Source: Candidatus Alloscybalousia sp. (GTDB taxonomy: Bacteria > Bacillota_I > Bacilli_A > RF39 > UBA660). From it: a stretch of DNA of 64,000 bases. The first letter of the stretch is position 1. Every line of letters begins with the position of its first letter. The notes beneath the pieces are model-generated. The model was not told the origin of the DNA. It ran no database searches and worked only from the letters and a program-made list of their open reading frames with translations. Both the position numbers and the translations under genes were made by a program. The stretch is from contig JAZOBJ010000035.1 of assembly GCA_045595895.1 (NCBI GenBank), positions 25,277 to 89,276 on the forward strand. Reading direction: 5' to 3'. Shown one piece after another: positions 1 through 64,000 of this stretch.

Positions 1-2341
1 CTTTATGTTTTTCGAGTTCAATGTAATCTTTTTCGGTTTTGAAACATATATCCCTATAACTACAAAATTCACATCCGATTATATCTTTATCAACTTTTTT
101 TGGATTAATAGAAAAATCACCATTTAGGATTAAGTTAGTTCCTTCTTCAATTTTAGATTCAACTAGTTTATCCATTCTATCCATTTGTTTATCACTTAAT
201 ATTTTAGAATAAGCATAAAAACCTTCTTTTTTCTTTTTTAAACTACTTATAACTTCGCTATCATAATAAGTCATGTCAAACTTTTCTAATAATTCTTCAT
301 TATCAGTTGAGTATCCTACAAGTTTTAGGGCATTTTCTTTAAGTTCATTAATAGTTTTACCGGATGTGGCTTTCATATCTTTATTTATTATCTTTTGAAG
401 GTAGAAACCTACTATTTCTAGGTTTGGAAATAAAGAACTTCTTTTTATAAAATATAAATAGATTGGAAGTTGCATACCGATACCATAAATAATATTATTT
501 AAATTAGATGGGAGATGTCCTGTCTTATAATCCGTAACAGCTACTAGTGTTCTATTTGGTTCTTTTAAAAAACTAATTTTATCTACAATGCCAACAAAGT
601 TAACTGGGATGTTTTTATTATTTTTAATAGGAATAGAAAATCTCTTTTCATATAAAAATTCGTTAAAATAACTATAATTTTTATGTTTATTAATTATTTC
701 TATATCGTATTTTAATTCTTGTTTTAATTTTTCTAGAAGAATTATTTTATCAAAAGTAAATTCATATTTACTTGCTTCTTTATTCCATGATTCATCAAAA
801 TTAAAATTACTATTAAAACACTGCGACAAAACATAGTGAAAAATATTGCCAATATTCATATAAAATTCATCTATGTTTTCTTCTTTTATATTTAAGATGT
901 TACTAATATAGTATCTAAAGCCACAACGATAGTATTCATCAATGGTTGAATATGAAATGTTAAATGGATTTTTAAGATTGGCTAATAATTTATCATTATT
1001 AATACCTTTAAATTTATTATCATAAGTATGATATTTTAAATCTTTATAGTTTGGCATTAAATATTCTAAATTATCACTAATTGTTCCATATTTATAGAAT
1101 TTATCATATTCTTTAGATAAAGTTATTTCATTATAAAAATTAGAAATATTAAATGGTATCTTAGGATTTTTTATTACCTCATATCCCTCTTCTTTTATTA
1201 GTAAACATGGATTGTATGAATTAAATGCTGTTTTTAATTTATATGTAATAGTTAGATTTATATCTTGATTCAATTGATTTTTAAGATCGTTTAAACTGTT
1301 TATATTATTACTATTACTATCAAATAAACCTAATTCAGTTTTCATACTGTCACTTAGAAAATCTTCATCTTTATAGATATTTGGATAGTTTTCTTTATTA
1401 AAACCAATTAAATATGCATAATCATTTTTGTTGACTTCGTATAAATCACATGTACTTACACAATCAGTTTCATGTTTTTGGTTTAGATATGTATTTTTAA
1501 GATCATTTTCAATCATTTCATATAGTTCTTTTGTATCACAATCAAACTCGACATATTGATTAAAAATATTAATTATCTTATTTAAAACTTCAACATCTAT
1601 TTTCTCTTTATAAGTATCGATTATTTCTGAAAATGAAATGTTATCTTTTATTTTAGTTAATATCTCTTTACCTATTTCTATATCATAAAGCGATATTTTT
1701 TTATCAGATTTTAATGGTATATGGCACCAATTAAAAATAGTTTTTAATAGGTTTTCATATTCACTACTTGGAGTTATAATCTTAATATTATTAATTGAAA
1801 TGCCATTATCTATTTTTACCTTAATATCATGACAAATGTAAGCTATTTCGTCTTCAATATCATCGAATTCATATACGGTGTGTATTCTTTTATTATGATT
1901 TTCTTTAATATGATTGAAATTTGGGAGATTTGAGAATATTTTTTCATAAAATGGGGCAAGTTTATTATATCCATATACTATTACATTAGTTTTATTTAGA
2001 TAATACTTAAAAAAAGGATTCTTTATTAATAGTTTTCTGACTTCTAATTCTTTTTTTACAGTTAATAAAGTATTTAATTTTTTTGATTTATAGTTTTTAT
2101 CTTCTAAATAATAAAGTGACTGTAAATATTCTATTATGATATTATATTTAAGGTTTATTTTATTCATTAAATGAAAGATAGTTTTTTTATTATATGAAAA
2201 GAAGTAGTTTTCAGTAAATTCTTTTAAATCCATTATTTTATATGAAATTAGTTTACTGCTTTTATTTAATTCTACTACTACTTTCTTCTTTATACTATTT
2301 GGACATATTATTAAGTTATTTTCTTTTAAATTGTCTATCAT
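1..2341 (-). CDS. addB: ATP-dependent helicase/nuclease subunit B (AddB/RexB). N-terminus at 2341; C-terminus runs to or just past the left window edge, which is why it is absent from the ORF track.
   Basis: My own translation of the reverse strand gives an uninterrupted ORF of more than 780 aa starting MIDNLKENNLIICPNS. The PD-(D/E)XK RecB-nuclease motif AVTDYKTGHLP lies near 520-545. The C-terminus at positions 1-80 reads DIIGCEFCSYRDICF, the AddB Fe-S Cys cluster. No Walker A in the N-terminal region. Confidence 0.6.
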   Translation of the reverse strand, partial: MIDNLKENNLIICPNSIKKKVVVELNKSSKLISYKIMDLKEFTENYFFSYNKKTIFHLMNKINLKYNIIIEYLQSLYYLEDKNYKSKKLNTLLTVKKELEVRKLLIKNPFFKYYLNKTNVIVYGYNKLAPFYEKIFSNLPNFNHIKENHNKRIHTVYEFDDIEDEIAYICHDIKVKIDNGISINNIKIITPSSEYENLLKTIFNWCHIPLKSDKKISLYDIEIGKEILTKIKDNISFSEIIDTYKEKIDVEVLNKIINIFNQYVEFDCDTKELYEMIENDLKNTYLNQKHETDCVSTCDLYEVNKNDYAYLIGFNKENYPNIYKDEDFLSDSMKTELGLFDSNSNNINSLNDLKNQLNQDINLTITYKLKTAFNSYNPCLLIKEEGYEVIKNPKIPFNISNFYNEITLSKEYDKFYKYGTISDNLEYLMPNYKDLKYHTYDNKFKGINNDKLLANLKNPFNISYSTIDEYYRCGFRYYISNILNIKEENIDEFYMNIGNIFHYVLSQCFNSNFNFDESWNKEASKYEFTFDKIILLEKLKQELKYDIEIINKHKNYSYFNEFLYEKRFSIPIKNNKNIPVNFVGIVDKISFLKEPNRTLVAVTDYKTGHLPSNLNNIIYGIGMQLPIYLYFIKRSSLFPNLEIVGFYLQKIINKDMKATSGKTINELKENALKLVGYSTDNEELLEKFDMTYYDSEVISSLKKKKEGFYAYSKILSDKQMDRMDKLVESKIEEGTNLILNGDFSINPKKVDKDIIGCEFCSYRDICFKTEKDYIELEKHK

Positions 2342-2428
2342 ATTACCACATCTTTTCTTTTTTTATTATATCAAAAAAACATACCAAATGGTATGTTTTA
2401 TTTTTGTAGGATTATACTTTCTTAAATA

Positions 2429-3361
2429 CTAGTTACCAGCAACAACTGCAGCGTTAGCGTAAACGTTAACTCTAACTTTAAATGCTTGTCCATTTAATGG
2501 ATAGAATTGTTCGCTAGCACTGAAACCTTCTGGTGCTTCTGTTAAACCAGCAGCCTCAGCTTGGCTTACTGTATAAATAGTTCTATCAGTACTTACATAA
2601 GCAATTCTTTCATAGTTACCTTTTGTAGCATCATCTAATGCATAGTATGCAGTTGAAGTAATTAAATTACCATCTTCAATTAATTCATCAGCATTTAATG
2701 CAGCAGTACCTGTAGCAGCTGATTTTAATACGAATTCGTATGGTGAGTAGTCAGCACTTTCGTTAGCTGCTCCACCTTTGATCCACATTCTTAAATTGAA
2801 TGTTCCATTATAGTTTGTAGCAACTCCGTCTTCAGCACCAGGAACAGTACCTTCAAACATAACTCTTTCATCTACACCGTCTGGTAATGTGATATCTTCT
2901 GGTGCATCTAATTCACTAAATAATTTAACTGTAGTAGTATCACCACTAGTAGTATAAGTGTAGTTAGTTCCATTAGCAGCATCACCAGTATTTTCTAAAT
3001 ATAATTTAACTTGGTTGTTAGCTAAGCTAGAAGCTTCTAAATCTTTTCTAGCAGTAACTACATATTCAATATTAGCTTCTCCAGTAATCTTTGATGTAAC
3101 AGTGAAATTAAATACATTGTTATCACCAGTTTGTGCCATACCATCTGTATCGCTCATTGGTAAAGCATCTTGAATGTTGATACCATTTCCTTCTGCTTCT
3201 TTTTCATCGTATAAGAATGTAATAGTACCAGTTGAAATTGTGTTTTCTGTCACACCTTCTTTAGTATAACTAAAGAATGCATAAGTAACTCCAGCAGTAA
3301 TTAAAACTAAGCTAATTACGCCAAGTACTGAAAGTAATAATCCAGTTGACTTTTTGTTCAT
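2429..3361 (-). CDS. Secreted TasA/camelysin (M73)-family-like protein with a SipW-cognate-type signal peptide
   Basis: N-terminus MNKKSTGLLLSVLGVISLVLITAGVTYAFFSYTKEGVTENTISTGTITF matches the TasA/CalY signal-plus-mature motif (GGGTWAAFND...ASGTLDL). The rest is T/G/N/A-rich and extracellular-like. Confidence 0.5.
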   Translation of the reverse strand: MNKKSTGLLLSVLGVISLVLITAGVTYAFFSYTKEGVTENTISTGTITFLYDEKEAEGNGINIQDALPMSDTDGMAQTGDNNVFNFTVTSKITGEANIEYVVTARKDLEASSLANNQVKLYLENTGDAANGTNYTYTTSGDTTTVKLFSELDAPEDITLPDGVDERVMFEGTVPGAEDGVATNYNGTFNLRMWIKGGAANESADYSPYEFVLKSAATGTAALNADELIEDGNLITSTAYYALDDATKGNYERIAYVSTDRTIYTVSQAEAAGLTEAPEGFSASEQFYPLNGQAFKVRVNVYANAAVVAGN

Positions 3362-3502
3362 TTTATTTTCCTCCTACAATAATATTTAGATATCTTCATA
3401 TCTTAATACCATTATACCAAAGCTACATTTTTTTTCAATACTAATTTTTTATTTTTTTTAATTACCTTATATTTAAAGAGAAAAAATATAAATTTGACAA
3501 TG

Positions 3503-4624
3503 TCAATTGACACTTTTTGTATTATTTTGGATAAATTTGTATCTAAATAGTGAAAAACCGTGATAATTTTTTGTTTTTTGTAGAACTTTGATTTGTTTTT
3601 CAATAATACCATCGTTTTCTAACCATTCGTTTATTCCCTTTCCTGCATATCCATCTTGTTTTCCAACTTTATATAGGGCTAATACTGGGATTAACTCAGA
3701 TTTATTTTTAACTAACTCATTCCACTCATTAAGTGTTTTAATAAATGGTTTAGTTTGATGGTTAAAACCATAATAAATTTGTGGCATTATATAATCAATG
3801 TAGTCATCATCTTTTAACCAAGTTTTCACATCTGCATAATGGTCTTGGTAATTATTATCGATATTTCCGTCTGGTGAAATTCCAAATAATACATTAGGTT
3901 TAATTTCTTTTATTTTTTTATAAATAGTAGATATCAGTTGATTAACTTGACTTAATCTATAATCTTTTATTGAAATTGTATTTTCTACTTCTTTATAATT
4001 TTCTAAATCAATTGTATCATCAGGATAAAAATAATCGTCAAATAGAATGCCGTCGATATTATAGTTTTCTACTATTTCAACTACTCCACTTAATATTAAT
4101 TCTTTTACCTCGTTACTAGCTGGATTATAATATATTCCTTTATCTTCTATTATTTTTACATGATTAGTATTTAACCATTTATATCCAGGGTTATCTTTAC
4201 TTAATAAATTTATATCTGTTTGATTAGATATTCTATATGGGTTAATCCAAGCATGTAGTTTTATATCTTCGTTGTGTGCTTCCTCTATAAAATATTTTAA
4301 TATATCTATATCAATATCTTTTCCCTGGGTTCCTGAAATTGTATGTGTAAATGGGAAAATTTTTGAATCATAAATACTGTCAGAAAAAGGTCTTACATGT
4401 AAGTAAATTGTATTTATATAATTTTTCTTACATTCTTTTACCATTTTTTTGATTTCAGTTTGTATTGAATCAGAACTCTCTCCCTGGAAATAATCTAAGT
4501 ATTCTATATATGAAATGAATATTCCTTTTGTTTCTTTTTTAGATTCTTGTTCATCATTATTAACTAAATAAATAAAAAAAGCAGTAATTATAATTACTGC
4601 TGTAACTTTAAGAAAATTTTTCAT
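3503..4624 (-). CDS. Membrane-anchored GHL10/DUF187-like putative glycoside hydrolase (YngK-like)
   Basis: N-terminal TM or signal segment, then a TIM-barrel-like pattern (IYLHVRPFSD...HAWINPYRIS...IDGILFDDYFYP) reminiscent of the DUF187 'glycoside hydrolase-like 10' family. Confidence 0.45.
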   Translation of the reverse strand: MKNFLKVTAVIIITAFFIYLVNNDEQESKKETKGIFISYIEYLDYFQGESSDSIQTEIKKMVKECKKNYINTIYLHVRPFSDSIYDSKIFPFTHTISGTQGKDIDIDILKYFIEEAHNEDIKLHAWINPYRISNQTDINLLSKDNPGYKWLNTNHVKIIEDKGIYYNPASNEVKELILSGVVEIVENYNIDGILFDDYFYPDDTIDLENYKEVENTISIKDYRLSQVNQLISTIYKKIKEIKPNVLFGISPDGNIDNNYQDHYADVKTWLKDDDYIDYIMPQIYYGFNHQTKPFIKTLNEWNELVKNKSELIPVLALYKVGKQDGYAGKGINEWLENDGIIEKQIKVLQKTKNYHGFSLFRYKFIQNNTKSVN

Positions 4625-4666
4625 AGCTCACCATCCATTTAATTTTATGTACAAGCTATTTTATTA

Positions 4667-5947
4667 TTACTTTTTCTTTGGTCTTATAATAAGTGTTGAA
4701 CTATTAGTGAAGTCAATACCCTTTATAACTTTATTGTATTCATTTTTATTTAAAGAACGAAATATCTCAGTTTTGTTTGGTATTAATTTACCATATTCAA
4801 TAATATCACTAGCTATATTATCAAGTGTTACTGGCGCGTTATCTATCATCATTACTTCTGATGAGATCCAAACTTTTTTTAATCTTTCTAATTCAGTTTC
4901 ATCTATTTCTGTATTTTTTAACTCATGTTGGATCTTTTCTACTAACTCTTCTGGTTTTTCACTATCGGCTTTAAATGTAATAGTTAAGTAATCTCCTACT
5001 ATTTCCCTTTCCATATAGAAAGCTGTCATTAAACCTTCTTTTTTTAGTGTTTCTCTAAATATTGAAGATAAACCAAATTTAATATTTAGCAACATGCCTA
5101 TATAAAGACCAAATTTATAAACATCTTTTATACCTTTTAATGGTATTTTAATTCCATATCCAACTTTAGTATTTACGGCATTAAAAGTTATTTCTTTTTT
5201 TGAATCATTTACTTCTAATGGTTCTTTTTCACTATATACTTTAATATCAAAATTAGTTTTAGCGTTATTTAGTGTTTTATTATTCTTAATAATTTCAATA
5301 GCTTCTTCTTTATTAAAATCACCACTAATCATTAAGAACATGTTACTAGGCTGGTAGAAGGTATAATATGTATCGTATAGGTCTTCTTTAGTAATTTTGT
5401 AAATAGATTCAACTGTTCCAGCTATATCAATACGATGGTTATCTTTTTGGAATAATGCTTTTTTCATTTCTTCTTCGAAAGCCCATTCTATTTCATCATC
5501 ATACTGTTTTATTTCTTCAGCAATAATGCCTTTTTCTTTTTCTACATTCTCATCAGTAAAGTATGGACTACCAACAAAATCTAATAAATAGTTTAAATTT
5601 TCCTTAAAGGCTTGATTACCTTCGAAATAATATCTAGTGCAGTCATAGTTAGTTGATGCGTTTGAATAAGTTCCTGTTTTGGAAGCAAAGGTAAATGGAT
5701 CTACTCCATCTTCTTGTTCAAACATTTTATGTTCTAGAAAATGTGCGATTCCATCAGGTACTGTTATTTTTTCTTTTTTACCAAATGGTGTAAAAGTTGT
5801 TTGTACTGAACCATATTTAGTTAAGTAATGCATCGAATAATTACTTTTGTTTTTATATGGTATTAAATATACTTCTAATCCATTATCTAATTTTTCATAA
5901 TAAACATTTTGATCAAGTCCTACTAATTCAATTGTTTTCATCTTCAA
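4667..5947 (-). CDS. M16 (pitrilysin/insulinase) family zinc peptidase, catalytic subunit
   Basis: Inverted zinc motif HxxEH present (GIAHFLEHKMFEQ). 426 aa; overlaps the upstream paralogue by 20 nt. Confidence 0.75.
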   Translation of the reverse strand: MKMKTIELVGLDQNVYYEKLDNGLEVYLIPYKNKSNYSMHYLTKYGSVQTTFTPFGKKEKITVPDGIAHFLEHKMFEQEDGVDPFTFASKTGTYSNASTNYDCTRYYFEGNQAFKENLNYLLDFVGSPYFTDENVEKEKGIIAEEIKQYDDEIEWAFEEEMKKALFQKDNHRIDIAGTVESIYKITKEDLYDTYYTFYQPSNMFLMISGDFNKEEAIEIIKNNKTLNNAKTNFDIKVYSEKEPLEVNDSKKEITFNAVNTKVGYGIKIPLKGIKDVYKFGLYIGMLLNIKFGLSSIFRETLKKEGLMTAFYMEREIVGDYLTITFKADSEKPEELVEKIQHELKNTEIDETELERLKKVWISSEVMMIDNAPVTLDNIASDIIEYGKLIPNKTEIFRSLNKNEYNKVIKGIDFTNSSTLIIRPKKK

Positions 5948-7202
5948 GTACCCCCTCTAGTAAGAAAATTGTATCTAGTTTTACTTTTTTAGCTACTTTT
6001 ATAATATCTTCTTTGGTAACTTTCATAATTTCTTTTTTTCTTTCTTCAATATCACCAAGATTTAATAAATCTTTAGCTAAATACGTTTCAATAATAGCAT
6101 TTTCATTGTCTTCTATTTCTTTAAGTAAGGAAATATAACTTTCTTTAACAACATTTATATTTTCTTCAGTAAATTTCCCGTCTTCCATTTCTTTCATTAG
6201 TTTTTTAATAAGTTTAACTGTTTTATCAAAGTTATCTTTTGAAATTCCAGCTTTTATAATCATTAAACTATCTAATTTATTTAATGACGAATAAACATAA
6301 TAAGCTAATGAATGTTTTTCACGAATAATTTGGAAGAATTTTGATTCACTATTACCACCTAAAATCATGTTGTATAGTGTTAAAACATAGTTTCTTTCAA
6401 ATTCTGTTAAATTTCCTATTTTGCATCCAATCGATAATTTAGATTGATTACTATCTTCTGTTTCTTTAAGGGTTTTTATTTTTGATGGTAGTTTATCATG
6501 TTCAATTAATTGTTGTTCTTTTGGACGTTTAAAAGTAGTAAAATTGAAATGCTTTTCAAACATTTCTACCATTTCTTCTTCGTTTATATTTCCAATTACA
6601 TAAACATCTACTAAACTATTATTTAGTACTTTTTTATAGTAATTCATTAATTCTTCTTTATTTAATTTTTCTAAATCTTCCTGATATCCAAATTCACGAT
6701 AACTATATGGCATATCTTTATCCATTTCTTCTAACATACGTATTACACTATAAGTAGTTGGATTTTCTTTAACTGCTCTCATACTACTTTCCATATTTTC
6801 ATATAAGAACTTATACGCTTGGTTAAACTCTTCTTCTTTTGAAAAGTTAGGATTAAAAATTACTTCACTTAAAAATTTAATACTTTCTTCTTGCATACCT
6901 TCTTCAGTATACTTTTCATTTAGCATTGACATGCAAAAATTAATCACATTGAAACGACCTGATCTATAGGATTTTGTATATACATTTACGCCATATAAAT
7001 CCTGTGCTTTTAATACCATATCTCTTTTAGTTGAATATGTATCAGTTGAATATGTTAAAAATGATGTTAACATATTACGAAGTGTTATTTCCTCTTTTTT
7101 TATTTTATCTCTTAAACATACTCTGATATTTACAGTTTTAAAACGGTCTGTTTTTATTAAATGTAAGTTGAATGCTGTCATATCAATTTTTTTATATTCC
7201 AT
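5928..7202 (-). CDS. M16 family peptidase-like protein lacking HxxEH (non-catalytic partner)
   Basis: 424 aa, same architecture and length as the adjacent M16 gene but no HxxEH motif. Typical paired insulinase-family genes (YmfF/YmfH-like). Confidence 0.6.
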   Translation of the reverse strand: MEYKKIDMTAFNLHLIKTDRFKTVNIRVCLRDKIKKEEITLRNMLTSFLTYSTDTYSTKRDMVLKAQDLYGVNVYTKSYRSGRFNVINFCMSMLNEKYTEEGMQEESIKFLSEVIFNPNFSKEEEFNQAYKFLYENMESSMRAVKENPTTYSVIRMLEEMDKDMPYSYREFGYQEDLEKLNKEELMNYYKKVLNNSLVDVYVIGNINEEEMVEMFEKHFNFTTFKRPKEQQLIEHDKLPSKIKTLKETEDSNQSKLSIGCKIGNLTEFERNYVLTLYNMILGGNSESKFFQIIREKHSLAYYVYSSLNKLDSLMIIKAGISKDNFDKTVKLIKKLMKEMEDGKFTEENINVVKESYISLLKEIEDNENAIIETYLAKDLLNLGDIEERKKEIMKVTKEDIIKVAKKVKLDTIFLLEGVLEDENN

Positions 7203-7241
7203 CTGTCCACCTCTTTCTTAGTATATACAGTTTTTATAAAA

Positions 7242-7949
7242 CTATTTCAAAATTGATTCTAAAGCTATTTTAATCATTGTGTGGAAAGAATTTTGTCTTT
7301 CTTCGCTAGTTGTTTCTTGTTTTGTCACTAAACTATCTGATACTGTTAAAATACATGTAGCTTTTTTATTTAAACTTTTAGCATTTGTGAATAAAGCAAA
7401 TGTTTCCATTTCTACTCCAAGTACGTTGTATTTATTAACTAATTCTTGATAATTATTATTTTCTTTATAAAAAACATCACTACAATGAATTATTCCATTT
7501 TTTGTATCTACATTTAAATCATTAGCTGCGCTAATTAATTTTTTATTTAATTCTTCACTACTATAAATGATATTATCTTCTAAATTCATTTGTTCTTTAG
7601 CATAATTGGATACTGAATATGAACCTTCTACGATAATTGTATCATATAAATTCAATTTTTCTTTATATGCACCACAAGTCCCTACTCTAATTATTTCTTC
7701 TACATCATAAAATTTAAATAATTCATAAGAATAAATTCCCATACTTGGATTACCCATACCTGATGCAAAAATAGTTACTTCCTTTCCTTTATAAGTTCCA
7801 GTATAGGCTAGAATATTTCTAACTTGATTTACTAATTTATAATTTTCTAAATAAGTTTCTGCTATCATTTTGGCTCTTAGAGGATCTCCAGGCATTAAAA
7901 CGATTTTAGCTATATCTTCTTTTTTTGCTTCAATATGTGCTGTTGCCAT
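7242..7949 (-). CDS. deoD: Purine nucleoside phosphorylase, DeoD type
   Basis: MATAHIEAKKEDIAKIVLMPGDPLRAKMIAE...GMGNPSMGIYSYEL...IIRVGTCGAY matches the PNP/UDP family-1 signatures. Confidence 0.85.
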   Translation of the reverse strand: MATAHIEAKKEDIAKIVLMPGDPLRAKMIAETYLENYKLVNQVRNILAYTGTYKGKEVTIFASGMGNPSMGIYSYELFKFYDVEEIIRVGTCGAYKEKLNLYDTIIVEGSYSVSNYAKEQMNLEDNIIYSSEELNKKLISAANDLNVDTKNGIIHCSDVFYKENNNYQELVNKYNVLGVEMETFALFTNAKSLNKKATCILTVSDSLVTKQETTSEERQNSFHTMIKIALESILK

Positions 7950-8084
7950 AATGTTACCTTCTTTCTATTTTTATTTACTACATAAACATTATACCAAATT
8001 TTGGAATTAACTTACCATAAATATTTAATATTTATTGAAATTATTTATTTTTTGTGGTTGTTGTGTTATAGTAAATAGCACGAA

Positions 8085-9239
8085 ATGAGTGATGTTATGG
8101 CAAAATACGGATGGAATTTAGATGAACTCAAGAGTAATTTGTCACTTTTACAAAAAATATTAAAAATAGAAACTGATACTGATAAAATTAGTGTGTTAAA
8201 TGATTGTATTGAAACGTACTGTGAAATGATTAGTTTAATTGATGAAGATTCTAATTTAACTGTAAAAGACAACGAAAATCCTTTGGATGATACATTGAAA
8301 TATGATAGTTTTGAAGATTTAAAGCAAGAACAAATAGAATCATATCAATATTGTAATCATACTATTATCAATACTATTCTTTCAAGTTTTGCAATTTTAA
8401 ATGATGTTTACCATAGTGATTTTATTTTAAATGGAAATTTATATAATCATTCTGATGAAGAATTAGTTCTTGTTACTAGAAATTTTATAAATAAAATGGT
8501 TCCTGACTGTTTTAAGAAACAATTTTTTGATGCTTTGCAATCATACAACAATATTCATTTTAATAGTAGTAAAAATATTAATACCTATTCAGGTATGACT
8601 TATTTTGAACCAATTTTTAAGAGAAAAGATATTTTTGTTTCAAAATCTGGTTTGTTGATAGATTTAGCAATTTTACCCCATGAGATTTTCCATTATTTTT
8701 TTAATGATACCAATGTATGTGTGGTGAATAATTACAATACATATTATACGACTGAATTTGAAGGGTGTTTTGCTAATCTATTATTTGGTGATTATATTTA
8801 TAATAATGCTACTGAACTTAATAATTATTTTAATTCTTATTTTTTAGATCAATTTTATGATGATATGCTTAAACTGTTTATGAGAAATTGTTTTATTCAA
8901 TCTATTAGAGAAAACGGAAGTTTTAGATTAAATAAATTTAATAAATGTTTAGAAGGTTATAATATTCTTCCTTTTGATGATAAGAATGAGATTGGCGAGT
9001 TTTTAAATTCACCACTTGAAATGGATATTAAATATACCCTCGGTTATTTAGTTGCATTTGACTTATACTATATTTATAAAAAGGATCCTGAGTTTGCTTT
9101 TTATTTATTAAAAAATATTAGGTTTATGAAGCATGAAAATGATATATTAGGATTACTTAGAAATAATCATATTACGTTTATGGATGATGGGTATGAGAAT
9201 TTAAAAAAATACGTAAAGAAAATAGAAAGACAAAATTAG
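8085..9239 (+). CDS. Hypothetical protein with HExxH motif (putative zinc metallopeptidase)
   Basis: 384-aa ORF in 27% GC DNA, unlikely by chance. Motif LAILPHEIFHYFFN. No recognisable family. Weak RBS, so the exact start is uncertain. Confidence 0.4.
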   Translation: MSDVMAKYGWNLDELKSNLSLLQKILKIETDTDKISVLNDCIETYCEMISLIDEDSNLTVKDNENPLDDTLKYDSFEDLKQEQIESYQYCNHTIINTILSSFAILNDVYHSDFILNGNLYNHSDEELVLVTRNFINKMVPDCFKKQFFDALQSYNNIHFNSSKNINTYSGMTYFEPIFKRKDIFVSKSGLLIDLAILPHEIFHYFFNDTNVCVVNNYNTYYTTEFEGCFANLLFGDYIYNNATELNNYFNSYFLDQFYDDMLKLFMRNCFIQSIRENGSFRLNKFNKCLEGYNILPFDDKNEIGEFLNSPLEMDIKYTLGYLVAFDLYYIYKKDPEFAFYLLKNIRFMKHENDILGLLRNNHITFMDDGYENLKKYVKKIERQN

Positions 9240-9250
9240 TCTTTCTATTT

Positions 9251-11548
9251 TTATTCTTCATCATCATTAACTAGTTTAATTAATACTTCGCGAGGTTTAG
9301 AACCATTTTGTGGACCAATGATACCTCTTTCTTCTAGTAGATCAATTATTCTAGCGGCACGATTGTAACCTAATCTATATTTTCTTTGTAATAGTGATGC
9401 ACTTACTTTACCAGAGTTTACTACGAAATCTACTATTTCATTATATAATGGATCATCATATTCTTCTGGGGCATTTTTAACATCTCCTACACTCATACTT
9501 TCACTACTTGGTTCACTTTCACCCAAATTCATGAATCTTTCGTCATATTGTGCTTTTTGTTGTTCAATTGTATGGTCAACAATTTTTTGTAGATCTTCAT
9601 CAGATACATAAGCTCCTTGAACACGAGATGGTGTTATATCACCCATTGGAGAGAATAACATATCACCTTTACCTAATAACTTCTCTGCACCGCTTTGATC
9701 TAGGATAGTACGTGAGTCAATATTAGATGATACTGCAAATGCTATACGTGATGGTATATTAGCTTTAATTACACCAGTAATTACATCTGTAGATGGTCTT
9801 TGTGTTGCAATAATTAAATGGATACCTGCAGCACGTGCCATTTGTGTAATACGCATAATTGAGTCTTCAACTTCTTTACTAGCTACTAACATTAAGTCAG
9901 CTAATTCGTCTACTATTACTACGATGTATGGCATATGATTCATCTTATCTTCATCAGGTAGATTTTCATTTTGTTTATCCACCCATTCGTTATATGTAGC
10001 AATATTTTTTACACCTTTATCACTGAATTTATCATAACGGTCTTCCATTTCACGAACAATTCTTTTTAAAGCATCATTAGCTTTTCTAGGATCCGTTACT
10101 ACTGGTATTAATAAGTGCGGTACACCGTTATACATACTAAGCTCTACTTTTTTGGGGTCAACTAATACAAGTTTTACTTCACTTGGTTTAGTTCTCATTA
10201 AGATTGATGCGATGATACAGTTGATACATACTGATTTACCAGACCCTGTAGCACCAGCTACTAAAAGGTGTGGCGTTTTATCAATTTCACAGAAGATACT
10301 ATTACCCATGATATTTTTACCAAGAGCTACTAGTAACTTACTCTTTTCTTTATTAGCTGGTACTGCTTCTAAAATTTCTCTTAGTCCAACTGGTGTTACT
10401 GAATCGTTAGCAAGTTCAATTCCAACTGTACTTTTACCAGGAATTGGTGCTTGAATACGTACATCTTTCTTAGCTAGAGCTAAAGAAATTTCTTTATTTA
10501 AACTTGTGATTTTACTCATCTTAGTTCCTGATGATATTTCAAGTTCATATTGAGTAACACTAGGCCCAACATTAACTTCTACTACTTTAGCATTAATACC
10601 AAAGTCTTTTAATACTTTTTCTAACTTCATTATATTAGCTTCAATAACATCGTTGTTACTTCCTGCTGCTTTCTTCTTAGTTTGAGATAAAATAGAAATT
10701 GATGGAAGTTTATAGTTATAATTAGTATTATCATTTATTCTTACTTCTGGGGTTTTAGATATAGGTTCAACTGGTCCTACACTGCTAATATTAATGTTTG
10801 GTATTTGAGAAGTTTCTTGTTTAGGCTCATCTTTTAAATGGGTGATTTCATCAATACTATGGATTTTAATTTTATTTTCATCTTTTGATTCTACCTGAGT
10901 TAAAGCATCCCTAATTACTGATGAATCATTAACAATGACACCTGTATCTTCTAAAGACAATTTTTTCTTTTTCTTACGTTTAAATGGTTTTAATAATATA
11001 CCAATTAAGTCAACGCCTGTCATGAATACAATACCAAGTATTATAAGTACTATTGATACTATATATGTTCCTTCTATTGCGAATAATTTAAAGAACAAAA
11101 CACTAAGTGCTGCACCGATAATTCCAGCACCTTTTAATGTTAATGGCGATTCATATAATGCGTTTGAAAAATTTGCTAGTAAGTTATCCATAGTTTTTTG
11201 GAATACTACCATTATGTCGCTAGTATGTTCTTTTACATAGCCAACGTGTGATAAAACTAAGATTCCTATTATTAAAATATAAAAACCTATTAATCTACCT
11301 GTAAAGAAATCAGGCCATTCTCTTTTATATATTAAATAGAATCCTAATATTAATACTAATAATAATAAAATTTGATATCCAGTTCCTACTAGAAACATTG
11401 CGAAACTAGCACCCATTCTACCAATTCCACCGAATGGTTCAGGCACAATACTTAGAATACTAATAATTATTAAGACTATTCCTATTATTTCTGTCCAATG
11501 TTCAAATTTCTTTTTTGCTGGATCTTTTTTTCTTTTTTTCTTTGCCAT
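9251..11548 (-). CDS. ftsK: DNA translocase FtsK/SpoIIIE
   Basis: N-terminal multi-TM region. Walker A VAGATGSGKSVCIN, Walker B VVIVDELADLM. C-terminal gamma winged-helix LLQRKYRLGYNRAARIIDLLEERGIIGP. RBS AAGAGGAG upstream. Confidence 0.95.
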   Translation of the reverse strand: MAKKKRKKDPAKKKFEHWTEIIGIVLIIISILSIVPEPFGGIGRMGASFAMFLVGTGYQILLLLVLILGFYLIYKREWPDFFTGRLIGFYILIIGILVLSHVGYVKEHTSDIMVVFQKTMDNLLANFSNALYESPLTLKGAGIIGAALSVLFFKLFAIEGTYIVSIVLIILGIVFMTGVDLIGILLKPFKRKKKKKLSLEDTGVIVNDSSVIRDALTQVESKDENKIKIHSIDEITHLKDEPKQETSQIPNINISSVGPVEPISKTPEVRINDNTNYNYKLPSISILSQTKKKAAGSNNDVIEANIMKLEKVLKDFGINAKVVEVNVGPSVTQYELEISSGTKMSKITSLNKEISLALAKKDVRIQAPIPGKSTVGIELANDSVTPVGLREILEAVPANKEKSKLLVALGKNIMGNSIFCEIDKTPHLLVAGATGSGKSVCINCIIASILMRTKPSEVKLVLVDPKKVELSMYNGVPHLLIPVVTDPRKANDALKRIVREMEDRYDKFSDKGVKNIATYNEWVDKQNENLPDEDKMNHMPYIVVIVDELADLMLVASKEVEDSIMRITQMARAAGIHLIIATQRPSTDVITGVIKANIPSRIAFAVSSNIDSRTILDQSGAEKLLGKGDMLFSPMGDITPSRVQGAYVSDEDLQKIVDHTIEQQKAQYDERFMNLGESEPSSESMSVGDVKNAPEEYDDPLYNEIVDFVVNSGKVSASLLQRKYRLGYNRAARIIDLLEERGIIGPQNGSKPREVLIKLVNDDEE

Positions 11549-11577
11549 ACTTAAACTCCTCTTATGATTCTAATAGT

Positions 11578-11586
11578 ATTATAACA
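11578..11586 (-). promoter_or_regulatory. Candidate extended -10 promoter (TGTTATAAT) upstream of ftsK
   Basis: Reverse strand reads ATATGTTATAATACT about 35 nt upstream of the ftsK ATG. No good -35. Confidence 0.3.
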
Positions 11587-11629
11587 TATTTTATTAAAAT
11601 AAAAAAATAGTTTAGACAAAGTTTTACCT

Positions 11630-12415
11630 TTAATCTAAATTATTTTTTAATTCTTTTAAGGTTTGTAAGAACTGGTTTGCATTTTCTATTTCGATGTCTG
11701 GAACTTTTTTTGTTTCTATTGGGGGTTTTTGTATACCATATACTGGTGATAAATAAGGACTATTTTTAAAAGTTGAATTAGATTGAGTTGATGCTGTTTT
11801 TTTCATATCACTGAAATCTTCCATTTCTACTTTGTTACTTTCCTCTTCACTTTCTTTTTTCTTATATAATTCTTCAATATTAATTGGAATTTCATCATCT
11901 TCTAGATATTGAATTTTTTCGTTTTCACTATATAATTTCTCAAAAGATTCTTTTAATTCGTTATAACTAATGATAGCATTTTTTTCTTGTTCCTCTTCAA
12001 ATATTTCATATTTATCTTTATCTTGTTTTTCTTCTATTTCAGCTTTTTCCAAAGCTTTGGTAATTTCTTCTACTCTAATTTGAGCTTGAGTTTTTTCTAA
12101 GTCATTTTCAGTATATATTTCATCAAGTTCTACTTCATCTAAAATATCACTACTAGTTACTATTTCTGTTTCCTTAATTGGTTGTAGACTTTCAAAATCT
12201 TCTATATCCTTTTTAGAATTTATTTCGATTATTTCTGTTTCTTCTACTTCTTCCGTCTTCAATGCTTCTGGATCTGCTATTATTTTCATATTTAGTGTAT
12301 CAAATAAGTTTTGATTTCTTTTTTTAGTTTCTTTTTTATCTAAAACAATTATCACTATAATTAAAACAATAACTATAGCTATTAATCCATATACAAAAAA
12401 TAGTTCACTATTCAT
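11630..12415 (-). CDS. Hypothetical membrane-anchored protein with an acidic Glu-rich coiled region
   Basis: Start moved to the internal Met (MNSELFFVYGLIAIVIVL) because GGAGTGAGAAG lies 6 nt upstream. One N-terminal TM, then an E/K-rich segment. Confidence 0.45.
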   Translation of the reverse strand: MNSELFFVYGLIAIVIVLIIVIIVLDKKETKKRNQNLFDTLNMKIIADPEALKTEEVEETEIIEINSKKDIEDFESLQPIKETEIVTSSDILDEVELDEIYTENDLEKTQAQIRVEEITKALEKAEIEEKQDKDKYEIFEEEQEKNAIISYNELKESFEKLYSENEKIQYLEDDEIPINIEELYKKKESEEESNKVEMEDFSDMKKTASTQSNSTFKNSPYLSPVYGIQKPPIETKKVPDIEIENANQFLQTLKELKNNLD

Positions 12416-12422
12416 ATACTTC

Positions 12423-13148
12423 TCACTCCATATCCAAATATCTAACAACACTCATTATAAATGTTGATGCAGTTTCTGTTCTTAAAATACTATTTCCTAA
12501 AGATAAAGAAATAAATCCATTTTCAATGAACTTTTTTTCCTCTTCTTCAGTAAAACCACCCTCGGGTCCTATTACAAATAACATTCTAACACTTCCATTT
12601 AAATTTGATAATACTTTTTTGATATTTTGGCTAGTTTCATTCGTTGAACATAAAAATTTAATGTCATAATCTGACAAGTTTACTAAATTGGATAGTGTCA
12701 TAGCATTAGTAACGTTTGGGATAGTATTTCTTTTTGATTGTTCTGATGCTTCTTTTACTATTTTTTGCCATCTCTCTATTTTTTTATCTTGTTTACTATC
12801 AAGTTTGATTATTGAACGTGATGCTATGTATGGAATGATTTCAGATACTCCGAGTTCAGTAGTTTTTTGTAGTATATAATCCATTTTTTGTTCTTTTACT
12901 AGTGATTGAGCAATAGTTACACTGATTGATAGTTCATTATTTATTTCTATTTCTTCAACTATTTCTACTTTCACAACCGGCGTTAGTGCTAAAATTTTAC
13001 CTATATATAGTCGTTTATTATAAATTATTTCAACTTTATCTTCTTCCTTCATTCTCATTACTGTGGTTATATGATAAGTATCGTTTTCTGATAATATAAA
13101 TGTGTTATTTTCTTTTTTATCTACAAAGTATCTTTGCATTTCTATCAC
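12423..13148 (-). CDS. rsmE: 16S rRNA (uracil1498-N3)-methyltransferase RsmE
   Basis: MQRYFVDKKEN... N-terminal PUA-like region and C-terminal SPOUT end (FISLSLGNSILRTETAS) typical of RsmE. Confidence 0.8.
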   Translation of the reverse strand: MIEMQRYFVDKKENNTFILSENDTYHITTVMRMKEEDKVEIIYNKRLYIGKILALTPVVKVEIVEEIEINNELSISVTIAQSLVKEQKMDYILQKTTELGVSEIIPYIASRSIIKLDSKQDKKIERWQKIVKEASEQSKRNTIPNVTNAMTLSNLVNLSDYDIKFLCSTNETSQNIKKVLSNLNGSVRMLFVIGPEGGFTEEEEKKFIENGFISLSLGNSILRTETASTFIMSVVRYLDME

Positions 13149-13266
13149 CTACATTAATTTTACTTAAATGAAGTTAAAAAGTAAAGTTTATCCTGTTTTT
13201 TTTAAATGTTTTAAGATGTATTTAGAAGCTGTTATGGTAAATATAAAAAAGTATTAAGCATTTAGC

Positions 13267-13497
13267 TTAGTACTTTTTAAGTTTAAAAAATTCACTATTT
13301 ACTATCTCATATCCTTTTACTGATAATCTCTCTGGAATATATGATAATATTAAATATTTTATATTACTATATTTGTTATCTAATAATTCATTATATATTT
13401 CTATTATTTTTTTATCATTTGATTTATTTTGATTTGATATTTTAATTAATTCTTCACTTATTCTGTCAGCTTCTTTTATATATAAATAGTTATTCAT
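13267..13497 (-). CDS. Small hypothetical protein (76 aa)
   Basis: ORF only; intergenic position between rsmE and ftsW. No motif recognised. Confidence 0.3.
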   Translation of the reverse strand: MNNYLYIKEADRISEELIKISNQNKSNDKKIIEIYNELLDNKYSNIKYLILSYIPERLSVKGYEIVNSEFFKLKKY

Positions 13498-13572
13498 AGG
13501 TTAACTCCTTTATTTTTTCTTATGTTTATTATTATAATGGTTATACAGCCAATAGTCAATAAACCATGTTAA

Positions 13573-13860
13573 TTGGTAAAATTTACCATAGGATGTGTTA
13601 TAATGGTAAAAGTAAATATTGAGGGTGGTTATTACCTATTTAAACTTAATAATATTTTAAAAGAAAGAGAAATTAGTAAGAATAAATTGATGCGTGAAAC
13701 AAATACTGATTTTAAAGTAATTCAAAGAATTATTACTGGAGAGCTTACGAAACTTGATATTATTGTGTTAGCTAGAATATGTAATTTTTTAGATTGTCAT
13801 ATATCTGATATTGTTGAATACTACCCTGTTTTAACTAAAGATTTAGAAGAAGTTAAATAA
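13573..13860 (+). CDS. Small XRE/Cro-family HTH transcriptional regulator
   Basis: LKEREISKNKLMRETNTDFKVIQRIITGE...LARICNFLDCHISDIVEY is a classic Cro/C1-type HTH. The true start is probably the internal MVKVNIEGG. Confidence 0.55.
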   Translation: MVKFTIGCVIMVKVNIEGGYYLFKLNNILKEREISKNKLMRETNTDFKVIQRIITGELTKLDIIVLARICNFLDCHISDIVEYYPVLTKDLEEVK

Positions 13861-13869
13861 TAACTTCTT

Positions 13870-14961
13870 TTATTTTTGTCCTCTAGAAATATTTAATAAA
13901 ATACCAATTGATACTAGTGTTATTAATAAACTACTACCTCCATATGATAAAAACGGTAATGTTACTCCCGTTACTGGTATTAAACCAATTACTACCATTA
14001 GATTCATTACTGCTTGAATTAAAATTTGAAATATCATTCCAAATGCTAGATATTTAGGAAAATTTTCTTTACAGTTTAAAGCTATTTTTATACCTCGATA
14101 AAGAATTATTAAAAATAATGTACTTACTATTATTACTCCCAGTATTCCAAATTCTTCACTAATAATTGAAAAAATAAAATCGGTTTGGGGTTCTGGTAAA
14201 TAGAATTGTTTTTGTCTAGAGTTTAGAAATCCTTGACCTAAGAGTCCTCCTGGACCTATAGCATATAAACTTTGAATGATTTGAAATCCTGTGCCTAACG
14301 GATCTTTCCATGGGTCTAAAAAGGATGTTATACGGTCCATACGATATGGTGCTATAACGATTAAACCAATAATTCCAAATACACCTAATGCTCCTAAGCC
14401 AATGAAGAACTTCATATTTACTCCAGCTACAAATAACATTGCTAAAATACTTACTACAATAATCATACCAGTACCAAAATCTGGTTGAAGCATAATGAGA
14501 CCAAAGATAGTAAATAATACAATTAAAATTGGTATAACACCTTTTCTAATATCTTTTAAGAATTTGTTGTTGTTTGATAAATATTTTGCGGTGAAAATAA
14601 TAAGTCCAAGTTTGGCGAATTCGCTAGGTTGAATACCAAATGAACCTATCCCAAACCAACTTTGACTACCATTTCTAACAGTACCAATACCTGGAATTAG
14701 GACAAGTACTAATAAAAAGAGACAAACTACTAGTATTAAGTTTGTCTTTTTATAGTACCATGAATAATCTATTTTTGATATTCCAATTATTAATATGATT
14801 CCTATTACGATGAATAATGATTGTTGTTTAACATATTTAAAACTATCGTTAAACTTATACCCTGCCCAGATTGATGAAGCTGAATATATCATTACGAGTC
14901 CAAATAATATTAAGAGTATTACTGCGATAAAAAGAACTACGTCAATTTTTCGCTTTTTCAT
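13870..14961 (-). CDS. ftsW: SEDS-family peptidoglycan glycosyltransferase (FtsW/SpoVE/RodA)
   Basis: Ten-TM SEDS pattern, IYSASS motif, length 363 aa. Sits downstream of mraY as in dcw clusters. Confidence 0.85.
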   Translation of the reverse strand: MKKRKIDVVLFIAVILLILFGLVMIYSASSIWAGYKFNDSFKYVKQQSLFIVIGIILIIGISKIDYSWYYKKTNLILVVCLFLLVLVLIPGIGTVRNGSQSWFGIGSFGIQPSEFAKLGLIIFTAKYLSNNNKFLKDIRKGVIPILIVLFTIFGLIMLQPDFGTGMIIVVSILAMLFVAGVNMKFFIGLGALGVFGIIGLIVIAPYRMDRITSFLDPWKDPLGTGFQIIQSLYAIGPGGLLGQGFLNSRQKQFYLPEPQTDFIFSIISEEFGILGVIIVSTLFLIILYRGIKIALNCKENFPKYLAFGMIFQILIQAVMNLMVVIGLIPVTGVTLPFLSYGGSSLLITLVSIGILLNISRGQK

Positions 14962-14975
14962 TTAATCACTCTTTC

Positions 14976-15957
14976 TTATAACCATACTCCAAAGAAAATT
15001 CCACACATAGCTAGGATTAATCCTGTTACCCAGAATAATTTAACTATATCTTGTTCTTTCCATCCTAATTTTTCAAAATGATGATGAAGTGGTGACATTA
15101 AGAATAATTTTCTTTTAAATACATATAACCAAATTACTTGTAGTATTACACTTAATGTTTCAATTATAAATACACTTGCTACTACTGCTAAGGTAACTTC
15201 ACGATGTGTTAAGACTGCTATCGTTGACATTACACCACCTAGTGCCAAACTACCAGTATCACCCATAAATACTCTAGCTGGATGTGTATTAAATACTAAG
15301 AAACCAATAACACTTCCGGCTAATATAAATGTAAAAATACCCATATCTTCAAAACCAACTACCATTGAAATTAAACTAAAGGCAATGAATGCTATAGCTG
15401 ATAATCCTCCAGCTAAACCATCCAATCCATCAGTTAAGTTAACAGCATTTGAACCACCTACTAATAAGAATAGGATAAATAATCCATATAGCCATCCCAT
15501 TTCTATATTAATTCCAAGTGTTGATACAACAAGTGCTGTTTGACCACCATTACTAACATACATATAAAAGAATACTAAAGCAATTAGAACTTGACCTATT
15601 AATTTTTGAACCTCTGTTAGTCCCTCATTATTTCTTCTTTTGATACTTAAATAATCATCTAAAAAACCAATTACTGCATAACCAACGAATACTATTAATA
15701 CAATACCTAAGTTAGCTGTATATTCCATCTTACCAGTTATTAATAATATCAGTGTAGTAAGTAGTGTAGAAATAATAAATATTAGTCCTCCCATAGTTGG
15801 GGTTCCTTCTTTTTTTCTATGGCTTTCGCCTACAAAAACACTAATTCTCTGTCCTACATTTAATTTTTTCAAAGCAGGTATTAAAATTAGCCCTAGTACT
15901 ACAGAACATAAAAAACCAATCATGATTGCGAAAATTGATTTGGTTAGAATTAGCATA
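14976..15957 (-). CDS. mraY: Phospho-N-acetylmuramoyl-pentapeptide transferase MraY
   Basis: Start moved to MLILTKS (RBS AGGAGTG 5-6 nt upstream; a TATAAT box lies between the first and second ATG). Typical MraY TM pattern and DDxxD-like region. Confidence 0.9.
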
Positions 15958-16085
15958 TAATCACTCCTATTTCTGATAAACATTATACTACATTTTTTTA
16001 TTAATTCTAAGTATTATTATTTTTTTATACATAATTTTACATTAGCACTATTTCATTATATGGGATAAATTTTGTATTTATACTT

Positions 16086-18005
16086 TTAATCACTTCCTAG
16101 TAATAAGACAACTGTTTCATCTGCTGCTAGTCTTTCACCTGCTTTAGGACTTTGGGTAATTATCTTATCACCACTACCTGCATATTCTATCTTCCAGTTG
16201 GTTAGTAGTTTTTTAGCTTCTTTTATAGTCATTCCTTCTACATTTGGAACTTCATAATATATTTTATCTTCCCAAGTATATTCTTTTACTATTTGGCCTT
16301 CTTGTTTTGGGATATCAAGTGCATCAATAATGTCTAATAATACACGTCTAGCGATTGGAGTAGTTGTATAGCTTGATAAAAGTGCAGTATTTTTAGGGTT
16401 GTCTAACGCAATATATAATACTGCTTGCGGGTCATTAGCTGGTACTACTGACATGAAACTCATTATATAATTTCCTACTAAGTATCTTCCGTTTTCTACT
16501 TTCTGCGCTGTTCCTGTTTTGCCACCTACTCGGTATCCATCGATATATGCTGCTTTACCTCCACCTAATGCTACTACACTTTCTAGTGCTCTACGCATTT
16601 TATTACTAGTTTCTTCAGAGATGGTATTTCTAATTAGTGTTGGTTTATTTTCTTGAATTATGGTATTAGTTTCAGGCTCTAGTATTCCTTTAACCACATA
16701 TGGTTGATATAGTTTTCCACCATTTACTATTGATGATACAGCTGTTGTTTGTTGGATTGGAGTTACACTTACCCCTTGGCCAAAGGCAGTTGTTACTAGT
16801 TCTAGTTCTCCTACTTTATCAAGTGGAAAGATTATGCCTTCGGCCTCACCATTTAAGTCAATCCCAGTTTTTGAACCAAATCCAAATAAATCTAGATATG
16901 AAAACAATCTTTCTTTTCCTAACATTTGTCCGAGTTTTACGAATCCCGGGTTACAAGAATTTTGTAGAACCTGTAAATATGTTTGATCGCCATGTCCTCC
17001 AGCTTTCCAACATCCTATTCTAGCCCCACCTATATGTACGCTACCTGAATCATAAAAATGATCATTATCCATATCCATTAATCCTTCCTCTAAAGCAGCA
17101 GCAAATGTTGCGATTTTAAAAGTAGAACCTGGTTCGTATGATGCCCATATTGGTAGGTTACGGCTTAAAACTTCCATAGTTGAATCTTGATAATTATTTG
17201 GATCATATGTAGGTCTTGATGACATAGCGAGTATTTCACCAGTATTAGGGTCCATTACTACAGCAAGCGCCATATCTGGATTAAACGCTTTAACTGCATT
17301 ATCTAACTCTCTTTCTAAAGACATTTGAATATTATAATCAATAGTTAGTTGTAGGTTCATTCCACTAGTTGGGGCAACATATATATCTGATAATTCTAAT
17401 TTATTTCCTTTAGCATCCGAAAAATACTTTATTGCCCCACTTTCACCAGTTAGATATTTATCATATTCTAATTCAAGACCACTTAGTCCTTGATTGTCTA
17501 TCCCAACATATCCTAAAACATGTGCTAATGTGTTTCCGTATGGATAATATCTTTTTGCTTCTTTAACTAAATATACCCCTGGTAGTTCTAATTCATCTAT
17601 TTTATTTGCCACTTCATATGATAATCTTCTTCCTTCTGGGTGAACTCTTTCAATGGAAGTGATTTTATTTACATGAGTATCCATTTCTTCTTTTGTTACG
17701 CCTAGTATTTCTGCTAGTTTTTTGCTGGTATTATCCTTATCTTTAATTTGATTAGGTATTAATACTAGTGATGTTGTTGTAAGGTTGTCTGCTAGTATTA
17801 TGCCATTACGATCAAGTATTAATCCACGATTAGCTTCAATGGGTAAATCTCTACTCCATAAATCATTAGCTAGCAGTGATAATTTTTCGTAACTAATGAG
17901 TTGAATAAAAGCAACTCTTAATATTATAAATATAAACATCAATACAATAATATAAAATACTAATTTAATTCTAGAATCAATTCTTTTTAAAAACAATAGA
18001 CTCAC
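16086..18005 (-). CDS. ftsI: Class B penicillin-binding protein with C-terminal PASTA domain (PBP2B/FtsI/SpoVD-type)
   Basis: N-terminal TM. SxxK (GSTFK), SxN (SCN) and KTG (GKTGTAQ) motifs. One C-terminal PASTA domain. The start codon appears to be GTG or TTG. Confidence 0.85.
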   Translation of the reverse strand: MSLLFLKRIDSRIKLVFYIIVLMFIFIILRVAFIQLISYEKLSLLANDLWSRDLPIEANRGLILDRNGIILADNLTTTSLVLIPNQIKDKDNTSKKLAEILGVTKEEMDTHVNKITSIERVHPEGRRLSYEVANKIDELELPGVYLVKEAKRYYPYGNTLAHVLGYVGIDNQGLSGLELEYDKYLTGESGAIKYFSDAKGNKLELSDIYVAPTSGMNLQLTIDYNIQMSLERELDNAVKAFNPDMALAVVMDPNTGEILAMSSRPTYDPNNYQDSTMEVLSRNLPIWASYEPGSTFKIATFAAALEEGLMDMDNDHFYDSGSVHIGGARIGCWKAGGHGDQTYLQVLQNSCNPGFVKLGQMLGKERLFSYLDLFGFGSKTGIDLNGEAEGIIFPLDKVGELELVTTAFGQGVSVTPIQQTTAVSSIVNGGKLYQPYVVKGILEPETNTIIQENKPTLIRNTISEETSNKMRRALESVVALGGGKAAYIDGYRVGGKTGTAQKVENGRYLVGNYIMSFMSVVPANDPQAVLYIALDNPKNTALLSSYTTTPIARRVLLDIIDALDIPKQEGQIVKEYTWEDKIYYEVPNVEGMTIKEAKKLLTNWKIEYAGSGDKIITQSPKAGERLAADETVVLLLGSD

Positions 18006-18126
18006 CTCTCTAGGTAAGTCTATGTCTTAAACTTAAATTTTATTAAAAACTAATTTATTCTCCTTATTATATATACTATCTTTAGTATTTAACATAAGAA
18101 AACTTACCTGTTATGGTAAGTTATTG

Positions 18127-18972
18127 CTACTTATTTTTTACTTTTATCTTTGCTGGTTTTTTATTATATAACACAAATTTTTGTGTATCTTGGTTTAAAT
18201 ATGCGATGCTATTTTTATCTCCTGCTGTTGTTTTTACATAGTATAAAGCTTGGTCAGCTTCTTCCTTCTTATGTAGTAATTCTTTCTTTTGAGCATCATA
18301 TATATCACTATCTCCTAAATATAAAGATAATCCTACAGAGATTGATAATGGTATACCTAATTCTTCACCTAATAATTTTATTTCTTTTTGAATTGTACAC
18401 ATTTTTTCTAATATACATGTTATTTGGGATGTTTCAAAAAATAATAAGAATTCATCTCCACCAATTCTACACACACAATCTTGAGCTGATCTTTTATTTT
18501 TATCAAGTATTTTAGCTACTCCTTGCAGAGCTTTATCACCAACCATATGTCCAAATGTATCATTTATTGTTTTAAAATCATTAACATCGCAGATAACAAT
18601 TACACATGATTTCCCATTTAATAATATATCTGTTTCTTTTGCATTAGCAGCAGCTACATTTCCAATTTTGGTAAGTGGGTCTTGTTTTAATTCTCTAGAC
18701 AATTTTTTATTCTCTACTAGGAATAGTGTAACCTCAATAAATTCTTCCTGGATTAGTTCATAGTCGTGGATTGTTATAAGTTGGGATTTTTTCTTCCAAT
18801 ATCTATTAGTTACTTTGTCATAATAAATATCTTTAGCTATTAAGTTCATTGTAAAGAAACTATCCTCAACTTTTTTACTAATATTTAATATTTTTCCTTG
18901 GTTACTTCTTAAAATAATAACTGTATTTAAGTATTCCAATTGAAATTCATATTTCATATTATCTTCCCCCAT
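18127..18972 (-). CDS. GGDEF-domain diguanylate cyclase, cytoplasmic
   Basis: RIGGDEFLLFF present, and the DxN/FKxxND motif upstream. No TM segment; N-terminal domain unassigned. Confidence 0.75.
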   Translation of the reverse strand: MGEDNMKYEFQLEYLNTVIILRSNQGKILNISKKVEDSFFTMNLIAKDIYYDKVTNRYWKKKSQLITIHDYELIQEEFIEVTLFLVENKKLSRELKQDPLTKIGNVAAANAKETDILLNGKSCVIVICDVNDFKTINDTFGHMVGDKALQGVAKILDKNKRSAQDCVCRIGGDEFLLFFETSQITCILEKMCTIQKEIKLLGEELGIPLSISVGLSLYLGDSDIYDAQKKELLHKKEEADQALYYVKTTAGDKNSIAYLNQDTQKFVLYNKKPAKIKVKNK

Positions 18973-19011
18973 TTTATAATATGTGTACTTTAGATAAAGA
19001 AAGAAAAACTT

Positions 19012-19557
19012 TTATACTGTCATTAATTCATTTTCTTTTTCTTTAGTTTTATCTTCAATTAACTTATTATATTTATTAACTAAGTCTTGAACTTGATTTT
19101 CAAGTGATTTTTGTTCATCTTCAGAAATTTCTTGTTTTTCAATTTCTTCGTTAGCATCACGTCTAATATTTCTTATTGAAACTTTAGCATCTTCTGCCAT
19201 AGCTTTTACTTGTTTAGTTAATTCTTTTCTTCTTTCCTCAGTTAATATAGGAATTATAATACGTATTGTTTCACCGTCATTATTTGGTGTATATCCTAAG
19301 TTTGATTCAAAGATTGCTTTTTCAATAGCTCCTAGACATCCTCTATCGAATGGTTTAATTAATAGTTGTCTTGCTTCAGGAACTGATATTGTTGCAAGTT
19401 GTTTTAGTGGTGTTGGTACACCATAATATTCTGCACTAATCCCATCTAAACTTGAAGGATTTGCACGTCCTGCTCTAACAGTTGCAAATCTACTATCTAA
19501 ACTTTCTAAAGTTTTATCCATTTTTTCTTGTGTTAAATTAATAACATCTGTATTCAT
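19012..19557 (-). CDS. frr: Ribosome recycling factor
   Basis: 181 aa; DGISAEYYGVPTPLKQLATISVPEARQLLIKPFD is the Frr signature region. Confidence 0.9.
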   Translation of the reverse strand: MNTDVINLTQEKMDKTLESLDSRFATVRAGRANPSSLDGISAEYYGVPTPLKQLATISVPEARQLLIKPFDRGCLGAIEKAIFESNLGYTPNNDGETIRIIIPILTEERRKELTKQVKAMAEDAKVSIRNIRRDANEEIEKQEISEDEQKSLENQVQDLVNKYNKLIEDKTKEKENELMTV

Positions 19558-19625
19558 AAGTTTTAATTCTCCTTTTAACTAATTTATGTTTTTATTTTAT
19601 CACTATTAATTATTTGTATCAATAG

Positions 19626-19651
19626 AAAAAGCATCGTTTTGATGCTTTTTT
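19626..19651 (-). terminator. Rho-independent terminator after tsf (perfect palindrome, usable on either strand)
   Basis: AAAAAGCATC-GTTTT-GATGCTTTTT gives a 10-bp stem flanked by T-runs on both strands. Confidence 0.6.
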
Positions 19652-19659
19652 GTTATTTA

Positions 19660-20535
19660 TTATCCGTTAATTTGGTTCATTACTTCTTCAGCAAAGTTTT
19701 CTTGTTTTTTTTCGATTCCTTCTCCTACTTCGTAACGAATCATACTTACGATTTCTGAACCATTAGCTGTTACATAATCTTTAACAGTTTCTTTATTTTC
19801 AGCTTTTATGAACACTTGGTCTTCTAAGCAAACTTCAGCATAGTATTTATTTACTTTTCCAACTAGAATACCATCGATTCTATCAGCTGGTTTTCCTTCT
19901 TTAAGAAGTTGTTCTCTCATAACATCTTTTTCACGTTCTAATACTTCTGTAGGAACTTCACTTGATTTTACATAAGCTGGATTCATAGCAGCAGCATGCA
20001 TAGCTACTTCTTTAGCTACTTCTTCATTAGATCCGTTTAATAGAACTAACGTAGCAATTCTTCCACCCATGTGTGAATATGTACCAAATACTTGGTTATC
20101 ATTTTTATTTAATCTTGTAAATCTTCTGAAAGAGATTTTTTCTCCAATTTGTGCAACTGCAGCAGCAACCATATCTGCTATAGTACCTTCATCAGTAGTA
20201 AGTGCTAAAGCACTATCCATATCATTAACATCACTGTTCATGATAGCATTTGCTAATTTATCAACAAATTCAACAAACTTTTCATTTTTTGCAACGAAGT
20301 CAGTTTCAGAGTTAACTTCAAGTATTAATGCTTCATTTCCGTTTACTACCATTTTTGTAGTACCTTCAGCAGCAATTCTTCCTTCTTTTTTAGCAGCTTT
20401 TGCCATACCATTTTCTCTTAACCAATCGATTGCTTTTTCCATATCTCCATTTGTTGCATCTAGAGCTTTTTTGCAATCCATCATTCCAGCTCCAGTTCTT
20501 TCTCTTAAATCTTTTACATCACTAGCACTAAACAT
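19660..20535 (-). CDS. tsf: Elongation factor Ts
   Basis: 291 aa. The N-terminal UBA-like MFSASDVKDLRERTGAGMMDCKKAL is the canonical EF-Ts start. Confidence 0.9.
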   Translation of the reverse strand: MFSASDVKDLRERTGAGMMDCKKALDATNGDMEKAIDWLRENGMAKAAKKEGRIAAEGTTKMVVNGNEALILEVNSETDFVAKNEKFVEFVDKLANAIMNSDVNDMDSALALTTDEGTIADMVAAAVAQIGEKISFRRFTRLNKNDNQVFGTYSHMGGRIATLVLLNGSNEEVAKEVAMHAAAMNPAYVKSSEVPTEVLEREKDVMREQLLKEGKPADRIDGILVGKVNKYYAEVCLEDQVFIKAENKETVKDYVTANGSEIVSMIRYEVGEGIEKKQENFAEEVMNQING

Positions 20536-20556
20536 ATTTATTTCCTCCTAAAATTA

Positions 20557-21513
20557 TTATTTACTTAAAACTTCAACTAATTCAGCTTTTTTTAAGCTTG
20601 TGTATCCTTCGATACCTTTTTCTTTAGCCATAGCTTTTAATTCAGCTACTGTTAATTTAGAAAGATCAGTTGTTTCTTTTTTAACTTCTTCTTTCTTAGC
20701 TTCTTTTTTAGGAGCAGCTTTCTTTGTTTCTTTTACTTCTACTTCTTTAGTTTCTTCTTTAACTTCTTCTTTTACAGTTTCTTTCTTTGTTGCTTTACCT
20801 TTATCTTCATCAGTTAAATAATCAACCATTTCGCTACCATTAGCTTCACTAATTGCGTTAGCTAAAACTCCAATCATTAATTTAACACTTCTTACAGCGT
20901 CATCATTTCCTGGAATTACATAATCAACCATATCTGGATCACAGTTAGTGTCTACTACACCAAATACTGGGATTCCTAAAATACGTGCTTCTTTAATAGC
21001 GTTTTCTTCTTTACGAGGATCAACAATGATCATTGCTTCAGGCATTTTCTTCATTTCTCTGATTCCTCTTAAGTTTTTATTTAATTTTTCGTATTCTTTT
21101 TTGATTTGAATAACTTCTTTTTTAGGTAATAAATCGAAAGTTCCATCTTGTTCCATTTTTTCGATTTCTTCTAATCTTTTAATTCTAGTACGGATTGTTC
21201 TGAAGTTAGTTAATGTACCACCTAACCATCTTTCATTTACGAAATACATGTTAGTTCTGTTAGCACATTCTTCAGCTGCTTCTTGAGCTTGTTTTTTTGT
21301 ACCAACAAATAATACTTTACCACCGTTTTCAGCGATTTCCTTTAGTGCTTTGTATGCTTCTTCAATTTTCTTAGCTGTTTTTTGTAAATCGATTATATAA
21401 ATGTCATCTCTTGTTGTGAAGATGTATTCTTTCATTTTTGGATTCCATCTTCTTTTTTGGTGTCCGAAATGTACACCTGCTTCTAATAAATAATTCATTG
21501 AAACTACTGTCAT
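20557..21513 (-). CDS. rpsB: 30S ribosomal protein S2 with a roughly 70-aa Lys/Glu-rich and Rho_N/HeH-like C-terminal extension
   Basis: S2 core ([27 protein letters not shown]...). 318 aa versus about 245 typical. The tail ...[55 protein letters not shown] is shared with rplT. Confidence 0.9.
20615..20721 (-). repeat. Copy A of a near-identical roughly 110-nt DNA repeat encoding the shared C-terminal extension (rpsB 3' end)
   Basis: About 110 nt with a single mismatch relative to 21668-21783. Flanks about 80% similar over about 180 nt. Confidence 0.7.
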
Positions 21514-21558
21514 TATAATTTTCTCCTTTTCGTTTTAATCTTCTACTAATTTCTAAAA

Positions 21559-21585
21559 CTAACCACCTATTAGGCACTAGGTTAG
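21559..21585 (-). terminator. Hairpin (CTAACC...GGTTAG) then a U-run between rplT and rpsB; probable intrinsic terminator or attenuator
   Basis: Inverted repeat CTAACCACCTATTAGGCACTAGGTTAG followed on the minus strand by TTTTAG. Confidence 0.4.
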
Positions 21586-21609
21586 TAAATTCATTAATAT
21601 GTTTATTTT

Positions 21610-22170
21610 TTATTTATTTAATGCTTCAACTAGTTCAGCTTTTTTCATTGTAGTGTAACCTTCTACACCTTTTTCTTTAGCCATAGCTTTTAATTCAGCT
21701 ACTGTTAATTTAGAAAGATCAGTTGTTTCTTCTTTAACTTCTTCTTTCTTAGCTTCTTTTTTAGGAGCAGCTTTTTTAACTTCTTTTACTTCTACTTCTT
21801 GTTTAGAAATTTTTCCAGCTTTTCCATCTTTAGCTACTTTAACTAATTCAGCAAATGCTTTTGGATCGTTAATAGCGATTTCTGATAACATTTTTCTGTT
21901 AACTTCAACACCAGCTTTAGTTAAACCTTCAATAAATCTTGAATAACTAATTTCGTTAGCACGACATGCAGCGTTGATACGTGCGATCCATAATTTTCTG
22001 AAATCTCTTTTCTTTTGTTTACGATCTCTAAATGCATATTGTCCTGAATGCATTAATTGTTCTTTAGCAGTTTTGTATAATCTATGTTTACTACCAAAGT
22101 ATCCTTTTGCTTGTTTTAATACTTTTTTATGACGAGCTTTAGTAACAGCTCCGTTTTTTACTCTTGCCAT
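21610..22170 (-). CDS. rplT: 50S ribosomal protein L20 with the same roughly 68-aa Rho_N/HeH-like C-terminal extension
   Basis: L20 core [38 protein letters not shown]...[24 protein letters not shown], then ...[55 protein letters not shown]. 186 aa versus about 118 typical. Confidence 0.9.
21668..21783 (-). repeat. Copy B of the repeat encoding the shared C-terminal extension (rplT 3' end)
   Basis: See copy A; about 99% identity over about 110 nt. Confidence 0.7.
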
Positions 22171-22195
22171 GTTTATTCCCTCCTATTTTATATTA

Positions 22196-22384
22196 TTAGA
22201 TAATATTCTTGAATCTGTTTTGATCTGCTTTACTTAAACCAGATTGTTTTCTTCCTTTTCTATTGAATGCTGCAGACTTACTACCAGTATTATGTCTTGT
22301 TCCTGGATGTCCAATAGTGATAGTTCCACTTTTTCTAACGTTAAGTACTTTTTTCATTCCTTTATGTGTTTTTAATTTTCCCAT
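22196..22384 (-). CDS. rpmI: 50S ribosomal protein L35
   Basis: 62-aa basic protein MGKLKTHKGMKKVLNVRKSGTITIGHPGTRHN...; position between infC and rplT is conserved. Confidence 0.8.
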   Translation of the reverse strand: MGKLKTHKGMKKVLNVRKSGTITIGHPGTRHNTGSKSAAFNRKGRKQSGLSKADQNRFKNII

Positions 22385-22398
22385 AATATCCTCCTATA

Positions 22399-22932
22399 TT
22401 ATTTATCTTTTTTTGGTGCTAATAACATTATCATACTTCTACCATCAAGTTTAGCTTGTTGTTCTATGATAGAAATTTCTTCCAATCTTGCTGCAAATTT
22501 TTCTAGTACTTCTTTACCTAATTCAGTATGAGCCATTTGTCTACCTTTAAATCTAATAGATAATTTGATTTTATCTCCTTTTTCAAGGTATTTAGTTACT
22601 TGTCTTAATTTAGTTTCAAAGTCACCAATATCTATAACTGGTGATAGTCTAAACTCTTTTAAGTCAGCACTACTAGCTTTTTGTTTCTTTAATGCTTCTT
22701 TTTCTTTCTTTTGTTTTTCATAACGATATTTGTTATAATCCATTACTTTACAAACTGGTGGATTTTGATTTGGATTTAACATTACTAAATCAAGTCCTGC
22801 ATAGTTTGCTAAAGTTAAAGCATCTTGAATTGGTTTAACTCCTACTTGTTCCCCGTTTGGTCCAATTACTAGTACACTACTAGCTTTGATTTGCTCATTA
22901 ATCATAGGTTGATTACCTTTGTTACTTGCGAT
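22399..22932 (-). CDS. infC: Translation initiation factor IF-3. The start is ambiguous: an ATG at about 22905, or a non-ATG start (ATC) at about 22932 behind the strong SD GGAGGTG.
   Basis: INEQIKASSVLVIGPNGEQVGVKP...LDLVMLNPNQNPPVCKVMDY aligns with IF3 N- and C-domains. The track ORF start at 23037 would add about 40 non-homologous residues and overlaps the leader. Confidence 0.8.
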   Translation of the reverse strand: MASNKGNQPMINEQIKASSVLVIGPNGEQVGVKPIQDALTLANYAGLDLVMLNPNQNPPVCKVMDYNKYRYEKQKKEKEALKKQKASSADLKEFRLSPVIDIGDFETKLRQVTKYLEKGDKIKLSIRFKGRQMAHTELGKEVLEKFAARLEEISIIEQQAKLDGRSMIMLLAPKKDK

Positions 22933-22949
22933 AAGAAACACCTCCATAA

Positions 22950-23063
22950 AATATAAAAAAGATGGACATAAAAGTCCACCTTTAAAAAACCTAATTAATA
23001 TAATTTTAATTATTATATCTAATGGCTCTTTACCCAAAGCTACTCGCTATCAGGTGGACTTTT
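22950..23063 (-). promoter_or_regulatory. infC-rpmI-rplT 5' leader with terminator hairpin (GGUGGAC-UUUUAU-GUCCAUC + U6) and an upstream complementary segment (AAAAGUCCACC); L20-type attenuator candidate
   Basis: Hairpin at 22961-22980 followed by a U-run directly upstream of the infC SD. The 11-nt segment at 23053-23063 is complementary to the 5' half of the terminator, giving mutually exclusive structures. Confidence 0.4.
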
Positions 23064-23092
23064 AATCGCTTTCCTTTTTTAATTTCTATTCA

Positions 23093-23121
23093 ATTATACA
23101 TAAATTATGTATAGTTGTCAA
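23093..23121 (-). promoter_or_regulatory. Consensus sigma-A promoter (TTGACA-17-TATAAT) for the infC operon
   Basis: Reverse strand reads TTGACAactatacataatttatgTATAAT in the 100-nt gap between the upstream gene stop and the infC leader. Confidence 0.6.
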
Positions 23122-23141
23122 CATTTTTTATTGTATATATA

Positions 23142-25556
23142 TTACACAGTTTTTACTTTAATTATTGATTTAAATTCATCTTCTGTTAAACCAAGTTCAT
23201 CTAAAGTATAATATTCATCATTAGAAGCTACTGTAGTAATTATTGCATCTTGGAATTCAGGATCAATAATTACATCATCAGGAATTACATTTTCTTCAGG
23301 TGCTGTAGGTTTAGATGGTTCAACTGGTTGTGTTGGTTCAGATGGTGCTGGTTCAACCGGTTTGGTTTGTTCTGGTGTAGGAGCTGGTGTAGGAGCTGGT
23401 GTAGGTTGAGTTTGAGCATTTTGCTCTTGATTCTTTCTATTTACCTCTGCTTCTACATTTCTTCTATTTTCAGCATCTGCTTTTGCCGCATTATAACGAC
23501 TTGCAACTTCTCCGTCACTAGATGAAGCCCAACTTGAATTATATCCATTAGCATCACCTGCATAGAAATATTCATATGTTTGTGTATATACATTTTGTAA
23601 CATTGCTGCTCTTTCAGCTGCAGCTTTTTGTGCTTGTTCGTCAGCTTTTTGACTAGCTTCAGGTGTTGAAGCATCAACTTGACCAGTTGCTTTTTCTGTT
23701 TCTTTTCTTGCTTCTTCCATTGCTTGTTGTGGTGTAGTTTGGTTACCATTACTATCTGTAACTATAGCGTTAGGAGCAGTTAACTCTTTAGAAGTTGTTG
23801 TTTTACCAACTTCTTTTTTAGTTGTAACTTCATCTCCTTTTTGACCTTGTGTTACACCATGTTTACTATTATATTCCATTTGTAATTCTGAACGTTTAGC
23901 AGTTAAGAAATATACTTGATTTTCAGGATATAATCCTTGTTCTTTTAAATCATTATTAATTAACTCTAATAATTGACTAATTACATAAGTTCCTTCAGTT
24001 AGTTGATCAAATCTTGTATTAACATTATCCATTTGAGAAACAACTTGATCACCAATTTTTACATCACTTTCTGGATTTACTGTGATACTTCCAGCATAAG
24101 CTGCTTCAGAAATTGTATTCTCTGTTCTTAATGCATTAATATGTGAATTTGCTTGATTTAATTTTTCTATTTCACCACTACAGTAATCATCAGCAAAGCT
24201 TCTTGGCTTATCTGGTAATCTTAATGTATATCTAGAAGATGAAATATCATTTTCTTTTAAGAATTTAACTTCATCAAATTTATCAAATCCTTCAACTAAA
24301 TTTCTCATCATTAATTCATCAAATAAAGCTGTTTTAATTTCTAGTGTTTTATATACATCATTTTTAGTATCGTATACATCAATTGATTCTTTATCTTGAT
24401 ATTGATATATCTCAGAAACTATGCTGCAAGCAGGAAGGATAGTTCTTAATAAATATGATTTAGCACTATCTAATTCTGGATCCATAGTGTTTGCAAATTC
24501 ATTCCACCATTTTTTAATTTCTTGCATTTTTTCAAATGCTTCTTTTTCTTTTGTTTCGTCTTTTGCTAACACTTTCCATTCAGCAAACATTGCTTCTATT
24601 TCATTAACTTTAGCTAATTCTTTTTCATTAAAATTAATTAATTGTTCAATATTTAAATCACATTCATCACTACAAATATAGTATGTTCTAATACTATTCA
24701 TAGCATTATTAGCTGTATCGATAGTATTAACTGTATCGATATTAGCTCCACCTGTTAACGTTACATATTCATCATTTGTAAAATGTCCAAATCTTAATGA
24801 AAGTGAATATGCTTCCTCTGCAGTTAATCCAAAAGTACATTCAGGATTAGCAAGTCCATATTTTTCCATTTGTTCTTCAGTTAAAACAACTTTACCCCAA
24901 GATTCAGTTTCAAATTGAGAAAGCCAACTATGTGCTTTAACAGTTAAACTCTTTTGGTTTGTTTCAAGTGCGTTTTCACTATAGAATGCAAAATCTTTTC
25001 CATATATACTAGGAGTTTCTTGCAATTCTTCTATATTTGTATTATTAAATTCATTATTCTGTTTTGTTTCATTTTCTTTAGGTTTATGGTATTTATCATA
25101 AATTACTAATCCACCAACTCCTATTAAAGCAGCTAGTGCAATAAGTGCTGCTCTAGCAGCATCTTTTTTTTCGTTTTCTTCTTCTTCAATTTCAGGTGAA
25201 GAATTGATTATAGCGTCTGCTTTAGCGTAACTATCTTTAAATCTTTTATCGTTTACATCATACATGTTATAGTTTTCTATGTTTTCAAGATCTTGTCTAA
25301 TTTTATAGTTAATTGCATCAATTAATAATCCTCTATCTTCTATATCTATGTCTGTTAAATCAAATATTTGAGCAGTACCATCTGTATAGAAAACACATAT
25401 TATTTCTGAAGCAAGCTTCTTCTTATTGCCATCTAATCTATTATACTCTGCTTTATTACTACCAATAACAGCTTTTTCTATTGGCATGGATGGGCTATTT
25501 TTAAAATCTTCTACTGCAATTTGTAATTTTTCCATTTCGCTCATGATTATTAACAC
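23142..25556 (-). CDS. Hypothetical large membrane protein: about 130-aa cytoplasmic N-terminus, one TM, large extracellular region with a Pro/Thr-rich segment
   Basis: TM AALIALAALIGVGGLVIY. C-terminal QPTPAPTPAPTPEQTKPVEPAPSEPTQPVEPSKPTAPEE linker. No known domain recognised. Confidence 0.4.
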   Translation of the reverse strand: MLIIMSEMEKLQIAVEDFKNSPSMPIEKAVIGSNKAEYNRLDGNKKKLASEIICVFYTDGTAQIFDLTDIDIEDRGLLIDAINYKIRQDLENIENYNMYDVNDKRFKDSYAKADAIINSSPEIEEEENEKKDAARAALIALAALIGVGGLVIYDKYHKPKENETKQNNEFNNTNIEELQETPSIYGKDFAFYSENALETNQKSLTVKAHSWLSQFETESWGKVVLTEEQMEKYGLANPECTFGLTAEEAYSLSLRFGHFTNDEYVTLTGGANIDTVNTIDTANNAMNSIRTYYICSDECDLNIEQLINFNEKELAKVNEIEAMFAEWKVLAKDETKEKEAFEKMQEIKKWWNEFANTMDPELDSAKSYLLRTILPACSIVSEIYQYQDKESIDVYDTKNDVYKTLEIKTALFDELMMRNLVEGFDKFDEVKFLKENDISSSRYTLRLPDKPRSFADDYCSGEIEKLNQANSHINALRTENTISEAAYAGSITVNPESDVKIGDQVVSQMDNVNTRFDQLTEGTYVISQLLELINNDLKEQGLYPENQVYFLTAKRSELQMEYNSKHGVTQGQKGDEVTTKKEVGKTTTSKELTAPNAIVTDSNGNQTTPQQAMEEARKETEKATGQVDASTPEASQKADEQAQKAAAERAAMLQNVYTQTYEYFYAGDANGYNSSWASSSDGEVASRYNAAKADAENRRNVEAEVNRKNQEQNAQTQPTPAPTPAPTPEQTKPVEPAPSEPTQPVEPSKPTAPEENVIPDDVIIDPEFQDAIITTVASNDEYYTLDELGLTEDEFKSIIKVKTV

Positions 25557-25564
25557 TCCCTTTT

Positions 25565-26830
25565 TTATTTATTTCTTGTTTTACCTGTCATTGTATATCC
25601 TTGACTTAATAATGTTTTATCATTATAACTTGACCATTTATATGTTGTTTTAGCTTCTTGTAATAAAGTACGAGTTCTTACCTTATAATAACTTACATAT
25701 GCATAATATGGTTTTGAAGCTTCTTTTAATACTTGTACCATTGTTGTTTTTTGTTCTGTTCCATATAGTGGAATAGATCTATTTTCTGTTTCAGTACAAG
25801 TTGCAGCAATATTAGAATATTTAGTATATTTAGTTACTTTTCTAACTTGTTTTCTATATACTGGATATGGGTGATTAGTACATTCTTCGCTACATTCAGC
25901 ATTATTATCACCTTGAACAATCCATTGTGTATCTACAGTATTTGCTGGTGGATTGTATCCATATTCCCATTCATCAACATATTCCCAATCTGAATCAATT
26001 CTATAAATTGTTTCAGCATCTGCTACATATGTATAATTTGTACATACTGTATAATTATAAGTTCCTATTTGAACTGGTACAGTTTGTGTTACAGATGCAT
26101 ATTCATATTTTGGTTTAGTCATACCAATTTTAACATATTCAGTTCCTAAATCAACTACTTCTTTAGTATCAGTTAATCCGTATACAACACCATCATTAGC
26201 TTTCTTAATGTGTTTTGTCCAAGCTGACCATTCACTATATTGTGCTGTTATTGTTTTAGAATATTCATATTCTTTTTGTTTTACTGGTTTTACTGTAGGT
26301 TTAGTTGTTGGTTTTGGTGAAGTTGTTGGCTTTGAAGTTGGTTTTGGTGATACTGTTGGTTTAATTTCAGGTTTACCATCATCTTTTTCACATATATCAT
26401 ACTTACAATATGAATAGCATCCTAGATGAACTTCAATATAATCTTCTTCCTCACCACATTTTAAATTAACTTTCATTAAATACTCATTTTCTTTTTTCTC
26501 TAATGAAACATAAGATGCGGTTACATCACAAGAATCTCCATTTTTATCTGTAAATGGAATTAATAATTTCATGTCTAACATTTTTTGTAGAGTTATTGTA
26601 GTTTTATCTCCTACTTCTGCTGGTAATTTATCTGTTGTGAAATAAAGAATACCCGCATCTCTCATGTTGTATAAGTTAGCACTAAATATTTGATCTTTTA
26701 ATGGATTAATTGCTTCCATATTAGGCCATGGTACTAACCATCTTAAAAGTAACACAAAGATGATAATTAAAATTAATTTAAGTATGAAGTCTTTTATTAA
26801 ACTTCTTTTTTTGTTTTCTTCTGTATACAT
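25565..26830 (-). CDS. Hypothetical N-terminally anchored extracellular Cys-rich protein
   Basis: N-terminal TM (ILKLILIIIFVLLL). PT-rich linker PTVSPKPTSKPTTSPKPTTKPTVKP. Many Cys and aromatic residues. 8 nt downstream of the previous gene, so a likely operon. Confidence 0.4.
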   Translation of the reverse strand: MYTEENKKRSLIKDFILKLILIIIFVLLLRWLVPWPNMEAINPLKDQIFSANLYNMRDAGILYFTTDKLPAEVGDKTTITLQKMLDMKLLIPFTDKNGDSCDVTASYVSLEKKENEYLMKVNLKCGEEEDYIEVHLGCYSYCKYDICEKDDGKPEIKPTVSPKPTSKPTTSPKPTTKPTVKPVKQKEYEYSKTITAQYSEWSAWTKHIKKANDGVVYGLTDTKEVVDLGTEYVKIGMTKPKYEYASVTQTVPVQIGTYNYTVCTNYTYVADAETIYRIDSDWEYVDEWEYGYNPPANTVDTQWIVQGDNNAECSEECTNHPYPVYRKQVRKVTKYTKYSNIAATCTETENRSIPLYGTEQKTTMVQVLKEASKPYYAYVSYYKVRTRTLLQEAKTTYKWSSYNDKTLLSQGYTMTGKTRNK

Positions 26831-26878
26831 ACAAAATTCCCCCTTTGATTTATGCCGTATTATAACACAAATTTTTTT

Positions 26879-27181
26879 TTATGTCAAATATTTTTCTTCG
26901 ATTTCCACTATTGTACAACCGACATTGAAGAAATTAATATAATATTTATCCACTCTCTTATCTTTTTTTAATAATGAGTGAACTTGTTTTTTTAGTATTC
27001 CTGTACCAATTCCATGGATAATAATCAGTTTTGGATTTTTTAGTTTAACATTATCATCAATGAATTGTTTGACTAAAATTTCCGCAGTTATTCTATCTTC
27101 TCCATGTAAATCAATAGTAGGAAGATTACTATATAGTGGTAAATTTATATTAGTTATTTTTTTCGACATATTACCACCCAA
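26879..27181 (-). CDS. Stand-alone Smr (small MutS-related) domain protein
   Basis: IDLHGEDRITAEILVKQFI...LIIIHGIGTGILKKQVHSLLKK matches the Smr DLHG...IHGKGTG pattern. Confidence 0.65.
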   Translation of the reverse strand: MGGNMSKKITNINLPLYSNLPTIDLHGEDRITAEILVKQFIDDNVKLKNPKLIIIHGIGTGILKKQVHSLLKKDKRVDKYYINFFNVGCTIVEIEEKYLT

Positions 27182-27232
27182 TATATATTATAGCAAAAAT
27201 GAAGTTATCTTGGAAGATAAATCTTCATTTTT

Positions 27233-29164
27233 TTAGAATATCCAAGTTGATAACCATCTAATACTATTTATGTAATCTTCACTAGTAAACATTCCTGATA
27301 TAACCGGATAAAATATAGCAAATAATAAAATTACTAATGCTACATAGAATATGTAGAAACTATTACTCTTTATCTTTTCTGTTATCCATTTAACAAATGC
27401 CACTATTGCTAGCATTATAAATGGTAAAACTGGGAAGTAGTGATACATAAACATAGCTCGATTTATAAATATATATGGTAACCAATTACATGCTATGAAT
27501 GCTAGTATAAATAGGCATTCTTTATTCTTTTTGCTTACTGATTCGATAATTACATAAATCATAGCTATAATTCCAAACCACCATATTGCAGGATTACCAA
27601 TACCTACTATTGTAGCTCTAATATTTTCACTTAAACTACCTGCATAATACCATACAGGTTTTATCATAGCTGGCCATTCATACCAATTAGATTGGAAGTT
27701 ATGTCCTTCTGTTAGAGTTGAATGATATCCAAACATATCTTTCGTTTGATTAATAATTCCTGCAATACTATTATTATCGTAGTTATATACATTTGGGAAT
27801 AATAAATAGCTTAACAGATAAATAATTAATGGAATTAATATAAAGAATACTAAACAACTAACAAACAATTTCCATAAACTTTTATCTTTCTTTAAAAGAT
27901 TAATAATTAGTATTGCTACTGCAATTAATACTGCTAGTACGTAATAAATAAATATTAATGATGTTGCAATTGACATTGTTGCAAAATATAGTGCTGCATA
28001 GTAGATAATTATTGGTACTATTCCTAAAACAAATAATAAATATAGTACTTTTCTTAATAGTTCATCTTTTTCTGCTTTCTTTCTTTTATCAGTATATTCA
28101 TATAATAAATCAACAAAGAAAACTATTGCTAATCCTAGTCCAGCATATAATCCTGTCCATTTTGTACAAATGGCTAATCCCATAAATAAACCAGACCAGA
28201 ACAGATTTTTCATTTTAGATGTTAATGGGGCTTTTTTATCTATTGATATATATTGATACATAAATAATGATGCTAATATTATAAATAATACTAAGAAACT
28301 ATCAACAGTCCCCATTCTTGTTTGTGCAAAATGGAAACAATCAAATGTCATTAATATTCCTGCTAACGATGCCCATTTGCGATTTTTAAATATTCTTTTA
28401 GCAAAAACATAAATAACAGGAATCATAGCTATACCTGCTAAACATCCCATCAAACGATAACTAAATGTACTCATTCCAAATAATAAAATTGGAATTGCCA
28501 TTATTAGTTTTCCTAATGGTGGATGAACCCATTCCATTGTGTCTATTCCATTTACATATTCATAGGCACTACGTGCAAAATATACTTCATCAAAGTAACT
28601 ACTATTAATATTACTTATTGTAGCTGGGACAGTGTCACTTTCATCAGCAATTACTACACTTTGATCATCTGTTGCCATTATTGCTACTTTTTTGCCATAT
28701 TTATTATATAGTTGAATTTCTCCTAAAAAACTTCCTGCTGTCGTTGAAACAATTTTTAAATTTTTAATACTATTATTTTTAGTAATTTCTAAATCTTCCC
28801 AGGCAAAGGCAGATTCAGCTTTGATTGTAGCTATTTCTTTATATGTTTCTCCATCACTAGAAGCTAGTACATTAAAACTTCCAGTTTCTGAACCATTATA
28901 ATAACGTATTTTTGAAATTTCTTGATTAGAACCTGATATTATAACGCCAATCGATTCACCACTATAAGTAAAATTATAAAAAGTTTGTGGGTTTTTAAAA
29001 GTTCCTAAATGATAAAAAGAAATTATTGTATAAATAGCCATTAATATACCCATGATAATTAAATCTTTTTTATCAATTTTCCAATTTTCATGGTTTTTAG
29101 CTAATAATCTGTTTCTTTCTTTTTTAAACTTTTTTCTTTCTTCCCTATCTTTATTCTTTACCAT
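27233..29164 (-). CDS. GT39 (PMT-like, dolichyl/polyprenyl-phosphate-mannose) family membrane glycosyltransferase with an extra N-terminal TM plus extracellular module
   Basis: Loop-1 DE motif and downstream signature FDEVYFARSAYEY...MEWVHPPLGKLIMA, followed by more than 10 TM helices. The first about 190 aa (one TM plus soluble segment) is additional to the canonical PMT fold. Confidence 0.55.
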   Translation of the reverse strand: MVKNKDREERKKFKKERNRLLAKNHENWKIDKKDLIIMGILMAIYTIISFYHLGTFKNPQTFYNFTYSGESIGVIISGSNQEISKIRYYNGSETGSFNVLASSDGETYKEIATIKAESAFAWEDLEITKNNSIKNLKIVSTTAGSFLGEIQLYNKYGKKVAIMATDDQSVVIADESDTVPATISNINSSYFDEVYFARSAYEYVNGIDTMEWVHPPLGKLIMAIPILLFGMSTFSYRLMGCLAGIAMIPVIYVFAKRIFKNRKWASLAGILMTFDCFHFAQTRMGTVDSFLVLFIILASLFMYQYISIDKKAPLTSKMKNLFWSGLFMGLAICTKWTGLYAGLGLAIVFFVDLLYEYTDKRKKAEKDELLRKVLYLLFVLGIVPIIIYYAALYFATMSIATSLIFIYYVLAVLIAVAILIINLLKKDKSLWKLFVSCLVFFILIPLIIYLLSYLLFPNVYNYDNNSIAGIINQTKDMFGYHSTLTEGHNFQSNWYEWPAMIKPVWYYAGSLSENIRATIVGIGNPAIWWFGIIAMIYVIIESVSKKNKECLFILAFIACNWLPYIFINRAMFMYHYFPVLPFIMLAIVAFVKWITEKIKSNSFYIFYVALVILLFAIFYPVISGMFTSEDYINSIRWLSTWIF

Positions 29165-29274
29165 ACTAAAAGCCTCCTATATTATTATTATAAAACAAAA
29201 AGAATTATCTTCCAAGATAATTCTTCATTTTTTTACTTTTAATTTTTTCTTATTGAATTTGATTTATTAGATGG

Positions 29275-29766
29275 TTATTTAATAAAAACAGTTATAGGCC
29301 CTCGCTCATTTACATATTTGCTTACTACTTTATACCCATCTTTTAAAATATTTCTTATTGAATATATGTTATCAGAATGTGCCTTTGTAAACATATGTGT
29401 TTTTCCTATGCTTTTTGCATATTGATTCAATATATTCATCATATCTTTCTGTAATCCATTACCAATATATTCTATTCTAACCATTATTGGTCCTAAACTT
29501 CCTGTGACGGATTCATCATATTCTATATTATATTTTCTTAACGTTTGATTTGAAGTCGGAATATAAAACATTGAACATACCGGGGTGTCATTATCGTAGT
29601 ATATCCATATTTTACCGCCTATTTTCAGAATGTCCTCTATTTCATTTTTTGTGAAAGTTCCCAACCATTCTGGGTGTTCCATATTTTCTCTAACATAATT
29701 ATATAAAAATAGGTATTCATCTATGTTAATGTTATTGCTAATCTCTTTAAAATCAGTTAATTTCAT
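29275..29766 (-). CDS. Putative GNAT-family acetyltransferase
   Basis: VRIEYIGNGLQKDMMNILNQYAKSIG resembles GNAT motif A (Q/RxxGxG/A). 163 aa. Confidence 0.4.
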   Translation of the reverse strand: MKLTDFKEISNNINIDEYLFLYNYVRENMEHPEWLGTFTKNEIEDILKIGGKIWIYYDNDTPVCSMFYIPTSNQTLRKYNIEYDESVTGSLGPIMVRIEYIGNGLQKDMMNILNQYAKSIGKTHMFTKAHSDNIYSIRNILKDGYKVVSKYVNERGPITVFIK

Positions 29767-29794
29767 AATATCACATCCTATATTGATTATATCA

Positions 29795-29824
29795 AAAAAA
29801 GACTAGATTTCTCCAGTCTTTATT
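29795..29824 (-). terminator. Rho-independent terminator downstream of the EAL gene
   Basis: AAAGACTAGA-TTTCTCC-AGTCTTT hairpin followed on the minus strand by UUUUUUUGAU. Confidence 0.55.
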
Positions 29825-29995
29825 TTATTAATTGTTTTCTTTTACTATAGCTTGTACCGCCACATGTTTGTGGGAACTTTTATTCAATGTATAATTAAGC
29901 ATTAATATTTTTATAGTTATTATTACATATTTTTCAAACCTGTCAAAATTTAGATAACCATAATCTAATTGTGTGAAATATCACTTATTAAAACT

Positions 29996-30955
29996 TTATT
30001 TATTATATTTTTTATAAAGTAATCTTTTCTCATAATTCGCCTTAGGTAATGGTTTATCATAATAATATCCTTGAATAATGTCACAATTAATACTTTTTAA
30101 ATAATTTAATTGATCCTCATTTTCTATTCCTTCGCATATTACTGTTTTACCTAGTTTTTTCATCATATCTATAGTCGATGATAAAATAATTCTGCCATTT
30201 TCAGTATTATATTTATCAACAAATGATTTATCCATTTTTATAATATCGAATGGCACTTGTAATAATAATTCTAATGAAGAATATCCCTTACCATAATCAT
30301 CTATTGATACTTTAATACCATATAGATGTAAAATTTCTACAAATTTATTAATTATTGTATAATCTTCAAGCGTTCCTGCTTCAGTAAATTCTATTTCAAT
30401 ATATTTGGTATCAATACCATAGCTAAAGATTGTACTAATAATTCTTTTAATAAAACTAAAATCTTCTTTTTGATCTATAAAATGATATCTTGAAAAATTA
30501 ATTGATACAGTTACTGGCTCAATTCCTTTTTCTAATTGTTCTTTAATATCTTTACATACTTTATTTAATATATAAAAATCTAATTCGCATACATATCCAT
30601 ATTGTTCTAATATTGGAATGAATTTATTAGGCGGCAAAATTTTTCCATCATTAGTAAACCACCTAGATAATGCTTCTGATGAACATATAGTGTTATTACT
30701 TATATCTACTTTAGGTTGATAATATGGTTCTATTTTTCTATCATTTAAATCTGCAAAAAAAGTTTTTTGTACTAATCTAGATAACTCTATTTTTTCTTTT
30801 ATTTCTTCAGCTAGTTCATCAACATTTACATTATTTATATTTAAGCGTGGAGAAATATCTGAAAATAATTTATTCAATTCCATAATCAAATCATTAATAT
30901 TAATATAATCATTTTCAAATTTTTGAAAAATTAATTTTAATAAATCATTATACAT
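29996..30955 (-). CDS. EAL-domain c-di-GMP phosphodiesterase
   Basis: EALSRW (EALxR), DDYGKGYSS (DDFGTGYSS) and KMDKSFV (KxDxxF) motifs. 319 aa, cytoplasmic. Confidence 0.85.
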   Translation of the reverse strand: MYNDLLKLIFQKFENDYININDLIMELNKLFSDISPRLNINNVNVDELAEEIKEKIELSRLVQKTFFADLNDRKIEPYYQPKVDISNNTICSSEALSRWFTNDGKILPPNKFIPILEQYGYVCELDFYILNKVCKDIKEQLEKGIEPVTVSINFSRYHFIDQKEDFSFIKRIISTIFSYGIDTKYIEIEFTEAGTLEDYTIINKFVEILHLYGIKVSIDDYGKGYSSLELLLQVPFDIIKMDKSFVDKYNTENGRIILSSTIDMMKKLGKTVICEGIENEDQLNYLKSINCDIIQGYYYDKPLPKANYEKRLLYKKYNK

Positions 30956-30966
30956 ACGTCGACCGC

Positions 30967-32810
30967 CTATCTTACTTTTTTCTTTTGTTTGGCAGCATAC
31001 ATATCTTTATCGGCTATATCAATAAGTTTTAAAAGTGATAAATCATTTTCATTATCTATTGCAATAATTCCTATACTAGCATTTAATCTAAATGGCGAAT
31101 ATTCAAAATAATTACTTTCATTTAATTCATCAATAAAATCATTTAATTCTTTAACAAAATTTTCAGCATCTTCTTTAGTGGCATTTGCCCCAAAAATTAC
31201 AAATTCATCGCCTCCAAATCTCATCATTAAATAATTATATTTTTGGTTTATATGTGTTAATGCGTTAGCATAATCACTTATAAAAACATCTCCATACTTA
31301 TGTCCTAAACTATCATTTATATATTTTAATCCATCTAAATCAGCAAAGATCAAAAACATTGGTTCATTTAAATATTTAGAACGTGCATATATTTTATCAG
31401 CTTTATCAAAGAATCCTTTTCTATTAAACAGTTTAGTAAGAGTATCATGACTACTTACTTCTTCTAACTCTTTATACATTTGTTTCATTTTCTTATAAGT
31501 ATTAATAGCTTCTAATGAATTAGCTATATTATTAATAAAAGTTCTAAATAATTCATTGTATAATGGTCCCATATAATTATTTGTTATTACATAACCATAA
31601 TAATTGTTTAAATAATGTAGCGGAATTATTATAGAAAAATTACCTGGTTCTGTGTTTTTTAATTCAGGCATAATATCTTTTTTATCAATTGTTTCATTAA
31701 TACACATATCATCTTCTAATACATAATGTAATGGTACAGTTAATTCAGTATTTCCAATATTCTCATCAATGCACATACAAAATTCAGTTACTTTAAATTT
31801 TTTTAAATATTTTGGTATTAAAGCAATTAATTTTTCAATTGAATCAGCTGCAACAAATTCTGACGCCGAATCATTTATAAACTTTGAATATTTTAAATGT
31901 TCAATATTTTCTATTGCATAATTTTTATATTTTTGCATTAACTCGCTATCATCCAACTCTTGATAATTTATACAACAACTTTTTCTAAATTTTGGTATAG
32001 CTTTTACTATTTCATCTTCAGCTACTTCGTTTTTTGATAACGCTAATAATTTATTAAATGCTATTAATCCAATATAATCTTCCTGTCTTTCCACTGATGT
32101 TATACTTGGTAAATTATATTTTGCTTGAGCGATATCATCAAATCCAGTCAATAAACAATCGTCTGGTATTTTATAACCTAATTTTGTTAATTCATTATAA
32201 GCACCTAAAGCCATTTGATCATTTGCACATATGTACACATCAGCATCCAATAAATTTTTACTTTGAAAATAATCTATTGCACAACTTCCACTATCAGCTA
32301 AAAAATCTCCATAATAAATTCTATTTTCATCTAATTCTATATTATTTTCTTCTAATATTTTCTTACAGCCATATAATCTTTTTTGAGTATCTGAACTGTT
32401 AATAGGCCCACCAATAAAATTAACCTTTTTTACGTTATGTACTTTTATTAGATGATCCATAATTTCTATCATTGCATAATAATTATCAGTTGAAATATTA
32501 GTACCAATTTTTATATCATAATCTATACTAACTATATTTTTGTTAAACGTTCTAATTTTTTCAATTAATCTTTCTCTTAATTCTTGACTGTAAATTGTTT
32601 CGGAATATAGAATAAATCCATCATATGAATCCATATCAATCCTATTAATATATTCAAATTCACCTTGGTTGTAACTTACTTCATCGGAACTAAAAAATGA
32701 AAATATATTAAAATCAATATTATGCTTTTTGCATTCTTCATATATACTTAATATAACTTTTCTTTGCGTATCTAGATGAATTTGTCCTAAAAACATTGCA
32801 ATTTTTTTCA
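30967..32810 (-). CDS. Sensor diguanylate cyclase: periplasmic-binding-protein (LacI/PBP type 1)-like ligand-binding domain fused to GGDEF
   Basis: Start set at MKKIAMFLGQ (GGGGGGAA RBS). The N-terminal about 300 aa resembles a sugar-binding PBP1 fold (..ANDQMALGAYNELTKLGYKIPDDCLLTGFDD). C-terminal RFGGDEFVIF. Confidence 0.7.
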
Positions 32811-33003
32811 TGATATTCCCCCCCGTTAAAAACTTTTCGATTACTTTATCACATTTCTCAAAAAAAATCAATAAAAAAGGATTAAGCAAAAGCTTAACCT
32901 TTTAATTATTTATTTATTTTCTTGAACTACAGCTTGTACCACAGTTTAGTTCGGGATGCCATAATATAAATTTAAGTTAGATGACTTTTTTTACATCTAA
33001 ATG

Positions 33004-33303
33004 TTAATCACTAATTCTTACGTTAACCCCATCTATATTTTTATATACACGTTTTTCGTTTTTAGAAACCTTTTTTTCAATTTCGTCTGCTAAATCAAAA
33101 CCTAGCATTTCAGATAATCCCATTAAGTAAATAGCAATATCAGCTAATTCTTCATTCAAATCATCTTTTTTCTTTTTCCAAGCATCATATGCTTCAGACA
33201 CTTCCCCATACAGTAAACAAAATTCTTTATTTACATCTGTTGTATTAAATCCTTTGTTTAATTTATTTTGCCAAATATCTTTTTGAATCTTTTTTAATTC
33301 CAT
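33004..33303 (-). CDS. MazG-like all-alpha NTP pyrophosphohydrolase domain protein
   Basis: Start at MELKKIQ (AAGGAGG 6 nt upstream). CLLYGEVSEAYDAWKK...LNEELADIAIYLMGLSEMLGFDL carries the EExxE/D metal-binding helix pattern of MazG/YpjD-type enzymes. Confidence 0.55.
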   Translation of the reverse strand: MELKKIQKDIWQNKLNKGFNTTDVNKEFCLLYGEVSEAYDAWKKKKDDLNEELADIAIYLMGLSEMLGFDLADEIEKKVSKNEKRVYKNIDGVNVRISD

Positions 33304-34852
33304 GTTTTTCCTCCTTAAATTCATTGTAATATTCTATTACCTTATTAACATTATACTCTAAAAATTTATTTAATTCAATCTCACTAAGCGTTTTATCGTT
33401 AACAATAGTATATACTGGAATAATTCGTTCATCAACTAATAAATATCCAAAAGTTTCACCCATTTTTGTATATTCAAATATGTCTTTTGAGTATACATTG
33501 TTCATAGTATCATCAGAAACATAATGCCCACCATTCTCAAATCTTATTCTGTTTCTATTTTTTCTTGTTTCTAAACTAGAAACTAAATTAACAATAATAC
33601 AATTGTCACTATTTTGCAAATCGTTTATAAAACTTTTTATACTACGAAAATATGCATTTTCAGAAAATTCTAATTCGTATAACTGATCCCTGCCTCTTGA
33701 AAATTGAATTATATTATGTGTTTCTGAATTTACAACTGCCATTTGAATTATATAATCCCATAGAATAGGTCTTATTATATCGTGTCCATCTCCCAGCTTT
33801 GCTGGTTTAGTATAGTGACTGATTGAATTTATATTATCATTATACTCTTCCCATATTTTATTAATATATCTAAGTTCATTTTTAATTTTTTTAAATTCCT
33901 CTATTTTATTTTGATATAGTAAATCATCTAGCATAAACGTTTCTAATAATGGCGCTAAATCATCTATATCTGAATATATATTATAGTAGTTTTTAAAATA
34001 ATCAATAAATGTTGTTTTTCCAGCACAAGAATTACCTATAACAATAATATTATTAGGAAGTAATTTTGATTTGGTAGTATTATCTATACATGATTGTATA
34101 GATAATAAAGGTCCTATATTTTCTATAGATTTGCTAGAATTATAAATTCCTTGTGAAATAGACTCATCTATATCTTGAGTAATTATATATTTTGATAAGA
34201 ATCCACCAATAAAAGAATCTCCAGCACCAGTAGTAGATTTAATATTATTGTTGTTCGTCACATTATAACTAATTGTATTAGTTGGCGTTATTGCAATGAC
34301 AGGCTTGTTTTCATTTGTTACTATTACTAACGGTATATCTTTTACATATTTTTTTATTATATTGTACTCATTAATATTACAAAATAAGATTTCTATTTTT
34401 GAAGCATATTTTTCTATTATAGGTATAAAATCTACAACACTATGTATCATTACATCTATCGAAAGATGATTATAATTCAATAATTTATTTTCTAAAATTC
34501 TTTGGACATCTACACCTTTTCTTAATGATATATGTAAATGATTGACAGCTATTTTTGTTTCTAATTTAATTATATCTGTATTATAAAATTGTGATTCACA
34601 AGTGGCTTTTGATTCATCAATTATAAACTCTGTCATCCTATCAACGATAGTTCCATAAAACTCTATTTGCTTTTCTTTTAATAGTAAACGTGTATCACTA
34701 TCCACTTTACTTATTATTGCGATTCTACCATCATAAGAAGTTCTCGAAGAAAAGCTCGAATATATACAACTTCCTCCTAATGTATTGTAAATTCCGTTAT
34801 TTACAATGATTTTATCATTGGAAGAATTACCTACATAACATAAATCAATCAT
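33263..34852 (-). CDS. Fusion protein: N-terminal PfkB-family (ribokinase/nucleoside kinase-like) domain plus C-terminal P-loop NTPase/kinase domain
   Basis: PfkB signature NIKSTTGAGDSFIGGFLS at about residue 200. Walker A IIVIGNSCAGKTTFIDYF at about residue 265, followed by an about 250-aa kinase-like region (FSRGRD). Confidence 0.55.
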   Translation of the reverse strand: MIDLCYVGNSSNDKIIVNNGIYNTLGGSCIYSSFSSRTSYDGRIAIISKVDSDTRLLLKEKQIEFYGTIVDRMTEFIIDESKATCESQFYNTDIIKLETKIAVNHLHISLRKGVDVQRILENKLLNYNHLSIDVMIHSVVDFIPIIEKYASKIEILFCNINEYNIIKKYVKDIPLVIVTNENKPVIAITPTNTISYNVTNNNNIKSTTGAGDSFIGGFLSKYIITQDIDESISQGIYNSSKSIENIGPLLSIQSCIDNTTKSKLLPNNIIVIGNSCAGKTTFIDYFKNYYNIYSDIDDLAPLLETFMLDDLLYQNKIEEFKKIKNELRYINKIWEEYNDNINSISHYTKPAKLGDGHDIIRPILWDYIIQMAVVNSETHNIIQFSRGRDQLYELEFSENAYFRSIKSFINDLQNSDNCIIVNLVSSLETRKNRNRIRFENGGHYVSDDTMNNVYSKDIFEYTKMGETFGYLLVDERIIPVYTIVNDKTLSEIELNKFLEYNVNKVIEYYNEFKEEKHGIKKDSKRYLAK

Positions 34853-35346
34853 TTTCTCACCAATTTCTTTACTTGACTTCTAACTTGTTCAATATTTGCT
34901 TCATGAGTATTTATAGCAATTACATCTATAAATTTAGAAGAATATTCCATAATTTCATCATATTTTTTATTTAATTCTTCATAATGATTTGCAATAACTT
35001 CATAATCACTTTTTTCATCATTTCTTCTTTTTAATAAAACATCTTTAGGAGCTGTTAAATAAATAATTTTAGCTCCAGCATTTTTATATGCAACTAATAG
35101 TTTTGTGTAATCTTCAAGGCTTAATTTACATTTATTCCTTATAACCGGTCCATAAACCATTTCACTAATAAATGATCTATCTAGCACCAATTCACTATCA
35201 TCTTCTAATAAAACTTTCATGTATTTTGAGAATAAATCCATGTTTTTTGAATCATAATCAAAATGATATTTTTTCATTCCATAACTTTGTAAATGTTCAA
35301 CTAAAGTTGTTTTACCTACACCATCTATACCTTCTATTATTAACAT
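34849..35346 (-). CDS. Thymidylate-kinase-like small P-loop (d)NMP kinase
   Basis: MLIIEGIDGVGKTT matches the Tmk EGxDGxGKST P-loop. About 165 aa, with a lid-like region. Confidence 0.55.
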   Translation of the reverse strand: MLIIEGIDGVGKTTLVEHLQSYGMKKYHFDYDSKNMDLFSKYMKVLLEDDSELVLDRSFISEMVYGPVIRNKCKLSLEDYTKLLVAYKNAGAKIIYLTAPKDVLLKRRNDEKSDYEVIANHYEELNKKYDEIMEYSSKFIDVIAINTHEANIEQVRSQVKKLVRK

Positions 35347-35366
35347 TAGAATTCCCCCTTTAACTA

Positions 35367-36128
35367 TTATTTCCTACATTTGCATTTTACTTCAACGCAA
35401 TCTCTTAATGGACAATTTTCAGGATTATGTTTATTGCAAAAATAGCGTTTATAATAAATAAGAACTAAATGACAAAACCATGTAGCATTATCATAATTTT
35501 CTACTTTAAGTTCTTCATATCCATTTTGTTTTATTATTTCTTCCACATTATTATTCTTTACTAATACTTCTAATTCTTTTCTTAAAATATCGTGCCCTAA
35601 TGCATTTTTATATTGTTCAAATCCTAAACAAGGTAATTCTACATCCTTCATACCACTATCCACTGGTATTATACCTGAATAATATCCTCTTATGTACAAA
35701 ACACAACATTGTGCTACTTTGTAAGATGCACCACTAACATTATCAGCAATTAGTTTAATCAATTCATCATTAGATAATGTTTTTATTTCATTATCATATT
35801 TTTCTATAAAATCAATCATTGATGACAAATATTTATATCTTGTATTTGACAATCCTAATCCTTTAATTATATTAATGATTTCATCTTCCGTCATATTTTT
35901 GATTTCATCATAAGTGTAACTATTTAAATCATTTATTACTTTTCTATAACTATCTATCATATTATAAGAGATTCTAGTAGAAAGACCCGCAATCAATAAT
36001 CTTTTTCTATAATCCTCTACTTCTAGAGGCCACCATAAGTTATTATTGTGATTCTTTTTTACTGCATTTCTGACTTCTTCCTGATTACTACATATATCAA
36101 TAATCTTTTTAAATTCTTCTCTCGTCAT
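35367..36128 (-). CDS. Endonuclease III/MutY-family-like HhH-GPD DNA glycosylase with a C-terminal 4-Cys (Fe-S-like) loop
   Basis: LLIAGLSTRIS...IINIIKGLGLSN aligns with EndoIII helices. HhH-GPD segment VSGASYKVAQCCVLYIRGYYSGIIPVDSGMKDV (Lys and Asp present). C-terminal C-x7-C-x4-C-x4-C (CNKHNPENCPLRDCVEVKC). Confidence 0.5.
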   Translation of the reverse strand: MTREEFKKIIDICSNQEEVRNAVKKNHNNNLWWPLEVEDYRKRLLIAGLSTRISYNMIDSYRKVINDLNSYTYDEIKNMTEDEIINIIKGLGLSNTRYKYLSSMIDFIEKYDNEIKTLSNDELIKLIADNVSGASYKVAQCCVLYIRGYYSGIIPVDSGMKDVELPCLGFEQYKNALGHDILRKELEVLVKNNNVEEIIKQNGYEELKVENYDNATWFCHLVLIYYKRYFCNKHNPENCPLRDCVEVKCKCRK

Positions 36129-36139
36129 GCTTACCTCCT

Positions 36140-36781
36140 TTAAATATTATTGTCTCTTTTAATCTTTGCAAATAAGCTTGAATTGCTCGAAATAATTTGT
36201 GTATTCAACTTATATTCTAAGTTCTCTATTATGCCAATTGTAGGTAAATTTGTACAAGATATAATAATATTTTCGTATTCATTTAAGTAATTTTCTTTTA
36301 TTAATTTTTCTAATTCATTTATTCCATAATTAAAATAATCTGCTGTATGTAATAAATCTAAATTTATATTTTTTATAACTTTTATTCCATTATCTTCTAA
36401 CATTTTTGCTATTTCTTTTCCTAATTTATCATTATATGGTGTTATTAATAAACATTTTTTAATATTTCTTATTTTTGATTCCTCAATCAATGAAATAGTT
36501 GGATTTATTTCCTCTACTCCATTTTCTAATGCTGAAGTAGTACAAAAGAATGCATTATAATCAACATCTAAATATTCTAAGTCTTTTTTCTTATTATTTA
36601 TATCTGTAGCAAGATCTTCTAGAAACTTTATTTTATCTTCCTTATAATTTGTTTTATAATCTAGTTTAGATATATAAAATACACTTTTTCCTATATCAAA
36701 ATATCCTTTACTAAAAAGCATTTGCAATTCATATTCAACAGTCAAATTAGTTTTAGGTATTAATAATCCTATTTTTTTCAT
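36140..36781 (-). CDS. Asp/Glu/hydantoin racemase superfamily protein (maleate-isomerase/arylmalonate-decarboxylase-like fold)
   Basis: MKKIGLLIPKTNLTVEYE and IISCTNLPTIGIIENLEYKLNTQIISSNSS match the two-Cys signatures of this superfamily. Confidence 0.5.
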   Translation of the reverse strand: MKKIGLLIPKTNLTVEYELQMLFSKGYFDIGKSVFYISKLDYKTNYKEDKIKFLEDLATDINNKKKDLEYLDVDYNAFFCTTSALENGVEEINPTISLIEESKIRNIKKCLLITPYNDKLGKEIAKMLEDNGIKVIKNINLDLLHTADYFNYGINELEKLIKENYLNEYENIIISCTNLPTIGIIENLEYKLNTQIISSNSSLFAKIKRDNNI

Positions 36782-38286
36782 ATTATTTCTCCAATAATTG
36801 TTCTATTACCAATGTATCCAACTACTTTAACTTTATAAAATTCATCTAATTTTAGCTCCTTGTTTAAAATTACTACTCTTACTGGACATGTACCCATTTG
36901 TCTTAGAATTGAATCACCATCTTTATACATTTCCATTCTTAATTCGCTAATTTCTAAACCAATTGGAAAAACTTCTTTTAGCATTGGAACGATAAATTCA
37001 TTTTCTATTGTTTTACTCCAAAGATTAAATTCTTTTAAATCTTCTTCACTATAATTATCAAATTGTTCACCATAAGGAGAAGTTAATTTCCTAACAAAAA
37101 CTCTTCTTACCCAATTTCCAGAATTTAATATTTTATTAAAATTATCTAAATTATGTCTTAATGTATTTTCGTTTTGACCGTCTAATCCATAAATTATATT
37201 AATACCTGGAAGTAATTTAGGTAATCCGTTTTTTCCTCTTTCTTTCCCATATTTATTAATTATAGATATTGATTTATGAATATCATCTAAAGATCCATTT
37301 AAATTACATTTTTCTCTTATTATTGGATCAAATGATTCAATTCCAAAGGGTGTAATGTTTCCTGCTGTAGTATATTTAGCTACTAATTCAGTTATTTGCT
37401 CACCGGATTCTGTATTTACATTATGGGGACTAACATTATCAATATGTAACGTTTTAATATTTGGACAAGCACTCCAAATTCCTTTAAATAAGTTTTCTAT
37501 TTCTTCTACATTACAATTCTTATAGGCATAAAAATTTGGTTGCCTTCCTAATCTAAAATATAAGGCTCCATTAGCATATAAACTATTAATTTCATCTATA
37601 ATATCTTCTTTTTCCCTAAACTGTAATGGCAAACCTCTCATTCCTTCTATACAAAATGTACAACCAGGATTTCTATTACATCCTGTAGCAGTTTCTATCT
37701 CAATTACTAGTGGTCTTTCTATTTGTTCTAATACACTTGATGAATCAATTGCAATTTGTCTTAACTTATCATAATTTGGTTTAAACTTATTACCACTTTC
37801 TCCAATAAAATAATTATAAGTATTACCAAAAATAATATCATTAAATAAATTGCTAGGTACTGTTTTCCTAATATTTTCTCTTGTTAATTCACTTCCACCA
37901 AGAGAATAAAATAATAATTTATTAGTTTCTTTGTTACAGAAAAGATTTAATAATTTTTCTACTTCTAAAAAAGTAGGAGGTTCTGCTGAAACATATTCAT
38001 ATTTAACAAAACATCCCATTACAACATAAATATTTGTTGCATTTTTCAATATTTCTGAAACATTGTTAGCATTTTTTGTTTTATTTATTATTCTTTTATT
38101 ATATGAACTATCAAAATGTTTTTCTCCATTTGCAAAACGTAAATCATCAATTGTTAAATAATAATAGTTAACATTTTTATTTTTTAAAGCACCTGCTATA
38201 TATCTAGAATGTACACTTAAATATGGTGGTACGCCTAATCCTGATGGTTCATCCGTATAACAATCTATTATTACATCATATTTCAT
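36778..38286 (-). CDS. Radical-SAM-like protein with non-canonical CX5CX2C cluster motif, N-terminal flavodoxin/B12-like region and TRAM-like C-terminal barrel
   Basis: VIEIETATGCNRNPGCTFCIEG. C-terminal CPVRVVILNK...YKVKVVGYIGNRTIIGEII resembles a TRAM domain. Architecture echoes MiaB/RimO-type enzymes, but the sequence is highly divergent. Confidence 0.45.
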   Translation of the reverse strand: MKYDVIIDCYTDEPSGLGVPPYLSVHSRYIAGALKNKNVNYYYLTIDDLRFANGEKHFDSSYNKRIINKTKNANNVSEILKNATNIYVVMGCFVKYEYVSAEPPTFLEVEKLLNLFCNKETNKLLFYSLGGSELTRENIRKTVPSNLFNDIIFGNTYNYFIGESGNKFKPNYDKLRQIAIDSSSVLEQIERPLVIEIETATGCNRNPGCTFCIEGMRGLPLQFREKEDIIDEINSLYANGALYFRLGRQPNFYAYKNCNVEEIENLFKGIWSACPNIKTLHIDNVSPHNVNTESGEQITELVAKYTTAGNITPFGIESFDPIIREKCNLNGSLDDIHKSISIINKYGKERGKNGLPKLLPGINIIYGLDGQNENTLRHNLDNFNKILNSGNWVRRVFVRKLTSPYGEQFDNYSEEDLKEFNLWSKTIENEFIVPMLKEVFPIGLEISELRMEMYKDGDSILRQMGTCPVRVVILNKELKLDEFYKVKVVGYIGNRTIIGEII

Positions 38287-38299
38287 CTTAAATTCCTCC

Positions 38300-38794
38300 T
38301 TAATCGATTAAAGTTATAACATGAAATGGAATTACCTTTTCTTTTAGTTCTGATAGCGCCAAAAATAATATATCATGTGTATCATCAATTAGAATAGCTA
38401 ATTCACATTCGTTCGAATCTAATTTTTCTCTTATTTTATCAATTTTTATTTTCTTTCTAGATTCAAAGTTTTGTGATAAAACAAAAATTTTATTTTTTTC
38501 TTTAATATATGGCATATATTTGTCAAGCCACAAACTTTTTTCCTCTGCTTGTTCTTTATATAAGCATGAACTTAATATAAACATTTCACAATCTATTTCA
38601 TCATTAATCCTTTGTAAATTATTTATTGTAGTATATATAGGTCTCTTATTTAAATATAGTCCAGGTTTATTGTTCTTTATATTTTCTCCTTCTCCAAACC
38701 TGTAATCTGCTATTACTCCATCCATATCTACAAAAATAGAAATTTTCTTAGAATTGTTTTTTATTATTTTTTTTATTTCTTCTAACAAATACAT
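38300..38794 (-). CDS. HAD-superfamily 5'(3')-deoxyribonucleotidase-like (NT5C/YorS family)
   Basis: Motif I ISIFVDMDGVIADY (DxDGV) near the N-terminus, typical of the NT5C family. 164 aa. Confidence 0.55.
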   Translation of the reverse strand: MYLLEEIKKIIKNNSKKISIFVDMDGVIADYRFGEGENIKNNKPGLYLNKRPIYTTINNLQRINDEIDCEMFILSSCLYKEQAEEKSLWLDKYMPYIKEKNKIFVLSQNFESRKKIKIDKIREKLDSNECELAILIDDTHDILFLALSELKEKVIPFHVITLID

Positions 38795-38850
38795 AGAATA
38801 CCTCCAATTAACTATATTATAACATAAATATGAACTTTTTTAATACTATC

Positions 38851-38880
38851 AAAAAGACCAAGATTTTGAAATCTTAGTCT
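38851..38880 (-). terminator. Rho-independent terminator of ppdK
   Basis: AGACCAAGATTT-TG-AAATCTTAGTCT hairpin followed on the minus strand by UUUUUGAUAG. Confidence 0.6.
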
Positions 38881-39014
38881 AATTTATATGTATATATCTA
38901 TTATCATAGGTTCTTTTAACCTAACATTTTTTAATTCTGGTATTTTATCAGAATACCTTTTAACATCATCATTTGTAATGATTAAGCGTGTTAAGAACAG
39001 GTCGTTTTCGCGGA

Positions 39015-41645
39015 CTAATTGTTCTCCTTTTCGCGTATAACCGCTTGAGCAGCAGCTAAACGAGCAAGTGGTACTCTGAATGGGCTACAAGATACATAAG
39101 TAAGTCCTAGTTTGTGACAGAATTCAACACTTGATGGTTCACCACCGTGTTCACCACAGATACCAAGTTTGATATCAGGTCTTACACTTCTACCTTTTTC
39201 AACTGCAATTTTCATAAGTTCACCAACACCTTCTTGGTCAACTTTAGCAAATGGATCACTTTCGAAAATAGCTTTTGAATAGTAATCTTCTAAGAATTTA
39301 CCAGCATCATCTCTTGAGAATCCATAAGTCATTTGAGTTAAATCGTTAGTTCCAAATGAGAAGAATTCAGCTTCTTCAGCAATTTTATCTGCAGTAAGTG
39401 CAGCTCTTGGGATTTCAATCATTGTTCCTACATGGTATTTTAATTCAACACCACTATTTTTAATAATTTCGTCAGCTGTTTCAACTACTACATTTTTAAC
39501 ATACTTAAGTTCGTTAATATCTCCTATTAATGGAATCATGATTTCAGGAGTAACATTTAATCCTTCCTTATTTACATTAATTGCAGCTTCAATAACAGCA
39601 CGAGTTTGCATTTTAGCTATTTCTGGATAAGTTACAGCTAAACGGCATCCACGATGTCCCATCATTGGGTTAAATTCTTTTAATGATTCAACACGTGCTT
39701 TTAAGGCTTCAAATGTCATACCTAAACTTTCTGCTAAAGGTTTAATTTCTTCATCAGTGTGAGGTAAAAATTCATGTAGAGGTGGATCTAAGAAACGAAT
39801 AGTAACTCCATATCCTTCCATAGCTCTAAATAATCCTTCAAAGTCATCTCTTTGATAAGGTAAGATTTTTTCTAAAGCTTCTTCTCTAGCTTCTAGAGTT
39901 TCAGCTGTAATCATACGTCTGAAGTTGAAAATTCTATCAGCTTCAAAGAACATGTGTTCAGTACGGCAAAGACCGATTCCTTCAGCTCCAAATTTTCTAG
40001 CTTGAATAGCATCTTTTGGAGAATCAGCATTTGTTCTTACTTTTAGAGTACGAATTGCATCTGCCCAAGACATAAATGTTTCGAAATCTCCTGAAATTGA
40101 TGGTTCTACAGTTTTAACTTGGCAACCATATACATTACCAGTTGAACCATCTAAACTCATCCAATCACCTTCACGGTAAACATTACCATTTGGTGCAGTT
40201 ACTGTTTTGTTTTCTTCATCTATTTTTAATGAACCACATCCAGATACACAGCAAGTACCCATTCCACGTGCAACAACAGCAGCATGTGATGTCATACCTC
40301 CACGGATAGTTAAGATACCATGTGCAATATTCATTCCTTCAATATCTTCTGGACTAGTTTCAAGACGAACTAATAAGATATCTTTTTCTCCAGCTTCTTT
40401 AGCTTTAATAACATCTTCAGCTGTGAAATATATTTTACCTGTAGCAGCTCCTGGAGATGCAGCAAGTCCTTTAGCAATTACTTCACTAGCTTTTAAAGAT
40501 TCAGTATCAAAGTTAGGATGTAATAATTGGTCTAATTGTTTAGGCTCTACCTTAAGAATTGCTTCTTCTTTAGTTAACATTCCTTCGTTTACTAAATCAA
40601 CTGCGATTTTAAGTGCAGCAGCAGCAGTTCTTTTACCATTTCTAGTTTGTAGCATGAATAATTTACCATCTTCAATAGTAAATTCCATATCTTGCATATC
40701 TTTATAATGGTTTTCTAGAATATCACAAATTTTAACAAATTCATTATAACATTCAGGCATAGTTTCTCTTAATGTTTCAATTGATTGTGGTGTACGAATA
40801 CCAGCAACAACGTCTTCACCTTGAGCGTTCATTAAGTATTCACCGAATAATTTCTTTTCTCCTGTAGCAGGATTACGAGTAAATGCAACACCTGTACCAG
40901 ATGTCTCTCCACGGTTACCATATACCATTTCTTGAACGTTAACTGCAGTTCCCCAACTAGATGGAATATCATTTAATCTTCTATATGTGATAGCACGGTC
41001 ATTATTCCAGCTTCTAAATACAGCTTTGATTGCTTCCATTAATTGAACTTTTGGTTCTTGTGGGAAATCTACTCCTGCATGTTTTTTATATTCTTCTTTA
41101 TAGATATTAACTACTTCCATTAGATCTTCAGCAGTTAATTCTGTATCAAATTCAACATTTTTTTCTTCTTTGATTTTATCAAATAATCTTTCAAATGAGC
41201 TTTTTGGGAATCCCATAACTACATCTGCAAACATTTGAATAAATCTACGGTAAGAATCGTATACAAATCTTGGATTATTTGTAACTTCACTAAATCCCTT
41301 AGCTACTTCATCATTTAAACCTAAGTTTAATACAGTATCCATCATACCTGGCATTGAAGCTCTTGCACCACTTCTTACAGATACTAATAATGGATTTTTG
41401 TTATCACCAAATGTTTTACCAGTGATTTGTTGTAATTCATTAATTTTTTCTTCAATTTCATTTATGATTTCTGGTGCTATATCTTTACCATCCTCATAAT
41501 ATCTAGTACATGCTTCTGTTGTAACAGTAAATCCTCTTGGTACTGGTAAACCAATACTAGTCATTTCTGCTAGGTTAGCACCTTTACCTCCAAGAAGGTT
41601 ACGCATGTCCTTATTTCCTTCACTAAACAAGTAAACGTATTTCAT
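39015..41645 (-). CDS. ppdK: Pyruvate, phosphate dikinase
   Basis: 876 aa. N-terminal MKYVYLFSEGNKDMRNLLGGKGANLAEMTSIGLPVPRGF, central phospho-His domain, C-terminal PEP/pyruvate-binding TIM domain. Confidence 0.95.
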   Translation of the reverse strand: MKYVYLFSEGNKDMRNLLGGKGANLAEMTSIGLPVPRGFTVTTEACTRYYEDGKDIAPEIINEIEEKINELQQITGKTFGDNKNPLLVSVRSGARASMPGMMDTVLNLGLNDEVAKGFSEVTNNPRFVYDSYRRFIQMFADVVMGFPKSSFERLFDKIKEEKNVEFDTELTAEDLMEVVNIYKEEYKKHAGVDFPQEPKVQLMEAIKAVFRSWNNDRAITYRRLNDIPSSWGTAVNVQEMVYGNRGETSGTGVAFTRNPATGEKKLFGEYLMNAQGEDVVAGIRTPQSIETLRETMPECYNEFVKICDILENHYKDMQDMEFTIEDGKLFMLQTRNGKRTAAAALKIAVDLVNEGMLTKEEAILKVEPKQLDQLLHPNFDTESLKASEVIAKGLAASPGAATGKIYFTAEDVIKAKEAGEKDILLVRLETSPEDIEGMNIAHGILTIRGGMTSHAAVVARGMGTCCVSGCGSLKIDEENKTVTAPNGNVYREGDWMSLDGSTGNVYGCQVKTVEPSISGDFETFMSWADAIRTLKVRTNADSPKDAIQARKFGAEGIGLCRTEHMFFEADRIFNFRRMITAETLEAREEALEKILPYQRDDFEGLFRAMEGYGVTIRFLDPPLHEFLPHTDEEIKPLAESLGMTFEALKARVESLKEFNPMMGHRGCRLAVTYPEIAKMQTRAVIEAAINVNKEGLNVTPEIMIPLIGDINELKYVKNVVVETADEIIKNSGVELKYHVGTMIEIPRAALTADKIAEEAEFFSFGTNDLTQMTYGFSRDDAGKFLEDYYSKAIFESDPFAKVDQEGVGELMKIAVEKGRSVRPDIKLGICGEHGGEPSSVEFCHKLGLTYVSCSPFRVPLARLAAAQAVIREKENN

Positions 41646-41750
41646 ATCATCATCCCTTCCGCATTTTTACCTGCATTCCTAGTATAGCAAAAAAAAATGT
41701 CTAAAACAATTTAAAATGCTTGATTTTACTGTTTTTTGACATTTATTTTA

Positions 41751-43778
41751 TTATTTTTCGTATTTACATTCTGGATTACTACATTTAATCTTCTTATTTT
41801 TTTCAGTTAGTAAGCTATTGCATTGAGGACAAGTTTCACCTGTTGGTATGTCCCAAGTAGCTATTTTACATTTTGGATAATTATTGCATCCATAGAAAAC
41901 TTTACCTTTTCTAGTAGTTTTTTCAATAATCTTGCCTTGCTTACAGATTGGACAATCCATAATCTCTTTAATTTCTTTTTGTTCCTTTTTAATGTATTTA
42001 CATTCTGGGTAATTACTACATGCTGTAAATTCTCCAAAACGTCCTTTTCTTACTACTAAAGGATTACCACATTCTGGACAAGTTTCACCTGTTTCTTGTG
42101 GTTTAGCTTTTTCCATTTCACCGAATGCTTGTTTTAAAATAGGATCAAACTTTTGATAGAACTCAGTTAATACTTCAATGTTGTTTGCTTCATGAGATGC
42201 AATTTTATCTAGATCATCTTCCATGTTAGCAGTATATTCTACATTAATAATATCTTTAAAGAACTCTTGTAGTTTATCTGTTACTTCAAATCCAATATCG
42301 GTTGGAACAAATTTTTTTTCCTCAACATTAACATAACCACGATCACGAATATTACTAATAATAGTTGCGTAAGTAGATGGTCTTCCAATTCCTAGTTTTT
42401 CCATCTCTTGAATTAGTTTTGCTTCTGTATAACGTGCAGGTGGATTTGTAAAATGTTGTTTCTTTTCTATATTATCTGTTTGATAAATTTTTTCATTAAA
42501 TTCTGGCAATACTTTATCTTCACTTGATTCATAATCAGCATATACCTTTAGGTAACCATCAAATACTAATACTTGACCAGTTGTTTTAAAATGATAATCT
42601 TCATTATTTAATACTACTGTTGTTTGATTTACTTTTGCTTCTGCCATGATTGAAGCTAAGGCGCGATAATAGATCATTCTATATAATTTATATTCATCTG
42701 GTGATAAATACTCTCTTACTTTATCTGGGGTTCTCAATACACTTGTTGGACGAATTGCTTCGTGAGCATCTTGAACATTATCTGTTTTTTTAGAAACTTT
42801 TACTTTACCTACATATTCTTTACCATATGTATTTTCAATATAGTTTTTACCACTACCAATAAATTCATCTGATAAACGAATTGAATCAGTTCTCATGTAA
42901 GTAATTAAACCGACTGTTTCATTACCTAAGTCTACACCTTCATATAATTTTTGAGCTAAACTCATTGTTTTCTTTGCTGGAAAACCTAATTTAGTGGATG
43001 CTTCTTGTTGTAAGGTACTAGTTATAAATGGAGGTTTACTATTTTTATTTTTTAACTTTTCTTCAATATTTAATAATTCATAATTGTTAGTTAATTTACT
43101 TAGAATATTATCTGCTTCTTGCTCTGTATTAATTTCTAGTTTTTTATCTTTATATTCAAACAAATCAGCTTCAAATTCATCAAAAATCGAAGTAATAGTC
43201 CAATATTCTTCTGGAATGAATGCTTTAATCTCTCTTTCTCTATCAACTATTAACTTTAATGCGACACTTTGAACACGTCCAGCACTAGTTCCACCAGTTT
43301 TAGATTGCATCAATTTAGATAGTCTGAAACCTATAATACGATCTAGGATTCTTCTTGTTTCTTGACTTTTTACTAAATCATCATCTATTTTTCTTGTTTC
43401 TTTAAAAGCCTCAATTACTTTATCATGAGTGATTTCATGAAATAAAACACGCTCATAGTTTTTATCTTTAATTCCTAACGCATCTTTTAAATGCCAACTA
43501 ATAGCTTCCCCTTCACGGTCAGGGTCGGTTGCCAGGTATACCATATTGGCTTCTTTTACTTCTTTTTTTAATTCACTCACTAATTTCTTTTTACCATTAA
43601 TATATGTATAACTTGGTTCGAAGTTATTTTCAATATCTACTCCAAGTCCATATTTACCAGTTGTAGCTAGGTCTCTAATATGACCTTTAGATGAAACTAC
43701 CTTATAGTCACTACCTAAATATTTTTCAATAGTTTTACTTTTAGCTGGGGACTCCACTATTACTAAATTTTTTGCCAC
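41751..43778 (-). CDS. topA: DNA topoisomerase I with C-terminal C4 zinc-ribbon repeats
   Basis: TOPRIM N-terminus (LVIVESPAKSKTIEKYLG), active-site Tyr region, and three C-terminal CxxC...CxxC ribbons. Confidence 0.95.
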   Translation of the reverse strand: MAKNLVIVESPAKSKTIEKYLGSDYKVVSSKGHIRDLATTGKYGLGVDIENNFEPSYTYINGKKKLVSELKKEVKEANMVYLATDPDREGEAISWHLKDALGIKDKNYERVLFHEITHDKVIEAFKETRKIDDDLVKSQETRRILDRIIGFRLSKLMQSKTGGTSAGRVQSVALKLIVDREREIKAFIPEEYWTITSIFDEFEADLFEYKDKKLEINTEQEADNILSKLTNNYELLNIEEKLKNKNSKPPFITSTLQQEASTKLGFPAKKTMSLAQKLYEGVDLGNETVGLITYMRTDSIRLSDEFIGSGKNYIENTYGKEYVGKVKVSKKTDNVQDAHEAIRPTSVLRTPDKVREYLSPDEYKLYRMIYYRALASIMAEAKVNQTTVVLNNEDYHFKTTGQVLVFDGYLKVYADYESSEDKVLPEFNEKIYQTDNIEKKQHFTNPPARYTEAKLIQEMEKLGIGRPSTYATIISNIRDRGYVNVEEKKFVPTDIGFEVTDKLQEFFKDIINVEYTANMEDDLDKIASHEANNIEVLTEFYQKFDPILKQAFGEMEKAKPQETGETCPECGNPLVVRKGRFGEFTACSNYPECKYIKKEQKEIKEIMDCPICKQGKIIEKTTRKGKVFYGCNNYPKCKIATWDIPTGETCPQCNSLLTEKNKKIKCSNPECKYEK

Positions 43779-43867
43779 AAAATCACGTCCTTCATTAATT
43801 TTATACTCGTTATTTTATCTTTTGTCAACTTTAACCCTGATAATATTATACATAAGTATGTGTCAAT

Positions 43868-44488
43868 TTACTTTAAATTATTTAAAATTTGTTTATATTT
43901 TTTATTTACTTCATTAAAGTCAATTAGTTTTAAGAAATTATTTATATAATCTTTTCTATTATTTCGATAATCTAAGTAATATGCATGTTCCCAAACATCA
44001 ATATTTAAAATTGGAATCATTCCAAAACTATATGGACTATCTTGATTAGGTAAATCTAATAGATATAATTCTTTACTAGGTTTTACTACTAAGAAGGTAT
44101 AACCTGATCCTGGTAATAACGATGCCAGACTAATGAATTGATTAACAAAATCAGTAATACTACCAAATTTTTCTATTAAAGCACTATTTAATGGTTCAGG
44201 AATTATACCATTACCATTAGGCGTCATACTATCAAAATATAGTTCATGATTTACTACTCCACCAGCATTAAATAATATTTCATCTCTATCTTTAATAGGA
44301 AATATATCAATGTTTTTAAATAAATTCTCAACTGAATACTGAAATTTAAAATTATTCTTTATTAATACATCATTTAAATTTTTTAGATATTTTAGATAAT
44401 GACTATTGTAATGTGTTTCAAGTGTTACTCTACTGATATTTGGCTCTAAAGCATTATAATCATATTTTAAGATATATGGTTCATACAT
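43868..44488 (-). CDS. sodA: Fe/Mn superoxide dismutase
   Basis: DVWEHAYYLDYRNNRKDYI C-terminal signature and N-terminal His ligands. Confidence 0.9.
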   Translation of the reverse strand: MYEPYILKYDYNALEPNISRVTLETHYNSHYLKYLKNLNDVLIKNNFKFQYSVENLFKNIDIFPIKDRDEILFNAGGVVNHELYFDSMTPNGNGIIPEPLNSALIEKFGSITDFVNQFISLASLLPGSGYTFLVVKPSKELYLLDLPNQDSPYSFGMIPILNIDVWEHAYYLDYRNNRKDYINNFLKLIDFNEVNKKYKQILNNLK

Positions 44489-44533
44489 ATAATTTTCCTC
44501 CTAAAAAATTATATGAAAAAGAGAAAGAATAAT

Positions 44534-45007
44534 TTATCTTTCTCCTATTTTTTTAGTTTTTGATTTTAATTTTAGTATTTCACTAATCATATCTTGAGGT
44601 AATGGAAGTGTAACTAAATCATATAAAGCTGATTCATTTTGATTTCCATTTATACTATATATATCTGAATAAAACTTTTTAATTGTTCCAAATGTTTCAA
44701 TAGCTTGATATACATTTACACTTTTACTAAAATTATTATTCTGTATATGATTAATATGTCCCTCTAAAATTTGAAATAATCCACCAATTGAATTATTAAT
44801 AATATCAATATTACCATTATTATAATCCATTAATAATCTTCTAAATGTTTCTTTACCACCAATTAGTGCAAATGTTTCTTCTGGAAAATACTTACTATTA
44901 TAAGTATCCATTTCTGCTGATTCTGCTTGCCTTAATAATTTAAAGAAATTTATAAGTGCGTAAACTTCACATTCTATTTGTCTATCTTTAAAAAATTCTT
45001 CCGTCAT
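44534..45007 (-). CDS. Hypothetical protein (157 aa)
   Basis: ORF only, no motif recognised. Confidence 0.35.
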   Translation of the reverse strand: MTEEFFKDRQIECEVYALINFFKLLRQAESAEMDTYNSKYFPEETFALIGGKETFRRLLMDYNNGNIDIINNSIGGLFQILEGHINHIQNNNFSKSVNVYQAIETFGTIKKFYSDIYSINGNQNESALYDLVTLPLPQDMISEILKLKSKTKKIGER

Positions 45008-45057
45008 AAATAAACCACCCTTACTACTAATAATATTCTAACAACTTTATTTTTCTT

Positions 45058-45681
45058 TTACAAGTTTTTAGCTACAATTTCTGAAATTGGTTTAAATGTT
45101 TTACGATATCCTTCAATAAGTCCATATTTCTCAATTGCTTCTATATGTTTTTTTGTTGGATACCCTTTATGTGACTTAAAACCATACATTGGGTATTTTT
45201 TATCAAGTTCAATCATCATTCTATCTCTTGTTACTTTTGCTATTACACTAGCAGCTGCAATTGAAATACTTTTGGCATCGCCTTTTATTATTGAAGTACT
45301 AGGCATTTCTAAATTTTCTAATTTCATAGCATCTATTAATACATGTTCTGGTTTGATACTACTATTATTTATTGATTGATACATAGCTAATTTTGTAGCT
45401 TCATAGATGTTAACATCATCTATTACTTTTTCATCCATCATACCTACACTAACACTTAATGCGTGTTCCATGATGTAATCATAATACTCTTCTCTTTTTT
45501 TCTCTGTTAATTTTTTTGAATCATTTAATCCATCAAGCTTAAATTCTTTTGGTAATACTACACACGCTGTTACTACTGGTCCTATTAATGGTCCTCTTCC
45601 TACTTCATCAACACCACCAATATAATTTATACCTGAGGTCCATAATTCTTTTTCATATTTATATAAATCTATTTTTTCCAT
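45058..45681 (-). CDS. rnhB: Ribonuclease HII
   Basis: GVDEVGRGPLIGPVVTACVVLP (DEVGRG) catalytic motif. Confidence 0.9.
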   Translation of the reverse strand: MEKIDLYKYEKELWTSGINYIGGVDEVGRGPLIGPVVTACVVLPKEFKLDGLNDSKKLTEKKREEYYDYIMEHALSVSVGMMDEKVIDDVNIYEATKLAMYQSINNSSIKPEHVLIDAMKLENLEMPSTSIIKGDAKSISIAAASVIAKVTRDRMMIELDKKYPMYGFKSHKGYPTKKHIEAIEKYGLIEGYRKTFKPISEIVAKNL

Positions 45682-45762
45682 TTTATTTCACCTTTTCTTA
45701 TTATAAAACTAATTATAATTTCAAACAAGAAAAAACGGAGATAAAATCTCCATTAATTAAAC

Positions 45763-46104
45763 TTATTTAGTTTTTTTAAATTTACTAAGTACTTTTTGAA
45801 ATGTTTCTTTTCTTTTTTGTTTTTTATCTCGATTTATTTTAAATTTAATAAATTCTTTATAACTCATAGCTTTTACAATCTTTACATCTAAATTTTGCAT
45901 TTTTTCAGTATATGCTAATTTTGCTTCTTCTGTTTTACCATTTTCTGGCATCTTAGTATATAGTAATTCTTCCCAATCTTTATCTACTTTATAGTTAAAG
46001 ATCATTCTCTTTAGTATTTGTAAAAGCTCTTTATCAGTTAAACTTTCAACATCAACTGTATAGTCTTTTAAGTACTCTTTTAATTTTAATAGTTGTTCTT
46101 CCAT
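45763..46104 (-). CDS. Hypothetical Lys-rich small protein (113 aa) between rbgA and rnhB
   Basis: ORF only. Confidence 0.35.
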   Translation of the reverse strand: MEEQLLKLKEYLKDYTVDVESLTDKELLQILKRMIFNYKVDKDWEELLYTKMPENGKTEEAKLAYTEKMQNLDVKIVKAMSYKEFIKFKINRDKKQKRKETFQKVLSKFKKTK

Positions 46105-46116
46105 AAAACCTCCATA

Positions 46117-46977
46117 TTATATACGATCTAAAGTTATTTTACCAAAATTTCCGTCCTTTAAATCTCGAATAATTATATTATACACTTTTTCGTAATTAAT
46201 GCTACCCCCTTTTTGTAGGGCACCTCTTTTTTTAGCTATTTCATCTAAAGTAATTTCGATGTTATCAAAATCAATATTTTCTAGTTTATATCGTTCTTTT
46301 AATTTTTCTGGATATAAATCATTCATGATTTTCAAGATAAAAAGTGCTAAGTCTTGACTAACTAATATTTCTTCTTTGATTGAAGATAAACTAGCTAAGA
46401 TTGAAGCTTGATGTTGGTCTTGTAACTTAGGCCATAAGATACCTGGTGAATCTAATAAATCTATATCTTTATGAATTCTAATCCATCCTAAGTTTTTAGT
46501 TACACCTGGTTTATCACCAATACTAACTACTTTTTTACCAACCAAACGATTGATTAAAGTACTCTTACCAACATTTGGTGATCCTACTACTAAAGCGCGA
46601 ATGTTTCTTGGTTTTAATCCCTTCTCTTTTCTTTTTTCGTTCATTTCTTTTAATAGTGATTCACTTTCAGTTATAATTCTATTTACATTTTTACCATTCA
46701 TTAAATCAACAGTAATTACAGTGTAACCTTTTTCTTTATACATGTTTAGTATTTTATCAGTTTCAACAGTATCACATAAATCATATTTAGTTACAATTAA
46801 TAGTCTAGGTTTATTTTTTACTAGTTCATCAATATCAATTATTTTAGAACTAATGGGCATTCTAGCATCTACTACTTCATAAATAATATCTATTAAGTCT
46901 AATTTTTCTTTTATCTCTCTTCTGGTTTTAGCCATGTGACCAGGATACCAGTTGATGTTTGTTTTATTTTCGTTCAT
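46117..46977 (-). CDS. rbgA: Ribosome biogenesis GTPase A (YlqF/RbgA), circularly permuted GTPase
   Basis: G4 (TKYDL) precedes G1 ([16 protein letters not shown]). N-terminal [12 protein letters not shown]. Confidence 0.85.
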
Positions 46978-46993
46978 ATTATCACAACCTTTA

Positions 46994-47722
46994 TTAACTT
47001 AATTTTCTTATTCTAATTTTATCACTATATTGTGGGTTTTTTTCGACAAAATTATCTACAACAATCGTTCTATGAACATCTGTATCTTCATCACGTAATG
47101 ATATTCTCGGAACAAGATTAACTTTCCATCCATTTTCAAAATAATTTGTAAAAATATTCAGATCTAAAGATGAAGTTGTTATAGCTCTTTTTTCTTTAGC
47201 CTCAACTTTATGAAAACCACAATATCTAACTAATATATCATTTATATCATCTTTAGATAAACTAATTATTCTGTCTAAATCAGCCTTTTTATCTTTTGAA
47301 TTATTTTCTAAATTGATAAATTTTTTCAAGAAGATTATTTTTGATGATATAATGCCAATTACTAATTTAATTATTAAGGGGTCTGTCAAATCACAAAAAT
47401 CTAAATGAACATATTTTTGTACATCATTTCTTGTAATAGTGTTGGTTTCGACTATTCTTTTATAAGTTTCCTGCTCATCTAGTAATATTTTTTCTAATGT
47501 TATAGAGTCTGTTCCACCATTAAATTGGTATTTTGCCAGGCTATAAATATACATTAGATTTTCTTCTTTATGTCCTCTTTCACCAAAACTGTTAAATAAC
47601 AGCCCTTTTGAATTAATATAAAAACTGTTCGGGATTATATAATTCTTTTTGACTCCATCACCAAATGGAAGATATATTTCTCTGCTATTAGTCTTATCTA
47701 ATTCACTATAATATTCAAGCAT
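46994..47722 (-). CDS. Hypothetical protein (242 aa)
   Basis: ORF only. Confidence 0.35.
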
Positions 47723-47836
47723 ATTTATTTCTCCTTTTCGGTATTTTTATTATAGCATAAAAAGATAGATTTTGTATTAATCTATCTATATTTTCATTAT
47801 TAATATTATATATTATACGCCAGTTATTTTACTAAG

Positions 47837-50320
47837 TTATATTTTTCTCTTCATTTTAAATATATAAAATATGATTATTCCAATTATTATTACTACTGTT
47901 CCTATACCTATATAAATGTTTGTGTTTAATTTTGTAGGTTTAGGGGATGGTATTGTTTCTATATCATCTATATCTTTAGATATTATTTCTACATCAAATG
48001 TCGTCATATGATTTTCATATTCTACTGTTATTGTATTTATACCAAGTTTACTATTATCAAAACCTGTTACTTTTACTTCCTCGCTTGTCATATCTATAAT
48101 TTCTATTGATTTGTCATCATAAGTTATAGTAATTTCGCCGCCTGTTAAATCTAATAATTCTTCATTCTGTATATATTGTTTCTTAGTTGGATTTGTAATG
48201 CTGATATCCGTTATTTTTGCAACAACAGGTCTTAATATTACGTAGTAATCCTTGTCATATAGAGTTTGATAATTGATAAATTCTAACACACTTTTATCAA
48301 AACCTGGTTTATCATAAGCATCATATAAGAAATACTTATAATCACATGTAGTACCCGTTGCAATTTTTAAACTCTTTTCACATGTAGTTTTAGATGCATG
48401 TCTTGCATATTCTTGTTCATAGTAATCCGCCACAAATTCATTTCTCAAATTTTTAATACCACTATCTTTATCATATACGCCATTAGCACCTACAAATTTG
48501 CCATCAACATATATGTATGCATATATGCCCTCCTCATTTGTTTTCTTAGGGATTACTTTATTACCAGTTCCTGTTTGATCTGTTATATAATATATTAAAA
48601 CGTCTCCGTTTTTAAAATCATTGGGATTTATTGTTTTAGCACGTATTTGATCCTCTACAAAACGTGGAAGATAATATAAGTCTTTATTTTTATCTTTAGA
48701 ATATTTATTAACTAAACCACTATAGTAATTATTTAATATCATTTTTGAGAAATATGTTTTATTTTCTTTAATTTGTATTGTTGATTTTACTTTTGGATCA
48801 GAACCTGTAACTTTTTCTAACAGCTCACTGAACATAAAATCATCTTTAAATGATATTTTATATTTATTACCATAAGCACATTCATAAACAGCGTCTATTA
48901 GTGCCAAACCTTTAAAATTGTTTTTATTTGTTTCATAACAAGAAGTAAATGATATTTTCGGTTCTGGATTTTTCGTTATTATTGAATTTTCTACGGTACC
49001 TGTTGTTAAATAAATATTCTTGTTTTTAGTTGAATAAAATTTACCTGTTGAAACCACTTTTTTGTTTAGATTTTTTGCATCATCCTTTACTTTTACAGTA
49101 TACTTTAATGTTTTTGTAGCATTATTAGCTAAAGAAGGTATTTGCCAAACTATTTTATTCGTACCGCTCTTATAATTACCGTCTGAAGATACATATTCTA
49201 CCATACTTGTTAACTGTTCTTCGATAGCAAAAGTAGGATAACTAATTTGATTGTAAGCAACGCCACTTTTATTTGTAATTTTTATTGTATATGTTAATTC
49301 ATCATCAAAATTAACACTATTATTATCACCTTTATCAACTGTTTTTTCTATTAATAAACCTGGATATTTTGTTCTTAGAAGTGCCTTTGAGTATTGTTCT
49401 TTATCAATTGGATAATTAAATATGGCATTGCCTTTTTCATTTTCATAGAATGGTCTGATTACAGCACATTCATGTTTTTGACAACTTAAATTACCATTAG
49501 AATTAACGAAATTATTCATTTGACTAAACCATACGAATTGAACTGAACCTTCTTCTGATACATCTAATACACCATTATTACCGTATGGACTTTTAAAAAA
49601 ATTATATGATAACCTAGAAGTTCCATCTATTCTGGTAGAAATATATTCATCTGCAGTGGAATTTAAAATTATGGCATCCTTTTTGCCTGTATTTGGATTT
49701 ATAGCTATATCGTATACAATTAACGCATGTCCAGTATATACAACCAAATCTCCTGGTCTCATATTATTTATTAAGGTTTCTAAATCACCTTTTGCTTCAT
49801 TAACGTCATTATCACCATATACATATTTAATTTTAGTGGTTTTATTATTGGTATTACTAATTTTACAATTATCATTATGGCTACCTATAAAGGCATGTTG
49901 ATAGTAAAGTAAAAAAGTCCCGTCTCCTTTGACCATTTCATCATTTTTTCTAATTTTATTTTTATAATAATCATATGCTTGTTCTGAAATATTATAATTA
50001 TATCTTGGAAATTTATCATAGGATGACTTAGAATCATATTTTATTCCAAAAGCCTGATTATGAACACTATAAGTATAAGCTGCACACACTGAATATGTGA
50101 TATCTTGAGAAGTAGCTTCTTCTGGTGAATTTATTGGGTAATTTACTTTTGAGTAATTATATTGAATATTTCTACCTCTTATATAGTAAGATTTCATGAC
50201 TTCTTTAACTATTTTTTGTGCTGTTTCATAATCGCCATATTCTTGTTTTATAAAATCTGCTGATACTATAGTTGGACTTAATATAATTAATAAAATAATT
50301 AATTTAAAAATTTTTTTCAT
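47837..50320 (-). CDS. Large secreted, C-terminally membrane-anchored surface protein with an NlpC/P60- or CHAP-like papain-fold domain plus DUF11/Ig-like repeats
   Basis: Signal peptide MKKIFKLIILLIILSPTIVSA (the track ORF starts 7 codons earlier). Candidate Cys (DITYSVCAAYTY) and His (PGDLVVYTGHALIVYDI). DUF11-like block (LTYTIKITNKSGVAYN...). C-terminal TM IYIGIGTVVIIIGIIIFYIF plus KMKRKI. Confidence 0.45.
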   Translation of the reverse strand: MKKIFKLIILLIILSPTIVSADFIKQEYGDYETAQKIVKEVMKSYYIRGRNIQYNYSKVNYPINSPEEATSQDITYSVCAAYTYSVHNQAFGIKYDSKSSYDKFPRYNYNISEQAYDYYKNKIRKNDEMVKGDGTFLLYYQHAFIGSHNDNCKISNTNNKTTKIKYVYGDNDVNEAKGDLETLINNMRPGDLVVYTGHALIVYDIAINPNTGKKDAIILNSTADEYISTRIDGTSRLSYNFFKSPYGNNGVLDVSEEGSVQFVWFSQMNNFVNSNGNLSCQKHECAVIRPFYENEKGNAIFNYPIDKEQYSKALLRTKYPGLLIEKTVDKGDNNSVNFDDELTYTIKITNKSGVAYNQISYPTFAIEEQLTSMVEYVSSDGNYKSGTNKIVWQIPSLANNATKTLKYTVKVKDDAKNLNKKVVSTGKFYSTKNKNIYLTTGTVENSIITKNPEPKISFTSCYETNKNNFKGLALIDAVYECAYGNKYKISFKDDFMFSELLEKVTGSDPKVKSTIQIKENKTYFSKMILNNYYSGLVNKYSKDKNKDLYYLPRFVEDQIRAKTINPNDFKNGDVLIYYITDQTGTGNKVIPKKTNEEGIYAYIYVDGKFVGANGVYDKDSGIKNLRNEFVADYYEQEYARHASKTTCEKSLKIATGTTCDYKYFLYDAYDKPGFDKSVLEFINYQTLYDKDYYVILRPVVAKITDISITNPTKKQYIQNEELLDLTGGEITITYDDKSIEIIDMTSEEVKVTGFDNSKLGINTITVEYENHMTTFDVEIISKDIDDIETIPSPKPTKLNTNIYIGIGTVVIIIGIIIFYIFKMKRKI

Positions 50321-50467
50321 ATATATTTCTCCTATCCACATCTTAAATTTTACTTAATACTACTTGATTTATGTTATTGTTATATCTATTCAATTATAAC
50401 ACAAAAGAGTAGATTTTTCATCTACTCTTTAAAACAATTAACTGTTTATATTTAATATAATTGCTTA

Positions 50468-51367
50468 TTATTCATTGTACATTTTTCCATTGGAATCTTT
50501 TTGAATTTCAAATCCATATTCAAAAATATATGACATGCTAAATATAATTAAAATTTCAAGTATACTTATAAGTTCAAATCCACTACTACCTTCTGATAAA
50601 CCTAACATTAGATTAAATGATATATCAGATAGAGGACTAATTATAATCAATGCAATCATTAGATATGAGATCTTTTTTATATAATTTACATTAACCAAGG
50701 TAAATGGTGTATTATTATTTTTTATATTTTCGAATAGTTTTTCTACACATCCTAGTATTATTATTATAATTATCAAATCTATTAATAGAAATACTAAACC
50801 TGCTTCTAAGTATCCTATTATTTCATATTTTGAATTATTATTAAATACGTTAACTATCATCTCTTTATCTACATTATCTTCTAAATCTAATAATACTATT
50901 CCATATAATTGTATTTTATCTTTATCTACTACTTTTATATTATCTGACTTAAATGATATATTATTATCTTCTACTTGGATGTTATTTACAAGATATGGTG
51001 TTAATATCATAGCTATTATTACAAATGGTATAGCTACTTTTAATACTATTCCTCCTATTTTACCTATTAATCTGATTACATTACTTAATGTCTTAACTTG
51101 ATTTTGTTTTTCTTCGTTAAACTTAACAACATTCATAACTATTTCCTCATCTAATGAAGCAATATCACTCATATCATCATGAACAAGATCATTTATCTTA
51201 CAATCAAATATTTTACATAATTCTAAAATATTATTCATTTCAGGATAAGCTTCACCTGTTTCCCATTTTGATACTGATTGTCTTGAAACATTAACTTTTT
51301 CTGCTAATTGTTCTTGTGACATTTTTTTACTTTTTCTTATTTTTTTTAAGTTATCTCCAAACTTCAT
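50468..51367 (-). CDS. Membrane-bound XRE-family HTH regulator (N-terminal HTH plus multi-TM C-terminal domain)
   Basis: LKKIRKSKKMSQEQLAEKVNVSRQSVSKWETGEAYPEMNNILELCKIF, then 4-5 hydrophobic helices. Confidence 0.65.
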   Translation of the reverse strand: MKFGDNLKKIRKSKKMSQEQLAEKVNVSRQSVSKWETGEAYPEMNNILELCKIFDCKINDLVHDDMSDIASLDEEIVMNVVKFNEEKQNQVKTLSNVIRLIGKIGGIVLKVAIPFVIIAMILTPYLVNNIQVEDNNISFKSDNIKVVDKDKIQLYGIVLLDLEDNVDKEMIVNVFNNNSKYEIIGYLEAGLVFLLIDLIIIIIILGCVEKLFENIKNNNTPFTLVNVNYIKKISYLMIALIIISPLSDISFNLMLGLSEGSSGFELISILEILIIFSMSYIFEYGFEIQKDSNGKMYNE

Positions 51368-51472
51368 TAAAACTTTCTCCTTTCATGCATTAAGTTTATC
51401 TTGTTTTCTTTACTTTTAATATCAATTTTAAGTTGCACTTTAATAACGCAACTAGAAATTGTCAATTGTTCT

Positions 51473-51985
51473 TTATATTAAAATAAATTCATATCCAACT
51501 TCTGGATATTCTTGACCACCGAAGTTAATATTATGTTCGCCTTTTATTACTCCGCCCATTCTTTCGTAAAATTTTTTTGATGGGTAATTTTCTTTTAAAC
51601 ACCAAATTATCATTTTCTTTTTATTTTTTTGTTTGAATTCGTTTACTATGTAATTAAACATCATTTTTCCAATACCTTTATGTTTTTTATCTAATCTAAC
51701 ATATAAAGCAATTATTTCACAATCAATATCATCATATTCAGGTGTGAATTGATTAGTATCAACATATCTAGAAAATCCTACTATTTCATTGTTTTCTATT
51801 GCGACAATGAAACCACCTTTTTGGTAATCTTTTTTTCTTCTTTCAGTTATTTCATCAATATTCATTGAATCTAAAAAACTATTATCAATAATATTTTTAT
51901 ATGTATCCTGCCAACTAGTTACTTGAATTTTAACTACTTCTTTCAGATCTTTTTCTTCAACGTTTCTGATTGATATATTTCCCAT
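51473..51985 (-). CDS. GNAT-family N-acetyltransferase
   Basis: ALYVRLDKKHKGIGKMMFNYIVNEF (motif A) and FYERMGG. Confidence 0.7.
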   Translation of the reverse strand: MGNISIRNVEEKDLKEVVKIQVTSWQDTYKNIIDNSFLDSMNIDEITERRKKDYQKGGFIVAIENNEIVGFSRYVDTNQFTPEYDDIDCEIIALYVRLDKKHKGIGKMMFNYIVNEFKQKNKKKMIIWCLKENYPSKKFYERMGGVIKGEHNINFGGQEYPEVGYEFILI

Positions 51986-51996
51986 ATATTCACCTT

Positions 51997-52632
51997 TTAT
52001 TTAAAACTAATATATTTAAACCCTAATTCCTTATAAATATCCGATGCTCTTGGTAAAGATAGGATTCTTGCGAATATTAAGTTATATAATTCATCTATTA
52101 AAAAAATAGCACATAGTGTAAAAGATATTGTTAAGAATGTTTTTTTAGGAAGTTTTTTAGCTAAATTGAAGCAAACTGGTACTATTAAATATATTAGTAA
52201 TAAGCTAGATATTCCAAAAAACATTACACTTCTTAAGCATACAAAACCACCAATATTACCAAAGTTTAATATTTCAGTATTATAATTCCAGCATCTAAAA
52301 CCATCACCGATAATGTACATTCCATATCCACCAATAAGTTCTATAATTCCACTTGAAATAAATCCTATTAAAAATACTTTCAATGGTTTTTTTCTGTGTT
52401 TATAAGATAATAGGTATATAACTACAGCACCTATCGCGTAAATGTTAATCCAAGGTAAGAAATTACCTCCACGCCAGTAGAAATGTTCCATTCCTTCATT
52501 GAAATAATAAAATATTAATTCATATACAAAACCAAATATTCCAGAAATAACTATTATTAAACTTATTATTCCTAACATCGTTAACTTATCAAATGAATTT
52601 TTTTTATTTAGATATTCTTTATACTTCTTCAT
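51997..52632 (-). CDS. Hypothetical integral membrane protein (about 5 TM)
   Basis: Hydrophobic helices throughout; no motif. Confidence 0.4.
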   Translation of the reverse strand: MKKYKEYLNKKNSFDKLTMLGIISLIIVISGIFGFVYELIFYYFNEGMEHFYWRGGNFLPWINIYAIGAVVIYLLSYKHRKKPLKVFLIGFISSGIIELIGGYGMYIIGDGFRCWNYNTEILNFGNIGGFVCLRSVMFFGISSLLLIYLIVPVCFNLAKKLPKKTFLTISFTLCAIFLIDELYNLIFARILSLPRASDIYKELGFKYISFK

Positions 52633-52661
52633 AAGTTTACTTCCCTTTTTATTCTTTATAA

Positions 52662-53063
52662 TTATTTAAGCGTTTTTATCATTTGCTTGTTTCTTCTCTT
52701 AATTAGTTGTCCGTCTTTTAATTCTAATCCTAATGTTTCTAGCGCATTATCCATTTGTGATGCGATAACTATATCTAGTGGTAAACAACCAATATGGTAC
52801 TGTTCTGCTTTTTTTAAGTCAGCATTAGGATCAATCACTAGATATACCTTGCCAGTTTCATCTGTTGCATGAAAATATATTCTAGACTCTTCATTATAGA
52901 ATAATAATATTTCTATTTCACTATTCATTATGTCTAAGTTTTCATTTATCACTTTATCAAATTCAACTGTTTTATCATAAGATATCATTTTATTACCTAG
53001 CGCCCTATTTGTGTATATTAAAGCCATACTTGCGATATCTTCAAATTTTGTTCTTGTTCCCAT
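52662..53063 (-). CDS. Hypothetical protein (about 133 aa)
   Basis: ORF only; start trimmed to MGTRTKF to reduce overlap with lepB. Confidence 0.3.
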   Translation of the reverse strand: MGTRTKFEDIASMALIYTNRALGNKMISYDKTVEFDKVINENLDIMNSEIEILLFYNEESRIYFHATDETGKVYLVIDPNADLKKAEQYHIGCLPLDIVIASQMDNALETLGLELKDGQLIKRRNKQMIKTLK

Positions 53064-53073
53064 GTGTCCTCCT

Positions 53074-53571
53074 TTATTTACTTCCAAATCTATTAAATGG
53101 ATAAATTATATATGTTGCGTGCCCTAAAATTTTATTTTTAGCAAATGGTCCTAGTTCTTCACTATCTAGTGAATCTCCTCTATTATCACCAAGTACAAAG
53201 TACATTTCTTCTGGTATTTCTTGTAGTTGGATATCATTGGTTTCTGTACTAGGATATGGATCTTCCATTTCTTTTCCATTTATATATAAAATATTATCTT
53301 TATATTGTATTGTTTCACCTGGAAGACCAATAACTCTTTTTATTATTTTACCTCTTTCTGTTTGAATAACAACAATATCAAATCTCTTTATTCCATTTAG
53401 TCTCATTCCCAGTTTATCTAGAATCATAATGTCATTTTCATGAAGCGTTGTCATCATACTTTCACCATTAACGATAACTGGTGTGAAAATAAATTTCTTT
53501 ACTAAAAGTACTACTATTATGATAATTATATAAGGTATTAATTCTTTTACTGTCTTTTTTAGCTTTTCCAT
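53074..53571 (-). CDS. lepB: Signal peptidase I (P-type, SipS/LepB-like)
   Basis: Boxes B (VNGESMMTTL), D (IKRVIGLPGETI) and E (FVLGDNRGDSLDSE). Confidence 0.85.
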   Translation of the reverse strand: MEKLKKTVKELIPYIIIIIVVLLVKKFIFTPVIVNGESMMTTLHENDIMILDKLGMRLNGIKRFDIVVIQTERGKIIKRVIGLPGETIQYKDNILYINGKEMEDPYPSTETNDIQLQEIPEEMYFVLGDNRGDSLDSEELGPFAKNKILGHATYIIYPFNRFGSK

Positions 53572-53669
53572 ATATTCCTCATTTACTTTCTATATTAAAT
53601 TATACCTTGTTTTAATAGATTTTAATAGTGTTTTTTTATTTTTACAAAAGAAAAAATAAGGCGTTAACC

Positions 53670-54017
53670 TTATTTATCTCTTCTTTCTTTAATTCTGTAT
53701 CCACCAACTAATCCTTTTAAGAAGTTTAATTTAGCACGTCTAACTTTACCCTTCTTAACAACAGTGATTCCAGCAAGTTTTGGTGAATGTACTGGGAATA
53801 TTCTTTCTACACCCACACCAGCAGACATTTTTCTTACTGTAAATGTTTCAGAAACTCCTCCACTTTTACGAGAAACTACGATTCCTTCAAAAGCTTGAAT
53901 TCTTTCTTTGTTTCCTTCAATAATTTTAACATCTACTCTAACAGTATCACCAACACGGAATTCAGGAACGTTAGGGTTTAGTTGTTTAGCAGTAATTTTA
54001 TCAATTACATTTGCCAT
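53670..54017 (-). CDS. rplS: 50S ribosomal protein L19
   Basis: Start at MANVIDKI (AAAGGAGAG 7 nt upstream). [16 protein letters not shown]...RAKLNFLKG. Confidence 0.9.
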
Positions 54018-54088
54018 ACGATATCTCTCCTTTCTGTTTTTTACAGTAATCATATCAAACTAGTAACAGCGGATTACTAACGAGTTAA

Positions 54089-54117
54089 ATTATAGCATAT
54101 ATTTTTTTAATATGCAA
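54089..54117 (-). promoter_or_regulatory. Sigma-A-type promoter TTGCAT-17-TATAAT for rplS, followed by a short hairpin leader
   Basis: Reverse strand reads TTGCATattaaaaaaatatatgcTATAAT, then TAGTAA-tccgctg-TTACTA hairpin before the RBS. Confidence 0.55.
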
Positions 54118-54124
54118 ATATTTT

Positions 54125-54586
54125 TTATCTAGATTTACCTTCCATACTATTTGAGTATTCATTTTCATAATTTTGTTCTAAATAATATAATCTTATTTTA
54201 AGTTCATGTTCTAAGATACCTAATTTCTTTTCAGTTAGTTCGAACTGTTCTTGTTCTAAATGTTTTTTATATTTAGTTAATAGTTCTAATCTAAGTTTAC
54301 TAATTTCATTTAAACCTTCACGGTATGCAGTACCAGTTTCATCATCAGATTCAAAGATAACATTTAATAACTGTAAAAGTTTACGAAATTTAATATCTAC
54401 TTTTTTACTAGCGACTTTGTTTGCTAGAGATGGGTTAATAATTACTACTTTATTTACATTAATAGCATCTTCAATCTTAACACCTTTTTTAGGTGATAAA
54501 TCGTATCCTTCCATTTTATCGTACTCAAAATATGTAATTGTTTTATCATTTTTACTTTTTACAATCAAATATTTTTTATCTAACAT
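54125..54586 (-). CDS. Hypothetical protein (153 aa) inserted between trmD and rplS
   Basis: ORF only; C-terminal coiled-coil-like region. Confidence 0.4.
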   Translation of the reverse strand: MLDKKYLIVKSKNDKTITYFEYDKMEGYDLSPKKGVKIEDAINVNKVVIINPSLANKVASKKVDIKFRKLLQLLNVIFESDDETGTAYREGLNEISKLRLELLTKYKKHLEQEQFELTEKKLGILEHELKIRLYYLEQNYENEYSNSMEGKSR

Positions 54587-54599
54587 GATATTCCCACCT

Positions 54600-55265
54600 T
54601 TACTTGTTTAATAAATCTGGTCTTCTTTCTTTAGTTCTATTATAGCGCGAACTTTGTCTAAATTCATCTATTTTTTTATGATCCCCTGATAAAAGTACAC
54701 TTGGTACTTCCATACCTCTAAAATTCTGTGGTTTGGTATAAGTTTCATAATCAAGTAAATTATCATTAAAACTATCTACTAAATGACTTTCTTCTTCAAT
54801 AACACCTGGTACTAGTCTAATAATAGAATCAGCTACTACCATAGCTGGATATTCACCACCAGTTAAAACATAATCTCCAATTGAAAGTTCTAAATCAACG
54901 ATATTTCTAATTCTTTCATCAAAACCTTCATAATGACCACAAAGTAAAATTAAATGTTTTTCTTTTGATAAATCATATGCCATACTTTGTTTATAAGTTT
55001 TACCATCTGGTGTCAACATAATTACTTTAGAATCATCTGTTTTTATAGCTTCTATCGCATCATAGATTGGTTGGCACATAAGTACCATCCCACTTCCACC
55101 ACCATATGGTGTATCATCAACTTTGTTATGTGGATCAGTTGAATACTTTCTAAAATCAATTACATTTACTTGTACGATACCTTTGGTGGTAGCTCTTTTA
55201 ATAATTGATTCAGTAGTGAAATTTTCAAACATTTCTGGAAATAAAGTTAAAATATCTATTCTCAT
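54600..55265 (-). CDS. trmD: tRNA (guanine37-N1)-methyltransferase
   Basis: MRIDILTLFPEMFE...GGGSGMVLM...LLCGHYEGFDERI SPOUT signatures. Confidence 0.9.
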   Translation of the reverse strand: MRIDILTLFPEMFENFTTESIIKRATTKGIVQVNVIDFRKYSTDPHNKVDDTPYGGGSGMVLMCQPIYDAIEAIKTDDSKVIMLTPDGKTYKQSMAYDLSKEKHLILLCGHYEGFDERIRNIVDLELSIGDYVLTGGEYPAMVVADSIIRLVPGVIEEESHLVDSFNDNLLDYETYTKPQNFRGMEVPSVLLSGDHKKIDEFRQSSRYNRTKERRPDLLNK

Positions 55266-55759
55266 TCAAACATCCCCTTAATAGGTTTGATTTGTATTTT
55301 TTTATTAATTAAATCAATATTACCAATGAATTCTTTTTGATAAGGAATGAATACTTCTTTATCATTAGTTTTAATAACTAAGAATTTATTATGACCTGAA
55401 TCTCTTATATCAGTAATTATTCCTTTTTCTTCATTATCAACTAATACTTTTAAATCAATTAAATCAGTTTCTAAAAATTCACCATCTTCTAAGTGTAAGT
55501 CTTCTTTTTTTACGTAAACATAAAGACCTTTATATCTTAATACTTGATTAATATCAAAATAACCATCCATAGTAATCATGTCAAAGTTTTTATGATGTCG
55601 GTATGTATTGATTATTTCTTTTTCTTTTTTTCTACCGATATAGATCGGCATACCTTTTATAAAAACTTTATCTTTTTTTTCAAAATCAGATATAATTCTA
55701 ATTTCACCTTTAATACCATGAGTATTAACAATTTTACCAATATAAATAAAATCTTCCAT
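55262..55759 (-). CDS. rimM: 16S rRNA processing protein RimM
   Basis: IGKIVNTHGIKGEIRI N-terminus and C-terminal PRC barrel; overlaps trmD by 4 nt. Confidence 0.85.
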   Translation of the reverse strand: MEDFIYIGKIVNTHGIKGEIRIISDFEKKDKVFIKGMPIYIGRKKEKEIINTYRHHKNFDMITMDGYFDINQVLRYKGLYVYVKKEDLHLEDGEFLETDLIDLKVLVDNEEKGIITDIRDSGHNKFLVIKTNDKEVFIPYQKEFIGNIDLINKKIQIKPIKGMFE

Positions 55760-56499
55760 TAGTCCCTCCTAGAAAGTTCATATAACAATATACTTGCCGC
55801 AATCGCTACATTTAAACTTTCAACATCACTGTTTAATTCAATATAAATATATTTATCACATAGTGCTAGTATTTCAGGATTTACCCCTCTTCCTTCATTT
55901 CCCATGATAAGAGCAAATTTTTCTTTATCTCTTGGTGTTAGAGTTCTTATGTCTTCACCAAACTCAACTTTAGTTCCTAATACTGGTATTTCTTTTTCTT
56001 TTAATTCGGTAATCAAATCATTTAGGTTTCTAGATACAATATTCATATGAAAACCTATACCTTGTGTTGAACGAATTACTTTATCATTATATACATCAAC
56101 ACAACCATCTCCTAAAACAACGGTATCTATACCAAAAGCCTTACTACTTCTAATAATAGTTCCTAAATTGCCTGGATCTTGAACTCTATCTAGTAATAAT
56201 AATCTATTACCTAAATCATTATTTTCTTCTTTCTTTTTACATAATCCGATGATGTGAGTTGGTGTTTCTAATTGTGATACCTTAGCTAGTATTTCTTTAG
56301 TTACATATGTTACATCTAACGGTAAAAGTGTTACTTCATCCTCTTCAATAAAAATTTCTTCTAATAGTCCGCTACGATAAGCCTCTATTACTAAGTGTTC
56401 ACCTTCAACTATAAACTCATTATATTCATCACGGTACTTTTTTTCTTTTAACTTAATTAATTTTTTTATTTTTTCATTATCTAAACTTGTGATTAACAT
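55759..56499 (-). CDS. SpoU/TrmH-family RNA 2'-O-methyltransferase (RlmB-like)
   Basis: LLLLDRVQDPGNLGTIIRSSKAFGID...LIMGNEGRGV...SLNVAIAASILLYE. Confidence 0.75.
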   Translation of the reverse strand: MLITSLDNEKIKKLIKLKEKKYRDEYNEFIVEGEHLVIEAYRSGLLEEIFIEEDEVTLLPLDVTYVTKEILAKVSQLETPTHIIGLCKKKEENNDLGNRLLLLDRVQDPGNLGTIIRSSKAFGIDTVVLGDGCVDVYNDKVIRSTQGIGFHMNIVSRNLNDLITELKEKEIPVLGTKVEFGEDIRTLTPRDKEKFALIMGNEGRGVNPEILALCDKYIYIELNSDVESLNVAIAASILLYELSRRD

Positions 56500-56509
56500 A
56501 TTTACTCCT

Positions 56510-57148
56510 TTAATAATTCTTCATTATTTTTCTAATTTTTTTATAATTAGGATAATTTGTTTCTACTACTTCCCAAAATCTACTTGAGTGGTTCATTTCA
56601 ATAAAATGTGATAGTTCATGAACGATTACATAATCAAGACATGAAATATCTTTTTTCATTAATTCTAAGTTAAGTGTAACTCTTACTAATTTTGAATTGC
56701 ATACACCCCAACGTGAAGTCATTTTTCTAATCGTTAAAGATGGATATGGGATTTTTCTATCAAAATTATTATACCAGTAGTCTAATCTTTCTTGAAATAA
56801 TTTAGTTGCCTCTTTTTTTAGCCATTTATCAATATCTAGGTTACTTGGTATAAATATTTTTTCTTCACCAAAAATTATATCTTTATTATTAGTTCTTACT
56901 ACATCGTATTTTGTACCTAAATAGTAGAAATCTTTTTTTTGACTTTGTTTATATGCTTGCTTCTCATACATTTTAATGATAGAATCCATATTTTCATTTA
57001 TTACTTCTTTTACTTTTTTATCAGTCATAAAAAAAGATGTTGTGATATGGAGCTTTAAATCTTCTTTTACTCTTAGGTACATATTTTTGTTACCAACTTT
57101 TTTAGTTATGATAACTTCTACTTTCTCATCATTTATATTAATGTACAT
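56510..57148 (-). CDS. YgjP-like DUF45 metal-dependent hydrolase
   Basis: C-terminal YVIVHELSHFIEMNHSSRFW (HExxH...H). Confidence 0.65.
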   Translation of the reverse strand: MYININDEKVEVIITKKVGNKNMYLRVKEDLKLHITTSFFMTDKKVKEVINENMDSIIKMYEKQAYKQSQKKDFYYLGTKYDVVRTNNKDIIFGEEKIFIPSNLDIDKWLKKEATKLFQERLDYWYNNFDRKIPYPSLTIRKMTSRWGVCNSKLVRVTLNLELMKKDISCLDYVIVHELSHFIEMNHSSRFWEVVETNYPNYKKIRKIMKNY

Positions 57149-57257
57149 AAAACCACCACTTAATCTTTATTTATTTTATCATAACAAACTAAAAATTACT
57201 ATATTTTCGTATAAAAGTTACGGTTTTATACACACTAGTATTGAAAGGAGAATTATT

Positions 57258-57473
57258 ATGAATTTGGATATTAGAAGTCATATTATTAATAATTTTAAAG
57301 GCGATGATATTAAAGTTTTAAAAGATGCGATTGAAGAAAGTATTAAAAACAATGATGAAATTACTTTACCTGGAATGGGAGTCTTTTTTGAACTTGTTTG
57401 GCAAAAAGCGGATGATGAAACTAAAAATAAAATCCTTAATATTTTAGAAAGTTGTGTTAAAGGTAACGAATAA
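57258..57473 (+). CDS. sspI: Small acid-soluble spore protein SspI
   Basis: MNLDIRSHIINNFKGDD...ITLPGMGVFFELVWQKADDETKNKILNILES matches the SspI family (LPGLGVLFE...). RBS AAAGGAG. The track's longer 165-aa ORF start is not supported. Confidence 0.7.
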   Translation: MNLDIRSHIINNFKGDDIKVLKDAIEESIKNNDEITLPGMGVFFELVWQKADDETKNKILNILESCVKGNE

Positions 57474-57495
57474 TTACCTTTTTTATTTTTTTGTA

Positions 57496-57525
57496 TTGAC
57501 AATTAGTTATTAATCGTTATATAAT
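57496..57525 (+). promoter_or_regulatory. Sigma-A promoter (TTGACA ... TATATAAT) driving the tRNA
   Basis: TTGACAattagttattaatcgtTATATAAT about 25 nt upstream of tRNA position 1. Confidence 0.55.
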
Positions 57526-57550
57526 TTAAATGTTCTCGAGTTTGGTATCC

Positions 57551-57627
<77 letters not shown>

Positions 57628-57640
57628 CTTGATAATATAA

Positions 57641-57668
57641 AGCGAACCCTATCGGTTCGTTTTTTTTT
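57641..57668 (+). terminator. Rho-independent terminator after the tRNA
   Basis: CGAACC-CTATC-GGTTCG followed by T9. Confidence 0.6.
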
Positions 57669-57855
57669 GTTAATTTATTATAGTTTTATGAGATTAATGT
57701 TTATTGTTTACATTTTGTTATAAAATAAGTTTCATGTTATAATGTATTTGTCAAGGAAACTTGCATAAAATAAAAAAGGGAAATACTTAACTTTTCCGAG
57801 TTGAGTACTTGCCCTGTTTAATGGTTAAAGTACTTAATCTTTTTTAGATTGAGTA

Positions 57856-57945
57856 CTATTTTTTTATGCATAGAATCATTAAAGAGACTATTAATAAAAT
57901 GATAATTAGTATTAGAAATGAGATTAACAAATCTTTTTTCTTCAT
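57856..57945 (-). CDS. 29-aa hydrophobic peptide MKKKDLLISFLILIIILLIVSLMILCIKK (type I toxin-like or small membrane protein)
   Basis: Strong SD GGAAGGAGG 8 nt upstream of the ATG. Single TM helix flanked by Lys. The transcript would be bounded by 14-bp perfect inverted repeats (57800-57813, 57978-57991) and a 3' hairpin plus U-run (57776-57800). Not in the ORF track because it is shorter than 60 aa. Confidence 0.35.
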   Translation of the reverse strand: MKKKDLLISFLILIIILLIVSLMILCIKK

Positions 57946-58075
57946 AAATATCAAGCCTCCTTCCTATATTAGAAGTTGGCAAGTACTCAACAGTTAGTAT
58001 TCTCAAAACAAATTATACAATAAGTAAACTTTATATTCAATCGAAAAAGTATATTTTTTATAAAAAAAGAAGGTT

Positions 58076-59032
58076 CTACCCTTCTAAAATATTACAACAA
58101 TTCTTAGTTATTACTTCTTTCCCTTCTACTTGGAAAATTACACTTTTTATATCATATGTTGCGAATACTGATTCAGATATTGTGTATGTGACTTCTTCTA
58201 GTAATTTATCATTAGTAAAAATGTTATTATTAAAATTCAAAGTCATGATCTCATCTTCTATCTGATAACTTATTAATTCAGTATCTTGATTAAGTAGCGA
58301 TATTAAATTTGATTCATAGATATAATGACTAGCTAAATTATCTATAATTATACTAATTTTTTCTCTATCATCATTTAAATATTTAGTTACTGGCACATAA
58401 TATGAATTATCATTAATTTCATCTAAATAATATAAAGTAACTTTTTTAATTCCATTTAAATTATCTATATCAAATACTTTATTTATTCCAAAATTTCTAT
58501 TTAACACTTGTGGTAATTGTTTCTTAGTTTTAGGAAGTTCTGTAAGCGAAGTTCCATCCACCTTAATAATTACTCCTTCTATTCCATCAATATTTATTAA
58601 ACTGTAGGTTATTGCTTCAACTATTCTTTCTTCTAAAATAATATCTGTTTCTAATAATTCTTTACTAAAGTCTAGTGTGATTATTTTATCATTTATTTCG
58701 ATATTATTTAATTTAGTATTAGCTGGAATGATACCTGATAAACCATTGGGAATCTTACTACTTTTTTGGACTGTTAGATAATCAATAATACCTCTAATTT
58801 TAGTATTTAAATTTTCTTCATTTAATAAAACATTAGTTTTTACTAAATAATTATTAGGACCTAATAAGTATATTTCATTAGTACCAACATTTGTTACATA
58901 TTCTATATCAATATCCGGGTCTAAATAATTACTATTACTATTTAATTTTTCTGGAATAATACAAATTACTAAAACTGTTAGAAAAGAAAATGTAGTTATG
59001 ATTATCTTTCTAAGCGCTTTTCTTTTTAACAT
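58076..59032 (-). CDS. gerM: GerM-like lipoprotein with two GerMN domains
   Basis: N-terminal signal or lipobox-like ITTFSFLTVLVICII. Repeated GerMN-type blocks (KITLDFSKELL..., VTLYYLDEINDNSYYVPVTKY). 318 aa. Confidence 0.55.
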   Translation of the reverse strand: MLKRKALRKIIITTFSFLTVLVICIIPEKLNSNSNYLDPDIDIEYVTNVGTNEIYLLGPNNYLVKTNVLLNEENLNTKIRGIIDYLTVQKSSKIPNGLSGIIPANTKLNNIEINDKIITLDFSKELLETDIILEERIVEAITYSLINIDGIEGVIIKVDGTSLTELPKTKKQLPQVLNRNFGINKVFDIDNLNGIKKVTLYYLDEINDNSYYVPVTKYLNDDREKISIIIDNLASHYIYESNLISLLNQDTELISYQIEDEIMTLNFNNNIFTNDKLLEEVTYTISESVFATYDIKSVIFQVEGKEVITKNCCNILEG

Positions 59033-59111
59033 ATAATCACCTTACCTAATTCAATATATGAACTTCAATTACTCTTTAGAAGTAGAAAAAAAGAATAAAT
59101 TTAATTTATTC

Positions 59112-59327
59112 TTATAATTCAATTTCTTTTAATTTTAATAACTCTACAACAGCAGCAGCTCTACCGTTTACATCTAATTTTTGGATGACATTAGAAATAT
59201 GATTTCTAACAGTTTTTTCACTGATTCCTAATTCATCTGCTATATCTTTAGTCGTTTTATTTAATATAAGTAAAGAGAAAACTTCATATTCTCTTTTGGT
59301 TAATATTTTAGCACTCACTTTTTTCAC
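59112..59327 (-). CDS. gerE: Spore-coat transcription regulator GerE (LuxR-type HTH)
   Basis: 71 aa: LTKREYEVFSLLILNKTTKDIADELGISEKTVRNHISNVIQKLDVNGRAAAVVELLKLKEIEL, near-identical in pattern to Bacillus GerE. Confidence 0.85.
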   Translation of the reverse strand: MKKVSAKILTKREYEVFSLLILNKTTKDIADELGISEKTVRNHISNVIQKLDVNGRAAAVVELLKLKEIEL

Positions 59328-59399
59328 TCCTAATCTTTTTTACATATAATTACCTATAGTATTTTATGTAAAACAAGTATTAAGAGATAGTCATTTTAC

Positions 59400-59924
59400 C
59401 TATTTTTCAAATTTTACTGTTATGTACATCTTATTACTAAATTCATTTTGGATAGTTTTCATTATACTATTTGCCAGTTTCATATCATGTTTATCTTTTA
59501 TAGCTACTACTTTTACCTCATTAGTGTCAATTTTGATAAAACACTCGATACCATAATCTTTTTTTATTTTTTCTTCTAATTGAGATTCCTGTGACTTGAG
59601 ATTGGTAATATATTTTATTTGTTCATAGGCATCATTTTTTTCTTGGCTAGTTGCTTCCTCATTAGTTAATGTAGTTCTAAGTTCTGCCATAACAGTGTTT
59701 CTTTCTTCTTCTAGGTTTACTCTCATTGTAACTAGAAGTTCACTTTCTTCTATCATTACATTGGTATCACTGTTACTATCTCCATCACCGCTAGTTGGTT
59801 CTGTGTTCAAATAATTACTGTTATTAGTTAATAGTAATTCGTTAGGCATTGTAATATAATATACGCTAAGTACAAGTATTAAACTGAATAATGTTAAAAA
59901 CCACAAACTTTGTTTATTTATCAT
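59400..59924 (-). CDS. spoIIIAH: SpoIIIAH-like sporulation membrane protein
   Basis: Start at MINKQSLWFLTLFSLILVLSVYYITMP (RBS AAGGAG), resembling the SpoIIIAH N-terminus as I recall it (..VWLLTMLSLVVVLSVYYIM..). Acidic coiled region, then conserved C-terminal domain (VKVVAIKDKHDMKLANSIMKTIQNEF). Confidence 0.45.
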   Translation of the reverse strand: MINKQSLWFLTLFSLILVLSVYYITMPNELLLTNNSNYLNTEPTSGDGDSNSDTNVMIEESELLVTMRVNLEEERNTVMAELRTTLTNEEATSQEKNDAYEQIKYITNLKSQESQLEEKIKKDYGIECFIKIDTNEVKVVAIKDKHDMKLANSIMKTIQNEFSNKMYITVKFEK

Positions 59925-60001
59925 ATAATTTCTCCTTTTAGTATAGGATATGACATAAAAAAAAGAATATTCTAACAAAAGAATATTCCTAGTTTATTCA
60001 A

Positions 60002-60559
60002 TTAAGCACGAGATGAATATTTTCCATCTTTAGTAGTTACTAATACTGTTTCGCCTTCTTCAATAAATAATGGTACTTTAATAGTCATTCCATTTTCTAA
60101 AGTAGCATCTTTCATAGCGCCACTAGATGTGTTACCTTTAACAGCTGGTTCAGAATGAGTAATTACATATTCAATCTTATCTGGTAAAGCCATACCTAAT
60201 ACTTCACCTTCATAGAAAGTAATATTAACCATTAAGTTTTCTTTTAAGTATTTAGCATCATCACCTAAAGTATCACTACTTAATTCAATTTGATCATAAG
60301 TTTCCATATTCATGAAATAATAAGTTCCACTCATTTCATATAAGTATTGCATATCTCTTTTTTCAATACGAGCAGCTTCTACTTTAGTACCAGCATTAAA
60401 TCTTTCTTCAATGATTGATCCTGTTCTTAAATTTTTTAATTTAGCTGTTACGAACGCAGCACCTTTACCAGGTTTAACGTGTCCAGTTTCTAATACTGTG
60501 AAAATATTTCCATCCATTTGGATAGTCATACCTACTTTTAAATCGTTAGTGTTAATCAT
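60002..60559 (-). CDS. efp: Elongation factor P
   Basis: KPGKGAAFVTAKLKNLRTGS loop with the modifiable Lys; 185 aa. Confidence 0.9.
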   Translation of the reverse strand: MINTNDLKVGMTIQMDGNIFTVLETGHVKPGKGAAFVTAKLKNLRTGSIIEERFNAGTKVEAARIEKRDMQYLYEMSGTYYFMNMETYDQIELSSDTLGDDAKYLKENLMVNITFYEGEVLGMALPDKIEYVITHSEPAVKGNTSSGAMKDATLENGMTIKVPLFIEEGETVLVTTKDGKYSSRA

Positions 60560-60614
60560 TTTAAAACCTCCTTAGAAATTAAAAGAGAATTAAATTCTCC
60601 TTAATTACTTTATA

Positions 60615-60779
60615 CTATTTCTTTTCTTTATGGTTTGTATGTTTTCTACAATTAGAACAGTATTTGCTAAGTTCTAAACGGTCTGTAGTGTTTTTTACAT
60701 TTTTACTTTTTCTATAACCTTCTTTACCACAAACAGTACAAACTAAAGTTTTATTTTGTCTATTACCTACTTTTGCCAC
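60615..60779 (-). CDS. rpmG: 50S ribosomal protein L33 (GTG start)
   Basis: AKVGNRQNKTLVCTVCG...DRLELSKYCSNCRKHTNHKE. AAGGAGGG sits 7 nt before a GTG; the track's longer ATG-initiated form lacks an RBS. Confidence 0.8.
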   Translation of the reverse strand: MAKVGNRQNKTLVCTVCGKEGYRKSKNVKNTTDRLELSKYCSNCRKHTNHKEKK

Positions 60780-60860
60780 AATAATCCCTCCTTGTTTCCT
60801 ATATGTATTATACATTAGTATTTTGAAAAATGCAAAACTTTTTTATTTTTTTATAAATTG

Positions 60861-61751
60861 CTATTTTATGTACTTTTTTGCCATCAATTCAGTATCAATT
60901 ATTTCTTCTATTTCTTGTCTTAGATTTTTTATAAATTTTGTCATTAAGAATTTATCTACTTCCTTAAAATTTTCATCATCAAAAAGGTTTTCAATTTCTT
61001 TTTTAAATTCTAGTCTAGTTATTCTCGGATTATCACAGCAATTATATTCGTTTATTATACTTATAATACTATTAATTATTGCTGATGGGAATGTTGCTTC
61101 AAAGCATGACAAACTTTTTCTTACAAATCTTTTTGATAATTTTTTATTTTTATTCATGTCATAAACCACTGAAGCTGCATATTCAAAACTATTTGTATAT
61201 GTATCTAAAGCAGTAACTAAGTTAATTATATTTTCAGAACAGTAGTTATAAAAGCCAATAGGATCATTTTTTAATGGAAATTCATATATTTCATCACCAT
61301 AAATAGATACTAATAAGTTAACTATATATGCTTCAAAGCTACGCGTGTTTGGAATTTTTCCTGCCCTACGTGCTAAACTTTCTGCAAAGCCTTCATTTAT
61401 ACCTTTTCCATAATAGTCTTTTTTAAATTTGAAAATAATACCATTTTTTTTAATATATTTACTTGATATTTTCTTATTGATTTCATTTTTATTATTAAAT
61501 GCCATATGTGCTATTTCATGTAGTAATACATTCTCATCCGATAAATTAATTATGTTTTTATAAGAATTATATCCACCATCGAGGTATCCTAATTCATCAT
61601 CAATATAAATTTCTAATGTTACCTTATTTATATAATAATTAAATTGTGCTTGATAGGAAAATTGTAATAATAGTTCTTCAAATGCTAATAATTGTTTTTT
61701 ATAATCGTCTAATTTTTTTATTTTTTTATTTTCAACCATGTTCAACCTCAA
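60861..61751 (-). CDS. Hypothetical HExxH-motif protein (putative metallopeptidase)
   Basis: VLLHEIAHMAFNN; 296 aa. The true start is possibly MVENKK. Confidence 0.4.
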   Translation of the reverse strand: MRLNMVENKKIKKLDDYKKQLLAFEELLLQFSYQAQFNYYINKVTLEIYIDDELGYLDGGYNSYKNIINLSDENVLLHEIAHMAFNNKNEINKKISSKYIKKNGIIFKFKKDYYGKGINEGFAESLARRAGKIPNTRSFEAYIVNLLVSIYGDEIYEFPLKNDPIGFYNYCSENIINLVTALDTYTNSFEYAASVVYDMNKNKKLSKRFVRKSLSCFEATFPSAIINSIISIINEYNCCDNPRITRLEFKKEIENLFDDENFKEVDKFLMTKFIKNLRQEIEEIIDTELMAKKYIK

Positions 61752-61786
61752 AATTGTGCTTATTATAACACATTAGTAATATTTTT

Positions 61787-63814
61787 TCAATTATTTATAG
61801 GATATAATTCAAAGTATTTATTAGATATTTTTCTTGCTATTAATCTATTCATATAGGTAATATGATCATTATTTGATGTCATATATCTAACATCTGGTGA
61901 TGTCACCGTTATACTCATTTTAGGATTATTGCTAGGCGCATAACCAACAAAAGCGTTGCTAAGTGTTTCAGTGTCTATTTTACCATCCCCATCTGTATCA
62001 ATGAAACTTTCGCTAGTTCCAGTTTTCCCAGCAGGATTAGGGCTTTTTCCCATAACGTTTTTACCATATCCATAATCCATTACCGCAATAAAACCTTCTT
62101 GCACTCTTCTTAAATATTCTTCTTTAGTAGTTACCTTATTTAAAACAATTGGATTATTTATTTTTACAAGTGTTCCTATTTCATTAGTATCACTTGGGTT
62201 TCTAATTTCTTTTAATAAAAGTGGTTTTAACCTATTACCATTAGATGCGATTGTCGTGACATACTGAGAAAGTTGGATTGGTGTATAACTATCATATTGC
62301 CCTATTGATAAATTTAATAATAGGTCTGGTGATACTGTTTTACCACTATAACCTAAGCTTTCTATTGGTAGGTCTATTTCCGTTTTAACACCTAAACCAA
62401 ATTCTTTAAATGTTTTTCTATAAATATCAAATGCTTCTTCAGTTACTGATACTTTTTTGTTGTATGAATAATCTATTCCTGCTACTCTCATAGCTATTTT
62501 AAACTGATATACGTTACTTGAATTAGCTAGTGCTACTATGTCATTTACTTTACCATACTGAGTGGCAGAACACTTTTTGGGAATATTATATAATTTTATA
62601 CATTCATCAGTCATGGTTTCACCTATTTTAACGGTTCCTGTATTATAACCTACTAACATAGATGCTCCTTTTACTACTGAACCTGGAGTCATTGGATCAG
62701 TTAATGCATATGAAGTAATATCATAAGTTTTATATTTACCATTTTGTTTTAAAATTTGTCTTCCAGAAATAGCTAGTATTCCACCAGTATTTGGTTCCTG
62801 TATAATAGCATAAGTTTTATTTAAATATTTAGTATTCACCTCACTTTTAGCTTTAATTAACTCTTTATCAATAATATTATCCACTTCTATCTGTAAATTA
62901 ATATCAATATTTAAAACTATATCTTTTCCACGTTTAGCTTCATTTATTAATACTACATTGTCATTATTAATTTTTTTGTATTCTGCTTTTTCACCTTTTA
63001 ATATATCCTCATACTGTTTTTCTATATTACTTATTCCAACTGTATCAGTTAAAGCATAACCTTTAGCTAAATAGTCATTTTTTAGTTCTTTAGGTATACT
63101 TCCTACACTACCTAGTATACTTCTTAATGTATCACCATATAAATAATTTCTTTCCCAAGTAACTTTAGTATCAAAACCATTTAATTTAAAATTATTTTCT
63201 GAAAAGTATGCATATTCTTCGTGAGTTACATCACTATTTTTAATTATTTTTTCAGAGTAAGAATATCCTGTATTCATTAAATAATAAAGATAAGCAGTTT
63301 TTCTATCTTTTTCATTAAAAATACTTAAATCTTCTTCTGTAATTCTAGATATTTTTAAATTTTCAATATCATTATTAGATAGAATACGTTGTTTTAGTTT
63401 TTCCCATTCTTCATCAGTAATTTTATCATTGCATTTATCTGGATATAGTACTAAATAGAATTCTTTTAGGTTTCTTATATTTAATTTTTCATATGGAATA
63501 TTAATTTTATCTATTATAGAATAAGCAAGTTCTATTTCTTCTTTAACAGTTATATTATCGTCTTTTTTATAATAGATAACTGGTACTGCAATATTATCTA
63601 CTAATAGATTATAATTTCTATCATATATTCTACCACGTGGTGCGCTATCACCATACACAATTACATTAGTTAATTGTTTTAATCTTTCTGTATAAAAAGT
63701 GCTTTTTAATAGAAGAATTTTTACTAAAAATACTATTATTATTAAGAAGATGCTGAACATAATTATTTGAACTAGATTTATTCTTTTATTCATTAATTTT
63801 AATTTCTTTTTCAT
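61787..63814 (-). CDS. Class B penicillin-binding protein (PBP2/PBP2A/PBPH-like elongation transpeptidase), no PASTA
   Basis: N-terminal TM; SxxK (GSVVKG), SxN (NSSN), KTG (GKTGTSE). Confidence 0.85.
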   Translation of the reverse strand: MKKKLKLMNKRINLVQIIMFSIFLIIIVFLVKILLLKSTFYTERLKQLTNVIVYGDSAPRGRIYDRNYNLLVDNIAVPVIYYKKDDNITVKEEIELAYSIIDKINIPYEKLNIRNLKEFYLVLYPDKCNDKITDEEWEKLKQRILSNNDIENLKISRITEEDLSIFNEKDRKTAYLYYLMNTGYSYSEKIIKNSDVTHEEYAYFSENNFKLNGFDTKVTWERNYLYGDTLRSILGSVGSIPKELKNDYLAKGYALTDTVGISNIEKQYEDILKGEKAEYKKINNDNVVLINEAKRGKDIVLNIDINLQIEVDNIIDKELIKAKSEVNTKYLNKTYAIIQEPNTGGILAISGRQILKQNGKYKTYDITSYALTDPMTPGSVVKGASMLVGYNTGTVKIGETMTDECIKLYNIPKKCSATQYGKVNDIVALANSSNVYQFKIAMRVAGIDYSYNKKVSVTEEAFDIYRKTFKEFGLGVKTEIDLPIESLGYSGKTVSPDLLLNLSIGQYDSYTPIQLSQYVTTIASNGNRLKPLLLKEIRNPSDTNEIGTLVKINNPIVLNKVTTKEEYLRRVQEGFIAVMDYGYGKNVMGKSPNPAGKTGTSESFIDTDGDGKIDTETLSNAFVGYAPSNNPKMSITVTSPDVRYMTSNNDHITYMNRLIARKISNKYFELYPINN

Positions 63815-63888
63815 ATCAATCTTCCTTTTCTTTTTTAGTTTGTGTTAAAACTTTAAAAACTTACATATATTTTGTTAGGAGGAATGAA

Positions 63889-64000
63889 ATGTATAAGCAA
63901 ATAATAAAGAGTTATGTCGAAAAAATAAAAAAAGAAGATATTATTAAATATATAGATAGCAATAATTATGTGATTAGTGATAAAGAAATTGATACTATTT
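63889..64000 (+). CDS. Hypothetical protein, 5' fragment (continues past the window end)
   Basis: AGGAGG RBS 8 nt before ATG; MYKQIIKSYVEKIKKEDIIKYIDSNNYVISDKEIDTI... Confidence 0.35.
   Translation, partial: MYKQIIKSYVEKIKKEDIIKYIDSNNYVISDKEIDTI

What the first reader, a model, noticed from the sequence alone, without database searches (positions are those of the whole stretch)
20557..21815. Ribosomal proteins S2 and L20 both carry the same roughly 70-aa Rho_N/HeH-like C-terminal extension, encoded by a near-identical DNA repeat
rpsB (318 aa) and rplT (186 aa) end with ...[15 protein letters not shown](K/E)[21 protein letters not shown](I/V)EGYT(S/T)(L/M)KKAELVE(V/A)L(S/N)K. The last about 35 aa look like the Rho N-terminal / HeH (SAP-LEM-like) helix-hairpin motif (compare Rho_N LTVAELRELAKELGIEGYSKLRKQELI), preceded by a Lys/Glu-rich linker. 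At the DNA level about 110 nt are identical but for one base (20615-20721 versus 21668-21783). That implies recent duplication or ongoing gene conversion between two essential genes 1 kb apart. An appended nucleic-acid-binding module on two different r-proteins is not standard.
Basis: seen in the sequence. Interest (0 to 1): 0.65.

Follow-up and report, generated by a model that had tools for sequence, protein, structure and literature searches.

The report
Shared SAP-like tail on S2 and L20
In this uncultured gut bacterium, two unrelated essential ribosomal proteins (S2 and L20) each end in the same small Rho-N/SAP-type nucleic-acid-binding domain on a flexible linker, and the neighbouring genes keep overwriting each other's tail by gene conversion; what the tail does on the ribosome was not tested.

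Summary
rpsB (20557-21513, minus strand, 318 aa) and rplT (21610-22170, minus strand, 186 aa) are intact ORFs. Their last 191 nt form the longest direct repeat in the window (91% identical), and a 108-nt core differs at one base. Both tails pass Pfam's Rho_N threshold. AlphaFold gives a helix / extended loop / helix fold behind a low-confidence Lys/Glu-rich linker.

It is not an assembly artefact:
- 79 of 81 S2 genes from species-level genomes of uncultured gut Bacilli carry the tail.
- So do 24 of 31 adjacent L20 genes.
- So do 49 of 80 metagenomic L20 genes, 24 of them with no rpsB nearby.

Ongoing gene conversion is well supported:
- S2 and L20 tails from the same genome are more alike than tails from different genomes.
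- A one-residue-deletion variant typical of L20 occurs in S2 only where L20 also has it.
- Against a sister strain about 2% diverged, 13 consecutive informative sites in the window's rplT (21685-21769) carry the S2 state, flanked by gene-specific sites. This marks a recent S2-to-L20 tract of 85-108 nt.

dN/dS below 1 indicates the tail is functional.

Function is inferred only: a flexibly tethered nucleic-acid-binding module, with RNA or DNA as ligand undecided. I found no published description. I rate it a new variant of known kinds, of moderate interest.

The parts
20557..21513 (-). rpsB, ribosomal protein bS2 with C-terminal extension (318 aa, stop 20557-20559)
   Evidence: ORF; Pfam Ribosomal_S2 2.3e-101 over aa 9-223 plus Rho_N over aa 283-314
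20668..20805 (-). S2 linker, aa 237-282, Lys/Glu-rich (16 K+R, 13 D+E)
   Evidence: composition; dN/dS 0.1-0.7 and indel-rich among relatives
20560..20667 (-). S2 Rho_N/HeH/SAP-like domain, aa 283-318
   Evidence: Pfam; tail profile and AF2 model
21610..22170 (-). rplT, ribosomal protein bL20 with C-terminal extension (186 aa, stop 21610-21612)
   Evidence: ORF; Pfam Ribosomal_L20 1e-47 over aa 3-109 plus Rho_N 3.6e-10 over aa 151-186
21721..21816 (-). L20 linker, aa 119-150, Lys/Glu-rich; AF2 pLDDT below 50 for aa 125-149
21613..21720 (-). L20 Rho_N/HeH/SAP-like domain, aa 151-186 (AF2 pLDDT about 80)
20557..20747 (-). direct repeat, copy in rpsB (191 nt, 91% identical to 21610-21800)
21610..21800 (-). 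direct repeat, copy in rplT
20614..20721 (-). near-identical core in rpsB (108 nt, one mismatch at 20679); donor of the recent conversion
21667..21774 (-). near-identical core in rplT = maximal extent of the recent S2-to-L20 conversion tract; minimal extent 21685-21769 (13 consecutive converted informative sites)
   Evidence: four-way comparison with sister-strain contig L084; clustering P 2.4e-7
21514..21609 (-). 96-nt rplT-rpsB spacer; no minus-strand promoter-like or terminator-like site found in it, so the two genes may be co-transcribed (inferred)
22948..23121 (-). context: consensus promoter (23093-23121) and a candidate L20-leader attenuator (22948-23077) upstream of infC-rpmI-rplT
   Evidence: Rfam RF00558 28.2 bits, below the gathering score of 58.7

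Best explanation
Both genes encode real, lineage-wide domain fusions. Each has a normal bS2 or bL20 core, then a flexible Lys/Glu-rich linker of about 30-45 aa, then a 36-aa helix / extended loop / helix domain of the Rho_N/SAP/HeH superfamily at the very C-terminus.

In this clade rplT lies directly upstream of rpsB on the same strand (infC-rpmI-rplT-rpsB-tsf-frr). The two tail-coding segments are therefore direct repeats 1,053 bp apart, flanking the essential rpsB core. Recombination between them survives only as non-reciprocal gene conversion, since a crossover would delete rpsB. Conversion has happened repeatedly and in both directions, which keeps the tails of one genome alike. The window carries a very recent S2-to-L20 tract of 85-108 nt.

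Shown: the ORFs, the domain family, the distribution, purifying selection, concerted evolution, and the tract.

Inferred: the function. I think the tail most likely acts as a flexibly tethered, low-specificity nucleic-acid-binding module displayed on the solvent faces of both subunits. From general ribosome structure, not tested here, the bS2 C-terminus lies near the 30S mRNA-exit/platform side and the bL20 C-terminal domain on the 50S back. On S2 I favour capture of single-stranded RNA (mRNA 5' regions, or nascent or own rRNA during assembly), as shown for the isolated C-terminal Rho-N motif of plant RHON1. Binding of AT-rich DNA as a SAP domain is the close alternative.
For: Fusion is real:
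- Both ORFs are continuous, with Pfam S2 + Rho_N and L20 + Rho_N.
- All but one of the top 120 S2 homologues and all of the top 120 L20 homologues carry Rho_N in precomputed annotation.
- 79 of 81 S2 genes, and 24 of 31 adjacent L20 genes, across 80 species-representative genomes plus the window hit the tail HMM, always at the C-terminus.
- 49 of 80 metagenomic L20 loci carry it.
- Independent assemblies L081, L082 and L084 show the same gene order and domains.

Fold:
- The AF2 tail model has pLDDT 84, with helix 10-20, a loop, and helix 30-38.
- Foldseek top hits are Rho 1a8v and the SAP domains of Hcc-1, FAN1 and Tho1, with TMq 0.7-0.8.
- The PDB profile hits Ku70 SAP and Rho.
- In full-length L20 the linker has pLDDT below 50 and the domain about 80.

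Selection: dN/dS of the domain is 0.04-0.5, against 0.01-0.19 for the cores and 0.1-0.76 for the linkers.

Conversion:
- Within-genome S2-L20 domain identity is 0.70 against 0.575 between genomes; 0 of 20,000 permutations reach it.
- The two tails are reciprocal nearest neighbours in L001, L002, L014, L018 and the window.
- Identical codons at amino-acid-identical sites reach 0.90 in the window, against a 0.66 background.
- Genome-specific residues and linker stretches are shared by the paired S2 and L20 of close relatives.
- The one-residue-shorter 'type B' loop occurs in 12 L20 genes but only 7 S2 genes, always alongside a type-B L20. All 48 S2 tails outside the clade are type A.
- Tract boundaries differ between L081, L082, L084 and the window.
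- 13 consecutive sites show window L20 = S2 state while sister-strain L20 differs, flanked by 12 + 8 gene-specific sites (P 2.4e-7).

Function:
- The last 40 aa of RHON1 (a Rho-N motif) bind ssRNA, including 16S and 23S fragments (PMC3458557).
- SAP domains bind DNA (1h1j title).
- The 'KK' before helix 2 is invariant.
- In some relatives the same position on S2 (L079) or L20 (L007, L009, L016, L019, L022, and 20 of 80 metagenomic loci) carries a Lys/Ala/Thr-rich, histone-H1-like tail instead. This is what one expects if the selected property is generic polyanion binding.
Against: No binding or localisation data exist; the ligand is inferred by homology only.

The domain is barely basic (net +1) and the linkers only +2 or +3. 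That is weak for a non-specific nucleic-acid binder and compatible with a protein-protein role.

Foldseek E-values are not significant for so small a domain.

The positions of the bS2 and bL20 C-termini on the ribosome come from general knowledge, not from a test here.

The NJ tree used to count independent conversions has no support values.

The permutation test does not correct for shared ancestry.

The polarity of the window tract rests on a single sister contig. Import of a foreign segment into L084's rplT could mimic part of the pattern, though it would not explain why the window's rplT is identical to its own rpsB.
Confidence: 0.7

Rival explanations
1. Assembly artefact: one of the two tails was created by repeat collapse or chimeric joining in the metagenome assembly, and the real gene lacks it.
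For: Metagenome assemblies of this very locus do produce artefacts: P0001, P0003, P0121 and P0123 have internally duplicated cores. Tiny low-coverage contigs join the tail to unrelated sequence (L085, L086).
Against: The architecture is found in 79/81 S2 and 24/31 + 49/80 L20 genes from independent samples and assemblers. The two copies differ at 17 positions, including 12 gene-specific sites that are conserved in a sister strain. dN/dS is below 1.
Confidence: 0.02
2. No gene conversion: the tails look alike within a genome only because both are under the same purifying selection, with the strong codon bias of a 27% GC genome.
For: Codon bias is strong. Unrelated S2/L20 pairs already share 66% identical codons at amino-acid-identical sites. 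In several genomes (L003-L006, L012) the tails are not homogenised.
Against: Shared selection cannot explain any of the following: genome-specific substitutions and a shared indel state; identity extending into the fast-evolving, indel-rich linker; 90-93% identical codons in the window, L002 and L010; or 13 contiguous sites switching to the S2 state since a split of about 2% divergence, while flanking gene-specific sites stay put.
Confidence: 0.04
3. The tail is a protein-protein interaction module rather than a nucleic-acid binder. It might recruit a factor, RNA polymerase, NusA/NusG or a chaperone, or link ribosomes to each other (hibernation or polysome packing). MANF/CDNF SAP-like domains, for comparison, bind the BiP ATPase domain.
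For: The domain is nearly neutral (net +1). Foldseek hits include the MANF/CDNF SAP-like domains in complex with BiP (6h9u, 9h0c). The same module on both subunits would suit a bridging role.
Against: The closest sequence relatives are Rho and Ku70 SAP. An isolated Rho-N motif binds RNA. Replacement by Lys/Ala/Thr-rich basic tails in relatives fits polyanion binding better than a specific protein contact.
Confidence: 0.2
4. The tail is an essentially neutral passenger: a mobile low-cost module that spreads among highly expressed genes by illegitimate recombination and conversion, with no role on the ribosome.
For: The Rho_N/SAP module is highly promiscuous: 10,121 representative proteins at E <= 1e-3, in many architectures and repeat numbers. 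It has been lost or replaced in some lineages.
Against: It is retained at the exact C-terminus of two essential, highly expressed proteins across at least 80 species. dN/dS is 0.04-0.5 and the domain is as conserved as the L20 core among close relatives. Where lost, it is replaced by another extension rather than by nothing in 20 of 27 cases.
Confidence: 0.07

Closest known systems
N-terminal helix bundle of transcription termination factor Rho (Pfam PF07498, Rho_N; e.g. PDB 1a8v, 7oqh)
   Same: Best Pfam family for both tails, above the gathering score. M. tuberculosis Rho aligns over 34 residues with the tail profile. The predicted helix / extended loop / helix fold is the same, and the best Foldseek match is 1a8v (TMq 0.78, rmsd 1.5 A).
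   Different: In Rho the module is N-terminal and packs against the OB-fold RNA-binding domain, followed by the RecA-type ATPase. Here it is isolated, C-terminal, on a long flexible linker, and attached to ribosomal proteins. Nothing else of Rho is present.
Arabidopsis RHON1 C-terminal Rho-N motif (PMC3458557)
   Same: An isolated Rho-N-type motif of about 40 aa at the extreme C-terminus of an unrelated protein, preceded by a charged region. It is shown to bind ssRNA, including 16S and 23S rRNA fragments. This is the best functional analogy.
   Different: RHON1 is a plant chloroplast RNase E partner, not a ribosomal protein. No direct sequence comparison with it was run here.
SAP domain (PF02037; Ku70 C-terminus 1jjr/1jeq, Tho1, SAF-A, FAN1) and HeH/LEM (PF12949)
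   Same: Same superfamily motif (L..ELK..A...G..G....KK.ELI..L). Ku70 SAP is the best PDB sequence hit of the tail profile (6e-10). 'Type B' L20 tails in relatives are scored as SAP in precomputed Pfam annotation. 107 of 137 best profile hits also match SAP.
   Different: The window's two copies are below the SAP and HeH gathering scores. SAP and HeH are mainly eukaryotic chromatin or DNA-binding modules; DNA binding is not shown here.
tufA/tufB gene conversion in Salmonella (PMC5485169) and long-lasting concerted evolution of prokaryotic paralogues (PMC6053082)
   Same: Non-reciprocal, contiguous conversion tracts between repeated segments of essential translation genes on one chromosome. Tracts cannot run past the end of homology, which matches the persistent gene-specific sites at the 3' end of both tails.
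   Different: Those cases involve whole-gene paralogues of about 1.2 kb. Here only a module of about 190 nt is homologous, and it is shared by two otherwise unrelated genes. rpsB and rplT are not mentioned in PMC6053082 (0 occurrences of either term in its text).
Lineage-specific Lys/Ala-rich (histone-H1-like) C-terminal extensions of bacterial nucleic-acid-binding proteins
   Same: In relatives the same C-terminal position of L20 (L007, L009, L016, L019, L022; 20 of 80 metagenomic loci) or S2 (L079) carries such a tail instead of the folded domain.
   Different: The window's tails are polyampholytic linkers plus a folded domain, not simple basic repeats. The comparison with H1-like tails rests on composition only.

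Membership tests
Rho_N (Pfam PF07498) | Sequence score at or above the curated gathering threshold (24.9 bits) | tested here: met
   33.9 bits (S2 aa 283-314) and 40.1 bits (L20 aa 151-186); all 137 best profile hits scanned also match Rho_N
Rho_N (Pfam PF07498) | Helix / extended loop / helix fold | tested here: met
   AF2 tail model pLDDT 84, H10-20 / loop / H30-38; same in the full-length L20 model; Foldseek best hit Rho 1a8v, TMq 0.78, E-value not significant
Transcription termination factor Rho (the protein) | Rho_N followed by an OB-fold RNA-binding domain and a RecA-type hexameric ATPase | tested here: not met
   Only Ribosomal_S2 or Ribosomal_L20 plus Rho_N are detected; the domain is C-terminal and terminal
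HeH/LEM (Pfam PF12949) | Score at or above the gathering threshold (28.9 bits) | tested here: not met
   27.0 and 28.0 bits; just below threshold, so a superfamily relative rather than a member by Pfam's rule
SAP (Pfam PF02037) | Score at or above the gathering threshold (23.9 bits) | tested here: not met
   17.1 and 18.3 bits for the window copies; type-B L20 tails of relatives do carry PF02037 in precomputed annotation
Rho_N/SAP/HeH superfamily | Binds nucleic acid (ssRNA for Rho-N of RHON1; dsDNA for SAP/HeH) | not testable with these tools
   Only homology and the invariant KK before helix 2
Ribosomal protein bS2 (PF00318) and bL20 (PF00453) | Full-length match to the family profile, in the conserved operon context | tested here: met
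   S2 2.3e-101 (profile 1-215/216); L20 1e-47 (1-107/107); infC-rpmI-rplT-rpsB-tsf-frr order
Concerted evolution by gene conversion | Paralogous segments more similar within genomes than between genomes, including at synonymous sites | tested here: met
   0.70 vs 0.575 identity, 0 of 20,000 permutations reach it; identical-codon fraction 0.76 overall and 0.90 in the window vs 0.66 background; not met in L003-L006 and L012, so it is episodic
Concerted evolution by gene conversion | Contiguous tract bounded by unconverted gene-specific sites, polarised by a close outgroup | tested here: met
   13 consecutive converted sites at 21685-21769, flanked by 12 (3') and 8 (5') gene-specific sites shared with L084; P 2.4e-7 for the clustering
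ER/K single alpha-helix linker | Confidently predicted long isolated helix | tested here: not met
   L20 aa 125-149 have pLDDT below 50 and are mostly coil in the AF2 model; read as a flexible linker
L20 leader (Rfam RF00558), context only | Score at or above the gathering threshold (58.7 bits) | tested here: inconclusive
   28.2 bits, full-length model match at 22948-23077 (-), E 0.006 in 1.8 kb, right after a consensus promoter and containing a terminator-like hairpin

The most novel reading that the evidence does not exclude
The Rho-N/SAP tails on one protein of each subunit physically tether ribosomes, or assembling subunits, to the AT-rich chromosome or to the transcription complex. That would enforce nucleoid-associated, transcription-coupled translation or co-transcriptional ribosome assembly in this small-genome gut lineage. 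It would be a ribosome-borne replacement for functions supplied elsewhere by bS1, NusG/NusA bridges or Rho. The two tails would be kept interchangeable by gene conversion because they must recognise the same ligand.
Probability: 0.15. Interest if true: 0.8.

Novelty: new variant of a known kind. Interest (0 to 1): 0.55.

Why it matters
Bacterial ribosomal proteins are usually treated as near-invariant. Here a folded, promiscuous nucleic-acid-binding module has been fixed on one protein of each subunit throughout a large group of uncultured gut Bacilli. If the tails bind mRNA, rRNA or DNA, they change how these ribosomes find messages, assemble, or sit in the cell, and cryo-EM or in-cell tomography could see them.

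In evolutionary terms, this is a clean natural example of concerted evolution confined to a 190-nt module shared by two otherwise unrelated essential genes, with strain-level tracts that can be dated.

In practical terms, the repeat is a trap for metagenome assemblers and for rpsB/rplT-based phylogenetic markers: the tail should be trimmed before tree building.

Tried and rejected
1. 'L20 acquired its tail only after rplT became the neighbour of rpsB'. The genome scan suggested this, because the adjacency clade is monophyletic and no L20 was seen elsewhere. The metagenome scan rejected it: 24 L20 genes carry the tail with no rpsB within at least 1 kb downstream.

2. My first regex typing of S2 tails wrongly labelled many as 'noHeH' in the tree. 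I replaced it with HMM-based typing.

3. The tail-profile search of 1.84 billion representatives was meant to list other ribosomal proteins carrying the tail. The top 150 were dominated by multi-repeat Rho_N/SAP proteins, so it gave no architecture census. Two Ribosomal_L7Ae matches in it were not followed up.

4. The third homologue search, with a basal L20 core, again returned only close tail-bearing L20s because the core is too conserved.

5. Short proteins that join the tail to a lipoprotein signal peptide or to DUF4139 (P0387, P0366, P0383) sit on contigs under 1 kb at about 1x coverage, so I treat them as chimeras.

6. The long S2 and L20 homologues P0001, P0003, P0121 and P0123 are internal-duplication artefacts, not multi-tail proteins.

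7. No other ORF in the window, or in about 1.3 Mb of related loci, carries the tail.

8. Rfam at gathering thresholds finds no regulatory RNA in or between the two genes. The repeat is in frame and under protein-level selection, so an RNA-element explanation was dropped.

9. The ER/K single-helix linker idea is not supported by AF2.

10. Literature searches for Rho_N or SAP domains on bacterial ribosomal proteins found nothing relevant.
Full report
**Observation.** The window (27% GC) carries the following genes on the minus strand:
- infC (22399-about 22940)
- rpmI (22196-22384)
- rplT (21610-22170, 186 aa)
- rpsB (20557-21513, 318 aa)
- tsf (19660-20535)
- frr (19012-19557)

Both rplT and rpsB are uninterrupted ORFs. 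Their 3' ends form a direct repeat, 20557-20747 against 21610-21800, of 191 nt at 91% identity. It is the longest direct repeat in the 64 kb. Inside it, 108 nt (20614-20721 against 21667-21774) differ at a single base (20679 / 21732, Lys/Glu). The last 57 nt carry 12 differences. tblastn with either tail finds only the other copy in the window.

**Anatomy.** Pfam places Ribosomal_S2 on aa 9-223 and Rho_N on aa 283-314 of S2. It places Ribosomal_L20 on aa 3-109 and Rho_N on aa 151-186 of L20. Both Rho_N scores exceed the gathering cut-off. HeH is just below its cut-off and SAP further below. Between core and domain lies a Lys/Glu-rich polyampholyte linker:
- S2: 46 aa, 16 basic and 13 acidic residues
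- L20: 32 aa, 10 basic and 8 acidic residues

The domain itself has net charge +1. AlphaFold2 on an alignment of 17 tails gives helix 10-20, an extended loop, and helix 30-38 (pLDDT 84). In full-length L20 the linker has pLDDT below 50 and the terminal domain about 80. This indicates an independently folded module on a flexible tether. Foldseek's best PDB matches are the Rho RNA-binding domain (1a8v) and SAP domains (Hcc-1, FAN1, Tho1), with TMq 0.7-0.8. The E-values are not significant for so small a query. A sequence profile of the tails hits Ku70 SAP (6e-10) and M. tuberculosis Rho (9e-8) in the PDB. Against 1.84 billion representative proteins the profile finds 10,121 hits. All 137 of the best hits that I scanned are Rho_N, 107 also match SAP and 45 match HeH. 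The tail therefore belongs to a widespread, promiscuous Rho_N/SAP/HeH module family.

**Distribution.**
- All of the 120 best L20 homologues and 119 of the 120 best S2 homologues carry the Rho_N annotation.
- A scan of one genome per GTDB species returned 80 loci. All are uncultured gut MAGs labelled Bacilli, Tenericutes, Mycoplasmatota or Erysipelotrichaceae. Examples are Clostridium sp. CAG:1193, Acholeplasma sp. CAG:878, Ca. Coprosoma and Ca. Fimihabitans.
- With the window included, 79 of 81 S2 genes hit the tail HMM at their exact C-terminus. Of the two exceptions, one is cut by a contig end (L074) and one carries a Lys/Ala/Val-rich tail instead (L079).
- rplT sits directly upstream of rpsB in 31 of the 81. 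These form one clade in an NJ tree of S2 core + EF-Ts; the tree has no support values. In that clade 24 L20 genes carry the domain, 5 have Lys/Ala/Thr-rich H1-like tails, one is short, and one is interrupted by masked bases.
- A metagenome scan with the L20 core gave 80 more loci. Of these, 49 L20 genes carry the domain, 24 of them with no rpsB within at least 1 kb downstream. Another 20 carry K/T/A-rich extensions, and 7 are ordinary proteins of 116-118 aa.

The L20 tail is therefore not a by-product of adjacency, an idea I held at first and now reject. Independent assemblies of close relatives (L081, L082, L084) show the same operon and domains. Assembly collapse is excluded.

**Selection.** For close orthologous pairs, dN/dS of the 36-aa domain is 0.04-0.5. 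The cores give 0.01-0.19 and the linkers 0.1-0.76. Among close L20 relatives the domain is nearly as invariant as the core, while the linker is full of indels. The domain is under purifying selection.

**Concerted evolution.** Across the 24 genomes with both tails:
- Within-genome S2-L20 domain identity averages 0.70, against 0.575 for S2 and L20 taken from different genomes. No permutation out of 20,000 reaches this. The test ignores phylogeny.
- The two tails are reciprocal nearest neighbours in L001, L002, L014, L018 and the window.
- Because codon bias is strong, I compared codons only at amino-acid-identical sites. The background is 66% identical, within-genome pairs give 76%, and the window, L002 and L010 give 90-93%.
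- A discrete character supports this. A 'type B' variant with a one-residue-shorter loop (…I.VTGMKKAEII…) occurs in 12 L20 genes but in only 7 S2 genes, and each of those 7 genomes also has a type-B L20. All 48 complete S2 tails outside the clade are type A. This implies L20-to-S2 transfers. On the NJ topology there were at least two.
The pairs share genome-specific residues and even linker stretches, for example P0125/P0012, P0224/P0023 and P0197/P0061. The last few residues stay gene-specific: S2 ends …E[VI]L[SN]K and L20 ends …[EA]AL[QN]K.
- At the DNA level the near-identical blocks have different boundaries in L081 (about 147 nt with one mismatch, extending further 3'), L082, L084 and the window. 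These are separate events.

**A dated event in the window.** Contig L084 (ENA ERZ15610159) differs from the window at 18 of 957 positions in rpsB and 19 of 561 in rplT. Thirteen of the 19 rplT differences fall in one 85-nt stretch. At all 13, the window's rplT has the base found in both rpsB genes, while L084's rplT has another base. Twelve gene-specific sites on the 3' side (21617-21666) and eight on the 5' side (21801-21809) are unchanged in both genomes.
- Probability of the clustering by chance: 2.4e-7
- Probability that all 13 changes land on the S2 state by chance: 6e-7

The simplest reading is an S2-to-L20 conversion tract. Its minimum extent is 85 nt (21685-21769) and its maximum 108 nt (21667-21774), and it arose after the two strains split. 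The retained gene-specific 3' ends fit the experimental picture from tufA/tufB, in which events that run off the end of homology are aborted (PMC5485169). Because the repeats are direct and flank the essential rpsB core, a crossover would be lethal. Only non-crossover products can be seen. That last point is inference.

**How it probably works.** The existence of the module, its conservation and its exchange are shown. Its function is inferred. Three lines point to nucleic-acid binding:
- Family membership. This covers Rho, SAP and Ku70, plus the isolated C-terminal Rho-N motif of RHON1, which binds ssRNA including rRNA fragments (PMC3458557).
- The invariant Lys-Lys before helix 2.
- Repeated replacement of the module, at the same position on both proteins, by histone-H1-like basic tails.

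From general ribosome structure, not tested here, the C-terminus of bS2 lies on the solvent side of the 30S near the mRNA exit and platform region, where bS1 docks in other bacteria. The C-terminal domain of bL20 lies on the solvent face of the 50S. A 30-45-aa flexible linker would let the domain sweep several nanometres from each. I favour capture of single-stranded RNA (mRNA leaders, or nascent rRNA during assembly). Binding of AT-rich DNA, which would mean nucleoid tethering, is a close second. A protein-partner role cannot be excluded, because the domain is nearly neutral. Whether these genomes lack rho or rpsA could not be checked; neither gene is among the window ORFs I scanned against Pfam, which left ORFs beyond 51985 unscanned.

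**Comparison and novelty.** The module is a member of Pfam Rho_N by score and by fold. It is not Rho, and the window copies fall below the Pfam thresholds for HeH and SAP. The evolutionary process is ordinary gene conversion, but confined to a module of about 190 nt shared by two otherwise unrelated essential genes. The published bacterial cases I found concern whole-gene paralogues (tuf, rRNA operons, and the 26 genes of PMC6053082). Five literature searches found no description of Rho_N, SAP or HeH domains on bacterial bS2 or bL20. The library is incomplete, and automated Pfam annotation already labels these proteins. I therefore rate it a new variant of known kinds, with interest 0.55. The sequence-level and evolutionary findings (the fusion, its spread and the gene conversion) are well supported, and the functional question is open but testable.

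**Limits.**
- No read data and no experimental data were available.
- The NJ tree is unsupported.
- The polarity of the window's tract rests on one sister contig.
- S2 and L20 could be paired only when they lie on the same contig, so the role of adjacency in conversion frequency is untested.

Noticed in passing
window 22948-23121 (-): A perfect sigma-70 consensus promoter (TTGACA-17-TATAAT, 23093-23121) is followed by a sub-threshold but full-length match to the Rfam L20 leader (22948-23077; 28.2 bits vs 58.7 gathering). The match contains a terminator-like hairpin at 22958-22983. This is probably an L20-sensing attenuator. The mechanical TTG start of infC at 23037 would then lie inside the leader and be too far upstream.
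   Followed up: partly
L079:5938-7164 (S2); L007, L009, L016, L019, L022 (L20); 20 of the loci L087-L166: In some relatives the folded tail is replaced, at the same C-terminal position, by a long Lys/Ala/Thr/Val-rich extension that resembles histone H1 (for example KKTTTKKATAK repeats). This happens on both S2 and L20.
   Followed up: partly
L-loci and proteins P0391-P0498: The 'type B' L20 tails, with a one-residue-shorter loop (…VTGMKKAEII…), are annotated as Pfam SAP rather than Rho_N. The same position of the same protein family therefore crosses a Pfam family boundary.
   Followed up: partly
window 23142-25556 (-) and 25565-26830 (-): Two large ORFs upstream of the infC operon (804 and 421 aa) have no Pfam match at E <= 1e-5. 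The 804-aa protein has a Pro/Thr-rich stretch near its C-terminus. A homologous ORF of more than 800 aa sits at the same place in L081 and L084.
   Followed up: no
proteins P0001, P0003, P0121, P0123: These metagenome gene calls for L20 and S2 have internally duplicated cores (293, 239, 524 and 452 aa). They look like assembly artefacts in this locus, not biology.
   Followed up: yes
L085 (886 bp, coverage 1.2), L086 (911 bp); proteins P0387, P0366, P0383, P0379: Short contigs join the S2/L20-type linker and tail to a lipoprotein signal peptide, a DUF4139 C-terminus or a macro-domain-like fragment. They are most likely chimeric assemblies seeded by the repeat. Real transfer of the module to other genes is not excluded.
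   Followed up: partly
window 20722-20727: The window's rpsB has a cluster of four unique base changes (ACAAAG where L084 rpsB and both rplT copies have GTTAAA), right at the 5' edge of the conversion tract. It may be a second micro-conversion from the repetitive Lys/Glu-coding linker.
   Followed up: no
window 18127-18972, 29996-30955, 30967-32889 (all -): Three cyclic-di-GMP genes (GGDEF, EAL, and GGDEF with a periplasmic-binding-protein-like sensor) sit alongside peptidoglycan genes (MraY 14976-15983, FtsW 13870-14961, PBP 16086-18005). The organism is therefore walled and uses c-di-GMP, even though several relatives carry Tenericutes or Mycoplasmatota labels.
   Followed up: no
window 33263-38794 (-): A run of genes has weak nucleoside-metabolism and radical-SAM matches: a PfkB-like C-terminus, a dNK/thymidylate-kinase-like protein, two ORFs without strong hits, a radical SAM protein and an NT5C nucleotidase. 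It may be a nucleoside-modification or salvage cluster.
   Followed up: no
window 20699-20715 and 21752-21768 (+): The terminator-like hairpins reported on the plus strand are the same repeated sequence (GCTTCTTTTTTAGGAGC) antisense to both tails. They are a by-product of the repeat, not evidence of terminators.
   Followed up: yes

What the first reader, a model, noticed from the sequence alone, without database searches (positions are those of the whole stretch)
35367..36128. EndoIII-like Fe-S HhH-GPD protein embedded in a nucleotide-kinase/rSAM operon rather than in a repair context
Sequence threads onto EndoIII: LLIA.LS..., HhH-GPD loop with Lys (SGASYKVA) and Asp (IPVDSGMKDV), then a C-x7-C-x4-C-x4-C tail replacing the canonical C-x6-C-x2-C-x5-C. 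A base-excision-fold protein co-transcribed with dNMP kinases, a MazG and a nucleotidase could be a base-exchange (transglycosylase-like) or modified-base-specific glycosylase rather than housekeeping Nth.
Basis: partly seen in the sequence, partly recalled or inferred. Interest (0 to 1): 0.55.

Follow-up and report, generated by a model that had tools for sequence, protein, structure and literature searches.

The report
New glycosylase family in nucleotide cassette
A protein with the fold and catalytic residues of DNA base-excision enzymes, from a small unnamed family, is always encoded beside (and often fused to) nucleotide kinases, a radical-SAM enzyme and nucleotide-cleaning enzymes in a gene block shared by gut bacteria and Streptomyces, which points to an undescribed pathway that makes or polices an unusual nucleic-acid base.

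Summary
The ORF at 35367-36128 (-) is real. It encodes a very divergent HhH-GPD-fold protein that keeps the helix-hairpin-helix, the Gly/Pro-Asp loop, and the Lys and Asp that align with EndoIII K120 and D138. It is not an Nth orthologue: it scores 17 bits against a cutoff of 212, and an exhaustive profile search finds only 116 cluster representatives and no canonical Nth.

Only C231, C239 and C251 are conserved among close relatives, and one subclade has no tail Cys at all.

The operon context is confirmed. A cassette of rSAM, two-Cys isomerase, HhH-GPD, dNK/TMPK-like kinase, PfkB kinase and an NTP pyrophosphatase, plus NT5C/HAD or NDT, recurs in Bacilli, Clostridia, Alphaproteobacteria, Bacteroidota, Chloroflexota and actinomycetes. 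All 39 assessable rSAM+isomerase loci carry the HhH gene. About 20 cluster representatives are HhH-kinase fusions.

The HhH gene also survives alone in 12 of 79 loci. In one of these a clean deletion left it behind the operon promoter.

The most likely role is a Lys-dependent N-glycosidic-bond enzyme dedicated to a non-canonical base that the cassette makes or handles. A DNA substrate is favoured and a nucleotide substrate is a serious rival. The cassette is uncharacterised, and its genes are annotated as hypothetical.

The parts
38855..38880 (-). Terminator-like hairpin after the upstream PPDK gene. It marks the upstream boundary of the cassette transcript.
   Evidence: The same hairpin is conserved in L010.
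38816..38843 (-). Promoter-like site (TTAAAA, 16 nt, TG-n-TATAAT) in front of the first cassette gene.
   Evidence: The -10 region TATGTTATAATATAGTTAAT is identical in L010, where it directly precedes the solo HhH gene.
38300..38794 (-). NT5C-type HAD 5'(3')-deoxyribonucleotidase-like protein, 164 aa. This is a variable accessory gene: it is replaced by tandem NDT domains in actinomycetes and by a HAD domain fused to the kinase in Alphaproteobacteria.
   Evidence: Pfam PF06941, 1.6e-8; variants.
36778..38286 (-). Radical-SAM enzyme, 502 aa, with MiaB/MtaB/RimO-like three-domain architecture including a C-terminal TRAM-like barrel. Its cluster motif is C203-x5-C209-x2-C212 (37651-37680).
   Evidence: Pfam PF04055; invariant Cys; AF2 model pTM 0.82; Foldseek MtaB/MiaB E 5e-17 to 2e-16.
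36140..36781 (-). Asp/Glu-racemase / maleate-isomerase / AMDase-superfamily protein, 213 aa, with both catalytic-position Cys conserved (C80, C176).
   Evidence: Pfam PF17645; PDB maleate isomerase 2xec E 6e-5; Cys conservation across 19 sequences from several phyla.
35367..36128 (-). The finding: a divergent HhH-GPD-fold protein, 253 aa.
35709..35732 (-). HhH hairpin plus the putative nucleophile, G133-A-S-Y-K137-V-A-Q140. K137 is encoded at 35718-35720.
   Evidence: Invariant; K in 44/47; hhalign places GASYK over EndoIII GVGRK.
35658..35675 (-). Gly/Pro-Asp loop, G152-I-I-P-V-D157. D157 is encoded at 35658-35660.
   Evidence: D in 45/45 and P155 in 44/47.
35376..35438 (-). Cys-rich C-terminal tail, C231...C239...C251. 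It is a probable metal site of unknown kind and is not the canonical EndoIII cluster loop.
   Evidence: A tblastn of EcNth residues 175-204 aligns here only at E 1.2.
34849..35346 (-). Small dNK/TMPK-like P-loop kinase, 165 aa (GIDGVGKTT; DRSFISEMVYG). It is fused to the C-terminus of the HhH domain in many relatives.
   Evidence: Pfam dNK 4e-8 and Thymidylate_kin 7e-8; PHROG 761, 9e-22; fusions P0121-P0157.
33263..34852 (-). PfkB (ribokinase/adenosine-kinase family) domain plus a C-terminal P-loop domain, 529 aa.
   Evidence: Pfam PfkB 5.7e-10; PDB adenosine kinases E 5e-4. The two domains are separate genes in L049.
33004..33324 (-). MazG-like all-alpha NTP pyrophosphatase, 106 aa.
   Evidence: Pfam PF12643 3.5e-8 and PF03819 5e-6; PHROG pyrophosphatase 4.6e-14.
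32880..32899 (-). Terminator-like hairpin after the last cassette gene.

Best explanation
The gene encodes a member of a small, previously unnamed and very divergent branch of the HhH-GPD superfamily. It is the obligatory N-glycosidic-bond enzyme of a horizontally mobile cassette of six to eight genes.

The rest of the cassette reads as follows. All of these roles are inferred from family membership.
- A PfkB kinase, a dNK/TMPK-like kinase and a further P-loop kinase could carry a nucleoside to the triphosphate.
- A MazG or Ham1 NTP pyrophosphatase, together with an NT5C/HAD phosphatase or an NDT glycosidase, could drain or supply the matching canonical nucleotide.
- A MiaB-like radical-SAM enzyme and a two-Cys isomerase would do the actual base or sugar chemistry.

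Within this cassette I think the HhH-GPD protein most likely works like a bifunctional EndoIII/Ogg-type enzyme. The HhH hairpin holds a phosphate backbone, a base is flipped into the pocket, D157 activates, and K137 attacks C1' to form a Schiff base.

Its substrate is most likely DNA that carries the non-canonical base the cassette makes or handles, or the canonical base it replaces. The enzyme would then police or edit DNA with respect to that base, as producer immunity or repair, or as the excision step of a base replacement.

Shown: the fold, the conserved Lys and Asp, the cassette linkage, the fusion to the kinase, and independent survival of the gene alone. Inferred: catalysis, the substrate, and the chemical nature of the base.
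For: Fold and active site. The AF2 model has pLDDT 83. Every top PDB fold match is an HhH-GPD DNA glycosylase. K137 and D157, the HhH hairpin and the G/P-D loop are conserved to 35% identity. Pfam HhH-GPD hits 10 of 31 diverse members, best E 2.6e-6.

Not Nth. TIGR01083 scores 17 bits against a cutoff of 211.7. A profile search of 1.84 billion representatives returns only 116 proteins, none of them canonical Nth.

Cassette linkage. The rSAM, Amdase-like, HhH, kinase, PfkB and MazG genes are syntenic in loci from gut Bacilli to Streptomyces. All 39 rSAM+Amdase metagenome loci with enough sequence carry HhH. About 20 cluster representatives are HhH-kinase fusions.

DNA rather than free nucleotide.
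- The HhH hairpin is intact, and R43, R52, R97, R183, K227 and R228 are invariant or nearly so.
- From established knowledge, characterised HhH-GPD enzymes with this Lys/Asp pair act on DNA.
- The partner rSAM has a MiaB-like fold with a TRAM-like domain of the kind that binds nucleic acid.
- The gene is retained intact and alone in 12 of 79 loci. The nearest relatives of three of these solos are cassette-borne at 91-95% identity.
- In L010 a clean deletion put the gene directly behind the operon's own promoter. It therefore has a use without the biosynthetic genes.
Against: No activity, substrate or product is known.

The recurrent fusion to a dNK/TMPK-type small-molecule kinase, and in Alphaproteobacteria the fusion of that kinase to a HAD phosphatase, is more natural if both act on the same free nucleotide.

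The cassette encodes no DNA polymerase, ligase, nuclease or transporter.

Sequence similarity to any solved glycosylase is not significant. The fold match is only moderate, at TM about 0.5.

The window protein's pI is 6.2, unlike its relatives at 8-9.

The solo loci were examined only over +/-10 kb, so the other genes could lie elsewhere in those genomes.
Confidence: 0.45

Rival explanations
1. Nucleotide-level enzyme. The HhH-GPD domain cleaves or exchanges the base of a free (deoxy)nucleoside monophosphate through a Lys-(deoxy)ribosyl-5-phosphate intermediate. It hands the product to, or takes the substrate from, the adjacent or fused dNK/TMPK-like kinase. The cassette is then a pre-replicative pathway, or a salvage or catabolic pathway, for a modified nucleotide, in the manner of the PsuK/PsuG kinase-plus-glycosidase pairing or of phage dNTPase plus dNMP-kinase toolkits. 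This includes the first reader's 'transglycosylase' reading.
For: HhH-kinase fusions occur in about 20 of the 116 family representatives, and the two genes are adjacent everywhere else. The kinase carries TMPK/dNK motifs (GxDGxGKT, DRS..S...Y) and hits Pfam dNK and Thymidylate_kin. The rest of the cassette consists of soluble-nucleotide enzymes: PfkB with adenosine-kinase-like hits, MazG or Ham1, NT5C or HAD, and NDT. Three kinases would suffice to take a nucleoside to the NTP.
Against: I could not confirm here any HhH-GPD enzyme that acts on a mononucleotide. A Qng1-type precedent is recalled from memory only, and no such protein appeared among the fold hits. The retained HhH hairpin and the many conserved basic residues suit a polynucleotide. 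Solo retention of the gene without any kinase is harder to explain unless host kinases and an external supply of the base are assumed.
Confidence: 0.3
2. The protein is a base-flipping DNA-modification transferase and not a glycosylase. It would be analogous to the phage aGPT-Pplase (PUGT) enzymes, which have a DNA-glycosylase-like helical fold and act with a P-loop DNA kinase (5-HMUDK), an rSAM isomerase and a decarboxylase to hypermodify thymidine after replication.
For: The component list is strikingly parallel: a glycosylase-like HhH protein, a P-loop kinase, an rSAM enzyme, and an enzyme of a decarboxylase/isomerase superfamily (PMC8989533; PMC11472151). There is a weak BFVD fold hit to a '5-hmdU DNA kinase helical domain' protein (TM 0.42, E 2.6).
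Against: Profile comparison with M6 gp51 and gp55 finds nothing. The solved aGPT-Pplase (8Z2M) is not among the listed top 50 PDB fold hits, whereas true glycosylases are. No Pfam aGPT-Pplase or HMUDK hit was returned. The EndoIII-type Lys and Asp are conserved, which argues for C1' chemistry. The kinase resembles M6 5-HMUDK only generically (E 0.003 pairwise). No phage or viral contig carries the family.
Confidence: 0.08
3. It is simply the organism's housekeeping endonuclease III, sitting by chance next to nucleotide-metabolism genes.
For: It has an HhH-GPD fold with the EndoIII-type Lys and Asp. No other nth was seen in the 64-kb window.
Against: It scores 17 bits against the 211.7-bit nth equivalog cutoff. 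The family has only 116 representatives among 1.84 billion, with patchy phyletic spread. The cassette synteny is conserved across phyla, and gene fusions occur. The family is present as an extra gene on Streptomyces plasmids. The canonical 4-Cys loop is absent.
Confidence: 0.02

Closest known systems
Endonuclease III (Nth) and the bifunctional HhH-GPD glycosylase/lyases (Nth, Ogg)
   Same: They share the two-domain helical fold, the HhH hairpin followed by a Lys (EndoIII K120 corresponds to K137), and a Gly/Pro loop ending in Asp (D138 corresponds to D157, about 20 residues later). They also share a basic 'KR-x-x-C-x6/7-C' stretch at the C-terminus that resembles the first half of the Fe-S cluster loop.
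   Different: There is no significant sequence similarity. The N-terminal 'NHDNNLWWP' motif and C141, H179, H220 and N232 are specific to this family. The tail has three conserved Cys, and in some members none, instead of C-x6-C-x2-C-x5-C. The gene is never found in a repair context and is always linked or fused to nucleotide kinases.
Phage thymidine-hypermodification modules (5-HMUDK P-loop kinase + aGPT-Pplase glycosylase-like protein + rSAM isomerase + decarboxylase; phages M6, ViI, PaMx11)
   Same: They combine the same enzyme classes around a DNA-glycosylase-like helical protein (PMC8989533, PMC11472151).
   Different: No homology is detectable between the HhH proteins. The rSAM is of a different type, MiaB-like here and SPL-like in M6. 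This cassette has a two-Cys isomerase where the phage module has a PLP decarboxylase. It has additional PfkB, MazG/Ham1, NT5C and NDT genes. It is found only in cellular genomes and not in phages.
Phage pre-replicative base-replacement toolkits (dNTP pyrophosphatase + dNMP-modifying enzyme + dNMP kinase +/- dNMP phosphatase; for example T4 hmC and the MazZ/PurZ Z-genome), recalled from established knowledge
   Same: They use the same logic: a MazG-type NTP pyrophosphatase, a dedicated dNMP kinase and a dNMP phosphatase are encoded around a modifying enzyme.
   Different: This cassette is cellular, carries an HhH-GPD protein and an rSAM enzyme, and encodes no polymerase. Its product is unknown.
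MiaB/MtaB/RimO methylthiotransferases (for the partner rSAM)
   Same: They share the three-domain architecture, including a TRAM-like C-terminal barrel (Foldseek E 5e-17 to 5e-13).
   Different: The cluster motif is CX5CX2C and not CX3CX2C. The N-terminal domain has a conserved 'DCYTxEPSGLGVPPY' motif instead of the MTTase Cys triad. NCBIfam scores are about 24 bits against cutoffs above 250.

Membership tests
Endonuclease III (Nth; NCBIfam TIGR01083 equivalog) | Whole-protein score at or above the curated equivalog cutoff | tested here: not met
   17.1 bits against a cutoff of 211.7. PDB EndoIII phmmer gives E 0.016 over 60 residues only.
Endonuclease III (Nth) | C-terminal [4Fe-4S] ligands C-x6-C-x2-C-x5-C | tested here: not met
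   The window tail is C231-x7-C239-x4-C244-x4-C249-x-C251. Only C231, C239 and C251 are conserved among close homologues. One subclade has none, and actinomycete members differ.
Endonuclease III (Nth) | Catalytic Lys in the HhH motif and Asp about 18 residues downstream | tested here: met
   K137 is kept in 44/47 and D157 in 45/45, with a spacing of 20. hhalign registers GASYK over GVGRK.
HhH-GPD superfamily (Pfam PF00730) | Score at or above the Pfam gathering threshold | tested here: not met
   The window protein scores 20.7 bits against 26.2. Ten of 31 diverse members hit at E <= 0.01, best 2.6e-6.
HhH-GPD superfamily | Two-domain helical fold shared with solved HhH-GPD glycosylases | tested here: met
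   Foldseek PDB: the top 35 matches are all HhH-GPD enzymes. The best is 1orn, E 4.5e-3, prob 1.00, TM 0.51/0.58. The model has pLDDT 83.
HhH-GPD superfamily | HhH hairpin plus a Gly/Pro-rich loop ending in an invariant Asp | tested here: met
   G133-A-[SG]-[YF]-K-V-A-Q and G152-x-x-P155-[VI]-D157 are conserved.
HhH-GPD superfamily | N-glycosylase activity on DNA | not testable with these tools
   This needs enzyme assays.
aGPT-Pplase / PUGT (phage thymidine hypermodification) | Sequence or profile similarity to aGPT-Pplase clades | tested here: not met
   hhalign of A1 against M6 gp51 and gp55 gives probability below 1%. No Pfam hit was returned.
aGPT-Pplase / PUGT | Structural similarity to the solved PUGT (8Z2M/8Z2N) | tested here: not met
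   PUGT is not among the listed top 50 Foldseek PDB matches.
aGPT-Pplase / PUGT | Encoded in phage genomes next to a 5-HMUDK and a dUMP hydroxymethylase | tested here: not met
   No relatives were found in INPHARED phages or in IMG/VR. The kinase is only generically similar to M6 gp54.
MiaB-type methylthiotransferase (partner rSAM) | CX3CX2C radical-SAM motif and curated family score | tested here: not met
   The motif is C203-x5-C209-x2-C212. TIGR00089 scores 24 bits against a cutoff of 251. The fold is nevertheless MiaB-like.

The most novel reading that the evidence does not exclude
The cassette is a cellular system that synthesises a non-canonical (deoxy)nucleotide, using the rSAM enzyme, the two-Cys isomerase and three kinases. 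It installs that nucleotide in the bacterium's own DNA, or removes it, through the HhH-GPD enzyme. This would be a base-excision-style or base-exchange-style DNA modification pathway, or a pre-replicative one policed by a dedicated glycosylase. It would occur in human-gut Bacilli, Clostridia and Alphaproteobacteria and in Streptomyces, and it would have no characterised counterpart.
Probability: 0.2. Interest if true: 0.9.

Novelty: new variant of a known kind. Interest (0 to 1): 0.66.

Why it matters
HhH-GPD enzymes are textbook DNA-repair proteins. This branch of the superfamily is instead locked into, and often fused with, a nucleotide-activating and radical-SAM gene set. That set has spread horizontally between gut commensals with genomes of about 1 Mb and actinomycetes.

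Whichever substrate reading is right, the cassette implies an uncharacterised modified base or nucleotide in bacteria. It also implies a new use of Schiff-base glycosylase chemistry: dedicated excision, base exchange, or nucleotide processing.

The cassette occurs in cultivable Streptomyces, so it is directly testable. Possible outcomes are a new DNA or RNA modification, a new nucleoside natural product with its resistance glycosylase, or a new kind of anti-phage nucleotide chemistry.

Tried and rejected
1. Housekeeping Nth. Rejected on the curated score, the family size and the conserved synteny.

2. Canonical 4-Cys Fe-S loop. Rejected by alignment. Whether the three-Cys tail binds Fe-S or Zn could not be decided, because no model coordinates were available to find a fourth ligand.

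3. Homology to the phage aGPT-Pplase / 5-HMUDK system. hhalign, BLAST and the fold searches were all negative or generic. I keep it only as an analogy.

4. Phage or viral origin. tblastn against INPHARED and a pattern scan of IMG/VR found nothing.

5. Known defence systems. PADLOC gave only weak generic P-loop hits.

6. Literature. Five full-text searches on combinations of the cassette's components found no description of it. The Iyer et al. 2013 paper that defined aGPT-Pplase is not in the library.

7. A broader family profile against PDB sequences. There was no significant hit, and the weak ones are glycosylases.

8. Context of paralogous rSAM genes that lack the cassette (L132). The neighbours are unrelated and uninformative.

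9. Recurrent neighbours of the solo HhH genes. There are none; 'family 5' turned out to be generic ABC ATPases.

11. A bulk PADLOC scan of about 290 flanking proteins was prepared but not run, because the input was impractical to pass.
Full report
**The object**

The window is AT-rich (about 26% G+C). It carries a tight block of seven genes on the minus strand.
- 38300-38794: an NT5C-type HAD nucleotidase.
- 36778-38286: a 502-aa radical-SAM protein.
- 36140-36781: an AMDase / maleate-isomerase-like protein.
- 35367-36128: the ORF in question.
- 34849-35346: a 165-aa dNK/TMPK-like kinase.
- 33263-34852: a PfkB domain plus a P-loop domain.
- 33004-33324: a MazG-like pyrophosphatase.

The genes overlap by 4 bp or are 11-20 bp apart.

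A terminator-like hairpin (38880-38855) and an extended -10 promoter (38843-38816) precede the block. A second terminator-like hairpin (32899-32880) follows it. The leader is real: the same hairpin and the same -10 sequence are conserved in a relative. Co-transcription is therefore well supported.

**The protein**

Sequence similarity to known families is faint.
- Pfam HhH-GPD scores 20.7 bits against a gathering threshold of 26.2.
- The nth equivalog scores 17 bits against a cutoff of 211.7.
- The best PDB sequence hit is an EndoIII at E 0.016 over 60 residues.
- A profile of 31 diverse family members still finds no significant PDB sequence hit. The weak hits are glycosylases.
- Pfam HhH-GPD is hit by 10 of those 31 members, best E 2.6e-6.

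The fold assignment is nevertheless firm. An AlphaFold model has pLDDT 83 and pTM 0.73. It matches only HhH-GPD DNA glycosylases at the top of the PDB list: EndoIII 1orn at E 4.5e-3, prob 1.00 and TM 0.51/0.58, followed by MagIII, MutY, Ogg and MIG.

The signature elements are the best-conserved parts of the family. They are the HhH hairpin G133-A-[SG]-[YF]-K137-V-A-Q and the loop G152-x-x-P-[VI]-D157. K137 is kept in 44/47 sequences and D157 in 45/45, down to about 35% identity. hhalign places GASYK on EndoIII GVGRK, whose Lys is K120. A Lys at this position is the mark of the bifunctional, Schiff-base-forming members of the superfamily; that rule comes from established knowledge.

Some conserved features are specific to this family: 'NHDNNLWWP' near the N-terminus, and C141, H179, R183, H220, K227, R228 and N232.

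**The Cys tail**

- Among homologues of at least 68% identity, only C231, C239 and C251 are invariant. C244 and C249 vary.
- In the wider family the pattern is C-x6/7-C-x8-15-C.
- Actinomycete members read L...C-x6-C-x5-C-x-H.
- One subclade (P0134, P0141, P0147, P0149, P0153, P0157 and others) has no tail Cys at all.

The stretch 'KR-x-x-C-x7-C' resembles the first half of the EndoIII cluster loop (E 1.2). A metal site is therefore plausible, but it is not the canonical 4-Cys cluster and it is dispensable in part of the family. The tools here cannot tell Fe-S from Zn.

**A small, discrete family**

A word-indexed search found 548 unnamed homologues. An exhaustive profile search of 1.84 billion 50%-identity representatives found only 116 proteins and did not reach canonical Nth or MutY. 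About 20 of the full-length representatives are 430-450 aa long. In these, the HhH domain is fused at its C-terminus to the same dNK/TMPK-like kinase that follows it in the window.

**Conservation of the neighbourhood**

A scan of one genome per species returned 79 loci. They come from gut Bacilli and 'Tenericutes' MAGs, Clostridia, gut Alphaproteobacteria, a Bacteroidota MAG and a Chloroflexota MAG. They also come from many actinomycetes, including Nonomuraea, Streptomyces and Actinoplanes. In most of them the rSAM, Amdase-like, HhH, kinase, PfkB and MazG genes are adjacent.

The accessory genes vary, but always within the same theme.
- Streptomyces carries rSAM, Amdase-like, HhH, PfkB, a tandem NDT-domain protein, the kinase and MazG.
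- Alphaproteobacteria carry a Ham1 pyrophosphatase, PfkB, a P-loop protein, rSAM, HhH, a kinase fused to a HAD phosphatase, and the Amdase-like gene.

I also anchored on the rSAM instead. In metagenomes, 39 of 39 loci that have the Amdase-like gene and at least 900 bp of further sequence also have HhH. Seven paralogous rSAM loci (34-39% identity) lack the whole set. The HhH protein is therefore an obligatory cassette member.

RefSeq annotates these genes as 'hypothetical protein' or 'radical SAM protein'. Five literature searches found no description of the cassette. It is absent from phage and viral collections and present on some large Streptomyces plasmids.

**The partner enzymes**

The rSAM model has pTM 0.82. 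Its closest structures are MtaB, MiaB and RimO at E 5e-17 to 5e-13 over all three domains, including a C-terminal TRAM-like barrel. Its cluster motif, however, is an invariant C-x5-C-x2-C, and the N-terminal domain carries a distinctive 'DCYTxEPSGLGVPPY' motif.

The Amdase-like protein keeps both catalytic-position Cys, C80 and C176, across phyla. That makes it the racemase/isomerase type and not the single-Cys decarboxylase type.

The kinase has TMPK/dNK motifs. The PfkB domain is nearest to adenosine kinases.

**The gene alone**

In 12 of the 79 loci the HhH gene stands alone, full-length and with both catalytic motifs. These solos are scattered through the family. The closest relatives of L010, L048 and L052 are cassette-borne at 91%, 92% and 95% identity. 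This implies at least three independent reductions.

L010 is explicit. The PPDK gene, its terminator hairpin and the operon's -10 region are followed directly by the HhH ribosome-binding site and start codon. NT5C, rSAM and the Amdase-like gene were therefore cleanly deleted. The downstream genes are replaced by ToxI-like repeats and a ToxN/AbiQ-like ORF.

One caveat applies. Only +/-10 kb around each solo was seen, so the other genes might sit elsewhere in those genomes.

**Interpretation**

The following points are established.
- The protein is a divergent HhH-GPD protein with EndoIII-type Lys and Asp.
- It is not Nth.
- It is an obligatory member of a mobile nucleotide-centred cassette.
- It is repeatedly fused to a dNMP-kinase-like domain.
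- It remains useful on its own.

The mechanism is inferred: K137 attacks C1' of a flipped-out nucleotide, assisted by D157. The substrate is uncertain.

I favour DNA carrying the cassette's special base, or the canonical base it replaces, at about 0.45. The reasons are the retained HhH hairpin and the conserved basic residues, the strong prior from the superfamily, the TRAM-like domain on the partner rSAM, and the solo retention. In that reading the enzyme is an immunity or repair glycosylase for a nucleotide analogue, or the excision step of a base replacement.

The serious rival, at about 0.3, is a mononucleotide glycosidase or transglycosylase coupled to the fused kinase. This reading explains the fusions and the soluble-nucleotide character of the cassette better.

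An aGPT-Pplase-like transferase role is an attractive analogy: glycosylase-like protein, P-loop kinase, rSAM and decarboxylase (PMC8989533). It fails every homology test I could run.

**Verdict**

The fold, the Lys and Asp, and the operon are confirmed. The Fe-S motif is not.
'Not housekeeping, cassette-dedicated' is supported. The actual activity is untested.
- This is a new family in a known superfamily, set in an uncharacterised and widely transferred cassette. It is worth experimental follow-up, and that is feasible in cultivable Streptomyces.

Noticed in passing
window 37651-37680 (-), rSAM residues C203-C212: The radical-SAM cluster motif is C-x5-C-x2-C (GCNRNPGCTFC) and not the usual C-x3-C-x2-C. 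It is invariant from the window protein to actinomycete homologues at about 32% identity. The N-terminal domain has an invariant 'DCYTxEPSGLGVPPY' motif in place of a methylthiotransferase Cys triad.
   Followed up: partly
L010:10930-11573: Directly downstream of the solo HhH gene lie two tandem repeats of about 55 nt (GAAAATGTTTTTCGCTTCCGGGTGGCTAGCGAATAATAA...) followed by a 156-aa ORF that looks like ToxN/AbiQ. This would be a type III toxin-antitoxin (abortive infection) module occupying the place of the lost cassette genes. A homologous ORF (family 45) lies just downstream of the intact cassette in L041. The identification rests on recall of the ToxIN layout and was not tested.
   Followed up: no
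L052:8996-11279: A solo HhH gene that is 95% identical to the cassette-borne one in L049 is flanked on both sides by ORFs resembling type I restriction specificity (HsdS) target-recognition domains. This suggests insertion in a restriction-modification or defence locus.
   Followed up: no
L049:6002-12557: The alphaproteobacterial version of the cassette has a different gene order. It carries a Ham1/ITPase-family pyrophosphatase, and its dNK/TMPK-like kinase is fused to a HAD phosphatase (402 aa). That layout recalls polynucleotide kinase-phosphatases.
   Followed up: partly
L081:8405-9790 and L163:5159-6508: In Streptomyces a protein of about 450-460 aa (Pfam SP15_N; annotated in RefSeq as a tetratricopeptide repeat protein) is transcribed divergently from the cassette in two loci. 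It may be a regulator. In L163 a SAM-dependent methyltransferase follows the MazG-like gene.
   Followed up: no
L115, L126, L128, L129, L131, L132, L157: Paralogues of the cassette rSAM (34-39% identity; some sources name the family 'radical SAM superfamily enzyme with C-terminal helix-hairpin-helix motif') occur without any other cassette gene. In L132 the neighbours are unrelated housekeeping genes.
   Followed up: partly
window 35367-36128: The window's HhH protein has a calculated pI of 6.2. Relatives from L010, L047, L049, L057 and L060 have pI 8.1-9.1, similar to E. coli Nth at 8.4.
   Followed up: no
window 32880-32899 versus ORF 30967-32889: The terminator-like hairpin that ends the cassette overlaps the listed TTG start of the downstream 640-aa GGDEF-type ORF. 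Its true start is probably the internal ATG (MKKIAMFLGQ...). A separate EAL-domain ORF follows at 29996-30955.
   Followed up: no

Follow-up and report, generated by a model that had tools for sequence, protein, structure and literature searches.

A COG1031 radical SAM enzyme in a mobile gene cassette of putative nucleotide-modifying enzymes

The window analysed here is a 64,000-nucleotide stretch of a contig (JAZOBJ010000035.1) of Candidatus Alloscybalousia sp., and it carries on its reverse strand a seven-gene operon of which a radical SAM gene is the second member. The 5′ end of the operon is marked by a terminator upstream, a TATAAT promoter element at 38816-38821 and a ribosome-binding site at 38801-38805. 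The first gene (38300..38794) encodes a HAD-superfamily 5′-(deoxy)nucleotidase-like protein (NT5C) with a DMDGV motif, which matches PF06941 with 35 bits against a cut-off of 24.8 and adjoins the radical SAM gene in relatives too. The radical SAM gene itself (36778..38286) begins with ATG behind a strong AAGGAGG ribosome-binding site, encodes 502 amino acids, and its stop codon shares ATGA with the start of the next gene. This third gene (36140..36781) encodes a maleate cis-trans isomerase-like two-thiol enzyme of the Asp/Glu racemase superfamily, matching maleate isomerase 4fq7 over its full length in a profile search of the PDB (E = 1.4e-17); its C80 and C176 are invariant (alignment A3), and the gene is present in 27 of the 28 bacterial loci.

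The four remaining genes encode further proteins of nucleotide and DNA metabolism families. An HhH-GPD (endonuclease III-like) protein (35367..36128) has invariant K137 and D157 (alignment A2), which coincide in position with the catalytic Lys and Asp of EndoIII, and its structural model, which is only moderately confident (pLDDT 79) because a shallower alignment was used, finds EndoIII, MagIII, Mig, MutY and Ogg as top Foldseek matches. A role for this protein as a phage-type amino-acid:DNA transferase was considered and rejected, since there is no Pfam match to aGPT-Pplase and the top 50 structural neighbours are EndoIII-type glycosylases with no such transferase among them. The dTMP-kinase-like (d)NMP kinase (34849..35346) is recognised by the Pfam dNK and Thymidylate_kin models, by TIGR00041 (E = 6e-9), by PHROG 761, thymidylate kinase (E = 9e-22), and over its full length by the PADLOC model “VakA” (E = 4e-7), a name that we could not trace in the literature. 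It is followed by a fusion protein (33263..34852) of a PfkB nucleoside-kinase-like half (residues 1 to about 260), whose best profile matches are 3kd6, the M. jannaschii nucleoside kinase 2c49 and then adenosine kinases, and a P-loop kinase half (residues about 265 to 529), which is a separate gene in other lineages. The last gene (33004..33324) encodes an all-alpha MazG-like NTP pyrophosphatase (PF12643/PF03819; PHROG pyrophosphatase, E = 5e-14), whose true start is likely the internal ATG at 33303.

The radical SAM protein is a genuine radical SAM enzyme and belongs to the bacterial/DPANN clade of the uncharacterised family COG1031. It exceeds the gathering score of the Pfam Radical_SAM model PF04055 over residues 198-377 (35.3 bits against 29.5), has 1445 relatives, and its AlphaFold model (pLDDT 92.5) matches many radical SAM structures with a Foldseek probability of 1.0, indicating a partial TIM-barrel fold. 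Among its ten cysteines, the sequence C203-NRNPG-C209-TF-C212 (37651..37680) is the sole match to C-x(2-14)-C-x2-C, as the initial annotation had observed from the sequence; this triad is not a chance pattern, because it is invariant in 28 of 28 relatives (alignment A1) and in 14 further distant relatives with identities down to 25% (alignment A4). In the model the first barrel strand (E194-198) leads into the loop that holds the triad, and a helix at 213-217 follows, as in radical SAM enzymes. The core, residues 191-440 (36967..37716), aligns by profile with MiaB (7mjv) and MgmA (9ccb) in the regions of the cluster loop and of the GQNxN motif, LGRQPNFY corresponding to GQNVNSY of MiaB, and also holds a GIESFD motif. 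As only three cysteines are invariant in the family, a single [4Fe-4S] cluster is predicted to be bound through the expanded CX5CX2C loop. The distance between the first two cysteines ranges from four to seven residues across the family, so that five is one value within this range. HmdB, which the initial annotation had named for the same spacing, has CX5CX2C too, but it is a BioB/HydE-like single-domain protein of different architecture; HydE/BioB-type folds rank far under methylthiotransferases among the structural matches, no HmdB model occurs among the NCBIfam matches at E ≤ 0.1, and the likeness is convergent.

On either side of the core lie two further domains. The N-terminal part, residues 1-190 (37717..38286), had been described as a flavodoxin/B12-like region of about 200 residues, and the model indeed contains a five-stranded beta/alpha domain of Rossmann/flavodoxin-like type at residues 3-160 with a linker helix at 172-188. 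It carries the invariant motif D8-C9-x2-D12-E13-P14-S15-x2-G18 together with H26, D48 and R50, and its profile weakly matches MTA phosphorylase (E = 0.0019). The C-terminal residues 441-502 (36781..36966), including an invariant R462, form a small beta-barrel with five strands between residues 445 and 501, in agreement with the beta-rich tail of about 60 residues that had been noticed. The proposed likeness of this tail to a TRAM domain holds for its position and, judging from the model and Foldseek, for its barrel fold, but not for its sequence: neither TRAM (PF01938) nor UPF0004 (PF00919) is matched in Pfam, with the isolated C-terminal domain checked up to E = 10, and the profile of this isolated domain hits neither a PDB chain with a TRAM domain nor any Pfam family, its only match being a marginal one to the SH3-like barrel of uL2 (E = 0.08).

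Taken over its full length, the protein most resembles the methylthiotransferases MtaB, MiaB and RimO (Foldseek E of 5e-17 to 1e-14, target-normalised TM of 0.65-0.71, more than 500 alignment columns), with which it shares the order of Rossmann-like N-domain, radical SAM barrel and C-terminal small beta-barrel, and the GQNxN-like and GxES core motifs; the three-domain layout suggested by the initial annotation is thus borne out by structure, but finds no counterpart in matches to PF00919 or PF01938. The protein is nevertheless not a methylthiotransferase, although a highly divergent one had been suggested, and has the body plan of one without the cysteines of the auxiliary cluster. Methylthiotransferases combine CX3CX2C with an auxiliary three-Cys site in the N-domain, whereas the window protein has CX5CX2C and lacks such a site. 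C9 and C92 do follow strands 1 and 3 of the N-domain, which we take to be the sites of auxiliary Cys 1 and 3 in MiaB, and this would speak for a highly divergent true methylthiotransferase, along with the fold and with weak alignments to TIGR00089 and TIGR01578. Yet the second ligand position is an Asp (T45-I-D47-D48-L-R50), C92 is present in only 22 of 28 members of the bacterial clade, and C9, conserved in all 28, is mostly Gly in the wider family, where position 92 is variable and no other auxiliary Cys is conserved in the N-terminal domain. The NCBIfam models TIGR00089, TIGR01574, TIGR01578, TIGR01579 and TIGR01125 score 12-24 bits against cut-offs of 251-357, roughly tenfold too low, and of these weak alignments to MiaB-family models one reaches the C-terminus. 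The gene lies in a nucleotide-kinase operon with no tRNA or ribosome link, and not among translation genes, and the missing ligands leave a true methylthiotransferase hardly credible. The methylthiotransferases are followed in the structural ranking by MgmA, AprD4, CysS and OxsB, and MgmA (9ccb), a strong match in structure, is also the best sequence match in the PDB, which raises the alternative of a class B cobalamin-dependent methyltransferase that C-methylates a nucleotide, with B12 bound by the N-domain as in MgmA. A Rossmann-like N-domain joined to a radical SAM core is shared with MgmA, class B enzymes and OxsB, the substrates of the latter being deoxyadenosine phosphates, and relatives of the window protein weakly match TIGR04013/TIGR04014, “B12-binding domain/radical SAM”, at E of 1e-9 to 3e-17. 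These scores are far under the cut-offs, however, the B12-binding model PF02310 is not matched by the window protein in Pfam, the C-terminal domain differs, methylthiotransferases fit better over the full length, D8, D12, E13 and D48 make the invariant motif of the N-domain acidic, unlike known cobalamin motifs, and the reduced-genome hosts are presumably unlikely to make B12; we regard a cobalamin enzyme as quite improbable.

COG1031 comprises about 570 clusters at 50% identity, and 306 matching loci were found among the GTDB species-representative genomes scanned. The cassette or a homologue occurs in gut Bacilli of the RF39 type, CPR, Gastranaerophilales, gut Alphaproteobacteria, Rickettsiales and DPANN. 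The operon is conserved in at least 28 sampled bacterial lineages, with radical SAM identities of 41-96%, and it consists of a constant core (radical SAM, two-thiol enzyme, HhH-GPD, dTMP-kinase-like kinase and PfkB nucleoside kinase) with variable additions, namely the P-loop kinase, the HAD nucleotidase, MazG or Ham1, a QueC-like protein, a ThyA-fold protein and a nucleotidyltransferase. MazG is swapped for a Ham1/ITPase gene in the alphaproteobacterial and Gastranaerophilales versions, and domains are fused in several ways (HhH-dNMPK, dNMPK-HAD, dNMPK-PfkB and PfkB-P-loop), the HhH-dNMPK fusion being found in L045, L047, L054, L090 and L092. The whole operon with its own promoter and 3′ end (32901..38887) travels as a unit between genomes by horizontal exchange, since its nucleotide sequence is 93-95% identical to that of loci L007-L012 and L036, while identity drops to 70-82% in the flanking PPDK gene and the downstream flank differs. 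No convincing terminal repeats were found at the cassette ends, and a search with Rfam at gathering thresholds for a riboswitch or other RNA upstream of the operon, covering the window and five loci, returned only tRNAs. A phage origin was considered and set aside, with no relative in IMG/VR or among 50,697 phage records; the radical SAM protein, the isomerase-like protein and the PfkB protein have no PHROG match either.

The surroundings of the cassette vary. In the window and in most copies from gut Bacilli and Alphaproteobacteria, housekeeping genes lie directly beside the cassette; DNA-repair and housekeeping genes such as MutS, Fpg, UvrD, RecA and UDG adjoin several loci, and a DeoD-type phosphorylase is also encoded in the window. 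Other copies lie in mobile or defence contexts, those beside type I restriction-modification, CBASS, Abi, Mrr and viperin genes being distant from the present one. Locus L090 is on an ICE-like element with a relaxase, TraG and a complete type I restriction-modification system, and has a QueC-like gene inside the operon; a restriction-endonuclease domain and AbiH lie near the cassette of L091, Mrr near that of L092, and RhuM/Bro near that of L045 (Patescibacteria). In L054 the operon includes the ThyA-fold gene, which is rare and lacks the catalytic Cys, and is followed by HTH/ImmA and CBASS, while in L001-L003 a WYL regulator stands immediately upstream. In two DPANN loci (L093 and L055), the homologue and a radical SAM gene of the viperin family belong to one operon, together with an HD hydrolase or a PEP-synthase-type phosphotransferase. 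PADLOC assigned pVip, type I MTase, mad2/3/8, AriA and others among 145 flanking ORFs, a count that lacks a formal background control and to which helicase/ATPase models contribute that match housekeeping genes as well. The radical SAM protein itself is matched by no PADLOC v2 family at E ≤ 0.1, and neither PADLOC pVip nor an NCBIfam viperin model recognises it.

We propose that the cassette is a mobile nucleotide-modification system of the conflict type in which the window protein acts as the radical SAM enzyme, a reading to which we assign a probability of about 0.5. The enzyme most likely performs a radical step on a nucleoside phosphate, a substrate that we infer from the gene neighbours only; a role directed at nucleic acids, as envisaged at the outset, or at nucleotides fits this gene context. 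In the proposed scheme, the kinases would phosphorylate a nucleoside, the reduced cluster would cleave SAM, the nucleoside phosphate would lose a hydrogen of its sugar or base to the 5′-deoxyadenosyl radical, and the two-thiol isomerase-like partner may finish the transformation by polar addition or elimination. The NTP pyrophosphatase, the nucleotidase and the glycosylase-like protein might then control which nucleotide enters or stays in DNA. The product would be a non-canonical nucleotide, which could either modify the cell's own DNA or, in a viperin-like manner, poison virus replication, and the evidence favours neither. Tentatively, and as a possibility that we rate clearly below the general scheme, the cassette may constitute a new cellular pathway that builds a non-canonical deoxynucleotide and puts it into the DNA of its host organism or, as a close alternative, a pathway to an antiviral nucleotide analogue that is new and differs from viperin ddhNTPs. 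Such modification of host DNA would mirror, on the chromosome, the base hypermodification of phages and would have spread horizontally among uncultured gut Bacilli, CPR and others, in which a COG1031-type enzyme would modify anaerobically and replace the folate- or oxygen-dependent enzymes used elsewhere. A ribonucleotide-reductase replacement by radical SAM 2′-deoxygenation was considered and rejected, as a full NrdD is encoded in L045 at a distance of two genes from the operon, and the glycosylase and the isomerase would be left unexplained.

Two other explanations address the same gene set. The presence of the kinases, the pyrophosphatase, the nucleotidase and the glycosylase would be accounted for just as well by salvage of nucleosides and sanitation of the pool. 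Under it, salvage-dependent organisms with reduced genomes would take up a damaged or modified (deoxy)nucleoside, which the radical SAM and two-thiol enzymes would repair or convert and the kinases re-phosphorylate, whereas MazG/Ham1, the nucleotidase and the EndoIII-like glycosylase would rid both the pool and the DNA of the non-canonical form. The range of hosts listed above agrees with such housekeeping, as do the standing of MazG and Ham1 as classical house-cleaning families, the catalytic Lys and Asp retained in the EndoIII-like protein, the similarity of PfkB to nucleoside kinases, the repair genes beside several loci and the DeoD-type phosphorylase of the window. Horizontal exchange of the cassette is not what it would lead one to expect, nor are the copies on an ICE-like element and in restriction-modification, CBASS, Abi and viperin contexts, and the lineage-specific QueC-like, ThyA-fold and nucleotidyltransferase genes are more typical of modification pathways; we hold salvage to be a rather unlikely explanation. 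A polymer substrate is the other candidate, for which the methylthiotransferase-like fold, the small barrel at the TRAM position and the HhH DNA-binding motifs of archaeal relatives would be suited. The enzyme might act on a nucleotide within tRNA or rRNA, like MiaB and MtaB, or within replicated DNA, where the HhH-GPD partner would flip the base and the kinases would phosphorylate a base substituent in the manner of 5-hmU DNA kinases. The fusion of the glycosylase-fold partner to a kinase accords with this, and there is a precedent in phages, where a radical SAM enzyme and kinases have DNA as their substrate (PMC8989533). On the other hand, the PfkB half is nearest to kinases of free nucleosides, the NTP pyrophosphatase, nucleotidase and dTMP-kinase-like enzymes use free nucleotides, the TRAM sequence signal is absent and the top 50 structural matches of the HhH-GPD model are to EndoIII-type glycosylases, with no amino-acid:DNA transferase among them, so that a polymer-directed enzyme appears still less probable than salvage.

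To our knowledge, no chemistry has been assigned to radical SAM enzymes that have the methylthiotransferase body plan but lack the auxiliary cluster, and we know of no function for COG1031, large as this family is. Literature searches on COG1031, on radical SAM proteins with a C-terminal HhH and on combinations of the families in the operon turned up no description of the system, and as far as the searchable literature shows, the present link between COG1031 and a defined, portable set of nucleotide genes is the first. Expression of the 6-kb cassette makes its function directly testable. Should a modified base in DNA or a nucleotide with antiviral action be the product, this would represent new chemistry in the conflicts of bacteria and archaea with their viruses; if the proposal is true, abundant uncultured organisms of the gut and of the candidate phyla would carry an unrecognised DNA modification, with relevance to long-read sequencing and to the discovery of nucleoside analogues.

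Among the known systems closest to the window protein are the archaeal COG1031 proteins of 540-600 residues, which it matches by profile with about 300 bits over N-domain, core and barrel. Both share the core, the N-terminal DxYxDEP motif (DxYxDEPxxLGVPPY in full) and the expanded spacing of the first two cysteines. The archaeal proteins add a tail matched by the Pfam HHH models, which occur in the longer relatives only, whereas the chain of the window protein stops after the barrel, at residue 502; C9 and C467 are specific to its own clade, and it has a conserved operon, while no conserved neighbours were found for the archaeal HhH-type and most DPANN homologues. One source names the homologue P0095 [quoted passage not shown], and the archaeal tail weakly matches TIGR03916 (E = 1e-4), in the HhH region only. 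TIGR03916, the “putative DNA modification/repair radical SAM protein”, likewise combines radical SAM with HhH and is paired with a protein of a DNA-glycosylase family, but its model does not match the window protein, and the partner there is UDG and here HhH-GPD.

Prokaryotic viperin offers a comparison in the organisation of the genes. Like the present enzyme, it is a radical SAM protein associated with nucleotide kinases in mobile, defence-island contexts, the dTMPK-like kinase of the operon matches the PADLOC model “VakA”, and DPANN homologues share an operon with a viperin-family gene. The homology is limited to the radical SAM core, since the window enzyme has the N-domain and the barrel in addition, and its partners include the two-thiol isomerase-like enzyme and the glycosylase-fold protein. 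Thymidine hypermodification in phages, finally, combines a dNMP kinase and a P-loop base kinase with a dTTPase and a dTMPase, a transferase of glycosylase fold and a radical SAM enzyme (Lee et al., 2021, PMC8989533). The cassette differs from this 5-hmdU route in being cellular, with no homologue in phage or IMG/VR collections, in showing no Pfam match to aGPT-Pplase or 5-HMUDK, and in having a radical SAM enzyme of another family. It nonetheless draws on the same toolbox with variable tailoring enzymes, down to a ThyA-fold protein in one cassette lineage.

The radical SAM gene is an open reading frame of 502 codons with an ATG start (36778–38286, minus strand), which is preceded by AAGGAGG and whose stop codon shares bases with the start of the gene that follows. 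The encoded protein has 10 cysteines in total, and the sole C-x(n)-C-x2-C arrangement among them is C203-NRNPG-C209-TF-C212, read in the initial annotation as an atypical CX5CX2C radical SAM triad. The triad proved real: all three residues are invariant in an alignment with 28 relatives of 41–84% identity (A1) and in another with 14 remoter relatives, identity down to 25% (A4), and the Pfam Radical_SAM model matches residues 198–377 with 35.3 bits, above its gathering score of 29.5. Family members have 4 to 7 residues between the first and second cysteines, and therefore the expanded loop is a family trait and not a quirk of the window gene. In an AlphaFold2 model built on A1 (mean pLDDT 92.5, pTM 0.92), a five-stranded beta/alpha N-domain (residues 3–160) and a linker helix (172–188) are followed by a beta/alpha barrel core, with the cysteine loop directly after its first strand (194–198), and by five beta strands at the C-terminal end (445–501). 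The flavodoxin/B12-like N-terminal region and the beta-rich tail were thus also described correctly, as were all descriptive elements of that annotation. Conserved residues of the N-domain are D8, C9, D12, E13, H26, D47/D48, and R50; together with C467 they might line the side towards the cluster. A family profile of its residues 39–126 weakly matches archaeal 5′-methylthioadenosine phosphorylases (1v4n, E = 0.0019; 2a8y, E = 0.013) in their base/ribose-binding part, which may be a chance beta-alpha-beta similarity or a hint of a nucleoside-binding pocket.

The top Foldseek matches in the PDB are the methylthiotransferases MtaB (9a6d), MiaB (7mjv–7mjz), and RimO (4jc0), with E-values of 5e-17 to 1e-14 over more than 500 columns and target-normalised TM-scores of 0.65–0.71, followed by MgmA (9ccb), AprD4, CysS, and OxsB. 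At the sequence level, the family profile matches MiaB and MgmA at the cluster loop and at the LGRQPNFY/GQNVNSY segment (E ~3e-6). By these matches the body plan is, at the level of fold, of the methylthiotransferase type, and by its predicted fold the protein is a methylthiotransferase-type radical SAM enzyme. To this extent the earlier suggestion of a divergent methylthiotransferase holds; however, membership does not, as the methylthiotransferase NCBIfam models score 12–24 bits against cut-offs of 251–357, and the UPF0004 and TRAM Pfam models match neither the whole protein nor its isolated C-terminal domain. The auxiliary cluster of methylthiotransferases serves as sulfur carrier. No second set of three conserved cysteines was found in A1 or A4, and thus this obligatory cluster is absent. 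At the N-terminal auxiliary site only C9 (invariant) and C92 (in 22 of 28) are present within the bacterial clade, with an Asp at the position between them (TIDDLR), and in the wider family the two cysteine positions are Gly or variable. The cysteine conservation shows what is predicted to be a single-cluster enzyme. The tail, previously likened to TRAM, forms a small barrel where TRAM would lie; the name is justified by fold and position only, since a profile of this domain found no TRAM chain in the PDB. The sole PDB match of the barrel (window 36781–36966) is marginal, namely the SH3-like domain of uL2 (E = 0.08), with the pattern PEGT..V..E....G...R..G.Y. The CX5CX2C spacing in common with HmdB is coincidental. 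The defining tests place the protein outside methylthiotransferases, class B enzymes, HmdB, and viperins.

The family is large: a word-index search returned 1445 relatives, an exhaustive profile search 573 representatives at 50% identity (155 below 1e-30), and a scan of one genome per GTDB species 306 loci with a homologue. Close relatives belong to uncultured gut Bacilli/“Tenericutes” (RF39-type), and remoter ones are assigned to Patescibacteria, Gastranaerophilales, gut Alphaproteobacteria, Rickettsiales, Chloroflexi, and many DPANN archaea, with the caution that labels of metagenome-assembled genomes may be unreliable, as for a “Dojkabacteria” protein with 75% identity to a Bacilli protein. 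An archaeal sister group of 540–600 aa shares the core and the N-terminal D-x-Y-x-D-E-P-x-x-L-G-V-P-P-Y with the window family and adds a C-terminal helix-hairpin-helix region, being labeled by one source [quoted passage not shown] This group is COG1031, and by descent the window protein is a COG1031 member without the helix-hairpin-helix tail. The family lies outside all curated NCBIfam models (June 2026 release), and no description of it was found in the literature searched.

Seven closely packed genes read in one direction make up an operon that has a promoter of its own, and the radical SAM gene stands second in it; the sequence 5′ of the operon reads as the terminator of the upstream PPDK gene, a TATAAT box, and a ribosome-binding site. 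All seven lie on the minus strand. The first encodes a HAD/NT5C-type nucleotidase (38300–38794), and the third a maleate cis-trans isomerase-like protein (36140–36781) that matches 4fq7 over its full length (profile E = 1.4e-17) and in which both catalytic cysteines are invariant. Next is an HhH-GPD protein (35367–36128), whose nearest structures, from a model of only moderate confidence (pLDDT 79), are EndoIII, MagIII, Mig, MutY, and Ogg, and in which K137 and D157 are invariant at the positions of the catalytic Lys and Asp of EndoIII. It is followed by a dTMP-kinase-like kinase (34849–35346), a PfkB domain fused to a further P-loop kinase (33263–34852), the PfkB part being closest to the Methanocaldococcus jannaschii nucleoside kinase and adenosine kinases, and a MazG-like pyrophosphatase (33004–33324). 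The longest MazG-like frame shares 62 nt (33263–33324) with the end of the PfkB-kinase gene, and in homologous loci the gene is called as 99 aa, which makes an internal ATG, at 33303 (MELKK...), the probable start.

In 28 bacterial lineages that were sampled (41–96% identity), the radical SAM gene is again surrounded by this set, and its association there with nucleoside/nucleotide kinases, nucleotide hydrolases, and glycosylase-fold and two-thiol isomerase-like genes is obligate. Some versions carry Ham1/ITPase in place of MazG or have the HAD domain fused to the dTMP-kinase-like kinase; among the homologous loci of other genomes (numbered with L), HhH-GPD-kinase fusions occur in L045, L047, L054, L090, and L092, and a kinase-PfkB fusion in L057. 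The minimal core, in L092, comprises the radical SAM, isomerase-like, HhH-GPD, dTMP-kinase-like, and PfkB genes. Lineage-specific additions include a nucleotidyltransferase (L091) and a QueC-like PP-loop enzyme within the operon of L090 (9302–10075). Another QueC-like enzyme lies near the cassette of L044 (4136–5320), beside a BpsA-type polyamine synthase-like gene. The QueC-like enzymes hint at a pathway intermediate with an amidated carboxylate, or at a 7-deazapurine. In L054, a ThyA-fold gene (12574–13317) overlaps the end of the operon's PfkB gene and has PST for the catalytic PCH, the catalytic Cys being replaced; its product may be a nucleotide-binding or Cys-independent variant. Alphaproteobacterial and Gastranaerophilales operons open, ahead of Ham1, with a conserved protein of 105–116 aa (L005, 5532–5867, and seven further loci) that has no Pfam or NCBIfam match.

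A block that is exactly the operon (window 32901–38887) has 93–95% nucleotide identity to L007–L012 and L036, whereas the adjacent PPDK gene (38871–41658 region) is only 70–82% identical in these loci and the downstream flank differs. Moreover, in L001 the operon stands at a different chromosomal site, with a radical SAM protein 84% identical. Therefore the operon moves as a cassette. It has been exchanged, its place in the chromosome being kept, among genomes that are themselves fairly divergent, and a search of its ends showed no terminal repeats. Between the cassette and the gene at 29276–29773 are genes (29996–32889) for a 640-aa GGDEF protein, whose N-terminal part is periplasmic-binding-like, and for a 319-aa EAL protein. 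In L008 the counterpart of 29276–29773 directly follows the cassette, so the pair looks like a lineage-specific cyclic-di-GMP insertion. Nearly all long ORFs of the 64-kb window (~26% GC) are on the minus strand and its GC skew is steadily negative; the sole tRNA found there (57551–57624, plus strand) runs opposite to most ORFs. Further genes of the window code for a DeoD-type purine nucleoside phosphorylase (7242–7949) and an Fe/Mn superoxide dismutase (43868–44488).

Defence and mobile-element genes are, as a raw tally, frequent and in more distant lineages striking neighbours of the mobile cassette. They comprise an ICE-like element with relaxase, RadC, a TraG-like protein, and a complete type I restriction-modification system (L090), a restriction-endonuclease domain and AbiH (L091), Mrr (L092), an HTH/ImmA pair and a CBASS SAVED-SMODS pair after the ThyA-fold gene (L054), RhuM/Bro (L045), and a WYL-domain regulator immediately upstream (L001–L003). 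In these last three loci (4742–7392) an additional PfkB-family protein of 661 aa is encoded, like the HTH-WYL regulator, ahead of the operon. In two DPANN archaea (L093 and L055) the homologue shares an operon with a viperin-family radical SAM gene (NF038283, E = 3.5e-23; PADLOC pVip, 1e-30), to which L093 (8427–11326) adds an HD phosphohydrolase and L055 (509–5018) a 724-aa protein with a PEP-synthase/rifampin-phosphotransferase-type swivel domain. This tandem radical SAM pair with phosphotransfer enzymes may be a new variant of the viperin system. A PADLOC scan of 145 flanking ORFs from 30 loci (E ≤ 1e-5) returned pVip, a type I methyltransferase, mad2/mad3/mad8, AriA, HamB-like, and PDC-M23B, counts to be read as a raw tally and not as a measure of enrichment. 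The dTMP-kinase-like kinase of the operon itself matches PADLOC “VakA” over its full length (E = 4e-7), presumably a viperin-associated kinase given that its accession, PDLC02911, is close to those of the pVip models (PDLC02903–02905).

We propose that the kinases would deliver a nucleoside phosphate, from whose sugar or base the 5′-deoxyadenosyl radical would take a hydrogen, and that the isomerase-like enzyme would finish the reaction; in relatives of the latter, a Cys thiolate is added to an activated C=C bond and then eliminated. Which nucleotide may occur in the pool and in DNA might then be controlled by the pyrophosphatase together with the nucleotidase and the EndoIII-like protein. To conflict-type nucleotide modification as a whole, whether the product enters the cell's own DNA or serves as an antiviral analogue, we give about an even chance (roughly 0.5). 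We hold housekeeping salvage or sanitation to be rather unlikely; it would employ the same enzymes in mirror image, and the hosts' reduced genomes speak for it, as do the housekeeping genes next to the window copy. Lower still, in descending order, we rank action on a polymer (RNA or DNA), then a B12-dependent methylase, then a true methylthiotransferase. The idea that the radical SAM enzyme stands in for ribonucleotide reductase was rejected, since NrdD is encoded close to the operon in L045.

The cassette has no counterpart in PADLOC v2, phage collections, or the literature searched, and marked by its radical SAM enzyme it may represent a new pathway; the enzyme's own novelty is that of a COG1031-type variant with a methylthiotransferase-like fold, within the known radical SAM superfamily. 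The toolbox by which phages replace bases includes a dNMP kinase, dTTPase, dTMPase, P-loop base kinase, glycosylase-fold transferase, and radical SAM enzyme (PMC8989533), and the logic of these pathways, like that of viperin-plus-kinase defence modules, is the same as that proposed here for the cassette.
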